Part shown: positions 1-64,000 of the stretch, piece after piece
How the letters are laid out: each line of letters opens with the position of its first letter
Numbering within the stretch: the first letter of the stretch is position 1
Source of the DNA: Torpedo marmorata
Taxonomy: Eukaryota
Length of the DNA: 64,000 nt
Assembly (NCBI GenBank): GCA_977017645.1
Contig: OZ360253.1
Location: forward strand, 34,534,001-34,598,000
Direction of reading: 5' to 3'
Translations under genes and position numbers: made by a program
Notes under the pieces: generated by a model
Told to the model about the DNA's origin: nothing
Database searches by the model: none
The model's input: only the letters and a program-made list of their open reading frames with translations

Positions 1-249
1 GTCGACACCGTGCCAACGCGCTGCCCCAGTCAGCACAAAGATAAAAATGACTGAATTGATGAACTGATGAATATACCTCCTCTGCATAACACCGTTTATG
101 CTACACACCACACACACGCACACAATCTATGTAAATAAATGCATAAAAATGCAAAGCAGGTGTTTCGGACAATCATTCAAAGTGGCACACTTTATGTGAC
201 GGATTGCAATGATGCTCAGGAAGCCAGTTCTCCCCGCACACAAGCATCA

Positions 250-510
250 GACCGATGCTCTCGACCTGGCGCAGGGGGCGGGATGTTGGGATGTTGAATG
301 CTTGCGGAGGGGTCTTGGTATTAGCCTCCTCCTCAGATCTGCCGGCTCCGGGTTGCTGGGAGCTTCACTGCGGTATTTCTGCGCGCACGCTGCTCTCGAC
401 GCCAGCCTCTCGCTCCGGCCCGTCTGCATTCACATCACGTCCTCGCCCCGCTGCCGCTCTCAATCTCTCGCCGCCCGTCGCCCCGCAGGTTCCTGAGGCT
501 CGCTCTCAAC
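250..510 (+). promoter_or_regulatory. CpG-rich CKMT1 promoter / 5'UTR region
   Basis: CpG-dense; GC box GGGGCGGG at 275-282; pyrimidine tract with cgcag| acceptor at 488/489 just upstream of the ATG. Confidence 0.5.
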
Positions 511-659
511 ATGGCCAGCACTTTCTCCCGGATTCTCAGCAACAGGAAGGCGAGCGGCATCTTGACCCTGGTGGGTGCCGGCTCTCTGGCGGCCGGTTAC
601 CTGATGACTTGGGACTGCGTGAAGGCAGGGACAGGGAAAATAAAACTCTACCCCCCCAG
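511..659 (+). CDS. CKMT1: CKMT1 coding exon 1 (mitochondrial transit peptide [16 protein letters not shown]...LYPP)
   Basis: ATG in aacATGg Kozak context; donor ag|gtaag at 660; 149 nt. Confidence 0.93.
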
Positions 660-3600
660 GTAAGAGGACAATGTAACCTCGGTAACCGGGAGAATAATAA
701 GTCGGTCAATCGATAATAGCTCATAGCTAAGGTAATTTCCTCATGATGGACGTCTAATTATTCTTACTTTTGGCAGGGTGTTCAGTTCCCATTGCCGCAA
801 CAGACCGGAGTTTACTTGAACGGCTCACCCCAAGGTCACACTAGCATAAACTGTATCCCACAGACCCGAAACACCCCTTCCCCTTCACTGAAACTGGCTG
901 GTGATTTCTATTCCGGTCAACGCCGAGAATTTAAATCCAATGTCGTCGCGTTAGACACGGTTTAACTCATTTCTAAATGGATTCCAAGAAGGGTGGTGAT
1001 TGATTAAGATTCAAACATCAATAACATCCCCGCACCTCCACTGAAATAAAGCTATTTTTAACCCTCTGTCACTGTTCATTTATCTCAATAAATGTCTCAA
1101 CGATTCACTTGCTGTTTCCTGCACTAATGCTGTCCCTCCAGACGTTGGGATCCGATACGGGTGACGAGGTACCGTGTCCGGCCAAGAGAAACGAGAGGGC
1201 TGGGGTTTAATTTGGGGGGAAATGCTGCAATATAAAGTGGAGGTTCCAGCTGGAGTGTTCCTGCATTAGCCGAGCTGCCGCTCTGATTTACAGCCCGTCC
1301 ATCTGTTCCCCGACTTGCGGTGAATCCGACATATGGCGTCGAGGCAGCATTAATATCGCCATAACCCCAGTAATCCGGAGGAAATCTTGGGCCACGATCA
1401 CAGCCACAATCTTCCAGAAAAGTAGCAAATCAAATTGGGGGGATAGAGCCAATTCACTGGGCTGTAACACTGGGCCATTGCTTCAGAGTGTTCAGATGCT
1501 GTCCTCGGTGATCTATAATTAGAGTAATTGACGTTTTATTCACCGTGCAGTTGTAAACTGAAATTTCATCTCACTGCATTTCATGTTCAGTGTTAGGATA
1601 AATCTGCGAGGAAGGAAACAGCGTTAAAATTCTACATCTATCACTCCAGGGAGATTTTCTCACAATATATTGCTAATACATCGGGCATATATTTATATCT
1701 CACTCAACTATTGGAGCACAATTATCAATAATTTGCAGTAAACATGTGAATAAAGGCCAGGTATTTCTACATCACCTTTCATATCCTCCGGATATCTACT
1801 GGCATTTTACATCCAATGAATACTTCACATTGTAGACACTGTTGTAATGTGTGTGTGTATGTATGTGTACATGTGTGTGTGTTTACAGTTATGGAATGGA
1901 TGCAGGTCAGTGGGACTAGCGGTATGATGTTTTCGGCACAGACTAGAAGGGCCGAATGGTCTGTTTTCTATGCTGTAGTGTTCTATGGTTCTGTGTGCGT
2001 GTGTGTGTATCTGTGTGAGTGTTTATGTGTGTGCATCTTGTGTGTATATACTCTATGTGTGTCTATGTGTGTCTATGTGTGTGTGTGTGTTTGCNNNNNN
2101 NNNNNNNNNNNNNNNNNNNNNNNNNNNNNNNNNNNNNNNNNNNNNNNNNNNNNNNNNNNNNNNNNNNNNNNNNNNNNNNNNNNNNNNNNNNNNNNNNNNN
2201 NNNNNNNNNNNNNNNNNNNNNNNNNNNNNNNNNNNNNNNNNNNNNNNNNNNNNNNNNNNNNNNNNNNNNNNNNNNNNNNNNNNNNNNNNNNNNNNNNNNN
2301 NNNNNNNNNNNNNNNNNNNNNNNNNNNNNNNNNNNNNNNNGTGNNNNNNNNNNNNNNNNNNNNNNNNNNNNNNNNNNNNNNNNNNNNNNNNNNNNNNNNN
2401 NNNNNNNNNNNNNNNNNNNNNNNNNNNNNNNNNNNNNNNNNNNNNNNNNNNNNNNNNNNNNNNNNNNNNNNNNNNNNNNNNNNNNNNNNNNNNNNNNNNN
2501 NNNNNATATGGGTCTCTGCAGCTTTAATTGACCAATCCAAGGTTGGATGGATAAGGCTCTAAGAATCCAACCATCCTAAAGGAATCCAATAAGAGTTTCA
2601 AGTCTTACTTCTGCTTATGAGCATCTACTCTGATACATTTAATGTACCAGCCCCAAGCAGTGCAATTCCCTCTCAACCACTGTGCCTCTCGCCTTCCCCC
2701 TCCTCCTCTCAGACACCATGTGCTAATATCTCCTTCACTGGCTCGTTGTCAACTTTCACAGTGAAGCACCTTCAGCATTTTAACTGTTTAAAGTTTCACA
2801 AAAATGTTGTGCTTGTGTCTTTATTCTGCTCGATGTTCTCAGTGCTGACTACCCTGACCTTCGGAAGCACAACAACTGCATGTCATCTTCCCTGACTCCT
2901 GGAATATACGCCAGACTTCGGGATAAAACTACATCTAATGGCTGGACCCTGGATCAGAGCATCCAGACTGGAGTGGACAACCCTGGACACCCTTTCATCA
3001 AGACTGTTGGCATGGTGGCAGGCGATGAGGAATCCTATGAGGTGATGGCTAAAATGTCTTCCATAGTTGGGCAGTGAGTGTGATCACAGAACCAGGACTC
3101 ATTTAAAAACAGACTAGTGTTTCTCCAACACCTTTGGCAACTCAGGACATCCAAAGGCATCTCACAATCCATGATGTGCTTAGTGTATAATAACTCTTGT
3201 AATAGACTAAGAACATCAGGAGCAGAAGTGGGACAGTCAACTCCTTGTGCTCTCTCCGCCGTTTAATAATGTCTTAGCTGATCCAATCTTGTCCACACCA
3301 CTTATCCTGTCTCCTTAGATTCTTTATCAACCTTGTAGTTTAAATTCATGTCCGCCTCTGCGGTGAATAGTTTCAATGATTCCACATTCACAGCTTTCCA
3401 GGGCAGGGAATTCTGAAGATTCTTATTCTTCTGAGAGATGAAATTCCTTCTAATCTCTGTCTGAAACAAATGACCCCCTTATTCTGAAACAATGATTTCA
3501 GATCAGATTTCAGATTTATTGTCAGACATCACATACAACCCTGAGATTCTTTTTCCTGCGGGTGAGGCAGAATTACCACTTATTGGTAGTGCAAAAAAAA

Positions 3601-6600
3601 AACTGCACACAGCGTAAACATGTAAACAAATAAAGAAACGTAAATAACTGACTGTGCAATACAGAGAGGAAAAAAATCAATAAAGTGCACAAGTAAGAGT
3701 CCTTAAAAGAGTCCCTGATTGAGTTGTTGTTGAGGAGTCTGATGGTGGAGGGGTAGCAGCTGTTCCTGAACCTGGTGGTGTGAGTCTTGTGGCACCTATA
3801 CCTCTTTCCTGATGGTAGCAGTGAGAACAGAGCGTGTGCTGGGTGGTGTGGATCCTTGATGATTGCTGCTGCTCTTCGACGGCAGCGTTCCCTGTAGATG
3901 TTCTCGATGGTGGGGAGGGTTTTGGCTGTGATGTCCTGGGCTGTGTCCACTACCTTTTGCAGGGCTTTACACTCAGGAGTATTGGTGTCCCCATACCAGA
4001 TCATGATGCAGCCGGTCAGCACACTTTTCACCACACCTCTGTAGAAATTTGCCAGGGTTTCCGATGTCATACCAAACCTCCGCAAACTCCTGAGGAAGTA
4101 GAGGCGCTGACGTGCTTTCTTCATGATGCCATTAGTGTGTTGGGTCCAGGAAAGATCCTCCGAGATAGTGGCTCCCAAGAACTTACATTTGCTCACCTTC
4201 TCCACCTCTGATCCCCCAATGATCACTGCATCGTACACCTCTGGTTTTCCCTTCCCGAAGTCAACAATCAGCTCCTTAGTTTTGGTGACATTGAGTGCAA
4301 GGTTGTTGTTGGTGCACCATTCAGCCAGGTTTTCAATCTCCCTCCTGTATGCTGACTTATCACTCCTTAGTTCCAGGCACCCTCGCTGAGAGAAACATCT
4401 TCTCAGCACTCATTCTGTCGATCCCCTCATAATATTTATGCTTAATTTAAATCACATCTAATTCTTTTATTATCCAAAGAGTAACAGTGAAAGCTGCTCA
4501 TCCATTTTTCATAAGTAAATGTCTTCACCCCAGGAATAAACCTGGTGAACCTTCCCTCCACTGCCTGCAATGTGGATCCTTCCTTAAAAATGTCAGTCCA
4601 GATTGGTGCTAAAGACTCTGGATTGGTGATTGGATCCATGACTGCACATACACGGCTTGGCACCCTGTGAGCTGTAGGTCCTTCAGAATGTCCTATGTGT
4701 CACTGGACTGAGTCCTCAATGATTTGAACTGGGTGGGATCTCAAGTTGTGCAATTGCTGGTGACTAATCTGCAACAGTTCTGTGTGTTGTGATTGCTTCC
4801 TCCTGTCATTAAGATGAGTTCCTTGGTGCTACCTCCAGGGAATGTTCCCTAATGCTGTCTTCTCCAATGGCGCAGGTCTTTGCTGACATTTTTGACCCTG
4901 TGATTGTGGAAAGGCACAATGGATATGATCCGAGGACCATGAAACACCCAACGGACTTGGATGCAAGTAAAGTGAGTGTAATTTTCAGTCTGACGGTCTT
5001 ACATTGAGGGCTTCTCCTTTGATTTCATTGACTTCCTCCAAGACAATTGGAAGCAAACTCGCTATCTCACTTTTCTGATTCTGAAGGGTCTTCCGAAACA
5101 TTGCCTGTTTCTCAATATTTCTCACCAGCTCTGTGGAACCACATGGGCTTTTCATCGCACCGTAGTACATGTGGCAACAAAAAATTGAAAACTTGGGGTC
5201 GATTCTATGCGTCACTTCTGGAGATACATGGAAGAGCCTTTGTTTCAGTCACACACAAGCCTCCTCCACCACTTCTTTCTCTTCTGTACTGATCAATGCC
5301 ACTTCCTGCTCTCCTGTACAAAACTCAAACCTTTGCCCCTGATATCTATTCTGCCCTTAGGTTTACATGGTCTATTTCTGCTCTACCTCAACATCTCTAT
5401 TTCCTTCTTTCCAAATCCAGATGCTCCCACGGATACCTTGATGCCAGCCTTCCAGTGATTAACCAGTCTCTCCTCCATTTCCATCACCTGCTCTCATCCC
5501 CATCTTGTCCCACCCAGAGCTAATCCATCCCACCTGCCTACACATACTCCATAACCTGCTCCCTTCAATGGGATTCCACCATCAGATACATCTTCCTCTC
5601 CTCTCCCCTTTCAGAATTCCACAGGGACCAGATTGTCCAAGTCTCACTGGGCAACTTTTCCATCTCCACCAATCACTCTCCTTCTCTTGACATTTTCCCA
5701 TGCAGCCATAATGCTCCTGTTCTCTGTCTTTCTAACACTGACAAAACAAAGTCCAGCACAAGCTCAAGATAAAGTATTTCATCTTCCAACCAGGTGGTTT
5801 GCAGCCCTTAGGACACAATCAACATTGCAATCGGCCATTTCAGATCATCAGCCATCTCAGCGTAGGTCTAAACTGGCTAGCTCAGAATCAGAATCAGAAA
5901 TTATTGTCATGAATAAGTCACAAAATTCTTGTTTTGTGGCAGCATCACAGTGCAAACATTTATACAAACCACCGTACAAAAATAAATAAAAATAGTGCAC
6001 AAAAAGTCCAAGTAAGGCAGTGTCTTTGGTTCATTGTTCATTCAGGAATCTGATGGCAGCGGGAAAGAATCTGCCCTTGTGCCGCTAAGTGCTCGTCTTC
6101 AGGCTCCTGTACCTTTTTCCCAATGGTAGTAGAGTGAAGAGGGCATGGCCTGGGTGGTGGGGGTCCTTGAGGATAGAGGCTGCCTTTTTTAAGACACCAC
6201 CTCTTGTAGATGTCCTCGATGGAGTGAAGTCACAGGCCGAGTTAACAACCCTCTGGAGTTTTCTCTTGTCCTGAGTGTTGGCACCTCCGTACCAGACAGT
6301 GATGCAACCAGTCAAAATGCTCTCCACGGTACACCTATAGAAGTTCTCGAGAGTCTTCGGAGACATACTGAATCTCCTCAAACACCTCACAAAGTATAGC
6401 CGCTTGTGAGCCTTCTTTGTGATTGCATCAACATGGAGGCTCCAGGACAGATCCTCAGAGATGTTGACACCCAGGAATTTGAAGTTCTGCTAAAAACTGT
6501 TGGAAGGTCTCACCCCGAAACATTGACCATCCCTTTTGCCTCCACAGATGCTGCCTGACCCACTAAGTTCCTCCAGCAGCTCGATTTCTGCTCCACATTC

Positions 6601-9600
6601 CAGTGTCTGCGAGCTGTTGTTGCTCTGGTGAAAGCTGATTGACTTGCAAAGTTACCTCAGTCCCACTCACTCCTCGAACTACGTCTGCCCCACCGAGTGA
6701 TTGTCTGGGTTTTGACAGCCCCCCTTGTTTCTGCCCATTTTTACAGATTAGAAGCGGACAGTTTGATGAGAATTACGTTCTGTCTTCCCGTGTGAGGACA
6801 GGCCGCAGTATCCGAGGGCTGAGCATGCCCCCCGCCTGCACCCGGGCTGAGAGGAGGCAGGTGGAGCAGGTGACTGTGGAAGCCCTGTCCGGGCTGAAGG
6901 GAGACCTGGCCGGAAGGTACTACAGCCTGAACAACATGTCGGAGAAGGAACAGCAGCAACTCATTGATGTAAGAAATGGAGCCAGCTCTTCGTCTCCATC
7001 AAGGGACTGGTGGCTGCTACAGTGGAGTTGCCAGTGTCCGGTTACTCTCCCAAGGGAGGGACACAGGGGTTAGACAGAGTACATATCCCTCTACACCATC
7101 CTGTCACTCTCCCAGGGGAGGGGACACAGGGGTTAGACAGAGTACATATCCCTCTACACCATCCTGTCACTCTCCCAGGGGAGGGGACACAGGGGTTCGA
7201 CAGAGTACATATCACTCTACACCATCCTGTCACTCTCCCAGTGGAGGGGACACAGGGGTTCGACAGAGTATATATCCCTCTACACCATCCTGTCACTTTC
7301 CCAGGGGAGGGGACACAGGGGTTAGACAGAGTACATATTCCTCTACACCAGTGGTTCTCAAACTAATTTGTTCCACTCACATACCACCTTGTAATCCCTT
7401 ACTAACCAGAGAGCACCTACGGCATAGGATGTCAAAGGTGCTCTGTGGTTAGTAAGGGATGATTTAAGGTGGTATGTGAGTGGGAAGAAAATGGTTGAGA
7501 ACCACTGCTCAATACCTTCATGCCACACACTCCCAGTATATCCCAGACATTCAAGTTCAGTCCAGATTCTGTGATCAAGGCTCTCACATCTGTAAGAGTT
7601 CAACCAGGAAAGGCTTTGGTTTTTTGCAAACCGATCATGACTCACAACACCATTCTGCTCCTTATTGTGGATCAGTTCACGGGGAGAGATTTCCTTGCAG
7701 TCATAGGACTAAGGCACATTGGTGGGGCGTAAACCCTACTTTGTATCCAGCTCTTGCTGTTGCTGGTATGATGTATTTGATAGGATAGTGTTGAAAGAGT
7801 TGTATTCTGTATCCAACCCACACGAACCCAGGGAGTTCGATCAAACACTGCAGAGGGACCTTTGTTATGTTAGGGTTAGCGTGAGGACACTGGACTGGAA
7901 GAGTGTGACAGGGTCCTGGTCTGGGAGAGTGTGACAGGGTCCCAGTCTGGGAGAGTGTGACAGGGTCCCGGTCTGGGAGAGTTTGACAGGGTCCTGGTCT
8001 GGGAGAGTGTGACAGGGTCCCGGTCTGGGAGAGTGTGACAGGGTCCCGGTCTGGGAGAGCGTGACAGGGTCAGGGTCCCAGTCTGGGAGAGTGTGACAGG
8101 GTCCCAGTCTGGGAGAGTGTGACAGGGTCCCGGTCTGGGAGAGCGTGACAGGGTCAGGGTCCCGGTCTGGGAGAGTGTGACAAGGATTGGATCCTGCTCT
8201 GGGAGAATGTGATATGAGAGTGAACCATGGTTATCCATGGTTTTCTATTCAACGCTAGTTTTGTTTCGATCATATTTGGTCCAGTCAACACTCATAGACG
8301 TTTCCTTCCCTAGGATCATTTCTTATTCGACAAGCCGGTGTCTCCTTTGCTGACCTCTTCTGGGATGGCCAGAGATTGGCCTGACGCCCGTGGCATCTGG
8401 TAAGTCCATTGGTCTAACTGCCCTGTCCACCTGTTCCAGTTATGTCTGGCCAAAACCGTCAGGGACTCCCCACTCCCCCTGCTCTCCTCTTCCTCCCCTT
8501 TCTCAGTTCCCCCACCTTCCCCAGATGACCTGCCCTCTTGTTTGCCCTTGTCTCTGTTCATTCCCCCTTTCCCACACCTTTCCCTGGTCCTAATGCTCCC
8601 CGGCCTTTGTACAAGGTTTGCTGCCATACGACCAGAAGCCAAGACACTCCACAACACGAGACCCAACTTTTATTTGGTAACCCAATAACATTTGTTCCAG
8701 TCATGTGATCAGACAAGGTCTGAGTTAGGGGGATGGGAGGTGGGTGTTGGGGAGAAGGTGACAATGGAGGGAAGGAGAGTACATTGAAATAAAGTAAAAG
8801 TTCAAAAATCCGGATACCAGAAATCCGGACCATCCGAGAATCCGGACTTCTCGAAAACTCTCAAACATTTAAAATTTAGCAGGCTTTTGTGTGCATGCGT
8901 GTGAGCGCAGGCTTTTGTGTGCATGCGTGTGAGCGCAGGCTTTTGTGTGCATGCGTGTGAGCGCAGGCTTTTTTGTGCATGCGTGTGTGCATAAATGCCA
9001 CAGATGCACAGAAGGCACAGAAATAAACGAATAAATATTTATACGTTTTTTTGTGCTTTGTATTTTATATGAAAAAATGTTTCGTTCATAAACTATCAAA
9101 ATTTATCTGTTCATCTCTTCCTTATTCTCCTTAAATTTGAATTTTAAAAGTACTGCCCGAGAATCCGGAAAATCTGAAAATCCAAAATGACCCTAATCCC
9201 CGAGCAGTCCGGATTTTAGGACTTTTACTCTATCAAGATGCTAAATCTGAGTTCAACACATTTGGGGGGATTTAATCACAAATGGCCTCAACAGTGGTGA
9301 TGATGGGGGTGATGTGAGGGTATTTCTGGGTATGAGCCCAGTCGCTGTGGAGGTTACCCTGCTCCCTCTCACTCTGCAGGCACAACAATGAGAAGACTTT
9401 CCTCATCTGGGTCAATGAGGAAGACCACACGCGAGTCATCTCCATGGAGAAAGGAGGAAACATGAAGAGGGTGTTTGAGAGGTTCTGCCGAGGTCTCAAA
9501 GAGGTGATTGAGATTCTGTGCATCAACCAAAGCTCCCGGAACCTGCATTGTGCAGTTCAAGCAGCTATTCACCCCATCACTCTTTGGTACAGTCATCCAC

Positions 9601-12600
9601 TCAGTCCCATTCCCCAAACTCTTTCCCACAGCCTCTTTCCCAAGCCTTCCCTATGTTTAAAGGGGATCATTAGAGAGTGGTGGGAGTGTGGAACGAGCTG
9701 CCAGCTGAAGTGGTGAATGCAGACTTGATTTTGACATTTGAGAATTCCCCCACAATGTGGGCATCTCTGGCAAGGCCAGCGTTTATTGCCCATTCCCAAT
9801 CACCCTTGAGAAAGTGATGGTAAGGGGCCTTCTTGATTTGTGAAGGTATTCCAACAGTTGCTGGGAATGAGACACAGGAATGGTGAGATAGTTCCCAGTC
9901 AGGATGCTGAGGGATTTAGAGGGAACAAGAAATCAAATACCATTTGCAGTTCCTGAAACTGTGAAGCAGTCCTTGCCCGCCTGCAGGATTGGCATGTGGT
10001 TGCTCACCCTGGAGGTAGGGGTTGCCGTGCGGGGAGTGATGGGTCCAGCCTGGGCCAGCGACTGCAGCAGATCTTGTGTGCATGGCGCAGCGGTGACGGA
10101 GAGAGTCGAGGACGCTGATTTGTCCGCGATGATGCTGAACTTCTTGAGCGGTATTGGAGCTACAAGTAGAGGGTATTCCATCCCACTGCTGACGTGGCTG
10201 GTCGTGGAAAGGCCCTGGGGTGTCGGAGGTGAGTCACGCTGCAGGATACCCAGCCTCACTCCAGAAACCTCTGTATCTCCACAGAGAAATACTGTAAAAA
10301 AAACCCCGGTATCCGGCACCTATGGGGATTGGTAGATGCCGGATAAGTGAATTTTCCAGTTGCTTGAGATTGCGTGTAGTGTGATTGGCGAACTAACCGC
10401 TGAGGATACCAATTTTAAACTTTTGTGTTTTTTACCTAGTGCATGTAATAGTTGATACCGTGTAAAAGTCGACCCCTTACTTTTGGCCCCGGTCGCCCAC
10501 CTATCCAAGACCCCAACGCCAGGAACAACGCAGGCACTTACCGCGGTCAAAAGTAGTATGCGTGTAATAGTCGACCCCCTAAATTTTACCCATAAAAAGG
10601 TCCACAAAATTTGACTAATACACGCGCATATACGGTATTTATTTTCCACGATTTATTTTGCTGATTGCTTGAATCCGGATACCAGGGGTTTTACTGTTCA
10701 AGAATTGCAGCCCAGGAATCTATGAGCAAACAATGAGAAGCAGAAGGGACTCGGGGTCAGGCAGCGTCCACGGATGGAGAGAAATGGTCAGTCAGTGTAT
10801 GAGGTTGGGAACCCTTTATCGATGCCTTCGTTGAAATGTTCACTGACTATTTATCACATGGACATTGCCTGACCACCTCCTGCCTCCCCCTCCCCCCCTC
10901 ATTTATGCAGTTGGTCTGGTTGAGTTTCCAGGGGTCTGCTGCTATATGGGCGGCACGGTTAGCATAGTTTGTTAGCGCAACACTGTACCAGCGCCAGCGA
11001 CCCGGGTTTGAATCCGGCGCTGTCTGTAAGGAGTTTGTATGTTCTCCCTGTGTCTGCGTGGGTTTCCTCCGGGGGCTCCGGTTTCCTCCCACCCTTCAAA
11101 ACGTACCGGGGGCTGTAGGTTAATTGAATGTAATTGGGCGGCATGGGCTCATGGGCCGAAAGGGCCTGTTACTGTGCTGTATGACTAAATTTAAAAAAAT
11201 AAAAATTGAGTCAATGTGGGTTTGGTGATGGTAACATCGTTATCTCAAGATTCTTTTATTGCCATGTAATAAAACAGATGTAATCTTACACAAAATTATA
11301 TTTAGTCTGCCGGAAGGCAGCCAAAGATTCACCATCAACAGAAATTGCCCGGTGCCCCTTACAGTCAGAGAAAGAGAAGCAAAAGAGAGTCCCATCAGAG
11401 TCGCTGAGTGTCCGTGGATTCATCTCCAGCGCTCCCGCAGCCTCTGCAGCCGCACAGACGATTCGTCGGCAACCCGAGCCCAGATCCGAACCTCCAACAC
11501 GATCAGGAAGCCTTCAGCTGGTACCCCTTCAGCCAGTCTCCAGCAGTCCGCCGCCTGGTGTGAGTCCTTTGACCGCAGTCGCCAGCAGCCCGCGTGGGTT
11601 CCTCGCCTCGAGTCACCGACAGCCCACCGCTTGTGCTCTTCAGCCGCAGAGCCCCTCTCTGGTCCGACACCGTGGTTACCGTCCTGTGGATCGTCTCCTC
11701 TGCTTCTCCTTCTCAAACAGGGGGTGGTCTCCCCGCTTTCTGGTGCCCTGCGCTAGTCCGCTGCTTCCCCGAGGCCGCTGTCGAGCACAGGCGTTGCCAT
11801 CTTGGGCCCAGACCCCACAGTCGCAGGATTTTAAAATAAAATAAACCATCGTCGGCTCCTTTAGCAAGCCATTTAAAGCCTGTACCGAGCCGTCAGTAGT
11901 TAAGCTGGGCAGTTGGACCCTGCGGAGAAGTGGTGTGTCTCCTCTCACTGCTCCCTGTGGGTCCGGACCAGCAGCAGCTCAGCAGAGCTGGTTAAACTCT
12001 GTCTCGTTGGAGATGGTCATTGCTGGCACGTGGGAGTTGTAAATGCCACTTGGCCTCAGGTTGTCCTGGACTCCTGAGGACAGACTGAGTTTCCTTCCGA
12101 GAAGCTGCAAGTGGAATGTAATTTCCAACAGTTCCAATTGCGCTGTGAAAGCAACTTCTCTCCCACCTCTTTGCTTTGTCAGTCGCTGCATTTAAAACCT
12201 GTGTTGCCCTGGTTACCAGTCCTCCTTCCATTGGGAACCCTTTCTTGACTCGGCAACGCTGGGTATTATGAATCTATTCTGGATGTGTCTTTTGTTCTGA
12301 CCCACTCACATCACCCCACCCCCGCCCCACCTCCCCTCCCCCACTCGCTCGGCAATTACAGTACCTCCTCTTCACATTCAGAAGCTGCCCTCTGTTCCCC
12401 GAGTCTCCTGCTGCCTGTGTCCTCCCTCCCAGGCTTGCGATTCTCGGCATCAGTTTGTCTCCCCGTTGGACAGGCTGGAGGAGGGGGTGAGGCAAGGACA
12501 AAGGGTCAGAGAGGGACTGAAGTCCCCTCCCGTGACAGGCGTCCCCACGGCCTCAGTGGACGTAACTGAACCATAGCGCGGAGGGAGGGATTTTCTCAGC

Positions 12601-15600
12601 TGAATGGAGCTCTGTTCAGAGCAGTGACCACCCCTCACGCCACCTTCTCCTGTGATCCCTGTTGACGATCTGGGCTTTTTGTTGAACTGACCTTCCTGCC
12701 ACCTGGTTTGCAAAGCTCTGAGACGCAGCAGAGGACTTCCAAAGCCTTGGAGAGCCTTGCCTGGCAAGATATTTAGGCAAGATACAGCAGTGTGGAGAAG
12801 CACGAAATTGTTTGACTCCCTCCCCCATAAGCTCTGCAAATCCTTTCCATTCAGGTACCCAGTCGACTGATATTTCAACACTGATTGAATCCGTCTTGCA
12901 GGAGAACAGACAGTCCATCCCAAACACTGTGATTAGTGAAGAAAGCCCTCACATTGATTTTGGTTTTGTTGTCCAGTCGATGACCTCTGGTTCTCGGTTC
13001 TTTCTGTCAATGGGAACAGTTTCTGTTTACCCCCCCCCCCCCCAACCATTCAGGATGTTAAACTCCTCACACTGATCGCCCTACAATGTTTAACTCCAGC
13101 TTCGCCAGTACATGCACACAATTAAAGCTCCTCATCCCTGGGATCATTTCGGGAAATCTCTTCGGCATCCTCTCCAAATACTTTCCTTCTTTCCGTAAAT
13201 CATTGAGGACCCCTTCCACCCTGCACACAGCATCTTTCAGCTGCTCCCGTCGGGGAAGAGATACAGGAGTATCAGAGCCAGCACCACCAGGCTGAGGAAC
13301 AGCTTCTTCCCACGGGCAGTGAGAATGCTGAACGACCAAAGGAACTGCTCACACTAACCATCCGAGACTCTCATATTCACCAAAATATCCATTTATTTAT
13401 TTATTTATTTGTATAGATGAATTCTTGTCCTGCATATGTATTGTTTGTCTGTATGTGAGTTGTGTCTGGTTGTGTGTCTGTGTGTTTTGCACCGAGGATC
13501 GGAGAACGCTGTTTAGTCGGATTGTACTTGTACAATCAGATGACAATAAACTTGACTTGAAGTGCACCAATGTTTCACAGCCTGACCAACTCACTCCTCT
13601 GCTCTCTGCTTCCACAGGAACCTGGATTCCACCTGCTTCCTTCACCCCTTTCTCAAGTTGCCCCAGCTGAAACACGCAGCCAGACCCTCTGGTCTTGAAC
13701 CTCGTGTAAAAATCGTGCCCTATTGTTTATTTCCACATTCTTCCTTCCAAAGTGTAACAGTTGCACCCTCAGTACTAAATTCCTCTTGCCACCAATCTGC
13801 CCCTTCCAGTGGCCTGTGTGCATCTCCCTGAGATCTATTTCCATCCTCCCCACAGTGGCCTGCACCTTCAAGTTCCATCATCTACAAATTTGGACATTGT
13901 GTCTCGTATACCCAAGTCCAAACTGTTAAGAAAATCAGGGGTCCCAATACCAATCCCTGGGGAATGTGACTGTCCATTTTCCTCTAATTGGGGAAAGTCT
14001 TTAACCACTATTGCCAATCCCTGATCTTTAGCCATTTTTATCCATGCTGTAATCCCTTTATTCCACAGCCGACAACCTTGAAGACAAAACTATTATGTGG
14101 CAGAGAAAAAATTGCTGGAGTGTCTGGCAGCATCCGTGGGTAGAAATGGTCAATCAATGTTTTGGGTCAGGAATGTAAGGGTCAGCATATGAGGAATGAT
14201 TGTCGGCTCTTGGACTGTACTCGTTGGAGTACAGAAGGACGAGGGGAGACCTTGTAGAGGCATTTGGAATGCTGAAAGGCCTGGACAGAGTAGATGTGTC
14301 AAGGATGTTTCCCATGGTAGGGGAGTCTAGGACAAGAGGGCACAACTTCAAGATAAAAGGGCGCCAATTTAAAACAGAGATGCGGAAAACTTTCTTCAGT
14401 CAGAGGGTCATGTGAGTCTGTGGAACTTGTTGCCACAGGCAGCTGTGGAAGCGAGGTTGTTGGGTGTATTTAAGGCAGAGATTGACAGGTATTTGATCAG
14501 TCGGGGCATCAAGGGTTATGGGTAGAAAGCCGGGGAGTGGGGCTGAGTGGGAGGATGGATCAGCTCATGATTAGAATGGCGGGCAGATTCGATGGGCCGA
14601 TGGGCCTACTTCTGCTCCTATATCTTGTGACCCTTTCTCCAGACTGTTGACTGACCATGGATGCTGTCTGACCTGCTGAGTTCCTCCAGCCATTCTTTAT
14701 CTGCTCAAGATTCCAGCTTCTGCAGTCTTTGTGTTACACTAGTATGTGGCGTTTTATCAAAAGCCTTTTGGAAAACCATGCATTTCCCATCAACTCTATT
14801 TCCCCTCATAGATCCTCTCTGTACTGTCATCAAAAATTGCCATGTTGGTTATACACAATTTACCTTTAACCTACACACGCTGGCATTCTCTAATCACAGA
14901 GGGTGGTGGGTGCTTGGAACACAGGTTGCAGGAGAAGGTGGTCAAGGCAGGTGCTATTGCAACGTTTCAGAAACATATGTACATCCCTTCCACTCCGCAC
15001 ACAGCATCTTTCAGCTGCTCCCGTCGGGGAAGAGATACAGGAGTATCAGAGCCAGCATCACCAGGCTGAGGAACAGCTTCTTCCCACGGGCAGTGAGAAT
15101 GCTGAACGACCAAAGGAACTGCTCACAATAACCATCCGAGACCCTCATATTCACGAAACAATATTTGTTTATTTATTTGTATAGATGAATACTTGTCCTG
15201 CGTATGTATTGTTTGTCTGTATGTGTGTTATGTCTGGTTGTGTGTCTGCGTGTTTTGCACCGAGGACCGGAGAACGCTGTTTCATCGGGTTGTACTTGTG
15301 CAATCAGATGACAATAAACTTGACTTGAAGATAGGATGGTGTACAGCAATGGTTTTCAAACTTTTTCTTTCCACTCACATACCACCTTAAGTAATCCCTA
15401 TGCCATAGGTGCTCTGTGATTAGTAAGGGATTACTTAAGGTGGTATGTGAGTGGGAAAGTTGAGAACCACTGCTCTGGACCCAATTGTTACTGAAATATT
15501 TTGCTTGAGAAAAATTGTCATTGGCCCATTTCCTTTGGAGTTATGAAACCGTGCACATAACGAGTCAATTAGGTACGATTAAAACAGTGGTTTTCAAACC

Positions 15601-18600
15601 TTTTTCTTTCCACTCACATACCACCTTAAGTAATCCCTTACTAATCACAGAGCACCTATGGCATAGGGATTACTTAAAGTGGTATGTGAGTGGAAAGAAA
15701 AAGTTTGAAAACCACTGGTGTACAGGGATATAGGCCAAATGCAGGCAGGTGGGACTAGTGTGGGTGGGATGGTGGGGGCGGATCAGTTGGGACAAGGGGG
15801 CGGTTTCCTTCCTGTATGACTCTGCTCCAATCCAGCCATTCTCAACGTAGGCCACAGCACATTGACGGGGGGGGGGGGGGGGGGCCACGGACTGAAACCA
15901 TAAAATATGTTTTTATGTAGTCGGTAGGAGAGAAGTACGGAAGAAAGCAACTAAACTTGACTGCTTCACAGGGAAGGGGGCCCATAAACGTTGAGCAGAG
16001 TCCTAAGGGGGGCCATAGACAACAAAAAAAAGATTGCGAATGGCTGATCTAGGCCATACTCATTTGATGATTCTGTTCCACAATTCTTTCTGGAACTTTC
16101 CACACTGCTGAGCTTATCTGGTTGGTCTCAGGTTACTTCAACTTCTTTTTGAGCAAGTGCACCCACACTTTGTCCAGTCCTTGAACACCACTCCAACATG
16201 CCTGAAAACTGTCCCGGAGAGCCAACAGGTCGGTGCCCAAACACCTGACTTAGGGCCTTGAGCCACAGCGTCCGGCCCAGAGGCGAGACTGAACAGTGTT
16301 GAATTCCTGTTGTTATCCAGCCTGGGATAAAATTACCCTTTAGTTCTGAGATGGCAGCTCCTCGGGCGGCACAGTTGGCGTAGCGGTTAGCGCAACGCCT
16401 TTACAGCGCCAGTGATCGGGACCGGGGTTCAAATCCCACGCTGTGTGTAAGGAGTTTGTACATTCTCCCCGTGTCTGCGTGGGTTTTCTCCGGGGGCTCC
16501 AGTTTCCTCCCACCCTTCAAATCGTAGCAGGGGTTGTAGGGGAATTGGGTGTAATTGGGCGGCATGGGCCGGAAGGGCCTGTTACCGTGCTGTATGTCGA
16601 AATTTAAAATTTATCCTGGAGAGTTAAGGTGTGGAAGCTGCCCTCCCAGGGAATGCTCGATGTTTGGATTGAAGCTGAGCTTTCACGTGAACCTTGTTTC
16701 CTTCAGGTGGAGAGACTGATCTCGGAGAAAGGCTGGGAGTTCATGTGGAACGAGAGAATCGGCTACATCCTGACCTGCCCATCAAACCTGGGCACTGGAC
16801 TTCGAGCTGGGGTGCACATGAAATTGCCCATGCTCAGCAAGGTACCACGGCCCATGTAGCTCCTGAGCTTCTTCACACCCAGACCGGGGGTTGTGCTGTC
16901 TGACTCTGCACTGTCCATAACGTTGGAACCACAGTGTACCTGAGCAGCAATGGCTCTGAATCTAACCCACCCTGTCTCTGCCTGATGGGGGCCATAGAGA
17001 CGACTCCAACCATTGCTTTCTTTCGTTATCAAAGTGTGGTTCTGGATTCTGGCCGGGACACAATGTTAAATGTTCAGAACCCATAGACGCGTACGTCAAG
17101 GCCGCCATGGTTATCGCAACACTATTATGGCGCCAGCGACCCAGGTTTAAATCTGCCGAAGGAATTTGTACGTTCTCCCCGTGTCCACGTGGGTTTCCTC
17201 CGGGTGCTCCGGTTTCCTTTCGCCCTGCAAAGAATTATGGGGTTTGTAGGTTAATTGGTCACATGGGAGTAATTGGGCGGCACGGGCATGTGGGACAGAA
17301 GGGCCTGTTACCGTGCTGTATCTCTAAATTAAATCAAAATATGCAACTTTGTTTTATGGATGCCCTGGGATGTTTAGAGGGAGCTCTATTCTGTTTCTAA
17401 CTTGCTCTGTCGATGCCTTGCCAGTGTCTGGAGAGGCAGTGCAGAGGGAGCTTCACCCTTACCCCTTTTACACAGAACTTGAAAGCCGGGTTTTATCCGC
17501 CTTTCGAGCCCTGTGTGAAAGAATCGCAAGGTGGATTGTGGGGGGGGGGGAGGGGGGGGGGGGAGTCTAGACTGACCCGTCTTCGATCCACCTAGGAAGG
17601 TAGTCTCAGAGGTGGAGCGTATTTGACTCACGGAGCCGGCTTTTTTCGCTTCTGTGTGAACACGCAAGCCGGCTTGCTAAGACGGGTCACGTCTATGGGA
17701 ATACCGCGGTTTTGCAGTATAAAAGGGGCTCCTGTATCTAATCCAATCTGCCTTTGTCCTGGGGGATCCTGAGAAGCATGTGTTAAATGCACTGTGGCAA
17801 AGTCCAGGGTGAAATGAATGCAAGATACAAAGGGGGAAAAAAAGTGACTTCAATTTCACAGGAAATGCAAGGTTCCTTACACCACACATGAAGCCACCGT
17901 GTATTTTACACATGCTTATCGGGATTTCCCAGGCAAGGGCATCTTGGATTAGGTACAGGATAAAGCTCCCTCTACATTACTCGAGAGTAATTGGATTTTC
18001 TTGGAATGAAGATCATCTCTAACAAGTCCTGACATAACACTTGCCTTAAATAAAATCTCCCTACCCTTGAATGGTGCATCTCCTGGCCTTGATGAACTCG
18101 GCAGAAGGTAGAAGCAGGGTATTGCAACGAAGGGCATTATAGACCACTAATCGGCACGGGGCGGCAACGCTGTTACAGCGCCGGCGACTGGGGTTCGAAT
18201 CCCGCGCTGTCTGTAAGGAGTTTGTAAGTTCTCCCCGTGTATGCGTGGGTTTCCTCCGGGGGCTCCGGTTTCCTCCCACCCTTCAAAACATACCAGGGGG
18301 TTGTAGGTCAATTGGGCGGCACGGGCTCGTGGGCCGAAAGGGCCTGTTACCGTGCTGTATGTCTGAAAAAAATTTACATTTTAAATTTAAAAAAATAATC
18401 TTCAGAAGGAGAGGGTGGGAGGTTGGAGATGGGATATCTTGTGATAAAACTCCTGCAATGTGTGAAGGATGAGAGGTGACTTTTTAGAAAGATAACATTT
18501 CTACAGGCCTCCACAGGGGAGGTGAAGGCAAAGTGTTTCCCCCAGACTGAGGCGCCCAGGAACAGAACACCCCATCTCAGAAGGAGAGATGGGACACTTA

Positions 18601-19739
18601 TGGCTGAGATGAAGAGAAGCAAAGGGGGGAAACCTTTGGAATTCTCTAATTAGAGGGCTGTAGAAGTTAATTATTGAGTTAATTCAAGATAGAGATTGAT
18701 AAATTGATAAATATTAAGGAAATCGGGAAAAGCAGATGAATGCAGGGATGTGGAAGAGCAGACACAAGAACAGGTTAGATGGGTATTCCTGGTGATTCCC
18801 TTCTCCGACGTCAGGGCCCATTCCCATGCCGAGCCTTCTGGGGAATCAGGCCCTCCCGTGGTGACGGACAGCCTCGACGGGGCCCGACAACATCAGACAC
18901 GTTCTCTGTGTTTCAGGACCCCCGCTTCGCGAAGATCCTGGAGAACTTGCGTCTGCAGAAGCGCGGCACGGGGGGAGTGGACACCGCGGCCGTGGGCGGC
19001 ATCTACGACATCTCCAACCTGGACCGGCTAGGCAAGTCCGAGGTCAGTGCCCACCCGTACCACGGTCCTGGGGGTGGGGGGGGGATGGGGGCAGGGAGGG
19101 AGGGGAGAAAGGAAAGGGGATGGAGAGGAGGAGGGGGGCGACAGGGAGAGGGGGAGGAGCGACGGGGAGAGGGGCAATGGGGAGGGAGGGGGCGATGGGA
19201 GGAGGGGCGACGGGGAGGGAGCGATGGGGAGGGAGCAATGGGGAGAGGGGTGACGGGGAGGGGGAGGGGTGACGGGAAGGGGAAGAAGGATGTTGAAGAT
19301 GGAGGAAATGGAGGGGGGAAGGGGAAGGGGAAAGGCAGTTAAGTGCGAGGAGGTTTAGAGAGGGGAATGTGGAGGAGGGATGGAGGAGGATGGGAATGGG
19401 GAAGAATCCAGGTAAAGATTGAGGAAGGGGGAGAAGGCGAAGGGATGAGAGGGGGGGTTGGACGGTAGAGGAGGGACTGGGTTGTGGGAGGGAGCGGTAA
19501 TGGGGGGGATGGGCAGGCTTCCTTGGGCAAGTGTCGGGCTGAGATGCGTTCCCACCCAATGTCCGGGATGCCCCTAGGATTTGTCATTGGGCCCAACGCC
19601 GAAAGGTTTGTTGCCTCCGCAGGTGGAGCTGGTTCAGCTGGTGATTGACGGGGTCAATTACCTGACCGATTGCGAGAAGCGGCTGCAGAGAGGACAGGAC
19701 ATCAAGATCCCTCCGCCTCTGAGCAACAGCAGACGCTGA
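511..19739 (+). CDS. CKMT1: Creatine kinase U-type, mitochondrial; complete gene span, 9 coding exons, 1254 nt / 417 aa
   Basis: Exons 511-659, 2843-3041, 4876-4971, 6747-6968, 8314-8399, 9380-9503, 16707-16841, 18917-19042 and 19623-19739 all have GT-AG boundaries and join in frame. Motifs present: [22 protein letters not shown]-type rather than S-type features (GAGSLAAG in the transit peptide, [18 protein letters not shown]), and linkage to STRC. Confidence 0.95.
1848..2505. repeat. TG-rich simple repeat with N-run (2095-2505)
   Basis: (TG)n-rich flanks and a GTG island inside the Ns. Confidence 0.7.
2843..3041 (+). CDS. CKMT1: CKMT1 coding exon 2
   Basis: [13 protein letters not shown]...[26 protein letters not shown]; AG/GT boundaries; 199 nt. 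Confidence 0.96.
3493..4365 (-). mobile_element. 5'-truncated Rex1/Babar-like LINE (RT C-terminus plus 3' tail)
   Basis: ORF 3573-4409 contains [20 protein letters not shown] and [11 protein letters not shown]; AATAAA followed by a TCTGA-type tail. Confidence 0.85.
4876..4971 (+). CDS. CKMT1: CKMT1 coding exon 3
   Basis: [32 protein letters not shown]; donor gtgagt; 96 nt. Confidence 0.96.
5882..6487 (-). mobile_element. Rex1/Babar-like LINE 3' fragment
   Basis: [20 protein letters not shown]; (TTCTGA)n tail; same family as 34212-35190. Confidence 0.85.
6747..6968 (+). CDS. CKMT1: CKMT1 coding exon 4
   Basis: [24 protein letters not shown]...EQQQLID; donor gtaaga; 222 nt. Confidence 0.96.
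7043..7350. repeat. 63-bp minisatellite, about 5 copies
   Basis: Unit CACTCTCCCAGGGGAGGGGACACAGGGGTTAGACAGAGTACATATCCCTCTACACCATCCTGT. Confidence 0.9.
7349..7507. mobile_element. hAT/Charlie-type palindromic MITE
   Basis: TIRs CAGTGGTTCTCAA...TTGAGAACCACTG; whole element is a hairpin; degenerate 8-bp flanks ctctacac / ctcaatac. Confidence 0.8.
7896..8215. repeat. 26-bp minisatellite (some 32-bp variants)
   Basis: Unit GGGAGAGTGTGACAGGGTCCCGGTCT. Confidence 0.9.
8314..8399 (+). CDS. CKMT1: CKMT1 coding exon 5
   Basis: [29 protein letters not shown]; donor gtaagt; 86 nt. Confidence 0.96.
8792..9230. mobile_element. Tc1-mariner/Tigger-like MITE with an internal 28-bp tandem repeat (8879-8990)
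   Basis: About 23-bp TIRs AAGTAAAAGTTCAAAAATCCGGA / TCCGGATTTTAGGACTTTTACTC flanked by TA. Confidence 0.75.
9380..9503 (+). CDS. CKMT1: CKMT1 coding exon 6
   Basis: [41 protein letters not shown]; 124 nt. Confidence 0.96.
10292..10696. mobile_element. Tigger-like MITE carrying a nested TA-flanked element (10458-10635)
   Basis: Outer TIRs CTGTAAAA..CCCCGGTATCCGG / CCGGATACCAGGGGTTTTACTG; inner TA|CCGT...ACGG|TA. Confidence 0.65.
10949..11203 (+). mobile_element. tRNA-derived V-SINE (HE1-like)
   Basis: A/B-box-like head, V-domain GGAGTTTG..TTCTCCC.GTGTCTGCGTGGGTTTCCTCCGGG, CR1-like 3' end and TAAATT tail. Confidence 0.85.
13200..13561 (+). mobile_element. LINE 3' end (Rex1-like), ...GACAATAAACTTGACTTGA tail
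   Basis: Near-identical copies at 14981-15329 (+) and 57378-57624 (-). Confidence 0.8.
14171..14630 (+). mobile_element. CR1-clade (HER1-like) LINE 3' fragment
   Basis: [29 protein letters not shown]. Confidence 0.85.
14981..15329 (+). mobile_element. LINE 3' end (Rex1-like), second copy
   Basis: [22 protein letters not shown]; same tail as the copy at 13200. Confidence 0.8.
15347..15717. mobile_element. Composite hAT MITE (two palindromic units plus spacer) with 8-bp TSD GTGTACAG
   Basis: GTGTACAG at 15339-15346 and 15718-15725. Confidence 0.85.
15833..16046. mobile_element. hAT-like MITE
   Basis: Imperfect TIRs CAGCCATTCTCAA...TTGCGAATGGCTG; no clear TSD. Confidence 0.6.
16364..16612 (+). 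mobile_element. V-SINE (HE1-like)
   Basis: Same consensus. Confidence 0.85.
16707..16841 (+). CDS. CKMT1: CKMT1 coding exon 7
   Basis: [45 protein letters not shown] (phosphagen kinase active-site Cys); 135 nt. Confidence 0.96.
17100..17340 (+). mobile_element. V-SINE (HE1-like), diverged
   Basis: Same consensus. Confidence 0.8.
17462..17728. mobile_element. Probable PIF/Harbinger-like MITE
   Basis: TIRs CCCCTTTTACAC / GTATAAAAGGGG with internal TGTGTGAA repeats. Confidence 0.5.
18152..18395 (+). mobile_element. V-SINE (HE1-like)
   Basis: Same consensus. Confidence 0.85.
18917..19042 (+). CDS. CKMT1: CKMT1 coding exon 8
   Basis: [42 protein letters not shown]; 126 nt. Confidence 0.96.
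19070..19510. repeat. GA/G-rich low-complexity tract in CKMT1 intron 8
   Basis: Purine-rich GGGAGG runs. Confidence 0.8.
19623..19739 (+). CDS. CKMT1: CKMT1 coding exon 9 (terminal)
   Basis: [41 protein letters not shown]. Confidence 0.95.
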
Positions 19740-19839
19740 GGTACAAGTCACTACCCAGCGTCCCTGCGGTTGATGTGTCACACACTTGGTACCATGGCTG
19801 CCAACCCTCTGGAATTTATCCCATTCCAACAGCAGCTTC

Positions 19840-19845
19840 AATAAA
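19840..19845 (+). terminator. CKMT1 polyadenylation signal AATAAA
   Basis: First AATAAA, about 100 nt after the stop codon. Confidence 0.6.
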
Positions 19846-19957
19846 CTCCCCAGCTGTTGCAAACAAAATGTGGCTGCTTGTCATCACCTCACTGGGCACA
19901 TCACCTGTGACTTCAACTAAGGGTTACAATGGCCGGAATCGGCTTCTACCAAAAGAT

Positions 19958-20462
19958 GCCATGGTTGGCGTAGCAGTTAGCATGACGCTGTTACAGCGCC
20001 AGCGATCGGGACTGGGGTTCGAATCCGGTGCTGTCTGTAAGGAGTTTGTACGTTCTCCCCGTGTCTGCGTGGGTTTCCTCTGGGTGCTCCGGTTTCCTCC
20101 CACCGTTCAAAAATGTACGAAGGTTGTAGGTTAATTGGGTATAATTGGGCAGCACGGACTCGTGGGCTGAAAGGGCCTGTTACCGTGCTGTATGTCGAAA
20201 TTTAAGAAGCGGCACGATAGCGCGGCACGGTTAGCGCAAAACTGTACCAGCGCCAGCGACCCGGGTTCAAATCCGGCGCTGACTGTGAGGAGTTTGTCCA
20301 TTCTCCCCGTGTCTGCGTGGGTTTCCTCCGGGCGCTCCGGTTTCCTCCCACCCTTCAAAAACGTACCGGGGGTTGCAGGTTAATTGGGATATTTGGACAG
20401 CACGGGCTCGTGGGCCGGAAGGGCCTGTTACCGTACTGCATGTCTAAATTTAAATTTAAAAA
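19958..20462 (+). mobile_element. Two tandem V-SINE copies downstream of CKMT1
   Basis: Copies at about 19958-20205 and 20208-20462. Confidence 0.85.
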
Positions 20463-20584
20463 GTCATTGCAGCTAGAACATCACTCCTCAACGAGGGAGA
20501 AATCACAGCCCCCTATCCCATCCCGAGCTGGGGGAAGACCACACAGAACCCGTCCCATCGAGAACCAGGAGACACAGCCTCAAG

Positions 20585-20845
20585 TTTTGGGAGTAGATTT
20601 AGGACGGAGGAACTGCTTTTCCCAGAGAGTGGTGAATCTGTGGAATTCTCTGCCCAAGGAAGCAGCAGAGGTTGCCGCATTAACTGTATTCAAGGCACAG
20701 ATCGATAGATTTTTGCCTTGTAGGGGAATTAAGGGATCTGGGGAATGGGCTGGTAGATGGAGCTGAGTCCACGGCCAGACCATCCATGGTCATGTTGATT
20801 GGCAGAGCAGGCTCGACGGGCCGGGTGGCCGGCTCCTGCTCCTCC
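20585..20845 (+). mobile_element. CR1-clade LINE 3' fragment
   Basis: RRNCFSQRVVNLWNSLP. Confidence 0.75.
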
Positions 20846-21111
20846 TCTCCCTGGCTGGGATATCCCCCGTGGTGGAATGGCCCCACATTGTGGTGAGGGG
20901 GGAATCTATCATCACCCTGTGATCAGAGACACCGCTTACACGGTCCTACGTGGCAACAGTAGGAAGCAAATGGAAGTGATTTAAATTCGAAGCCCCTGCA
21001 ATCATTCTCAGTGCCTTTGGTGTTGCCAGGGCAACAGGGAGCGGGATTGCTCTGGTGTCTGTGTGTTACTGAGCTGTCAACACCAAAGAGGAGGTGTGAT
21101 GGCCCCATGTC

Positions 21112-21800
21112 NNNNNNNNNNNNNNNNNNNNNNNNNNNNNNNNNNNNNNNNNNNNNNNNNNNNNNNNNNNNNNNNNNNNNNNNNNNNNNNNNNNNNNNNN
21201 NNNNNNNNNNNNNNNNNNNNNNNNNNNNNNNNNNNNNNNNNNNNGACGAATACACACACACACACGAATACACACACACATATACACACACACACAGACG
21301 AATACACACACACACACAGACGAATACACACACATACACACACACAGACAAATACACATACACACAGACGAATACACATACACACAGACGAATACACACA
21401 CACACACAGACGAATACACACACAGACGAATACACACACATATACACACACACAGACGAATACACACACACACAGACGAATACACACACAGACGAATATA
21501 CACACACATATACACACACACAGACGAATACACACAGACGAATACACACACATATACACACACACAGACGAANNNNNNNNNNNNNNNNNNNNNNNNNNNN
21601 NNNNNNNNNNNNNNNNNNNNNNNNNNNNNNNNNNNNNNNNNNNNNNNNNNNNNNNNNNNNNNNNNNNNNNNNNNNNNNNNNNNNNNNNNNNNNNNNNNNN
21701 NNNNNNNNNNNNNNNNNNNNNNNNNNNNNNNNNNNNNNNNNNNNNNNNNNNNNNNNNNNNNNNNNNNNNATACACCCACACATGCACGCGCACACACAAG
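21112..21800. repeat. CA-rich compound microsatellite (GACGAATACACAC...) with N-runs
   Basis: Direct inspection; Ns at 21112-21244 and 21573-21769. Confidence 0.85.
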
Positions 21801-22844
21801 CCCCAGCACATGCACACGCAGTGTTGTGACTCACCACGTCACCTGAGCACAGGTCCAGGCCACGACAGTGGATGGGGAAGGGATCGGTGACTTTAAACAT
21901 TCGACGTGTCCACAGCCCCTAAAATCCTCACACCACATCCCCACTCAGCGCAGTCAAGAGGGAAAATCATCCAGAGTCGAGGACGCTTAATGCAAGAGAA
22001 CAGATTCATTGTAATCACAACTTCACCCCAACTAACGGGGAGGGTGAGCTGTCCCACGTCCAGCCCCGCTGGCAACCACATCATCTGCACCCAGTCATCA
22101 CCAAGGGTGTTGAGCACGTCGGGACCATTGAGAAGGGAGGGGGGTTGAGGTTCAGTTCTACTCCACCGGCCTGTGGTGTCACCCCACACCCGGTGAACCT
22201 TTCACACCCATTCCCTGTTCCGTCTGTTCGTGGACGAAAACTCTTGCCGCACCGACACTGTCCATCCCTGGGTCTCCACGTCTACCACAGGGGGTGACCG
22301 CCAGTTACTGGGGAAGCAGAGGGCAGAGTCAGCAGAGCAGGGGGGGTGGGTGTCAACCAATCTTGCAGGGATTGTCCGGTTCGCTGACCATTCCGAAGGA
22401 GTCACAGAATGTTCTCCGGGGTCAGCGTTTTGTGTCAGTGCCCAGCGACCATTGCCAGGATCACCGACCACTGCCAGGGTCCCTCACTGTCGCCGGGGTC
22501 ACTGACCTGTCACACAGCCGGTCCGTTCTTGGTGCCAGGCCCGTGGGCCGTGTTACTGGGTCGTCCCCCACCAGCGGCAGCTCCTCGCTGGAAGGGAGAG
22601 GAGGAACAGAGAGGGGGTCTGCGGAGCGGCGAGCCCCCAAGGTAGGTTGAGGATGCCGACCTCTGCAGCTCTGCAAGCAGACAGGAGAAAGACTGCATCA
22701 GCGGCTGTTGTCCAGTGATTCACCACATCCAACAAGCAGCTGGTGAAACACTCAGTCATCGCACCTTTGGCCCAGTCTGCAGCGAGGCAGCGGAGACAAT
22801 CTAAAAAAACCCAGCTCACTGCGGGAGGGGCAGTGCGGAGGGGT

Positions 22845-24826
22845 GTTGCAGGGGAGTGCCGCAATTTTGGAGGGGAGTTGCGTGGGAGTGGTGCACTGTT
22901 GGAGGGTAGTTGCATGGGAGTGGTGCACTGTTGGAGGGGAGTTGCATGGGAGTGGTGCACTGTTGGAGGGGTGTTGCATGGGAGGGGTGCACTGTTGTGG
23001 AGTTGCATGGGAGTGACACACTGTTGGAGGGTAGATGCATGGGAGTGGTGCACTGTTGGAGGATAGTTGCATGGGAGTGGTGCACTGTTGGAGGGTAGTT
23101 GCATGGGAGTGATGCACTGTTGTGGAGTTGCATGGGAGTGACGCACTGTTGGAGGGGTGTTGCATGGGAGTGGTGCACTGTTGGAGGGGAGTTGCGTGGG
23201 AGTGGTGCACTGTTGGAGGGTAGATGCATGGGAGTGGTGCACTGTTGGAGGGGAGTTGCGTGGGAGTGGTGCACTGTTGGAGGGGAGTTGCATTGGAGTG
23301 GTGCACTGTTGGAGGGTAGATGCATGGGAGTGGTGCACTGTTGGAGGGGAGTTGCATGGGAGTGGTGCACTGTTGGAGGGTAGATGCATGGGAGTGGTGC
23401 ACTGTTGGAGGGGAGTTGCGTGGGAGTGGTGCACTGTTGGAGGGGAGTTGCATGGGAGTGGTGCACTGTTGGAGGGTAGATGCATGGGAGTGGTGCACTG
23501 TTGGAGGGGAGTTGCATGGGAGTGGTGCACTGTTGGAGGGTAGATGCATGGGAGTGGTGCACTGTTGGAGGGTAGTTGCATGGGAGTGGTGCACTGTTGG
23601 AGGGGAGTTGCGTGGGAGTGGTGCACTGTTGGAGGGGAGTTGCATGGGAGTGGTGCACTGTTGGAGGGTAGATGCATGGGAGTGGTGCACTGTTGGAGGG
23701 GAGTTGCATGGGAGTGGTGCACTGTTGGAGGGTAGATGCATGGGAGTGGTGCACTGTTGGAGGGTAGTTGCATGGGAGTGATGCACTGTTGTGGAGTTGC
23801 ATGGGAGTGGTGCACTGTTGGAGGGTAGTTGCATGGGAGTGATGCACTGTTGTGGAGTTGCATGGGAGTGGTGCACTGTTGGAGGGGAGTTGCATGGGAG
23901 TGATGCACTGTTGGAGGGGTGTTGCATGGGAGTGACACAATGTTGGAGGGGAGTTGCATGGGAGGGGTGCACTGTTGGAGGGGAGTTGCATGGGAGTGAT
24001 GCACTGTTGTGGAGTTGCATGGGAGTGGTGCACTGTTGGAGGGGTGTTGCATGGGAGTGGTGCACTGTTGGAGGGGAGTTGCATGGGAGTGATGCACTGT
24101 TGTGGAGTTGCATGGGAGTGGTGCACTGTTGGAGGGGAGTTGCATGGGAGTGATGCACTGTTGGAGGGTAGTTGCATGGGAGTGATGCACTGTTGTGGAG
24201 TTGCATGGGAGTGGTGCACTGTTGGAGGGTTGTTGCATGGGAGTGATGCACTGTTGGAGGGTAGTTTCATGGGAGTGATGCACTGTTGTGGAGTTGCATG
24301 GGAGCGGTGCACTGTTGGAGGGTAGTTGCATGGGAGTGATGCACTGTTGTGGAGTTGCATGGGAGTGGTGCACTGTTGGAGGGGAGTTGCATGGGAGTGA
24401 TGCACTGTTGGAGGGGTGTTGCATGGGAGTGACACAATGTTGGAGGGGAGTTGCATGGGAGGGGTGCACTGTTGGAGGGGAGTTGCATGGGAGTGATGCG
24501 CTGTTGTGGAGTTGCATGGGAGTGGTGCACTGTTGTGGAGTTGCATGGGAGTGGCGCACTGTTGGAGGGGAGTTGCATGGGAGTGGTGTACTGTTGGAGG
24601 GGAGTTGCATGGGAGTGACACAATGTTGGAGGGGAGTTGCATGGGAGTGATGCACTGTTGGAGGGGAGTTGCATGGGAGTGACTCAATGTTGGAGGGGAG
24701 TTGCATGGGAGTGATGCACTGTTGGAGGGGAGTTGCATGGGAGTGACGCACTGTTGGAGGGGAGTTACATGGGAGTGACGCACTGTTGGAGGGGTGTTGC
24801 ATGGGAGGGGTGCACTGTTGGAGGGA
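22845..24826. repeat. 32-bp (29-bp variant) minisatellite, about 2 kb
   Basis: Unit GTTGCATGGGAGTGGTGCACTGTTGGAGGGGA. Confidence 0.95.
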
Positions 24827-25379
24827 TTTGCCATGTGAGTGAAACGTTGGTTACCCTTTACTTCCTCTGGACGCTGCGTGACCTGCTGAGTTTCTCCAGC
24901 ACGTTTGTGCACTGCACTCGACTCCACATCCTGCAGACTTTCTTGCATCACCCCTTATAAAAATTTTAACTATTTGCTCTGCATCAGCCACACTCCCTGG
25001 ACCTCACTGCCTCCTCATGGGATTTCCCCCAGTTCTAATCCTCTTTCGAATTCCTTCATCAAAATGCAGTCACCACCATCACTGCCCACGTCGTCCCAGA
25101 GATTGTCTCCACAACTTAGTACATCACCCAGCCCCAAAACCTGCAAGCTGTTCGTCCACTTTGTTGGCGAGCCACAGCAAAACGTACAAGAAACAAGTCA
25201 TACAAACACCCTCTCACCATCACTCATAGAATTGGGATCTCACGGAAAGAGGTCCATCAGCTGTGGCTCGTGTGAGGTCAAAAATAGCATTTGATGAGGG
25301 GAAATGTCTAACAATTATTGGGACATTTCAGAATACAGCAAAGGACCCAGGGGTTGATAAGCAAAGGGGAGACCGGATA

Positions 25380-26500
25380 CAAGAATGCTGTAGTTTAAAA
25401 CACACAGAAATGTTGGAGGAACTCAGCCGGTCTTGCAGCGTCCATAGGAGGGAAAGATACAGTATATTACTGACGTTTCGGGCCTGAGCCTTTCCCCAAG
25501 GTGTAAGCAAAAAGCATGCAGGCGTCTTAATTAAAGACAAGAGAGAAAGGAGGAAGAATGAGAGGGGGAGGAGTCCAGACCAACAAAAGGTGTTACTTGG
25601 ATATGATAAGAGGAGAGGTGAGAATTGATTTTGGCTCTGTGAAAGGAGACAGAGGGAAAAGGGAAGAGAGAGAGAGATAGACAGAGCTGGGGAAAGGAAA
25701 CAGGGGGGGAGAAGAATTGGCGGGGGGGGAGGTTTAACGGAAACCGGAGAAGTCAATGTTAATGCCATCCGGTTGGAGGGTGCCCAGACGGAAGATGAGG
25801 TGTTGTTCCTCCAATTTGTGGGTGGTCTCTGTCTGGCAGTGCATGAGACCATGGACAGACATGTCAGCAAGGGAATGGGACAGGGAATTGAAATGGGTGG
25901 CCACTGGGAGATCCACGCTACTGCGGTGGACAGAGCCGAGGTGCTCAACGGAGCGATCTCCCAGTCTGTGCCCAGACTCTCTGATGTAGAGGAGACCACA
26001 ACGGGAGCACCGGATGTAGTAGATGACCCTCACAGAATCTCAAGTGACGTGTTGCTTCACTTGGAAGGACTGTTTGGGGCCCGAAAATAGTGGTGAGGGT
26101 GGACGTGTGGGTGCAAGTGGAGCATCTCCTACGGTCACAGGGGTAGGTGCCAGAAGGACGATTAGTGGGGACGGAGGAGTGGACGAGGGAGTCACAGAGC
26201 CAGCGGTCCCTGTGGAAGACGGAGAGGGGAATATGTGTCTAGTGGTGGGATCACGTAGTAGGTGGCAGAAATGGCAGAGGAGGATCTGTTGTATGCGGAG
26301 GCTGGTGGAGTGGTAGGTGAGGTCAAGAGGAATCCTGTCCTTGTTGCGTGTGGGTGCGGAGGGGGCCAGGGCAGATGTGCGGGTAGTGGAGGATTTGCGG
26401 GTGAGGGCTGAGTTGATGGTGGTAGAGGGAAAGCCACGTTGTTTGAAGGAGGAGAACATCTCTGATGATCTGGCATGGAAGACCTCATTCTGGGAGCAGA
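25380..26500 (-). mobile_element. Penelope-like element fragment (GIY-YIG endonuclease plus terminal repeat)
   Basis: VIYYIRCSRCGLLYI.E...RLGDR..EH, VATHFN and RLGTLQPDGIN; frameshifted. Confidence 0.85.
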
Positions 26501-27273
26501 ATGGTCTGGTGAGAGTTAATGGTCTGGAGAGAGTGCACGGAAAATTCAGGGACATCTGATACATGAGATGGCGGGCTTGTTGCATTTAGAGAGAGAACCT
26601 CTTTGGGCCTACACTCTCTCAAATCTGGCCTGATTTTATTGAAAAGTGTCACCACGGTCACAGTCCCAATATAAGGAATCGGCCATTCAGGACTGAGACA
26701 AATGAGAAATGTCTTCAACCAGAGTGGGGTGAATCCTTTAACTCTCTGTGAGAGCCCAGTCACCAAGGATATTCAAGGTAGAGATTGCAAGCAATTAAGG
26801 AATCATGTGGTTAGGGTGAGAATGTGGTGCTGAAGTAAATGATCGGCCACGAGGGCTTCTTCCTGCTTCTTTCCTCTCTTCTCGTCAGTGATGATCCTGT
26901 CTAGAGTAACCCTCCTTCCCTGTGGACCTGCAAACCATTCCATGTCAATTCTATCCCCTTACCTTTTGGAAACTGAGTAGAGCCCCGACAGACTCGGAGT
27001 AAACATTCTCCCCACATGTACCTTTGGCTTATAACATCAAAGCTGACACCACATCCCTGAACTATCCACTGAAGGGAAGAGCTTCCTTCCATTTATCGTG
27101 ATATTGACCACCTCCATCCCATCTCCTCTCAGAGTTTTACAGCACGGAAACAGGCCCTTCAGCCCAACTTGTCCATGCCGACCCAGTTATCTAACCAAGC
27201 TAGTCCCAATTGCTTGCGTTTGGCTCACAACCTTGTTTGTTCTGGGCAGTAGCCTGATTTTGCCCATCTAACC

Positions 27274-28659
27274 TCATAGCTGAAATGTTTCATCTCCTCC
27301 CTGCTCCTGTTCCTGAGGTTGTGCACACAAGCTCGCACTGAACTGCTGGCCCCACTGCGCTCCCAGGTCTGCTGTGTGATGAATGGGATCATCTGTCTGA
27401 GACTGAACCTTCCCTGCTCTCCACAAAGAACAGTGCACAGGGGGGAGAGTACCTTGGGTGAAGAGGAAGGCAGGTGTATTGGCTTCAACGTTGGTTTCAG
27501 TGTTGGTTCTCCTCGCGTTTTGAGTACTGTGCTGGCCAGCTGGTGCTTGGATCTCCTCCGGGACCTGCTGGGCAGACACTCCGAACCACCAGCCCAACCA
27601 ACCCTTGGCACGGCGCCTGAACTGCCGGTTCAGCAGAGCGTAGAGGACTGGATCCAGGACGCAGTTGGTGAAGGTCAGCCAGGTGACGAGGAAGTCCAAC
27701 GTCTTGACGGAGGCGCTTTCGGGGGGAGATCGGGGGCGAAGGTTGTTGATGAAGTAGGGTAGCCAGGTGAGGAGGAAGGTGGCTACCACGCCAAGGATGG
27801 TCTTGGCAGTCCTGGATTCCATAGCCATGTCCGAGGCGCTGCTCGCACTCAGGTTGAACGTGGAGTTGGAGGATACGAGGCTGGCCCCTCTGCGCGGAAG
27901 GCTGCCCTGCAATAGTCTGAGGGACTTGGACTCCTTGAGGACTACCTTGCCCTCGTGTCCAGAGGCCACGCTGCTGGTGAACCTCTGGGCCCTGGCAGAC
28001 AGATGCTCCCGTGTCACTCGGTATATCAAGTAATACGATGTGGTGACTGTCACCAACGACATCAGGTACACCCAGATGAAAAGGTAGATGCTGTACGCCA
28101 GACTGGAACCTCCGTCTGTCCAACTGTAGTCACACAAACACTTGGAAGGAGAGAACCTGTAAAGGCCAACACCAAACAGCGGTGGCATCCCACAGCACAG
28201 GCCAGCCCACCACAGGAAGACTATCGTCCTCTTTGCTTTCTCTCTCGTTACGGTGAGCGTGAATGGCCTGGTAATGATGTAATACCTGTCCACCGCGATC
28301 CCAGCCACACACAGGATGGAGACCAGCCTCAAGGAGAACGTCAGGAAGCCCGAGATCTGGCAAAAGGTGGCGCCCAGAGGCCACGTCCGGATCACTATCA
28401 CCGTGATGACGAAAGGGAGGCCCAGCACGACCACCAGCAGGTCGGCCAACGCCAGCGACGCCACGAACATGTTGGTGATGCTCCTCAGAGGCCGGGACTT
28501 GGAGACCAGCAGCAGCACCATGACGTTGAGAGGTAGCCCCAGGGCAAAGATGAGCAGGTAGAGGAGCACCTGGGTCGCAGTCTCTGCCAGCGAGGGCTCC
28601 GGGGGGGCAGTGCTGTTAGCCTCCAGGAACCCCGAGACCGAGGCAGGAAACCCATCCAT
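27274..28659 (-). CDS. Orphan class A (rhodopsin-like) GPCR, single coding exon, 461 aa
   Basis: Seven hydrophobic segments with N1.50, LALAD (TM2), WPLG-C, DRY, W4.50/PPLFG, an ECL2 Cys, FLLTWLPY (TM6), DPVLY plus helix 8 (LNRQFRR) and an N-terminal NST glycosylation site. ATG at 28659 in aacATGg context; in-frame upstream TAG at 28723-28725. Confidence 0.93.
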   Translation of the reverse strand: MDGFPASVSGFLEANSTAPPEPSLAETATQVLLYLLIFALGLPLNVMVLLLVSKSRPLRSITNMFVASLALADLLVVVLGLPFVITVIVIRTWPLGATFCQISGFLTFSLRLVSILCVAGIAVDRYYIITRPFTLTVTREKAKRTIVFLWWAGLCCGMPPLFGVGLYRFSPSKCLCDYSWTDGGSSLAYSIYLFIWVYLMSLVTVTTSYYLIYRVTREHLSARAQRFTSSVASGHEGKVVLKESKSLRLLQGSLPRRGASLVSSNSTFNLSASSASDMAMESRTAKTILGVVATFLLTWLPYFINNLRPRSPPESASVKTLDFLVTWLTFTNCVLDPVLYALLNRQFRRRAKGWLGWWFGVSAQQVPEEIQAPAGQHSTQNARRTNTETNVEANTPAFLFTQGTLPPVHCSLWRAGKVQSQTDDPIHHTADLGAQWGQQFSASLCAQPQEQEQGGDETFQL

Positions 28660-29184
28660 GTTACCAGGACAGTGCAAGCAGCCAGCCTTCCACTCAGCTT
28701 TGGGATGCCCATGGGAGCCGGCCTACGGGAGGGGGGGGCTCAGGAGATCCGTGCCGGCAGGACTTGCTCCACGAAATTTAACCCTTTACTGTCTGACAGT
28801 TCCTCGAGGCCAGGGGTCTCGCGCTTAGCTTCAGGCATTGGTGGGGACACCATCGTCCCCCTGGGCTCCAGGCAGACGATTCAGGGAAAGATCTGAGAGG
28901 AGAAATGAAATACAGATCACTGGAGATTTCTGAGGGAAGAGTGGCCCCATCAGCTATGGAAAGATGGTGTGAAGGAATCCAAGATGGTCAAAGTCATTTT
29001 GAGAGATATTCTAATCAATACAATGGGACAGATGGGAACCCACCACTCCTCCCATTCCACATATTATTCCCCACCCCCAACCCCCCCAAAAATGCATGAA
29101 CATTTCAAACATCTCCTCAGGCCAGAAACCTAAAATCAAACCGTAAGAAAATTTGTAAAGGGGGAAGAAATGCTCCCCCCTCTC

Positions 29185-29840
29185 CATAGAACATTGCAGC
29201 ACAGAGGCCCTTCGGCCCTTCTAGTCTGTGCCAAACTATTATTCTGCCTAATCCCACTGACCTCCATCCCCCTCCCATCCATGTACCTGTCCAAATTCTT
29301 CTTAAATGTTAAAATTGAGCCTGCATTCACCACTTCAGATGGCAGCTCGTTCCACACTCCCGCCACTCTCTGTGTGAAGAAGTTCCCCCTAAACCTTTCC
29401 TCTTTCACCCTTAACCCACGTCCTCTGGTTTGTATCTCACCTACCTTCAATGGAAAAAGCCTCCCTACATTCACTCTGTCTAGACCCCTCATAATTTTAA
29501 ATACCTCTATCAAATCTCCCCTCATTCTTCTACGCTCCAGGGAATAAAGTCCGAACCTGTTTAACCTTTCCCTGTAACTCAGTTCCTGAAGTCCGTGAAC
29601 ATCCCAGTAAATCTTCTCTGCACTCTTTCAATCTTATTGATATCTTTCCTGTAGTTAGGTGACCAAAACTGCACACAACACTCCAAATTTGGCCTCAACC
29701 ATGTCTTATACAACTTTACCATAACATCCCAACTCCTCTACTCAGTAATTTGATATATGAAGGCCAATATGCTAAAAGATCTCTTTACAACCCTATCCAT
29801 CTGTGACGCCACTTTCAGGGAATAATGTATCTGTATTCTC
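29185..29840 (-). mobile_element. CR1-clade LINE 3' fragment
   Basis: MRGDLIEVFKIMRGLD...FFTQRV..WNELP. Confidence 0.85.
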
Positions 29841-30584
29841 AGCCGCACAAAGCTCAGTCTGGGGCATCATGTGGTTGAAAGTGAAGTAAGAATTCACTAC
29901 CTCAACTGCTTTTATTCTCGGTTGTGTCGGGCAGGTCAAAGCTTAAACAAGAGCCGGGCCCTAAACTAAGGGTGGGGAGGCAGAATGTTCTCCTGTAGCC
30001 CACCCGAGCAGTTTTGGTTATGTTGGCATCGATAAATGCCCCAGGATTTGACGGTGGGACCAGATCTGAGATGTCGATTGGGAATGGCAGATCCGGGCCC
30101 GTCAGACTGAATTTCTTCACTCAGAGGGTGGTAGGAGGGTGGAACGAGCTTCCGGCTGAAGTGGTAGATGCAGTTCAATTTTAATGTTTAAGGAAAAGTT
30201 GGATAGGTATATGGACGAGAGAGGTGTGGAGGGTTATGGGCAGGGTGCGGGTCAGTGGGACCAGGTGGGAGAAGGTGTTCGGCATGGACTAGAAGGGCCG
30301 AACTGGCCTGTTTCTGTGCTGTAATTGTTATATAGTTATATATGGTTATAATATCCTGACAGCTCCTGGTCGATCTGGTCATTCTGTTTCTCTGGACCCT
30401 TCACCCAGTTTTGTTGAAGTAGGTTTACATCGGGCGGCACAACATTGTGGGCCAAAGGGCCTGTACTGTTCTGTAATGCACGTCCAGTGGTGGACGCCTG
30501 CACCAGTGTGGGGAGTGAGTCACCAGCCTGAACGCTATCAATAATGACGAGGGATTTGAGCACATGACTTGCCATCTACAAGGA

Positions 30585-30884
30585 GAGACATAGGAGCAGA
30601 AATAGGCCATTCAGCCCATCGAGTCTTCCCCGCCATTTAATCATGAGCTAACCCATTCTCCCACTCAGCCCCACTGCCCGGCCTTCTCCCTATAACCTTT
30701 GATACCCTGGCTAATCAAATACCTATCAATCTCTGCCTTAAAAACACCCAATGACCCGGCCTCCACAACCGCCTGTGGCAACAAATTCCACAGATTCACC
30801 ACCCTCTGGCTGAAGAAATTCCTCCGCAACTGTGTTCCCAGCAGATGCCCTTCAATCCTGAAGTTGTGCCCTCTTGTCCTAAGG
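30585..30884 (-). mobile_element. CR1-clade LINE 3' fragment abutting a hAT MITE
   Basis: RTRGHNFRIEG...FFSQRVVNLWNLLP. Confidence 0.8.
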
Positions 30885-31349
30885 CAATAGTTCTCAACCT
30901 TTTTTTCCCACTCACATACCACCTTAAGTAATCCCTTACTAACCACAGAGCACCTATTACTAACCACAGAGCACCTATTACTAACCACAGAGCACCTATT
31001 ACTAACCACAGAGCACCTATTACTATCCACAGAGCACCTATTACTATCCACAGAGCACCTATTACTAACCACAGAGCACCTATTACTATCCACAGAGCAC
31101 CTATTACTAACCACAGAGCACCTATTACTAACCACAGAGCACCTATTACTATCCACAGAGCACCTATTACTAACCACAGAGCACCTATTACTAACCACAG
31201 AGCACCTATTACTATCCACAGAGCACCTATTACTATCCACAGAGCACCTATTACTATCCACAGAGCACCTATGCCAGAGGTGCTCTGTGGTTAGTAAGGG
31301 ATTACTTAAGGATGTATGTGAGTGTGAAAAAAAATCTTAAGAACCACTG
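30885..31349. mobile_element. hAT MITE with an internal 16 x 21-bp tandem expansion
   Basis: Same family as 7349; TSD tcctaagg / tccttagg. Confidence 0.85.
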
Positions 31350-32389
31350 TCCTTAGGCGACAAGGACACCAGCTGATCTAAGTGGCACACCATCAGGGCT
31401 ACCTGCCTGGTCATTACAAAACACAAAATTGGGGAGGTTTCCACTGAATGTTAGTTGTACTGATGCCCCTGGTGCTCAGTGACATTAGTTAAACACATAA
31501 CCTACACAGACATGCAAGGCACTCAAAAACAAATCTTACACTGCCTTGAAAAGGGTTCGCCCAACTACCGAACTAACTCGTGTTCTGACCAACTCTGCTG
31601 CACAACCTCTGGCAAAAGTAAATTGCACTTCTCACAGTTGAGGAAACTGCTGGATCCAATCTCGCCTCAGACGAACTGGGATTTCTGCTGCAGCCTCTCT
31701 GTGTTGGTCCACGCAGGCCCCTCGGTGCTCTGTCCTCGGAGAGGGAGTGCCTGCTCCTGGGGTGACGGCGACTGGGTCAAATTCCTCGGCTCCTTGTAAA
31801 GGAAGCAGAGCGTTTCCTGCCTCTGTCCCCGTGCTCCTTTGTCGAATTAGCCCAGTCCCTCCGGCATTCCCCCTTCGGTCTGCGCACATCACCAGAGCAA
31901 GGGTGGAGGGAGATACGGGTGGAGAGAGGGGCGGGGGAAGGGAGAGAGCACAGCAGAGGAGGGGGAAGACACCGAGTCAACAGGGGCAGGCAGACGGAGG
32001 GGTGAAGGAAAAGGGGCAACGAGGGGGGAGGACGAGGATTTATCCTCACGGAGTGACCACTCAAGAGGAGCCACACGGAAAGATGGCAGGCAGATAGAAC
32101 CTGAGGACAGAGGCGTTGGAGAAAGGGAAAGGTACCTGTGAAAGGGGGTCAAGGAGCTGGGGAAGAAGTCGAAGCAGCAATGAGGGGGTTAAATTTCAGC
32201 GTTATTATTTCCCTGTTTGCATTACACTGATGCCTTAAGTCAGTTCCGCTAATTGTTATTAATCCATTGGCTCCAGAGAGGAGTGGAGGGAGCAGCTGAC
32301 TGGGGTGATTGGTGGTTTTAAAGTAAATCTGACCAGACGCTTCCTTCAACACTCCCAGCCCTCTATTCTGCAGCATTTCAGTCTGGGGT

Positions 32390-33272
32390 CAGGTTACAGT
32401 TTATGAACAAGGGACCTGCAAACCATTTATCCTGAAATAGAGGACAAATGCAATCGGTGTAACGGCTCCCCTTACCACCCAAGTCACGCGTTTTATCAGT
32501 GCCCCAAAATACAAGAGTTCTGCAGCAGAGTCTTCAGCACACTATCCAAAACATTTAAAGTCAATTTGCAACCCTGCCCGTTGACAGCAATATTTGGAAT
32601 CTCCGACAACTCCATAAATTCCCCGCAGAAAGACACGATAGCATTTACATCTCTATTAGCCAAGCACTGGAAGCCTGATCGGGGTCCCTCTATTACACAA
32701 TGGATTAAGGATATCAGTTTCTTTATTAAACTGGAGAAAATCAAATACACATTAAGAGGGTCCGCCAGAAAATTTGTCCATAAATGGCATCCCTTTGTGT
32801 GTTATTTCCATGAATTATGAGTGCTTTCAGAGTAAAAGACTAACGGTGAGACGGGTGTACCAGTACAATAGACAATAGGTGCAGGAGTAGGCCGTTCGGC
32901 CCTTCGAGCCAGCACCGCCATTCACTGTGATCATGGCTGATCATCCACTATCAGTACCCCGTTCCTGCCTTCTCCCCATATCCCTTGACTCCGCTATCTT
33001 TAAGAGCTCTATCTAACTCTTTCTTGAAAGCATCCAGAGAATTGGCCTCCACTGCCTTCTGAGCCAGAGCATTCCACATACCAATGATACTATCAGCAAA
33101 GGTGCCAAGGTGGTCAGGGAGTGGGGGGTCCGGGCGTGTATCTGAGGGTGTTTGTGTATATGTGTGTTGGTTTTTCTGTTAAAAAATGAAAATAGGAGCA
33201 TAATGTACATCTGTTATAATGTGTATGAAGTTGCTTTGATGTTCAATAAATACATTTTGGGGAAAAAAATAA
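32390..33272 (+). mobile_element. Degenerate L1/Tx1-like ORF2 C-terminal fragment, interrupted by a CR1 piece (about 32865-33077)
   Basis: H.FYQCPKI, PCPLTAIFG, WK..PSITQW and LEKIKY motifs; AATAAA and A-rich end near 33245-33272. Confidence 0.65.
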
Positions 33273-33768
33273 ACAGAGGATAGATTTAGAAAAAAAGAAC
33301 AAGGGATCTGCTTCTGGGTGAAGTTAACGAGGAAGGAGTGATGTGATCGGTTAACCTGACAACAACGAGCGCCCAACAGGTTGTGCGTGCAAAAGAGAGG
33401 CGTGAGGGTGCGTGTGAGTGGGCCTCTTTAGGAGCGTGCTAGTCTTGGTTTGTATACTATCGTCTTCTCAGATGTTTATCCGAGCCTGTCCCTAGAATGT
33501 TGTCCTGTTCCGGGACACGCCCTGCCCTCCCATCAGAGAGGGGTTGTTTGTGTCCAGTATTTCCTGTCGGGAGACAGAGGCTTCTATCAACAAGCATCCT
33601 AGCCCAAAGCCTGGCCTCCTCTTCCCTCCCCTGCAACTTAAACCGTGAGTAGGAGATCCCCTTGTTCCCAGAGTAGTGCCGAAGTTGGCTGGCTGCCAGG
33701 TGACCTCTTATTGATCTCCATTTTATGAAGTGAAGATTTGGCCCTAGGAGAAACACAACCGATCTGAT

Positions 33769-34135
33769 CAGTGGTTCTCAATCTTTTAGAACACAGAACA
33801 CTACAGTACAGACCCTTCGGCCCTCGATGTTGTGCCGACCCATATATTCCTACAAAAAAGATATCTAAACCCTTCCTACCTCGCAACCCTTATTTTTCTT
33901 TCATCCATGTGTCTAAGGGTTTCTTAAATGCCCCTATTGTTCCAGCCTCCACCACCATCCCTGGCAAGACATTCCAGGCACCCCACAACTTTCCGTGTAA
34001 AAAAGGCTTACCCCTGATGTCTCCCCTAAACTTTCCTCCCTTCACTTTGTAGAGATGCCAAAGGTGCTCTGTGGTTAGTAAGGAATTACTCAAGGTGGTA
34101 TGTGAGTGGGGGGAAAAAAAGGTCGAGAACCACTG
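33769..34135. mobile_element. hAT MITE whose left arm is replaced by a CR1 3' fragment (about 33790-34030, - strand)
   Basis: Both TIRs present and right arm intact. Confidence 0.65.
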
Positions 34136-34211
34136 GAATTTGACCCTATCCCACAACATCTGCATTTGACAAGGAGTATCAATCAGAACCAAGTCCCCAT
34201 TGGCTGATAGT

Positions 34212-35190
34212 TCAGAATCAGAATCAGAATCAGAATTTATTGTCATGAACAAGTCATGAAATTCGGTGCTTTGCGGCAGCATCATAGTGCAATTAACATT
34301 CATATTAACCATTCTAACGACATTACTATATAAAATTATAAACAATAGTGCACTAGTGTCTTTGGTTCATTGATTGTTCAGGAATCTGATGGCAGCGGGG
34401 AAGAAGCTGACCTTGTGCCGTTGAGTGCTCGTCTTTAGGCTCCTGTACCTTTTCCCCGATGGAAGCAGCGTGAAGAGGGCATGGCCTGGGTGGTGGGGGT
34501 CCTTGAGGATAGAGGCTGCTTTATTAAGACATCGCCTCATGTAGATGTCCTCGATGGAGTGAAGTTTGGTGCCCGTGATGTCACAAGCCGAGGTAACAAC
34601 CTTCTGGAGTTTGCACTTGTCCTGGGAGTTGGCACCACCATACCAGGCAGTGATGCAACCAGCTAGAATGCTCTCCACGGTACACCTGTAGAAGTTCACA
34701 AGAGTCTTTGGCGACATACCGAATCTCCGCAATCGCCTCACAAAGTATAGCCGCTGACGAGCCTTCTTTGTGATTGCATCCACGTGGATGCTCCAGGACA
34801 GATCCTCGGAGATGTTGACACCCAGGAATTTGAAGTTCTTGACCCTCTCCACGACTGAGCCCTCGATGAGGACTGGGTTGTGTTCCCCTGACTTCCTCCT
34901 GAAGTCCACAATCATCTCCTTGGTTTTACTGACGTTGAGCTCGAGGTTGTTGTCATTACACCATTCAATGAGCTGATCTATCTCCCTCCTGTACGCTTCC
35001 TCATTGCCGTTTGTGATTCTGCCGACAACTGTGGTGTCATCGGCAAACTTGTATATGGCATTGGAATTGTGCCTGGCCTCACAGTCATGAGTGTATAGCG
35101 AGTAGAGCAGTGGGCTAAGCACACATCCTTGGGGTGCGCCTGTGTTGATAATCAGTGAGGAGGAGACGTTGTTTCCAATTCGTACTGACC
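34212..35190 (-). mobile_element. Rex1/Babar-like LINE 3' fragment with an open RT segment
   Basis: PQG..LSPLLYSLYTHDC and KFADD RT motifs; (TTCTGA)n tail. Confidence 0.9.
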
Positions 35191-35616
35191 AGGGTAGTTG
35201 GCTGTTGGCAGGATGATAGACCCAGACAAGTTCTTGCTCCTTAATCCATAAGCAACTGCCCTTCTAAAATTCTCATCCTGTGTTTTAAATCCACCAGCTC
35301 CTCCCTCCCCATCTCTGTAACCTCTTGTTGAAATGTACAAAATTCTTAGGGAGGGGTTGGTTTCCCTAGACTGTGGGGTCTTCCCACATCCAGGCCCTGG
35401 GTAAAACCCACTGGTGGGACTGATCATCACACTGAAATGTCACCTGCTTCACTTCAGGCACTGCATGATCTGCTCAGCATTTCCAGCTTCGGATTATTTC
35501 ACATTTTCTTGACCGGTGTAATTATGTTTCCTGACGGTCAAATACACGTTGTCCCTTCCCATCCAGGTCTATGGAGAAACAATTCAAATACTCCCACACT
35601 TGCAGCCACAATACAC

Positions 35617-35830
35617 ATGCAGACACACACACGCGCAGACACACACACGCGCAGACACACACACGCGCAGACACACACACGCGCAGACACACACACGCGC
35701 AGACACACACACACGCAGACACACACAGTCAGACACACACTCAGGCACACACACACTCAGGCACACACACACTCGCAGACACACACACGCGCAGACACAC
35801 ACAGTCAGACACACACTCAGACACACACAA
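35617..35830. repeat. CA-rich compound microsatellite
   Basis: (GCAGACACACACACGC)n. Confidence 0.9.
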
Positions 35831-36024
35831 GCTGCAAATACAGCAAGAACAAAAACAGCCTTTGGTGCTGGAATTAAAAGCAGGAATCATTCTGGTGAAA
35901 ACAACACATTCCAACAGCATCCGTTGAGAATAAACAGGATACCAATTTGAATGCTGAAGTCTTAATTTTCTTCATCAGATTATACTGAAATACAACCAAC
36001 CACCTGGAGCATTCCAGCCCAATT

Positions 36025-36030
36025 TTTATT
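36025..36030 (-). terminator. STRC polyadenylation signal AATAAA
   Basis: TTTATT on the + strand, about 60 nt after the TAG. Confidence 0.6.
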
Positions 36031-36087
36031 CATTATTTAGTACAAAAAAAAATCAGAATCCAAATCCAGCATAAATCCATTGTCAGT

Positions 36088-36167
36088 CTAACCAGCCCCA
36101 AGACTGTAGGTCACTGAGAGGCCCAGGTAGAGGACAAAGAGTTTGAACGAAGCAGCAGTATTCTTGC
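36088..36167 (-). CDS. STRC: STRC terminal exon (GKNTAASFKLFVLYLGLSVTYSLGAG-stop), GPI-signal-like tail
   Basis: Acceptor cttgcag; the phase-1 join gives QRGKNTA (human QQGRSTA); hydrophobic tail; AATAAA about 60 nt downstream. Confidence 0.8.
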
Positions 36168-39100
36168 CTGCAAGTTTAAAGAGAAGTAGTATTTAGTTTA
36201 AATTCAACCAGATACACATCTATCCTCTCTTAAAAAGCACAGCCACAATATCACCTTAGGGAGGCCTCCAGGCAAGCGAGTCTGGAACCAAGACTCAGTC
36301 ATGTCCTGTCATATTTTCTCATTATGGTGAAGGAGGCTGTTCAGCCCATCAAGGCTGTTCCAGCTTTCATTCCCTGAAACCTATTCCCTTTCACATGCTC
36401 ATTCACACCCTCTCGATTTTCTCAGCCACCTGCACTGGAGGTAGGCACTGCGGCCAGATAACCTACCAGCCAGCACGTCTTTGGGAAGTGGGAGGAAACT
36501 GGACCCTCGCCCCCACCTGGGAGAAACCTACGCGGTCACAGGAAAAACGTGCAAACTCCACAAAGACAGCACCCGAGGTCAGAATTGAACAGGGGTTGCT
36601 GGAGCTGAGAGCTACTTACAGTGCTGCTTACTGCAACAGTTGCTCAACAGTTGGCGTTTTGCGAGCAGACCAGGTGGTCTACAATCCAAGGGCACAGAGG
36701 TCGGGTTACTGGTCGGTTTGCCCTTGTTTGTGGCTCCAGAAACTTAACAACCAATGGACCCAGACTGAAGCCCCCGGAAACGTGGCCTTGAAAACAAGCA
36801 CTCGCACCGGAGACATAACCAGGCAGCAACTTGTGGACCAGCTCCTTTCAAACGCAACAAAGATATCTGGATATTCCCACAGTCATTGCTTGACCCATAG
36901 CCTCAAGGACGACAAGGGCAGCAGGTACCCCGGTGTCCTCCAAGGCTCCCGGAACTCCCGCCCTGACAGAACAGTGGGGGCACCTTCACCGGACAGTCTG
37001 CAGTGGTTCAATAAGGTGGCTCACCCCCAATTCAGGCTGGGCAATGAATTCTGGTCTGACCACAGTCTAGAGTCCTTCCGTGACCAGGTATTGAGGGGCT
37101 GTGTCTGAGGGGAAGCCCCTCAAACAACATAGTGGGGAGTAACGACAAGGTGCCACAGTGGTGGCAATGCTACCAAATAGAAATGAATGTAACAATGTAC
37201 AGTGATGGAAATGTCTGGATACAAATTTAAATTTGGACAATCAGCACGGTAACAGGCCCTTTCGGCCCATAAGCCCGTACCGCCCAATTACACCCCATTA
37301 ACCTACAACCCCCGGTACGTTTTGAACGGTGGGAGGAAACCAGAGCCCCCGGGGAAAACCCACGCAGACACGGGGAGAAGGTACAAACTCCTTACAGACA
37401 GCGCGGGATTTGAACCCCGGTCGCTGGCGCTGTAACCGCTACGCCAACCGTGCCGCCCATATGAAACTAAGGGTGGGAAGAGACTTTGAACGGTGTTCCT
37501 TTTGTAAATAATTTATTGTGAATAAAGTCTTTTATTGATTTTTTAAAAAAGCTGTGACTGTGTTGGCCGGAGGTTTTAGCGCACATACCCCTCTGTTCCT
37601 GGTGAAGCTCGCCATCGTACTGCGCGGCGCTGAGAGCTCGCCTCTGCTCCAGACTCAGCTTCTCATACTGTCCCGTGGTCACAGCAGAGGCCTGGACGCT
37701 GGTGAAGTAGGAAAGCTGATCGGCGCTGAACACCACCTGCCAGAGGGGATAAGAGAGCGATCCTCACCCACTGTACCCATCGGGAACACTCTCCTTCCTC
37801 CACCGGCTTCACCATCAGACAGCGGATCTGCTGCTTGAGTTCAAGTTTATTGTCATGTGTACTGAGATGCAGTGAGAAAGTCCATTTTGTAAGCAGTCCA
37901 GCTAGTTAACCTATACATAGTACAGCAGGTAAAAAGCAGAGTGCAGGGTTACGGAGAGTGATCAGTTGGTACAGAGCAAATCCAGCGTAATTTTACTTCT
38001 GTGAGGTTCATTCAGGATGCGGATAACAGCGAGAAAGAAACTGTCCTTGAATCTGGTGGTGCGTGATCTTCACGCCTGACAGGAGTGGGGCGGAGAATGT
38101 GGGGCAAGTGTTTTAGCGTGTTGGCTGCTTTTCAGAGTGCAGCAGGAAATGCCGACGCAGGGGAGGAGGTGTGTAATGGACTGAGTTGAGAGCAGAATGA
38201 GGCCAGAATCTCACCACTCAGCAGGCCGTTCAGCCCCTCATCCCTGCTCTCTCAATACATTCCATGCTGTGCATTTGCCCTGCACACTTTCCCCTAGTCG
38301 AAACGTACCAGGAGTTGCAGGTCAATTGGGTGTAATTGGGCATCACGGGCTCGTGGGCCGGAAGGGCCTGTTACCGTGCTGTATGCATGTATGTCTAAAT
38401 TTAAACTTAATTTAAATTTTTTAAAAAATTAAATCTTCATCCACCTGCACCCTTTAAATTATTCTGAAATATTTATACACGTTTATATTTTTAAGTATAT
38501 GTGATTATTATGTGGTGTACGTACACGCGCACCATGGTCTGGAGAAACGCTGTTTTGTCCGGTTGTACATGTACAGTCAGATGATAATAAACTTGAACCT
38601 CCATGCCAGGCAACACTTTCAGACAAAAGCAACTTGCTACACAAAATCATCTCCCCTCTGCCTCAGCTGAAAATTACTAGAGTATCCCTAGGGTCACAAT
38701 TCTTCCTTATCTACCCAATCAACCCCCTTCCAGTTTTAGTGGCTCTGTCAGATCTCCCCTTATCCACCTCTACTCCGAGAGAACATCCACAAGGGATCCA
38801 GTGTGAACCAAGGGAAGTGGTGGGTCAGCCAGTGTCCATGGGTAGACGTGGTCAGTCAACGTTACGTTTGGGAAATTTTCTCGAGACTTTTCTATTCTCT
38901 TGATAACTGACCGCTCTGTTCCTCTCCACGCTAACAAACATCTTGGTGATATTTCCCTATATTGGGGCCGAGAATTAGACACAAGGTTCCAACTGGGCCC
39001 AACCAGGACTCTCCCACATCGATACCGGGGCTTTCCATTTCAAGTACCGAACACATGATTCACCATCCCGGCTTTCCCAACCTTCAGTGGCAGAAGAGCT

Positions 39101-42100
39101 GGGTTATCCCATTGTGCATGTCTGTGGCCTCAGGATCCAGGTCAGACCTCAAAGGCCACATTACAGACATCACGGAGATTGTCGAGCGGAGATGGCAAAA
39201 CATTCAGGAGCAGGCGGCTTCCCAGGCCCGAAGACTGGTTCTCAAACCCAGCCAGAAGTGGAGGGGAGGTGGTGTCGAGGGCAGCAGCCAAAGGTGTCAA
39301 TTGCAGACGGGACAGGGTAGAATGAGGTGCCGTGAGTGGTCTTCAGGTCGGTCGTGCACTCGTCTCTGCCTTAGCATATTGTGAGTTCAAGACCCACACC
39401 AGAGATATCGGTCTGACCCCAGCAGGCACAGGACCAAGGAGTGCTGCCCTTTCCCCACACACATTCAACCTGCTCTCTCAGTTACAGCAGATACCAGGCT
39501 CTGCTTCAAGGAGGAGGAGAGTTCTCCCACAACACCGACATCACTAATGAAGGTCAATTCATTCAATGTACCGATACAGTGAAAAGCTCTGTTTTGTGTG
39601 CTATCCAAACATGCACAAGTACGCTCTGGTCATGCTGTTAGTGGGGTCTTCTTGTGCCTAAGTGCATTTCACACACTTCAACAGTGACGATGTCATGACA
39701 TGCAAACCTGTCTTACTTTCCTAACCAAAGTTATTTCTAACAAAAACTTCAATTTACGGGTCGAATACTCACCGCAAATTTGCCAGGTAGGAGGAGGGAG
39801 ATGGCGGAGGGCGTGAGCCCTTCAATCTGCTCCTCGACCAGCGCAGAGAGGACCATGTCGGCCAAGCCAGCTGCCAAGGGAAGAGAAGTGGTCAGCTGAA
39901 TCTGCCCCACCATGCACCGTCATCCACAGCACAGCCAAGAGCTGTCATGCCCAGTGGCCCAGTCAGCCTCCCATCCATTCCACTACTGCTTGTGGGATCT
40001 CACCGTGTATCATCTGACCACCCCAGAACAAGGAGGACTTCAGGGGCTGTGGTGAACACGGTAACTTCGGAAGGCTCTGCAGAAATGTTCAGTCTGCGTG
40101 CCCCCTTCAGCCTTTAAAGAGATATCGTGTTGGGCGACGAGCTGAGACTCGGCCAGTGCTCCAGTCACTGAGCTCGCCCCAGTGTGGGTCCGTCTGGGGA
40201 TTCCATCGTGTGGGGGTTATTTATACACACTAGGCCTTTTCACACCGCGGAGTGCATGTGGGTTAACCGGGCGATTTACCCAGTAACTTACCTGGTAATC
40301 GTGCAGTTTGAAAAGTCCAAACCGTGCATGACAGGTCAAAATCGACCAGGCTCCGAGACCTAGTCAGGGGGTACTCTCGGAGCCCGGCCGAGTTAACCCG
40401 CCAATCGTCTTCTGGCGGTCTGAAAACACAAATGGCTTACCTGGTAAGATTACTGACGTCAGCACCTGCGTGCATGCGTCACATAAAACCCATAACAATA
40501 GAAATAAGAGATACAACAATATAAATGTTACTTTAACGATGCCAAAGGGAACACAGCCACAATATTAATATTTTAAAATTGTAAAACTTGTAGCTTACCG
40601 AAAACAAAAAACAACGGGCCCGCTCAGGGCGGCGGCGGCGGCTCAATGCGGGATAATGGACGTCTTCGTTACTCATAATCCCCCACGCAGCTGGAACCGC
40701 TCTGTTTCCCTGGCGCTGGCAAAGTGGCAGAGCGGTTCCAGCTGCGTGGGGGATTATGGGTAATGAAGACGGCCATTGATCCAGCATTGATGCCACCGCT
40801 GCAGTTCTCCCAGTCCCGGCCACCTCCAGCCGCAAGCACTGCATGGGCCCTCCAAATGACCGTGGCCCCTCCCCTCCGTGCTTCCCATTGGCAGGTCCGG
40901 CGCTGAGCAAAAGGATTTTTTTTTAAATAGAAGAAAATAGGATAGTACGAAACACTTCCTGTGAGTGCGTAACGCGTCACTCGCGATGTCATCGCTGGAG
41001 GCGGGACTCCCCTTAAAATGCCCGGTTGCTGCTTTACCAGGTAAGTAAGGCTGCAGTATGAAAGACCCCGGAGGTCCAGGCTTCCTGGGAACTTTCCCCG
41101 GACCTAAGAGGGCCGACCTACGTCGGTGGTGTGAAAAGGCCTACTAGGTCCTTTCACACCGCCGAGTACATGTGGGTTAACCGGGCAATTTACCCGGTAA
41201 CATACCCGGTAATCGTGCGGTGTGAAACGTCCCAACCAGGCAGGGCAGGTCAAGTTCAACCGGCCTCAGAGACATGGGGGGGGGTACTCTCGGAGCCCGG
41301 CCAAGTTAACCCGCCAATTGCCTTCTGGCGGTGTGAAAGGACAAAAGTCTTACCAGGTAAGATTAGCGGAGGCGGGACCCCCCTTAAAATGCTGGGTTGC
41401 CGATTTACCAGGTAAGTAAGGCTGCAGTGTGAAAGGCCCCGGAGGTGCAGCCTTCCCGGTAACTTTACCCAGTTCCTAGGAGGGTTGGCAGGAATTGGCG
41501 GTGTGAAAGGGCCTATTGACGACTAGCACAACTGTACAGCTGTGGTCCACTGACTCCACTGTAAAACTGACATCCATTGGCTGATATCTCTGCAGTTTGG
41601 ATGGAGTGAGTAATCGATCAATTATTAGCTCAATAATACCCTGTGTCTCTCCCAACTACATAGCTAGACTTGCCCCATCCCTCTGTCAGTGGCGTAGCTT
41701 GGGGGAGCTCCCCCTGAGCAAATTTTTCAAATGTGGCGCCTTCACCCCGGCAGCGCCCACAGCCCTCCTGCACCGCATATTCGCTCCTTCCAATCCGCGC
41801 CCGGCTCCTTCGCTCGCCTCCCTCTGTGGCGGCCCCACCCCGAGCCGTGACGGTACCTGAAGGCAGCATCGCAATAGCGCACGCTGCCTGTACAACGTGG
41901 CGATTCCAGCCCCCTCGGGTCGCGGACGCGCCCTCTCACCAATCGGAAGCGCTTTGACAAAACGCACATGGCTGCGTGAGGAAGCAAGCCGAGTGTTGAG
42001 TGGCTCAGGCTGGGATCAGAGGCAGCTGGAGCGGCGGGCAGCGAGTGGAGGCACGCAGCAGCCACTGGGTTTGAACTGCCTGCAACTTTCATGGGCTACA

Positions 42101-45100
42101 TATCGGAGAGCGCGGATTAAGAGGCAATACAATCTATCCATAGGTATGAGAACCAAAATTTGCCCAAACCATTGTTAATAAATCCCTATCATTTTAATTC
42201 AAACATTAAAATAACTTTAATCAAAAAGGGGTTGTTTTTAAACTGGTGACGTAGGTGAAATAATGAACGGAGTGCATTTTCATTATGATTTAAAATGTAA
42301 AAGATGTGTGATTTTATTAAATAATAGCTAATTTTAAATGCAGTCATCGCTTCAATAGTTGAAATTATTGGCGACTCATTCCATTCGAATGGAATCGAAT
42401 GAAGCCTGCCTGTGTGCAGGGAGTGGCTGTATGCTTCGCTCTCTCCCCTTCCCTCTCCGTCCAGACGCTCTGTCGTCCCACTTGGGGCGGTGGCGCTGGT
42501 GAATACGGGGAGGGAGCTGGGAGGTGGAAAATGCTAATAAGGCAGATGGTCTCTGAGCTCGCTGGAGGGGCAGGGAGAAAGAGAGCGGGAGGGAGAAAGA
42601 GAGAGGGAGGGAGAAAGAGAGAGAGAGAGAAAGTTGAAAGGAGCGGGGGAAGGGGGGTCGAGGCGGTACCAGTCTGCGCTGCAAACCTCGTCTTGTCTGC
42701 ACAAGCACCATTTTTCAGCACCACCAAGCGAAAGACGGGAGAGATCAGAAAGTCTCTCCCCACGCCACGACCGATCTGAAGGACAAACACACACACACAA
42801 AGACACACGCACAGCGCAGCGCTTCCTCTACCGCTTTGTGGTCGGCAGAAGCAAAAGTTGCCTGGCTGTGGCTGCCAATTTAAGAGTGTGAGTGTGTGTG
42901 TGCGCGCTAGTTGCAAAACGTGTGCGCGCGCACACGTGCACAGTTGTGGTCATGGTGCCTTTTTTAATGTGCTCTCGCTCCCCCTAACGTTAAAACCTGG
43001 CTACGCCCTTGCCCTCTGTACCATCTCGTCAGTCACAGGTTAGGCAGAGTGAAGCTCTCTGCACCGTCCCATCACACACTCCCATACCTCTATGATATAA
43101 TGTGTGAAGTATTCCCTAATCATCTGTATGTCCTCAGCATACACATCAATTAATTGTAAGCAGAGAGGTGGAGATGCCTCGTACTGGCCAGTAGCCCCAT
43201 GATTCCTCTCCCAGTCATTATACCTGCAATGGAACCAATCTCAGTGAAGATTTCGGCCCCCCATTTGCTGACTGGACCAAAGGCCTCAGAATGGGTGGTC
43301 AGCCTGACCAGAGCTTCGAGCTGGTCTTCAGAGCATCTCAGCTTCAACTCACCAATGAACAACACAGCTTTACTGGAAAGGAGAAAAAAACAACAACGTG
43401 TTACAAGTCCAATGGGACTAAGTCAGCTGCAAATCAGATACACTCAGTGAACGGAGACTTCCTGATAACTGGTTCAGATTTTGTCCAAACTGCAGATCAC
43501 ACACTCACAGGGCAGAGGTTACATACAAGGTGGAATGCTCGCGATACCACACACTCCTCAGGCAGGGAGAGCAGTGGTTAAAGAATAACCCTCCTGATAT
43601 ATTGCCCCATCACACACTCCCAGGGCAAGACCCATAGTTTGTCCGAGTTGAGGGGGTTTGCCCAGAGATGAGGGGGTTGGCCTATGAGGAGAGATTGAGT
43701 CGTCTGGGACTGTACTCGCTGGAATTTAGAAGAATGAGAGGGGATCTTATAGAAACATTTAAAATTATGAAAGGTATAAATAAGATGGAGGTAGGTAAGT
43801 TGTTTACATTGGTTGGGGAGACCAGAACTAGGGGACATAGCCTCAAGATTTAGGGTAGTAGATTTAGGACGGAGATGAGGAGGAACTGCTTTTCCCAGAG
43901 GGTGATGAATCTGTGGAATTCGCTGCCCATTGAAGCAATGGAGGCGACCTCAGTAAATATATTTAAGACAAGGTTGGATAGATTTTTACATAGCAGGGGA
44001 ATTAAGGGATACAGGGAAAAGGCAGGTAGGTGGAGATGAGCCTCTCATCAGATCAGCCATGATCTCATTGAATGGCGGAGCAGGCTCGACGGGCCGAATG
44101 GCCGACTCCTGCTCCTATTTCTTATGTTCTTGTGGACTCATCACAAACATTCTGCACCATTGCTTTCTCACAGCACGGAGAAAGCACCTTCAGTGGACAA
44201 GGTCCATGCTCCCATCAACCACCCATCCTATTACCCCATTTGTTTGATATTCTTCCCACCATTTCATCATCTCCCCACTCATCTACGCATTGGGGTCAAT
44301 TTACAGCAGACAACTCACCCACCAAGCCACGCGCCTGGGACGTGGGAGGAAACCGAAGCACCTAGAAGTGACAGGGAGAACCCGGGGTCAGGATCGAACC
44401 CAGGTCTCTGACACGGTGACGCGGCGACTCTACCCACTGCACCACCCCAACATTAGTCATTGTGGGAACGGGGTGTATGGACACCGGGCGCTCAGTTAAC
44501 GCAGGGAAGTGACAACTCGTGAATCTTTCAGGACAGGCACTCTGAAGAGCTGCCCAGTTTCACTCGGGAAAAATGAATGATCCATCAGCTCAATCCTCAG
44601 TGGACAGAGGTCACTGGAACAATGCTTCTCGGGAATTCCACCCCGGCACTGACAGGATCTCAGTGGAGATCCCAAGATGGACAGGGATGGAGAACACAGA
44701 TAAAAGACGAGACGTAACCATAAGGGGTGAGACTGCACCAGAGCAATGTCCTCCGCCACAGGGAGTATGTTACTGAGCTCTCTTTGGTAACAGACCTGAG
44801 TTCCTCTGGACGGATCCTTTCAATCTCCGAGACTGACATTCCACAGATGAAGTGCCCCAAGGCTACCAGTGTGGTAGCGTCGAGTTCTGTTACTTGGCGT
44901 CTGGCCTGCCGCAGGAAGCGGCCCAACACTGCCTTTCTCTACAAGACACGTGACAAAACAATTGGCAGAACAGTTACTTTGCCCTGTGAGCGAGGTTTCA
45001 GTTCAATTTAGCATCACCACAAATCTGCTTGCTCCAATAAGCTCCCCTTCGCCTGAATCGGGCCCCGTTTCTTCAAGGCAGCAGTGCTCTCAACAGTCTT

Positions 45101-48100
45101 GTCTCTCACTCAGATATCGCGAGTTCAAGTCCCACTCCAGAGACTGAATGCAAAATCCCTCCTTCCACCCCAGGGAAGTTTATTACCTCCTTTAAAATCA
45201 GAGAGAATAAAGTTCATGCTCATTTAGGAGCAGCAATGCATTTTCACACAAAGATCAGAACTGTCACCATGAATGACCTGCATATTTTGTAAATCCAGGT
45301 CCATGGGATGGGTGGGAGGGTTACGGGAGGCGGAGGGTGGGGTTACGGGAGGCGGAGGGTGGGGTTACGGGAGGCGGAGGGGGGTTACGGGAGGCGGAGG
45401 GTGGGGTTACGGGAGGAGGAGGGGGGGTTACGGGAGGCGGAGGGGGGTTACGGGAGGCGGAAGGGGGGTTACGGGAGGCGGAGGGGGGGTTACGGGAGGC
45501 GGGGGCGGGGGTTACGGGAGGCGGGGGCGGGGGTTACGGGAGGCGGGGGCGGGGGTTACGGGAGGCGGGGGCGGGGGTTACGGGAGGCGGGGGTGGGGGT
45601 GGGGGTTACGGGAGGAGGAGTGGGGTTACGGGAGGAGGGGGGGTTACGGGAGGAGGAGGGGGGGTTACGGGAGGAGGGGGGGTTACGGGAGGAGGAGGGT
45701 GGGTTACGGGAGGAGGAGGGGGGGTTACGGGAGGAGGAGGGGGGGTTACGGGAGGAGGAGGGGGGGTTACGGGAGGAGGAGGGGGGGTTACGGGAGGAGG
45801 AGGGGGGTTACGGGAGAAGGAGGGGGGTTACGGGAGGAGGAGGGGGGTTACGGGAGGAGGAGGGGGGTTACGGGAGGAGGGGGGTTACGGGAGGAGGAGG
45901 GGGGGTTACGGGAAGAGGGGGGGTTACGGGAGGAGGGGGGGTTACGGGAGGAGGGGGGGTTACGGGAGGAGGGGGGGTTACGGGAGGAGGGGGGTTACGG
46001 GAGGAGGGGGGGTTACGGGAGGAGGGGGGGTTACGGGAGGAGGGGGGTTACGGGAGGAGGGGGGTTACGGGAGGAGGGGGGTTACGGGAGGAGGGGGGGT
46101 TATGGGAGGAGGGGGGGTTACGGGAGGAGGGGGGGGTTACGGGAGGAGGGGGGGTTACGGGAGGAGGGGGGGTTACGGGAGGAGGGGGGGTTACGGGAGG
46201 AGGAGGGTGGGGTTACGGGAGGAGGAGGGGGGTTATGGGAGGAGGAGGGTGGGGTTACGGGAGGAGGAGGGGGGGTTACGGGAGGAGGAGGGGGGTTACG
46301 GGAGGAGGAGGGGGGGTTACGGGAGGAGGAGGTAGAAAGATATTGGATTCAGTCAGATCTGGTGGGGGTTTTGTCAGTGAGAACCATATCAGATAATGGG
46401 ATGTGAAAATGATTCAAAAGAACATGGTGTGCCATCTTCCAGAACCTTCCGATTGCTGTCCCCCATGGTGGGGAGTTGACCCAGTAACGCAGAAGAAGCT
46501 TTTCACTGCATCTTGTAACTGTTGGGGTTCAATAGGAACAGACCGGCCGACAATGCCCGTCAATCAAACAGCTTCCAACGTCTCCAGCAGTCCGGAAGGG
46601 AAGGTTTCAGTGGCATACCCATGGGGAAGGTGGACGAGCATTACCTGTTTCATGCTCCATTCCTCCATCTCCCCCAGGAAGGACAGAATGCCCAGGTCCA
46701 GCAGATCGAGGGACTGGAGATCCCGCTCGCTGAGCTGTGAGGCCGCTCTGCCCAACTGCAGCACCTGCCAGCGCGTCATTGACATCACGGGGCCATACAG
46801 CTGGTAACAGACACGATCACGATCATTCAAAGGTTCACCACCTGCCTTTGCCCTCCCCCTCCTGCCCTCAAGACCCTTAAGAATTGCTTTACAATTAGAT
46901 CACAGCCGATCTATGCTCCAACTCCATCTACCAGACATGATAGACTGGTCACCCAGGGTTAAGTGATTTTGGACCAACCCTGACCCTAACCAATCCAGTA
47001 AAGTGGACAATTCACACCATGGCAGTTGTGGAATTTCAATTTCTTTTACTGATCCAAAATTAAGAAACAGCTAATCGCATTGATAACTATCAATCTATCA
47101 GATTGTTATAAAGACCTGTGGTTCAGGGGAGGGAGTCTGCTATCCTGGTGTCGTCTGGCCAGTGAGGAACTCCAAACATATCAGGGAATGTTCTCTGAAG
47201 AGGGCCAGCAAGCCCTCTCTGCAGGGGTCATTAGGGATGGGCAACACAAACTGGTCTCACCAACAACGTCATGATTGTAGTTTGGGATCAAGGAGGGAAA
47301 GGTCAGAAGGCATGTGTTGGACCTGGTTCGAGGAATATGAAGCGGGGAAAATCCAGAGGAATATTGGAACTCACGCGTTGGAGTTTCCCATCCTTTACAT
47401 CTTAAAGAATGGAAAGAAATTGCAGCACTAACTGTGGTGGAGAACGTGGTGGTGCGGTTAGCGCAACACTGTTACAGCGCCAGAGGCCCAGGTTCAAATC
47501 CGGCACTGTGTGTAAGGAGTTTGTACGTTCTCCCCATGTCTGCGTGGGTTTTCTCCGGGTGCTCCGGTTTCCTCCCACCGTTCAAAATGTACGGGGTTTG
47601 TAGGTTAATTGGATGGCACGGGCTCGTGGGCCGAAAGGGCCTTGTTACCGTGCTGTATGTCTAAATTAAATTTTAAAAATAAAGTGGAACTGTGGATCAC
47701 ACCAGCTGACCGGTGTCATTGCAGAGACGAAAGCAGATACGTGCCGATGTGTGGACCAGCCTGGACCTCAGAATGTAATGAAAACAATCCCTTGAGAAAC
47801 GCTGGACCGTTAAGCCAGACTTGTGGTCCTCTCCGTCCCACGTGTGAGTGGAATTACAGTTGGCCTTCACATGGGATGTGATGGTTCAGAGACACTTGCT
47901 GAGAAAGACTTTTAAATGTTTTTTAAATTTCAATTTTAAATTTAGACATACAGCACGGTAACAGGCCATTTCGGCCCACGAGCCCATGCCTCCCAATTTA
48001 CACCCAATTAACCTACAAACCCCGGTATGTTTCAAACAGTGGGAGGAAACTGGAGCCCCCGGGGAAAACCCACGCAGACACGGGGAGAACGTACAAACTC

Positions 48101-51100
48101 CTTACAGACAGCACGGGATTCAAACCCTGGACCTGATCGCTGGTGCTGTAAAGGTGTTGCGCTAACCGCTACGCCAACCGTGCTGCCCCTTTTCTCCCTG
48201 AAGCCGAGTATATTCTTACAGAAGGTACACAAAATCATGAGGGGCACAGAAAAGGCAAATGGACACAGTGTAGCAGAGTCTAAAACGTGAGCAAATAGAC
48301 TTAAAGTGAAAGCAGATAGACTTTAAAGTGATCTGAGGGGCAATGTTTCCCACAGAGGGTGGTGTGTATACGGACAAGATCCCAGGGACAATTACAACAT
48401 TTAACAGACATTTAGACAGGGTCATGGATAGGAAAGGTTCAGAAGGATATAGGCCAAAAACAGGTAAATGAGTCTAGCTTAGGTAGACAGATTGGTCAGT
48501 GTCGATAAATTGGGCCGATGGTCCTATGATGTGCAACTCTATGATTGACTTTCCTTTAGCTATGTTTACACCTTAAACTGTCCTCGTTTCAGAATCAGGT
48601 TTATTGTCATGAACATGTGTCATGCAATTTGTTGTTTGGCGGCAGCGGTATTGTGCAGAACAAGGTGCAAAATTACAATAAATTACAATTCCGTGAATAC
48701 AAGATTTAAAGAAATAAATAACTAGTGCAAAAAAGAGAAAACGTAAGGTAGCGTCTGCAGGTTCATTGTCCGTTCTGAAATCTGATGGCAGCAGGGAAGA
48801 AGCTGTCCTTGTGCCGCTGAGTTCTCGTCTTCAGGCTCCTGTACCTCTTTCCTGATGGTAGCAGTGAGAAGAGGGTATGGCCTGGGTGGTGGGGGTCCTT
48901 GAGGATAGAGGCTGCTTTTTGAGGTACTGCCTCACCGCCAGGATGAACAGAACCACATTCTCTCTCCCGAACAGCCCCACGGTAGTAGAGGCCACTCAGC
49001 TCCTCTATTCAATACAATCATGGCTGATCTATCCCAAGCCTCAAATCCTCTCTCATGCCCGTCCCAATTGCCCTCAATCCACGACCTTTCAACATTTCCC
49101 TGTTTTCTCCCCCTTTAAAAACTCGCAACTAATCTGACCTCCATAACCCTTTAGGGGAGAGAACTCCCCAAGGAAACACCCTCAAACTGTCAGGGGTATT
49201 CCCTTCAATCTACCCGTCCCTCGTTCTCCCTCCTTCCCAGTTCTGATGAAGGGGTTTTGACCACCCCTACAGATGGAAACGCCCCCATCAAAACCCGCTC
49301 TGATCCCAGGTCTCCAATCTCTGACAACAGTTCCACTGATAGTGAGGAGACCCTCTCTCACCCTGACTCCTGCTTAACTCGCCTCACTCCCTGCCTCACC
49401 CTCACACCCCTTTTCCTCCACTCTATAACCTCCTGACTCACCATACACCCCCTCCACACCCGACCTCGCTCCCACAACCCAAACTCACCCTGGCTCTTGC
49501 TTATCCCAACTCACACCCCTGACCCACCACCACGACAGCCCACTCTCTCCCCGTCCCCCCCGCCCCATTCACCCCACCCCAGCACCCTGACCGCCACTGG
49601 GAAGAAGATTGCCCTTGGACCTCTGGCCACGTGGGCACCACCCCACTGCCGTGCCGCTGAGACTCACGTGCTTGGCCTTGGTCACCAGGACTTTCCGCTG
49701 CTCGACGGACAGGTCCGGGTCGCCGGTGAGAACCTCCAGACAGGCGGCAAATTCCATGTCTTCCATGCTGCCAAGCTGGCTGCTACTCCAGGCAGCAGGG
49801 AAGGTGGCCTTGATGTCAATGCAGCGCGGGCTGCCGCCTGGAAGGAAGCAGAGGACACGTCGGGCGCACGTGCGGATTCCCACGGCACAGGTCAAGGGCG
49901 GCAAATTCAGGGAACAACAGCCCCCTCACCCACCCTCCACCCCGAGCTGGGAACACGTCACCAGTCTCTCATCATCACTGACTCTGAGCCTAGAAGCTCC
50001 CTCCCCAACTCCACTGGACAGAGGGAATCTCGAGCAAAGGTCCTGACCCGAACTTTTGACTGTCCATCGTTTTCCAGAGATGCCGCCCTGTGCGAGGGTA
50101 CAGGCGCCCGTTCCCCGTGTGGGGGTACAGGCTCTCCCCCACCCTGTTCCCCGTGTGGGGGTACAGGCTCCCGTTCCCTGTGTGGGGGTACAGGCTCTCC
50201 CCCACCCTGTTCCCCGTGTGGGGGTACAGACGCTCTCCCCCACCCCGTTCCCCATGTGAGGGTACAGACGCTCTCCCCCACCCCGTTCCCCATGTGGGGG
50301 TACAGACGCTCTCCCCCACCCCGTTCCCCATGTGGGGGTACAGACGCTCTCCCCCACCCCGTTCCCCATGTGAGGGTACAGACGCTCTCCCCCACCCCGT
50401 TCCCCATGTGGGGGTACAGACGCTCTCCCCACCCCGTTCCCCATGTGGGGGTACAGGCTCTCCCCCACCCCGTTGCCCACGTGGGGGTACAGACGCTCTC
50501 CCCACCCCGTTCCCCGTATGGGGGTACAGACGCTCTCCCCCACCCCGTTCCCCATGTGAGGGTACAGACGCTCTCCCCCACCCCGTTCCCCATGTGGGGG
50601 TACAGACGCTCTCCCCACCCCGTTCCCCATGTGGGGGTACAGGCTCTCCCCCACCCCATTGCCCACGTGGGGGTACAGACGCTCTCCCCACCCCGTTCCC
50701 CATGTGGGGGTACAGACGCTCTCCCCCACCCCGTTCCCTATGTGAGGGTACAGACGCTCTCCCCCACCCCGTTCCCCATGTGGGGGTACAGACGCTCTCC
50801 CCACCCCGTTCCCCATGTGGGGGTACAGGCTCTCCCCCACCCCGTTGCCCACGTGGGGGTACAGACGCTCTCCCCACCCCGTTCCCCGTGTGGGGGTACA
50901 GACGCTCTCCCCCACCCCGTTGCCCACGTGGGGGTACAGACGCTCCCCCCCACCCCGTTGCCCACGTGGGGGTACAGACGCTCTCGCCCACCCCGTTCCC
51001 CATGTGGGGGTACAGACGCTCTCCCCACCCCGTTCCCCGTGTGGGGGTACAGGCTCTCCCCACCCCGTTGCCCACGTGGGGGTACAGACGCTCTCCCCAC

Positions 51101-54100
51101 CCCGTTCCCCATGTGGGGGTACAGGCTCTCCCCCACCCCGTTGCCCACGTGGGGGTACAGACGCTCTCCCCACCCCGTTCCCTGTGTGGGGGTACAGACG
51201 CTCTCCCCCACCCCGTTCCCCATGTGGGGGTACAGACGCTCTCCCCACCCCGTTCCCCATGTGGGGGTACAGACGCTCTCCCCACCCCGTTCCCTGTGTG
51301 GGGGTACAGACGCTCTCCCCCACCCCGTTCCCCATGTGGGGGTACAGACGCTCTCCCCACCCCGTTCCCCATGTGGGGGTACAGGCTCTCCCCCACCCCA
51401 TTGCCCACGTGGGGGTACAGACGCTCTCCCCACCCCGTTCCCCATGTGGGGGTACAGACGCTCTCCCCCACCCCGTTCCCTATGTGAGGGTACAGACGCT
51501 CTCCCCCACCCCGTTCCCCATGTGGGGGTACAGACGCTCTCCCCACCCCGTTCCCCATGTGGGGGTACAGGCTCTCCCCCACCCCGTTGCCCACGTGGGG
51601 GTACAGACGCTCTCCCCACCCCGTTCCCCGTGTGGGGGTACAGACGCTCTCCCCCACCCCGTTGCCCACGTGGGGGTACAGATGCTCCCCCCCACCCCGT
51701 TGCCCACGTGGGGGTACAGACGCTCTCGCCCACCCCGTTCCCCATGTGGGGGTACAGACGCTCTCCCCACCCCGTTCCCCGTGTGGGGGTACAGGCTCTC
51801 CCCCACCCCGTTCCCCGTGTGGGGGTACAGGCTCTCCCCCACCCCGTTCCCCGTGTGGGGGTACAGGCTCTCCCCCACCCCGTTCCCCGTGTGGGGGTAC
51901 AGGCTCTCCCCCACCCCGTTGCCCACGTGGGGTACAGGATCTCACTGACCTCTCCGCCTCGCCACGATGCTCTTGATGGCGCGGCCCGCCAGGATCTGCT
52001 TCTTGCTGAGGAGGGTGGTGGGTGCCCTGCGACTCTGCTGCCTCCGACAGAGCCTGCCCACCTCGCTCAGCCCCCACCTCTCCTCGCTGTGCAACACCAG
52101 CTCCACCGTCTCAGGAGTCAGCACTTCCTGCCAGGAAGGAAATCGTCAGAGGCAAGATTCCAAACATGCTCTCGCATTACTATAGCGCCCAGCATCACCT
52201 CAGGAAGACAATGGTGCAGTACTGCAGGAAATGCATCGAGCCTAGGGCATCTGACACTTTCCAATCAGCTGTCTCTGTCTCCCAACTCCACCCCTCACCG
52301 TCCCCATCTGCCCATCATCCTTCACCCCTCCCTGGTTCACTCATCCCCTCATGGCCCATCTAACCCCTGCCATCCTGTCCTCATTCCACTGGTTATCTCT
52401 CCTCTGCACTCAGTCTTGATGAAGGGTTCCAATCCAATACGATGCTGCTCGACCTGCTGACTTCCTTCAGCAGATTGTCTTTTGCTCCGGATTCCAGCGT
52501 CTGAAGTCTCTCGTGCTCTCTCACAGCCCAGAAACAGGTCCATCGAGTCCAACCCATCCATCAATACCCATTTACACAAATCCCATTTAATTCTCCCGAC
52601 ATTCCCCATCAACTCCCCCCAGCCCCCAGCTGTGTGCGAGGGGCAACTTTAACAGCTGCCTGTTAGTTACCTGCATGTCTTTGGGATGTGGGAGAAACTA
52701 GAGCACCCGAGCGAAACTCACACAGTCACAGGGAGAACATGCAAACTCCACGCTGACAGCAGCGGAGGCCGGGATCAAACCCAGATCTCAGGAGCAGTGA
52801 AGCAGTGGCTCCACCTACTTCACCTCCTTAATAACACTGGACAACGAAGATTTTGCTTCCTGAACACTTTTGGATGTATTTTATGGATTTTGGGCTGCTG
52901 ATCACAAAAATCACCTTAAAATGTACCTAACATGTACCGTTTTTTAGATATAACCTATTTTTGTGATTTCCTGTCATATTTTAAGTCTACTTCAAGCATA
53001 CAAAACCATGAAGTGCAACATGTCATTGAAAATACATTTTCTGCATTCGCACTTGGACTTCTTCCCTGCTGATCTTGGTGCAGTCAGTGACGAACATGGT
53101 GAAAGGTTTCACCAGGACATTGCGACCACGGAAAAGCGGTATCAGGGCAACTGGAATCCATCAATGCTGGCCAACTATTGTTGGACACTGACACGAGAGG
53201 CATCAGATGCTGAGTACAAACGAAAATCAGCAGCAAAACATTTTTAGGTCAGTTGAACTAACGCAATGTGTCAGCATCATGATGCGATTAAACATGCGAA
53301 ATTCAATAAAAGTTAATTTAATGTTTCTCCATCTTCCTACGTGATACAGTAAATCTGAAATTATCTTTGTGTTCAGCTTGAGGTTGTCTATCATAATCCC
53401 CAATTTTTTAAATCAGGAAGCAAACCTTTTGAAAAATTTGTTGTCCAGTGATATCAGAGCCTTCTCCCAACCCCAGGCACCTCACTCTCCACCTGACCCA
53501 CAGGTCTGGAATGTGTTGTTGAAGGTGCCTTGGGAATCTCCTTCTTGTAGCTATGGTGTGGCATTAGAGGAAGGAATGATCAAAGATTTCCGGATGTTTA
53601 CTGTACATCCAAGGGTTCAAACCAGAGGCACCAGAGGTTTCCCAATTGCCCAGTCTCCCGGATCTCTACCTTTGACAGTTGGTGGATGTCCTCAGGTGCA
53701 AGGGTGAGGACGAGTCTGTCCACATATTCTACCTGTGATAGATTCCAGCCTGAAGCAGCCCTGTTGATCAAACAAAATCAAACTCGTGTTTCATTATTCA
53801 AATCCCTGTTCCGGCCCGAAACCCCGAGGTAGATGTAGAAAGGTTGTTTCCCATGGTGGGAGAGTCTAGGACAAGAGGGCACAACTTCAGGATTGAAGGG
53901 CATCCGCTTAGATCAGAGATGTGGAGGAATTTCTTCAGCCGGAGGGTGGTAAATCTGTGGAGTTGTTGCCACAGGCAGTTGTGGAGGCCGGGTCATTGGG
54001 TGTATTTAAGGCAGAGATTGATCGGTTCTAGATTAGCCAGGGCATCAAAGGTTATGGGGAGAAGGCCGGGCAGTGGGGCTGAGTGGGGAAATGGATCAGC

Positions 54101-57100
54101 TCATGATTAAACAGTGGGGTAGACTTGATGGGCTGAATATCCTATTTCTGCTCCTATGGCTTATGGTCTCCTCCCATTATGGCCTCCCTCCCATCCCCAA
54201 ATTTAATCACATTACTGCTGACAATCGTGTCTTCAGCTACCAAGGGCTGAGCCTCAAGAATCTCCTCCCTAACCCAGATGTCTCCATGTCTCTCTCCTCA
54301 GAGCTCTTTGACTGAAATTCCAGTCACCTGCCCCAAAATTACCATGCCTGGTGTAACATTTTGTGAGGTAACCCATATGAAACACCATGGAATGTTCTGC
54401 CGTGCTAAAGTGGCTATAGAAATGCAGGTTGTTGTTGCTGGTGTCGCATCTACCTTTTGTATGCATCGCAAGGATGAGGTGAATCGTCCAAGGGACCGAC
54501 TCAGGAGGAAGTCATTCTTTAAACTTAAGACTGGGAGATTGTTTCACTAAGCAGCTTCGCTCTGTCCGCATCAGTAACAGGGATCTCACTAGTGGCCAAC
54601 CATTTCAATTCCGCGCCCCACTCCCGCACTGACAAGTCTGTCCATGGCCTAGTGCACTGCCAAACCAAGGCCATGCGTAAATTGGAGGAGCAACACCTAA
54701 TTTTCTGTCTGGGCACTCTCCAACCGGATGGCATTAACATCGACTTCTCCGGTTTCTGCTAGCCTACTCCCTGTTCTCTCTCTCTTCCTCATCCCTCTGT
54801 CTCCTTTCCTCCAGCTCTCCACCCCCTTCCCTCTCCACTCACAGAGCCACCCGCCCTCCCCCTGTTTGCCCTCCCTGCCTTGTCCATCTATTACCTCCTA
54901 CCTGTGGGCCTGTGCTCCTCCCCCTACCCCTCCCCCCCACCATTTTGTTCGGGCGCCTGCCGACATTTTGTCCGTACCTTGACGAAAGACTCAAGCCCGA
55001 AACGTTGGTTATATATCTTTATCTTTGCTATATAAAGTACAATGCTGAGTTTCTCCAGCATTGTGTTTTTACTTCAATCATGGTGTCTGCAGACTTTCGT
55101 GTTTTACTCTCTTTCAACTTTCTGTGGTTCTACTTTTCTTTTCTCGCCCTTCCCTGTCGCCTGTGAAGACCGTAACTTGCGCTGGTGTACAACTCTGCAG
55201 AGATTAGCTACTGCTGCTGTGAGAGGGTTGGAGCTGAACGCTAACTGGCATTAGGAGCGGGGGCTGGGGGGAGTTGAGGGGTTGGAGCTGTGAGTTGAAC
55301 CCTACCCCAGCACATCCTCCTTTGTCAACATCCAACCAAACGACTTCTGATTTTGCTCGGGGATGCAGTAACCCTTGACCTCGTCAAGGTGAAGCAGCAG
55401 ATCAGCTTGATCGATTTGTTTGACCTTCGCTTCCTCGATGAAGGCGAGAAGAGGTCCCAGGCTGTCCATGACCTCGCCTGAAATTTCATCCTCTGTCCCA
55501 ACACCCTGTCAACAAAGACACAGCCATTTTCATCAGTTGTTCAAACATCCAGCTGCCGGAAATGAAGAACCCAGACCTTTCTGAGCCCATGGACACCATC
55601 TCCTACCAGAGACTGACTGAACTTCATCCAGTCGGTGGACACTCTCTATTGTCACAAGATACAGGAGCAGAAGAAGGCCCATTGGCCCATCGAGTCTGTC
55701 CCGCCATTCTAATCATGAGCTGATCCATCCTCCAACTCATCCCCACTCCCCAGCCTTCTCCCTATAACCCTTGATGCCCTGACTAATCAAATACCTGTCA
55801 ATCTCTGCCTTAAATACACCCAACAACCTCACTTCTACAGCCGCCTGTGGCAACAAGTTCCTCAGACTCACGACCCTCTGAATAAAGAAATTTTTCTGCA
55901 TCTGTTTTAAATTGACACCCTTTTTATTCTGAAGTTGTGCCCTTTTGTCCTAGTCTCCCCTACCATGGGAAACAACCTTGCCACATCTACTCTGTCCAGG
56001 CCTTTCAGCATTTGAAATGCCTCAATGAAGAACCCCCTCATACTTCTGTACTCCAACGAGTACAGTCCAAGATCCGACAATCATTCCTCTTTACCCTCTC
56101 AATAAATCTCCTCACAGCACAGAAAACCCCCAGAACAAGAACAATGGATTTGTGGGTACTGGTCCTTCACACCTGTTCCACTGTACCCCAAAATCATGAC
56201 TGCCCTCTCATCTCAGGGCCACTTTCTGGCACTCCGTACCCTCTCCACTGTTAGCATGGCCTGAATATACTCAGTGACCGAGCCCTTTTGGGGAGAGAAT
56301 TCGAAAGATTCTCAACCCTCCGGGTGAAACATTTCTCCTCATCTCTGTCCTTAACAGCCACCCCCTCACTTTCAGGCAGTGCTCATGTTCTCGACAGCCC
56401 AACCAGGGGAACTAGAATCCTCGCGTTCACCTTGGCCAGCCCCAGAAGTATTCTGTATGCTTCGATGAGATCACCTCTTTCTCAGGAGAGCATGACCCCT
56501 TGTCAGAACGCAAACCCCACTGTCCAAGAGTTAACCTGGTGAACCTTTGCGGCATTCCCTCTGTCACAGCGTCCTTCCTTGGGTAGGAGACCAGACCTGC
56601 GCACAATATTCCAGCTGTGGTCTCACCAGGATGCCATATAAATGGAGCAAGATATCTCTATCCAAGTCTTCTTGCAATAAATATATTCCTAGCTGCCAGC
56701 TGTACTGTAATTTAATTTTCAATGATTCGTGTACATCAGGTCTCTCTGACCATCAATATTTGTCAATCTTTCTCCATTTCTATTTTTACAATAAAGTGCA
56801 TAAATTCACATTTTCCACATTATATTCATCTGCCATGTCCTCCCCCATCCATCCAGTCTTCTTGCTGTATCTACATCTTCTTCACAACCCACCCAGGCTC
56901 CCAGCTTTGTATCATCAGCAACCAGGAAATATTACCTCTGGTTAACACAGATTTCACCAATCCGTGCCGATCCTCCCTCCAAAGAACCCCGTTACCAACT
57001 TCCTTCATGATATATATATGGCCTTTTCCCTTCTGCTGTTGTCAGTGCTACCCGTACCTCTGTTATGATGATCTCTGTCCACCCAAAGGATTGGTCCTCA

Positions 57101-60100
57101 CAGCGCCCGACGCCCTCCCCGTCGCGGCGCCCGACGGTCTCCCCGCCGCAGCGCCCAACGGCCTCCCCGTCGCAGCACCCAACGGCCTCCCCGTCACTGA
57201 CACCTCAGCAGATTTCGTTCTGTGAAATACTCATACTTACCCCATAGCTAGTGCCCCGATCACATCCACAACCAAACCATTTTCCAATGTTTTTCCTCAG
57301 AGCCAAGATTAAATATCATTCTTTTCTCTCTTGCAATGTCTCAAATATTATGTAAATTTATATAAATGTGATGCTGTCAAGTCAAGTTTATTATCATCTA
57401 ATTGCACAAGTACAACCCGACGAGACAGCGTTCTCCGGTTCTCGGTGCAAAACACGCAGACACACAACCAGACATAACACACATACAGACAAACAATACA
57501 TATGCAGGACAAGTATTCATCTATACAAATAAATAAATAAATATTGTTTCATGAATATGAGAGTCTCGGGTGGTTAGTGTGAGCAGTTCCTTTGGTCGTT
57601 CAGCATTCTCACTGCCTGTGGGAAGTGAGAATGCTGAACGAGAATGCTGCCGCAATACAACAAATTTTGTGACATGTTCGTGACAATAAATTCTGATTCT
57701 GAAAAATATTTCCTCAAAATTCCTCATTTTGACGCAGCTCGTGAAACCCGAAACCTCGGCCCTCAGGCTCAACAACCACCAAACAGCGACGGTGCACGAA
57801 CCACGAGCCAAGCCCTCCAATCTAAATGGTCAGACACAGACTGACATCGACTGGGATCGCCAGTTTGGTGCAGGTGAAACAACGGAATCTTACAATGCAG
57901 CGGGAAGCCACTTGACCCTTTGTGCTGACGTCAGATGTCCGCAATCCAAAGGTCTCCAGTAAGTGTGGTTCCCTTCAGGAAAGGAGAGGGCAGAGAGGGG
58001 TCTACAAGAGCGAACCGGATTAGGATGGGGAGCAATGGAAGTGGGAAACACGCTTCCACGAAAGGAAATGATGAGGGAAGCCTACCAGGAGCTGGAGGGC
58101 TCTCTCTGCCAGGTAGCTGCGCTTATGGGGCAAGAGTGTTAGCAGGTGCAAGGTGTGTCTTGTCAAGTGATTCAAGGTGGTCCTCACTGAGTCATTGGGA
58201 AGACGGTTCAAGATCTTCAAACTGAAAGCATAAAAAAAGAGAGAATTACGCTGCTGTGGGATGAGAGTGCAGTTGGATCCATGGCAAACTCTCAACAACA
58301 CTGGACAATGAAGATTTTGCTTCCTGAACACTTTTGGGTGTATTTTATGGATTTTGGGGCTGCTGATCATAAAAATCACCTTAAAATTTTCCTATCTCAT
58401 ACTGTTTTTTTAGATATAACCTATTTTTGTGATTTCCTGTCATATTTTAAGTCTACTTCAAGCATACAAAACCATGAAGTGCAACATGTCATTGAAAATT
58501 CATTTTCTGCATTCGCACTTGGACTCCTTCCCTGCTGATCTTGGTGCAGTCAGTGACGAACACGGTGAAAGGTTTCACCAGGACATTGCGACCATGGAAA
58601 AGCGGTATCAGGGCAACTGGAATCCATCAATGCTGGCCGACTATTGTTGGACACTGACACAAGAGGCATCAGATGCTGAGTACAAACGAAAATCAGCAGC
58701 AAAACATTTTTAGGTCAGTTGAACTAACACAATGTGTCAGCATCATTATGTGATTAAACATGCTAAATTCAATAAAAGTTAATTTAATGTTTCTCGAACT
58801 TCCTACGTGATACAGCAAATCTGAAATTATCTGTGTTCAGCTTGAAGTAGTCTATCATAATCCCCAAATTTTTTTCAGGAAGCAAAGCTTTTGAAAATAT
58901 TTGTTGTCCAGTGCAACCTGAGGGAAGGTCAGGGCTGAGATTAAAGCCACCACTTTGAGCATTTTCTAATCTCTGACACAGTCGGTTACACCCTGACCCG
59001 AGTCAGCAGCTTGAGGTCTAAGAATTAGCGCAGAGGCTGCAACAAACCTAGAGTGAGCAGTGCCGAGGTATGTGGTACTGTTGGAGGAGCCATCCTTCAC
59101 TGATGTCTGACGTACACAAAGGTGCAGCAGGTCTGACTTTCTCCAGCACTTTTGTTTATTGCACTGGACCCTCGTTGGAGTTGGACCTGAAAGGTCCTCT
59201 GGATGTTTTTAGAGGAAAGCAGGGCAGTTGCCCCACCAGAATCCTGGTCGGCATCACTAGTTACCCAATCATTATCTCACTGCTGTTCAAGGGAGCGTCA
59301 GGTTGCCGGCCAAGTTTCCGACATGGCACAGGTGACCACACTGTGGCAGCAAAGCACTCCAAGGTTGAGAAAATGCCAGAGAAATGCATATTGGTGACTC
59401 TGTTCTCACCCCCACGTAGAGACCAAAGTGTGCACCGTCTTACATCAGTTCTGACGGAGGGTCTCCAACCCGAAACACACGCCGTGCATGAATTTACAAT
59501 AGAATAACGGACTGCTCTGAAATAGACATTGAGGGAAGGAAGTCCTTTCCGGAAGAGGCCAGTCACAGAGGGACGCAAATGCTACAGATCCAAGGAGCAA
59601 AGAGGGAGGGAAACAATGTGCAGACACTCACGGTAAATCAGCCACGACCTCTGAGCCCATCAGCAGGATGTTATCCTGGAATTTTTCAGGCCAGCGGCTG
59701 AGCTCCTTGATAAGGCACTTACGCTGCAAGAGATATAGGTGAAGTTGAATTACAAGGGCTAACGGAGAAGGTCGACACAAAATGCAGGCACGAGGGCTGA
59801 GAGCTGGAGAGAGGAGTGAGGAAATCGGGGAGTGGGGAGAGGGGGAGCTAGAGAGGAGCGTGGGGAGCCGGCAAGGGGAGGGGGGAAGCCGGAGAGGGGA
59901 ACGGGGAGAGTGAGGAGCTGAAGCGGCGAGTGGGGAGAGGGGGGGGAAGCCGGAGAGGGGAACGGGGAGAATGAGGTGCTGGAGCGGCGAGTGGGGGGGA
60001 AGCCGAAGAGGGGAGTGGAGGGGGGGGGGAGGTGGGGAGGGGGTGGGGAGAGGGGGGGGAGCAGGGGAAGGGAGTGGGGAGAGGGATGAGCCGGGGAGGG

Positions 60101-63100
60101 GAATGGAGAGGGGGGGGAGCCGGAGAGGGGAGTGGGAATAAGGGGGGGAGCCGGAGAGGGGAGTAGGAAGAAGGGGGGGGAGCCGGGGAGGGGAGTTGGA
60201 AGTCGGGGAATGGGGAATGGGGAGCAGGGGGGAGGGGAGGTGGGGAGCCGGGGGACGGGGAGGGGAGTGGGGAGCGGGTAGCCGGAGAGTGACTGTGTTT
60301 CTCCAGTTCCCTCCCACATCCCAGACACGTGGGTCGTTACTATAAATTGCCCCCAATGCATGGGGCTGACATGGAATCTGGTGGGAAATTAAGACCACAA
60401 TAGGAGGATAACCTGCGATGTGGAGACCACCAGCAGGGATGTGGGCCGAAGGGCCTGTTTTTACACCGTGTCTGACTGTGACTCTGTTGGGGATTACGAG
60501 GCATTAAAACAAAGAGAACCAATCTTCATAAAATCAGGTCTAATGTAGGTTGCACTCTGCGACCAGTTGTGTAACAAACAGTCTTGTGAACAGTCTTGGC
60601 CCACAGCATGGGCCACTTAACACAAGACAATGGGGCTGTGTTAAATGACCTACATAAAACCAGGCTTGTTGCCATGACAACTCCACCTCCGTGCAGGAGG
60701 AATTAGGGAAGCACTATTATTGCTGACCTTGCTTGGGCCACGTCCCAAGATCAGATGAATTAAAAAATCCATCAAGACTGCTGGTTATATCGAACAATTC
60801 TATCAGGTTCACCCCGAACTTCTCCAAACCACATAATGAACTTCAGCATCTCCCAGTCTCTCGACCACCGGGGGAAATGCACAAAATCCACAGGGGTTTG
60901 CGACATTTTAATTAGTGAGAATAACAGCCTGCGTCGACAGGAACTGACAACTCGACTGTGGTGGCCAGGATCAGCAATGGCACCGGCATTGTATGGACAC
61001 TCATTGGTCTTTCTCTCGGGATCCCGTTGGGTGGTCCAGGCCGATGAATCAATGGGCTCATTGTTTGTACAACATTGGGACAAATTTCAGGGGCTGCGAA
61101 GAAGGGTCCTCACTGTACCAGAGACGGCCTGATTCCACCACGGAGACCACTGAGAAACTCAACAGTCGCCAGGAATTCGGGCTCTGTGGCTCGTTGATGG
61201 AGAACTTTACAGTCCACACCTCCGGCCACGTTCCCCAACGACCTGTGGGTTGAAAGGAAAGCAGAATCAAGAGACCCAATCAACACCAGGCACTCGTCAC
61301 AGTCAAGACCCAATCAGCACCAAGCACTTGGCACAGCCGACCCAATCTGCACCAAGCACTCGGCACAGCCAAGACCCAATCAGCATCAGGCACAGGGCAG
61401 CCAAGACTCAATCAGCATCAGGCACAGGGCAGCCAAGACCCAATCAGCATCAGGCACAGGGCAGCCAAGACTCAATCAGCATCAGGCACAGGGCAGCCAA
61501 GACCCAATCAGCATCAGGCACAGGGCAACCAAGACCCAATCAGCATCAGGCACAGGGCAACCAAGACCCAATCAGCATCAGGCACAGGGCAGACAATGCT
61601 CATGTAAAGGAGGCTAGGCCCTTCCAACTTTCCCAATCAGATGTGTTTCAAGGAGTCACCCTCTGGCCCCGAGTTCGAAGGCTCCCATTACCCACACTGA
61701 CGTCCCAGCCAAGTACTGAGGGAATGCAGCAGGCAGCACCGTGGGAGGTTCACCCTGTCTGACGAAATCTTTCTGCTCTTGTCAGTGTAAAAGAGTCAAG
61801 GCTTCACCGGAACAAAGTGCAACTGCTCCGGGTCCCCTCCTCATCCCCAGTCTCACCTCTCCTCATTCCCCGTCTCTCCCCGTCCCACCCCTCCTCATTC
61901 CCTAGTCTCTCCCCGTCCCACCCCTCCTCATTCCCCAGTCTCCCCCCGTCTCACCCCTCCTCATCCCCCGTCTCTCCCCTCCTCATCCCCCGTCTCTCCC
62001 CTCCTCATCTCCGTCTCTCCCCATCCCACCCCTCCTCATCCCCAGTCTCCTCGTCCCACTCTCCCCATCCCGTCTCCCTGTATCCAGCCTCCCTGTCCCC
62101 ACCCTCCCCGTCCCAACCCTCCTCATCCCCACCCTCCCCATCCCATACCCACCCTCCCCGTCGCACCCCTCCCCGTCCCCACTCTCCCCGTCCCCCCTGT
62201 CCCACCCCTCCCCGTCCCCACTCTCCCCGTCCCCACCCTCCCCGTCCCCACTCTCCCCGTCCCCACTCTCCCCGTCCACACCCCTCCCCGTCCCCACTCT
62301 CCCCGTCCCCACCCCTCCCCATCCCCACCCCTCCCCATCCACACCCCTCCCCATCCACACCCCTCCCCATCCACACCCCTCCCCGTCCCCACTCTCCCCG
62401 TCCCCACCGCACCCCTCCCCGTCGCACCTCTCCTCGTCCCCTCTCCCCGTCCCACCCCTCCTCGTCCCCACTCTCCCCGTCCCCACTCTCCCCGTCCCCA
62501 CCCTCCTCGTCCCCACTCTCCCCGTCGCACCCCTCCTCGTCCCCACTCTCCCCGTCCCCACTCTCCCCGTCCCCCCGTCCCCACTCTCCCCGTCCCCACC
62601 CTCCTCATCCCCACTCTCCCCGTCCCACCCCTCCTCGTCCCCACTCTCCCCGTCCCACCCCTCCTCGTCCCCACTCTCCTCGTCCCCTCTCCCCGTCGCA
62701 CCCCTCCTCGTCCCCTCTCCCCGTCCCACCCCTCCTCGTCCCCACCCTCCCCGTCCCACCCCTCCTCGTCCCCACTCTCCCTGTCGCACTAACCCCCTCC
62801 TGGAAGCCCCACAAACGTGCAGTTATTTCTACTCACAGAAAGGAATCATTTGTTACGTTTGACGCTTCCTGAAGCTTCTTGAAAATAAACTGGACCTGAA
62901 ATGACAAAAAAAATTTGTAAGCAAGTGACTACGTGATTCTACACTCGACTTTTCCATGTTAATCTGCTGTTTTAATCTTGGCCACAGGCACTCTCCACAT
63001 AAACGCAAACACAAGGCTCAGGAGGGGGAAAGAGCGGAGATATAGAGTTGTAGAGCACACAGCAAGGTCACATCCATGCCGATCTATTGACCATCTTAAC

Positions 63101-63679
63101 GAATTTGTCTGTATTCTTCCATACCAATTCTTCCAGGCCAATAAGAAGAAAGCAATCCACAAAACCTTCTCCCGTCAAAACGAGACCAGGACCTAACCTG
63201 AACCTACACATTTTCCATTGCAATAACCAGGGAGATTATTGACAAGATAAATTCCACCCCTGGTGCTCACCTTCTGCACAAGGAGCACGCAATGGGGAGT
63301 GGAAGGGGAACTGGGGGTGTGGGGAAAGCGTCTAGAGAAGATCGGAGGGAGAAGGAGAAAGGAGGTTGGGGTGGAGGATGGGGCTAGGAAATGACTCAAG
63401 GAAAATAGAAAGACAAAATCATCCTTCTAGCCAAAAAGTAAAGTTAGATACGTAGCTGGTGTTTCTCCCCACTCTGACGGAGGGCTAACTGAAGGACAGT
63501 GATGGGCAGAAACTTCACAAACCGAGTTCACCAACCTGGTGCTGTGACCACGCCCAGTCTCCGAACAGGCCACGGTTTCTCAGGAAGGTCTCAGGATCAA
63601 AGGCGAGGACTTTCAAGGGGACAAATGGAATCAGGCAGCCAAACCGGGCGAGCTGCCTCCCGTCATCACTACCCTGGGT
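36088..63679 (-). CDS. STRC: Stereocilin, 3' part (last 15 coding exons, 655 aa); gene continues beyond the window
   Basis: Fifteen GT-AG exons join in frame (1968 nt including stop). The translation is colinear with the recalled human STRC C-terminal region (TFPAAWS, LQLGR, FGPVSKWGAEIFTEIG, EQRRA). CKMT1-STRC linkage is conserved. Confidence 0.92.
37224..37458 (-). mobile_element. V-SINE (HE1-like)
   Basis: Reverse complement of the consensus. Confidence 0.85.
37589..37736 (-). CDS. STRC: STRC penultimate exon (VVFSADQLS...EQRRALSAAQYDGELHQEQR)
   Basis: 148 nt; donor gtatgt. Confidence 0.92.
39773..39870 (-). CDS. STRC: STRC exon (GLADMVLSALVEEQIEGLTPSAISLLLPGKFA)
   Basis: 98 nt; donor gtgagt. 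Confidence 0.92.
40232..41142. mobile_element. PIF/Harbinger-like non-autonomous element (long form)
   Basis: TIRs AGGCCTTTTCACACC / GGTGTGAAAAGGCCT; 3-bp TSD ACT. Confidence 0.8.
41146..41514. mobile_element. PIF/Harbinger-like MITE (short form of the same family)
   Basis: TIRs AGGTCCTTTCACACC / GGTGTGAAAGGGCCT; flanks ACT and ATT. Confidence 0.8.
41687..43011. mobile_element. Non-autonomous hAT element, 1325 bp
   Basis: TIRs CAGTGGCGTAGC / GCTACGCCCTTG; perfect 8-bp TSD CCCTCTGT. Confidence 0.85.
43224..43372 (-). CDS. STRC: STRC exon (KAVLFIGELKLRCSEDQLE...WGAEIFTEIGSIA)
   Basis: 149 nt; strongly conserved motif. Confidence 0.93.
43668..44130 (+). mobile_element. CR1-clade LINE 3' fragment
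   Basis: LAYEERLSRLGLYSLEFRRMRGDLIE. Confidence 0.88.
44796..44938 (-). CDS. STRC: STRC exon (RKAVLGRFLRQ...ALGHFICG...EEL)
   Basis: 143 nt; phases fit. Confidence 0.9.
45316..46332. repeat. G-rich minisatellite (GGGTTACGGGAGGAGG...), about 18-25-bp units
   Basis: Direct inspection. Confidence 0.95.
46645..46800 (-). CDS. STRC: STRC exon (LYGPV...LQLGR...EWSMKQ)
   Basis: 156 nt; donor gtaatg. Confidence 0.92.
47447..47682 (+). mobile_element. V-SINE (HE1-like)
   Basis: Same consensus. Confidence 0.85.
47925..48189 (-). mobile_element. V-SINE (HE1-like), inverted relative to the copy at 47447
   Basis: Reverse complement of the consensus. Confidence 0.85.
48590..48921 (-). mobile_element. 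Rex1/Babar-like LINE 3' fragment
   Basis: Similar to the 3' ends of the copies at 5882 and 34212. Confidence 0.75.
49668..49837 (-). CDS. STRC: STRC exon (GSPRCIDIKATFPAAWS...TKAKH)
   Basis: 170 nt; TFPAAWS and GDP motifs. Confidence 0.92.
50095..51938. repeat. 36-38-bp minisatellite, about 1.85 kb
   Basis: Unit GGGGGTACAGACGCTCTCCCCCACCCCGTTCCCCATGT. Confidence 0.95.
51950..52127 (-). CDS. STRC: STRC exon (EVLTPETVELVL...VGRLC...ARRR)
   Basis: 178 nt; ggcag| and |gtcagt. Confidence 0.85.
52835..53450 (+). mobile_element. Chapaev3-like (CMC) DNA transposon deletion derivative, copy 1
   Basis: TIRs CACTGGACAA / TTGTCCAGTG; transposase C-terminus MSLKIHFLHSHLDFFP..LGAVSDEHGERFHQDI. Confidence 0.75.
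53670..53760 (-). CDS. STRC: STRC exon (AASGWNLSQVEYVDRLVLTLAPEDIHQLSK)
   Basis: 91 nt; phases fit. Confidence 0.85.
53828..54165 (+). mobile_element. CR1-clade LINE 3' fragment
   Basis: [16 protein letters not shown]. Confidence 0.8.
54525..55110 (+). mobile_element. Penelope-like element 3' fragment
   Basis: Same GIY-YIG C-terminus (VANHFN...LGTLQPDGIN) and terminal sequence as the copy at 25380. Confidence 0.8.
55306..55505 (-). CDS. STRC: STRC exon (GVGTEDEISGEVMDSLGPLLAF...GWMLTKEDVL)
   Basis: 200 nt; SGEV..LGPL motif; absent from the ORF track. Confidence 0.88.
55651..56087 (-). mobile_element. CR1-clade LINE 3' fragment
   Basis: Reverse complement closely matches the copy at 14171-14630. 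Confidence 0.8.
57103..57195. repeat. Short GC-rich 24-bp tandem repeat (about 4 copies)
   Basis: GCGCCCRACGGCCTCCCCGTCGCA-like units. Confidence 0.7.
57378..57624 (-). mobile_element. LINE 3' end (Rex1-like), third copy
   Basis: Reverse complement of the 13200-family 3'UTR. Confidence 0.75.
58086..58221 (-). CDS. STRC: STRC exon (LKILNRLPNDS...LAERALQLL)
   Basis: 136 nt; LAERALQ motif. Confidence 0.88.
58299..58913 (+). mobile_element. Chapaev3-like (CMC) DNA transposon deletion derivative, copy 2
   Basis: Near-identical to copy 1; 3-bp TSD CAA. Confidence 0.78.
59632..59723 (-). CDS. STRC: STRC exon (RKCLIKELSRW...SEVVADLP)
   Basis: 92 nt; tgcag| and |gtgagt. Confidence 0.85.
59800..60290. 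repeat. G-rich low-complexity tract
   Basis: GGGGAGCCGGAGAGGGG-like units. Confidence 0.8.
61119..61242 (-). CDS. STRC: STRC exon (SLGNVAGGVDCKVL...GGIRPSL)
   Basis: 124 nt; splice phases compatible with both neighbours. Confidence 0.87.
61268..61590. repeat. 32-bp minisatellite
   Basis: Unit CAAGACCCAATCAGCATCAGGCACAGGGCAGC. Confidence 0.9.
61833..62790. repeat. C-rich low-complexity tract of about 15-bp units
   Basis: (CCCCACTCTCCCCGT)-like units. Confidence 0.9.
62837..62895 (-). CDS. STRC: STRC exon (VQFIFKKLQEASNVTNDSF)
   Basis: 59 nt; tttcag| and |gtgagt; resembles human AQFLWKKMQ. Confidence 0.85.
63536..63679 (-). CDS. STRC: STRC exon (TQGSDDGRQLARFGCLIPFVPLKVL...WAWSQHQ)
   Basis: Acceptor ctacag, donor gttggt; 144 nt; resembles the human CLLPLLPLK...WSEQQ segment; the acceptor could instead lie 6 nt further in. 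Confidence 0.8.
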
Positions 63680-64000
63680 CTGTAGAAGATATCAAAGCAA
63701 AGAGCCGCTGTCATCTGCTCACGCGTGGATTCCACAACCCGTGAGACACCGTTACCCCCATCCCTCCATCTCCTTTCCTGAAGTTCTTTCCAGTTTCCCC
63801 AAAAACGGGGAAATAACTTTGGAAGCAGAACAATCCTTTCATTCTCAGTGGCACAATAATGGTGATAACGAGCAGTTTATTGTCATACACAAATGTACAT
63901 GTACCCAAAATTTTAACTTGCTGCAGCCAAACAGATACTACACAAAAAATACAACTACAATAGTATGCTTACATTACAAAAGAGAAAATAAATACAAATA

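Follow-up and report, generated by a model that had tools for sequence, protein, structure and literature searches.

We asked what gene is encoded by a long open reading frame on the minus strand of a Torpedo marmorata contig, between a creatine kinase gene and a second multi-exon gene, whether the frame makes up all of that gene, and where the gene stands among known receptors. The window is the whole stretch of DNA analysed, 64,000 nucleotides in length.

A class A receptor gene with two coding exons

The minus strand from 28659 to 27274 holds an uninterrupted ATG ORF of 461 codons. By comparison, 200 base shuffles of positions 26001-30000 yielded no ATG ORF longer than 212 aa. The ORF matches PF00001 (7tm_1) over residues 45-340 (E=2.8e-51; 174.9 bits against a cut-off of 30.5), and its start lies in a strong context, with A at -3 and G at +4. 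The original prediction had described an intact 461-aa seven-TM protein with a strong Kozak context and a set of quoted class A motifs. The start context is as it had been described, the motifs are present, and the seven helices are borne out by the Pfam match and by an AlphaFold2 model built on an 80-row alignment, which has seven TM helices and helix 8 (mean pLDDT 82.6). The 461 codons are indeed stop-free, but as a complete protein the ORF does not stand, as residues 403-461 are intron read-through. The ORF is a real class A GPCR, but it is not the whole gene.

These last 59 codons were unmatched by the tails of orthologues. By tblastn the orthologue tail was instead found at 22671-22522 (63% to Hemitrygon residues 395-443, E=1.7e-11), and the GT donor after 27453 and the AG acceptor before 22670 are phase-compatible. 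The gene model is as follows.

27453..28659, minus strand: receptor coding exon 1, 1207 nt, residues 1-402 plus one base, with a phase-1 GT donor at its end
22671..27452, minus strand: receptor intron, 4782 nt, GT...AG
22837..24841, no strand: 32-nt tandem repeat in about 64 copies, inside the receptor intron, a source of spurious long ORFs
22510..22670, minus strand: receptor coding exon 2, 161 nt including the stop, conserved distal C-tail

Exon 1 encodes the N-terminus, the seven TM helices, helix 8 and the proximal C-tail; exon 2 lies 4.8 kb from it, and the spliced receptor has 455 aa. The first 179 nt of the intron (27452-27274) are the read-through tail that had been taken as coding, and GC3, 0.77 in exon 1, drops to 0.48 across this tail. 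When the two candidate tails were scored against 14 orthologues, for 12 of them no more than 3 of 300 shuffles scored as high as the exon-2 tail, the exceptions being Hemiscyllium (12/300) and the chimaera (270/300). The score of the read-through tail was reached by 12/300 shuffles for one orthologue and by at least 86/300 for the other 13. RefSeq isoforms X1-X3 of Hypanus and Mobula split at the same exon 1-exon 2 junction. Judged by these alignments, the receptor gene is a two-exon gene whose intron position is common to the Torpedo window, Hypanus and Mobula. Because RefSeq isoforms usually rest on RNA-seq, X1-X3 also provide indirect evidence of expression. A C-terminal frameshift was considered and rejected: the other frames gave no match, and the second exon accounts for the tail.

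Further elements were seen on either side of the coding sequence. An out-of-frame ATG ORF of 75 codons (28485..28712, minus strand) starts 53 nt before the receptor start and overlaps it; it may dampen translation of the receptor. Just before this upstream ATG lies a pyrimidine-rich AG (near 28723), a possible splice acceptor of the 5' UTR. On the other side, the minus strand from the exon-2 stop to the creatine kinase stop (22510-19740), which includes two N gaps, contains no canonical polyA hexamer, only two weak variants. A donor-like GT closely follows the exon-2 stop, suggesting that the receptor's 3' UTR may be spliced.

Genes on either side of the receptor

The receptor had been placed between CKMT1 and STRC. 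The last coding exons of its two neighbours are as follows.

19623..19739, plus strand: last coding exon of the CKMT1-like creatine kinase, stop at 19737-19739, polyA signal at 19840
36088..36167, minus strand: last coding exon of the neighbour lying upstream on the receptor's strand (putative STRC), with a hydrophobic C-terminus and AATAAA at 36030

To the left, on the plus strand, lies a gene for a mitochondrial creatine kinase. Four of its six candidate exons match Pfam, and its best PDB match is of the U-type, with the S-type about 2 bits lower. It is convergent with the receptor gene, their stops lying about 2.8 kb apart. The right neighbour is a minus-strand multi-exon gene, which we take to be STRC. 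Its stop (36090-36088) is 7429 bases from the receptor ATG, in agreement with the earlier placement of the receptor on the same strand, 7.4 kb downstream. None of nine candidate minus-strand segments was identified as STRC by Pfam, with no stereocilin/mesothelin family at E up to 10, and neither a PDB search of the neighbour's exons nor an ESM Atlas search of a putative exon supported that identity. The creatine kinase side of the placement is therefore backed by Pfam and PDB, while the STRC side is without support from Pfam, PDB or the Atlas. In human, no receptor gene is known to lie between CKMT1B and STRC. These two genes and CATSPER2 occur together there in a four-gene duplicated block at 15q15.3 (PMC10668944, available portion).

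Orthologues in cartilaginous fishes, amphioxus and tunicates

A word search with the whole protein gave 16 matches among 8000 scored candidates. Twelve of the matching clusters are sharks, rays and skates at 57-70% identity; they span 20 named species, and a Callorhinchus orthologue comes in addition. Their labels disagree (GPR161-like, No18, SSTR2-like, octopamine-like, tyramine-like, 5-HT1E-like and LPA-receptor-like), amounting to at least eight unrelated automatic names across RefSeq and UniRef.

A profile search covered 1.84 billion 50% cluster representatives, and of the 161 proteins reaching an E of 1e-30 or lower, the best 150 were considered. Ranked after the sharks were Callorhinchus (417 bits), then the amphioxus Branchiostoma (334); the tunicates Styela, Phallusia, Clavelina and Ciona scored 273-210 bits and a further protein, P0041, 247. 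The background lay at 190 bits or below, beneath all chimaera, amphioxus and tunicate matches, and names were found for 13 of the 20 clusters looked up. A second word search, restricted to TM3-TM5, scored all 166 of its candidates and matched 14, all chondrichthyan, with the chimaera at 76%.

No named bony-vertebrate or cyclostome member appeared in the profile search (best 150 of 161) or the TM3-TM5 word search. The latter finds proteins sharing at least 27 words and missed the amphioxus and tunicate members, which share 3-5; in simulations, relatives with 65-70% identity over this region retained a median of 15-22. An orthologue that had diverged further would be expected to sit in a 50% cluster of its own and to rank in the profile search. 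Both whole-protein word searches scored the top 8000 only and missed the chimaera and amphioxus, and we do not count them as evidence of absence. The searches for absence have a blind spot for proteins whose overall identity barely exceeds 50% and that share few words, as well as for genes unannotated in genomes: absence from bony vertebrates here means absence from predicted-protein databases, where 50% clusters can hide members. Within that scope, the receptor has very probably been lost in bony vertebrates, as it appears. The original suggestion of an ancient gnathostome receptor lost in mammals is supported but understated, with the lineage at least chordate-old and the apparent loss spanning bony vertebrates generally.

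Some individual models deserve mention. P0013, from Rhinoraja longicauda, parts from the other orthologues in TM6 and stops at 320 aa, as if after a frameshift, which would mean an assembly error or a pseudogene. Callorhinchus milii has two models (P0037 and P0221), of which the RefSeq one is full length, whereas the UniRef one departs from the family in ICL3 and is missing TM6-7. P0041, placed by the tree, and its 90% cluster mate P0193 are ENA members of the clade, and have Glu3.33 beside Arg3.36.

A clade separate from the GPR161 and GPR61 groups

A FastTree of 161 rows, from which five multi-domain rows were dropped, recovered a 23-row receptor clade with support 100. All but the window protein and P0041 are named chondrichthyan, amphioxus or tunicate. 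We then took 47 of 63 rows into IQ-TREE under a mixture model, leaving out nine long or fast-evolving branches, six rows that were redundant or would have lengthened the computation, and P0162. A single 12-row clade (100/99) united the chondrichthyans with amphioxus, tunicates and P0041, and within it the window protein grouped with stingray and skate (100/99), which marks it as a batoid sequence. The sister of the 12-row clade was a five-row group including a protein of the soft coral Xenia (97/98), in which one of the five rows is named and long-branch effects are possible. The GPR161 group (rodent and Saccoglossus), a GPR101/161-like invertebrate group and a GPR61-like group were separate from the receptor clade. 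By these trees, the receptor lineage is at least as old as the chordates.

AU tests rejected a grouping of the chondrichthyan rows with rodent GPR161 (p about 3e-49), of the whole clade with the GPR161 group (p=0.008) and of the clade with the GPR61 group of invertebrate GPR61-like rows (p=0.012). A grouping with the GPR161 and GPR101-like groups together gave a marginal p=0.035, with GPR101 represented through invertebrate proxies only. The groupings were set after earlier trees had been seen, which weakens the marginal p values. The GPR101 and GPR61/62 groups, neighbouring branches that are represented by invertebrate proteins with best PDB matches to GPR161/GPR101 or GPR61, have 26-29% TM identity to the receptor. 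These identities and the rejected groupings (GPR161, GPR61) agree with the earlier view of an orphan that is no clear orthologue of GPR61/62/135/101/161. GPR135, GPR45/63, GPR176, GPR26/78, GPR21/52, GPR198, GPR211 and vertebrate GPR101/61/62 were outside the trees as named references.

Residue signatures and predicted fold

We surveyed residues in the 80-row alignment, which comprises 27 clade rows and 53 outside rows. The window protein has N1.50, D2.50, C3.25, DRY, W4.50, Y5.58, P6.50 and (N/D)PxxY, and the TM cores are invariant among orthologues. Position 3.36 is Arg in 25/27 clade rows and Gln in the other two, and neither residue occurs there in any of the 53 outside rows. Pro5.50, part of the PIF connector and frequent though not universal in class A, is absent from 26/27 clade rows (Ser201 in the window protein) vs 1/53 outside. 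Neither Asp3.32, the amine counter-ion present in 7/7 aminergic-type rows, nor Lys7.43, the site of retinal attachment, is found in any of the 27 clade rows (Thr107 and Phe330 in the window protein), which counts against both an amine receptor and an opsin. An acidic residue occupies 6.30 in 25/27 clade rows vs 0/6 of the GPR161 group, and in 9/9 rows of the GPR101/161-like invertebrate group. Position 7.35 is acidic in 27/27 clade rows. In ECL2, Asp or Glu follows the Cys in 18/18 chondrichthyan rows, and the Trp is also present in 38/53 outside rows.

The Xenia protein (XP_046864882.1, 'GPR161-like') and the four more sister proteins have, in the rows printed, the same Trp-x-x-Gly-Gly end of ECL2 as the receptor clade. 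They differ from it in keeping Pro5.50, in having Thr or Leu at 3.36 and Leu at 6.48, and in lacking Asp3.49.

The AlphaFold2 model forms an ECL2 beta-hairpin (strands 167-170 and 175-178). The ESM Atlas returned generic 7tm_1 clusters only, tied at 0.95. Fold searches do not separate class A subfamilies; in Z score, opsins, MT1 and GPR84 come within 1 unit of GPR161.

Separately, position 6.44 (the PIF Phe) is Cys, His or Tyr in 12/18 chondrichthyan rows and Phe in batoids and amphioxus. Together with the changes at 5.50, this leaves the PIF connector degenerate at two of its three positions in most sharks.

A putative carboxylate pocket and its alternatives

It is very likely that the locus encodes a functional two-exon class A GPCR of an unnamed, chordate-old orthology group, which cartilaginous fishes, amphioxus and tunicates retain and which bony vertebrates have apparently lost. 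What follows on ligand class, gating, G-protein type and tissue we infer, starting from the gene structure, clade, database distribution, residues and predicted fold reported above. Our tentative reading is that the receptor may be gated by a small acidic (carboxylate) metabolite or lipid, because the Arg3.36 of the clade matches the carboxylate anchor of HCAR2 (GPR109A), where it is likewise residue 111. HCAR2 belongs to a different branch of class A, and the likeness would be convergent; HCAR2 is absent among the best 60 PDB sequence matches listed and among the listed fold matches, although its absence from the latter excludes nothing. In HCAR2, Arg3.36 anchors the carboxylates of agonists (PMC10682194, available portion). 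By analogy, a ligand carboxylate would pair with the putatively buried Arg at 3.36 of TM3 (Arg111) under the ECL2 beta-hairpin lid, the pairing would shift the Tyr6.51/Trp6.48 switch, and this shift would break the Arg3.50-Glu6.30 lock so that a G protein could bind.

Several findings count against an acidic ligand. The acidic residue adjacent to the ECL2 Cys and the acidic 7.35 could neutralise Arg3.36; HCAR2 is not a close relative, and 2/27 clade rows have Gln3.36; and the ECL2 Trp, Tyr6.51 and Trp6.48 of GPR161 self-activation are kept. An acidic 6.30 is common, as the GPR101/161-like invertebrate group makes plain, and so is weak evidence of an off state.

We think it unlikely, though worth stating, that the full history is one of a pre-chordate lineage with a cnidarian sister, which early in the chordates acquired, independently, an Arg3.36 pocket like that of HCAR and survives among vertebrates as a carboxylate sensor in cartilaginous fishes only. 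Elasmobranchs depend heavily on ketone bodies, which makes beta-hydroxybutyrate or a fatty acid a candidate ligand. If the carboxylate-sensor reading is true, loss at the base of the bony vertebrates would amount to a dropped signalling pathway.

The main rival, which we consider rather unlikely, is constitutive activity of the GPR161/GPR101 kind, in which the ECL2 beta-hairpin would act as an in-built agonist and the receptor would signal tonically through Gs and cAMP, possibly in cilia. GPR161, a ciliary, constitutively Gs-coupled orphan (PDB 8kh4, 8smv), is the receptor's nearest solved relative: it is the top sequence match (E=8e-31), the top Foldseek match and tied top by VIA-align (Z 32.8, rmsd 1.8 over 262). 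The two share the C3.25-ECL2 cysteine pair, the ECL2 Trp, Trp6.48, Tyr6.51 and the predicted ECL2 beta-hairpin. In our alignment, the counterparts of receptor Cys176, Trp180, Trp299 and Tyr302 are the ECL2 Cys, Trp182, Trp283 and Tyr286 of GPR161, residues covered in the available text of PMC12444479. In GPR161 the Trp at the end of the hairpin packs on Tyr6.51 above Trp6.48. Self-activation of GPR161 and GPR101 depends on the ECL2 Cys and Trp together with Tyr6.51 and Trp6.48 (PMC12444479, PMC10516915, both in part). However, the ECL2 Trp is unspecific, given its frequency outside the clade; opsins, MT1 and GPR84 tie with GPR161 in fold; and the AU tests reject a grouping with GPR161. The receptor differs from GPR161 in having Arg3.36, Asp2.50, Glu6.30 and Ser5.50, with 28% TM identity to the rodent protein; sharks and amphioxus retain both Asp2.50 and Glu6.30, where members of the GPR161 group carry Asn2.50 and a non-acidic residue at 6.30. 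The conserved C-tail of GPR161 bears a PKA anchor. The receptor's own tail has no similarity to that of rodent GPR161, aligning no better than shuffles (score 41, reached by 6/300).

A peptide, an amine or a neutral small molecule seems improbable as the ligand. Tryptamine elicits a response from a placozoan receptor placed near GPR21/52/61/101/161 (bioRxiv 10.1101/2025.04.18.649542, available portion), aminergic, somatostatin and galanin receptors come after GPR161 among the PDB matches, and the RefSeq names of orthologues include octopamine-like and SSTR2-like. Those names disagree between orthologues, however, the clade stands apart from aminergic-type rows in the tree, and it lacks Asp3.32 and has a cationic Arg3.36 that would repel an amine.

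The original prediction raised the possibility of a sensory or ciliary role. Co-regulation of the receptor with STRC in sensory cells, whether hair cells or electroreceptors, fits either mechanism but is, on balance, quite improbable. The idea draws on linkage, namely the same strand and the 7429 bases to the neighbour's stop. Yet the neighbour has its own polyA signal at 36030 and was not confirmed as STRC by our tools, and the main text of a catshark sensory-organ paper (PMC11979771) has no occurrence of 'stereocilin' or 'strc'.

It is highly improbable that the receptor is a diverged orthologue of a vertebrate receptor outside our trees, such as GPR135, GPR45/63, GPR176, GPR26/78, GPR21/52, vertebrate GPR101/61/62 or the fish and amphibian GPR198/GPR211 of PMC6504862. 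These are indeed absent as named references from all trees, and bony-vertebrate clades without human orthologues do occur near GPR101/161/176 and GPR21/52 (PMC6504862, available portion). But any genuine orthologue from bony vertebrates ought to rank above amphioxus and tunicates in the profile search, no named one did, and 21/23 rows of the FastTree clade carry chondrichthyan, amphioxus or tunicate names. Finally, a recent lineage-specific insertion, which the original prediction had left as its other option, or a retrocopy or pseudogene is scarcely credible: one exon does hold most of the coding sequence and skate P0013 does break off in TM6, but the gene is present in all chondrichthyan groups sampled, with intact full-length orthologues across batoids, sharks and chimaera, an intron position conserved in Hypanus and Mobula, invariant TM cores and orthologues in invertebrate chordates.

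Relation to described receptors

The proteins themselves are already in RefSeq and UniRef under automatic names; what appears new, on sequence grounds, is their recognition as a single ancient orphan lineage within a known receptor class. In the literature searched, which covered sources outside subscription journals, six orthologue accessions had no mention, and searches by topic found no description of the clade; the available portions of PMC2246102 and PMC10244343 contained no relevant passage. In the part of PMC8455134 available, 208 gene families are reported as retained in chondrichthyans and lost in bony vertebrates, and the receptor clade may sit unnamed among them; the whale shark accession was absent from the 13 of its 24 supplementary files searched. 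With 208 such families already reported there, and with receptor function a prediction, the surprise is limited.

The lineage matters in other ways. GPCR surveys built on bony-vertebrate genomes cannot see it, and the word 'shark' has no occurrence in the available text of PMC6504862. Scattered automatic names make one lineage look like several different receptors. Uniting the shark, chimaera, amphioxus and tunicate genes in one orthology group places an additional branch beside GPR161/101/61, and, returning to the carboxylate reading, Arg3.36 supplies a pocket hypothesis that is testable in catshark, amphioxus and Ciona.

Repeats and other elements in the window

Besides the array in the receptor intron, tandem or low-complexity arrays occupy 30936-31272, 45273-46406 and 49926-52460, with a 21-nt unit x16 among their repeats, and these too give rise to spurious long ORFs. 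LINE-type reverse transcriptase fragments lie on the minus strand at 34370-35263 (PF00078, E=2e-15) and 3576-4409, one of them between the receptor and the STRC-like gene, and similar-looking fragments are found at 6088-6489 and 29139-29737. Two near-identical open stretches of 97 codons on the plus strand (52954-53244 and 58420-58710) have no Pfam match and are probably transposon copies.
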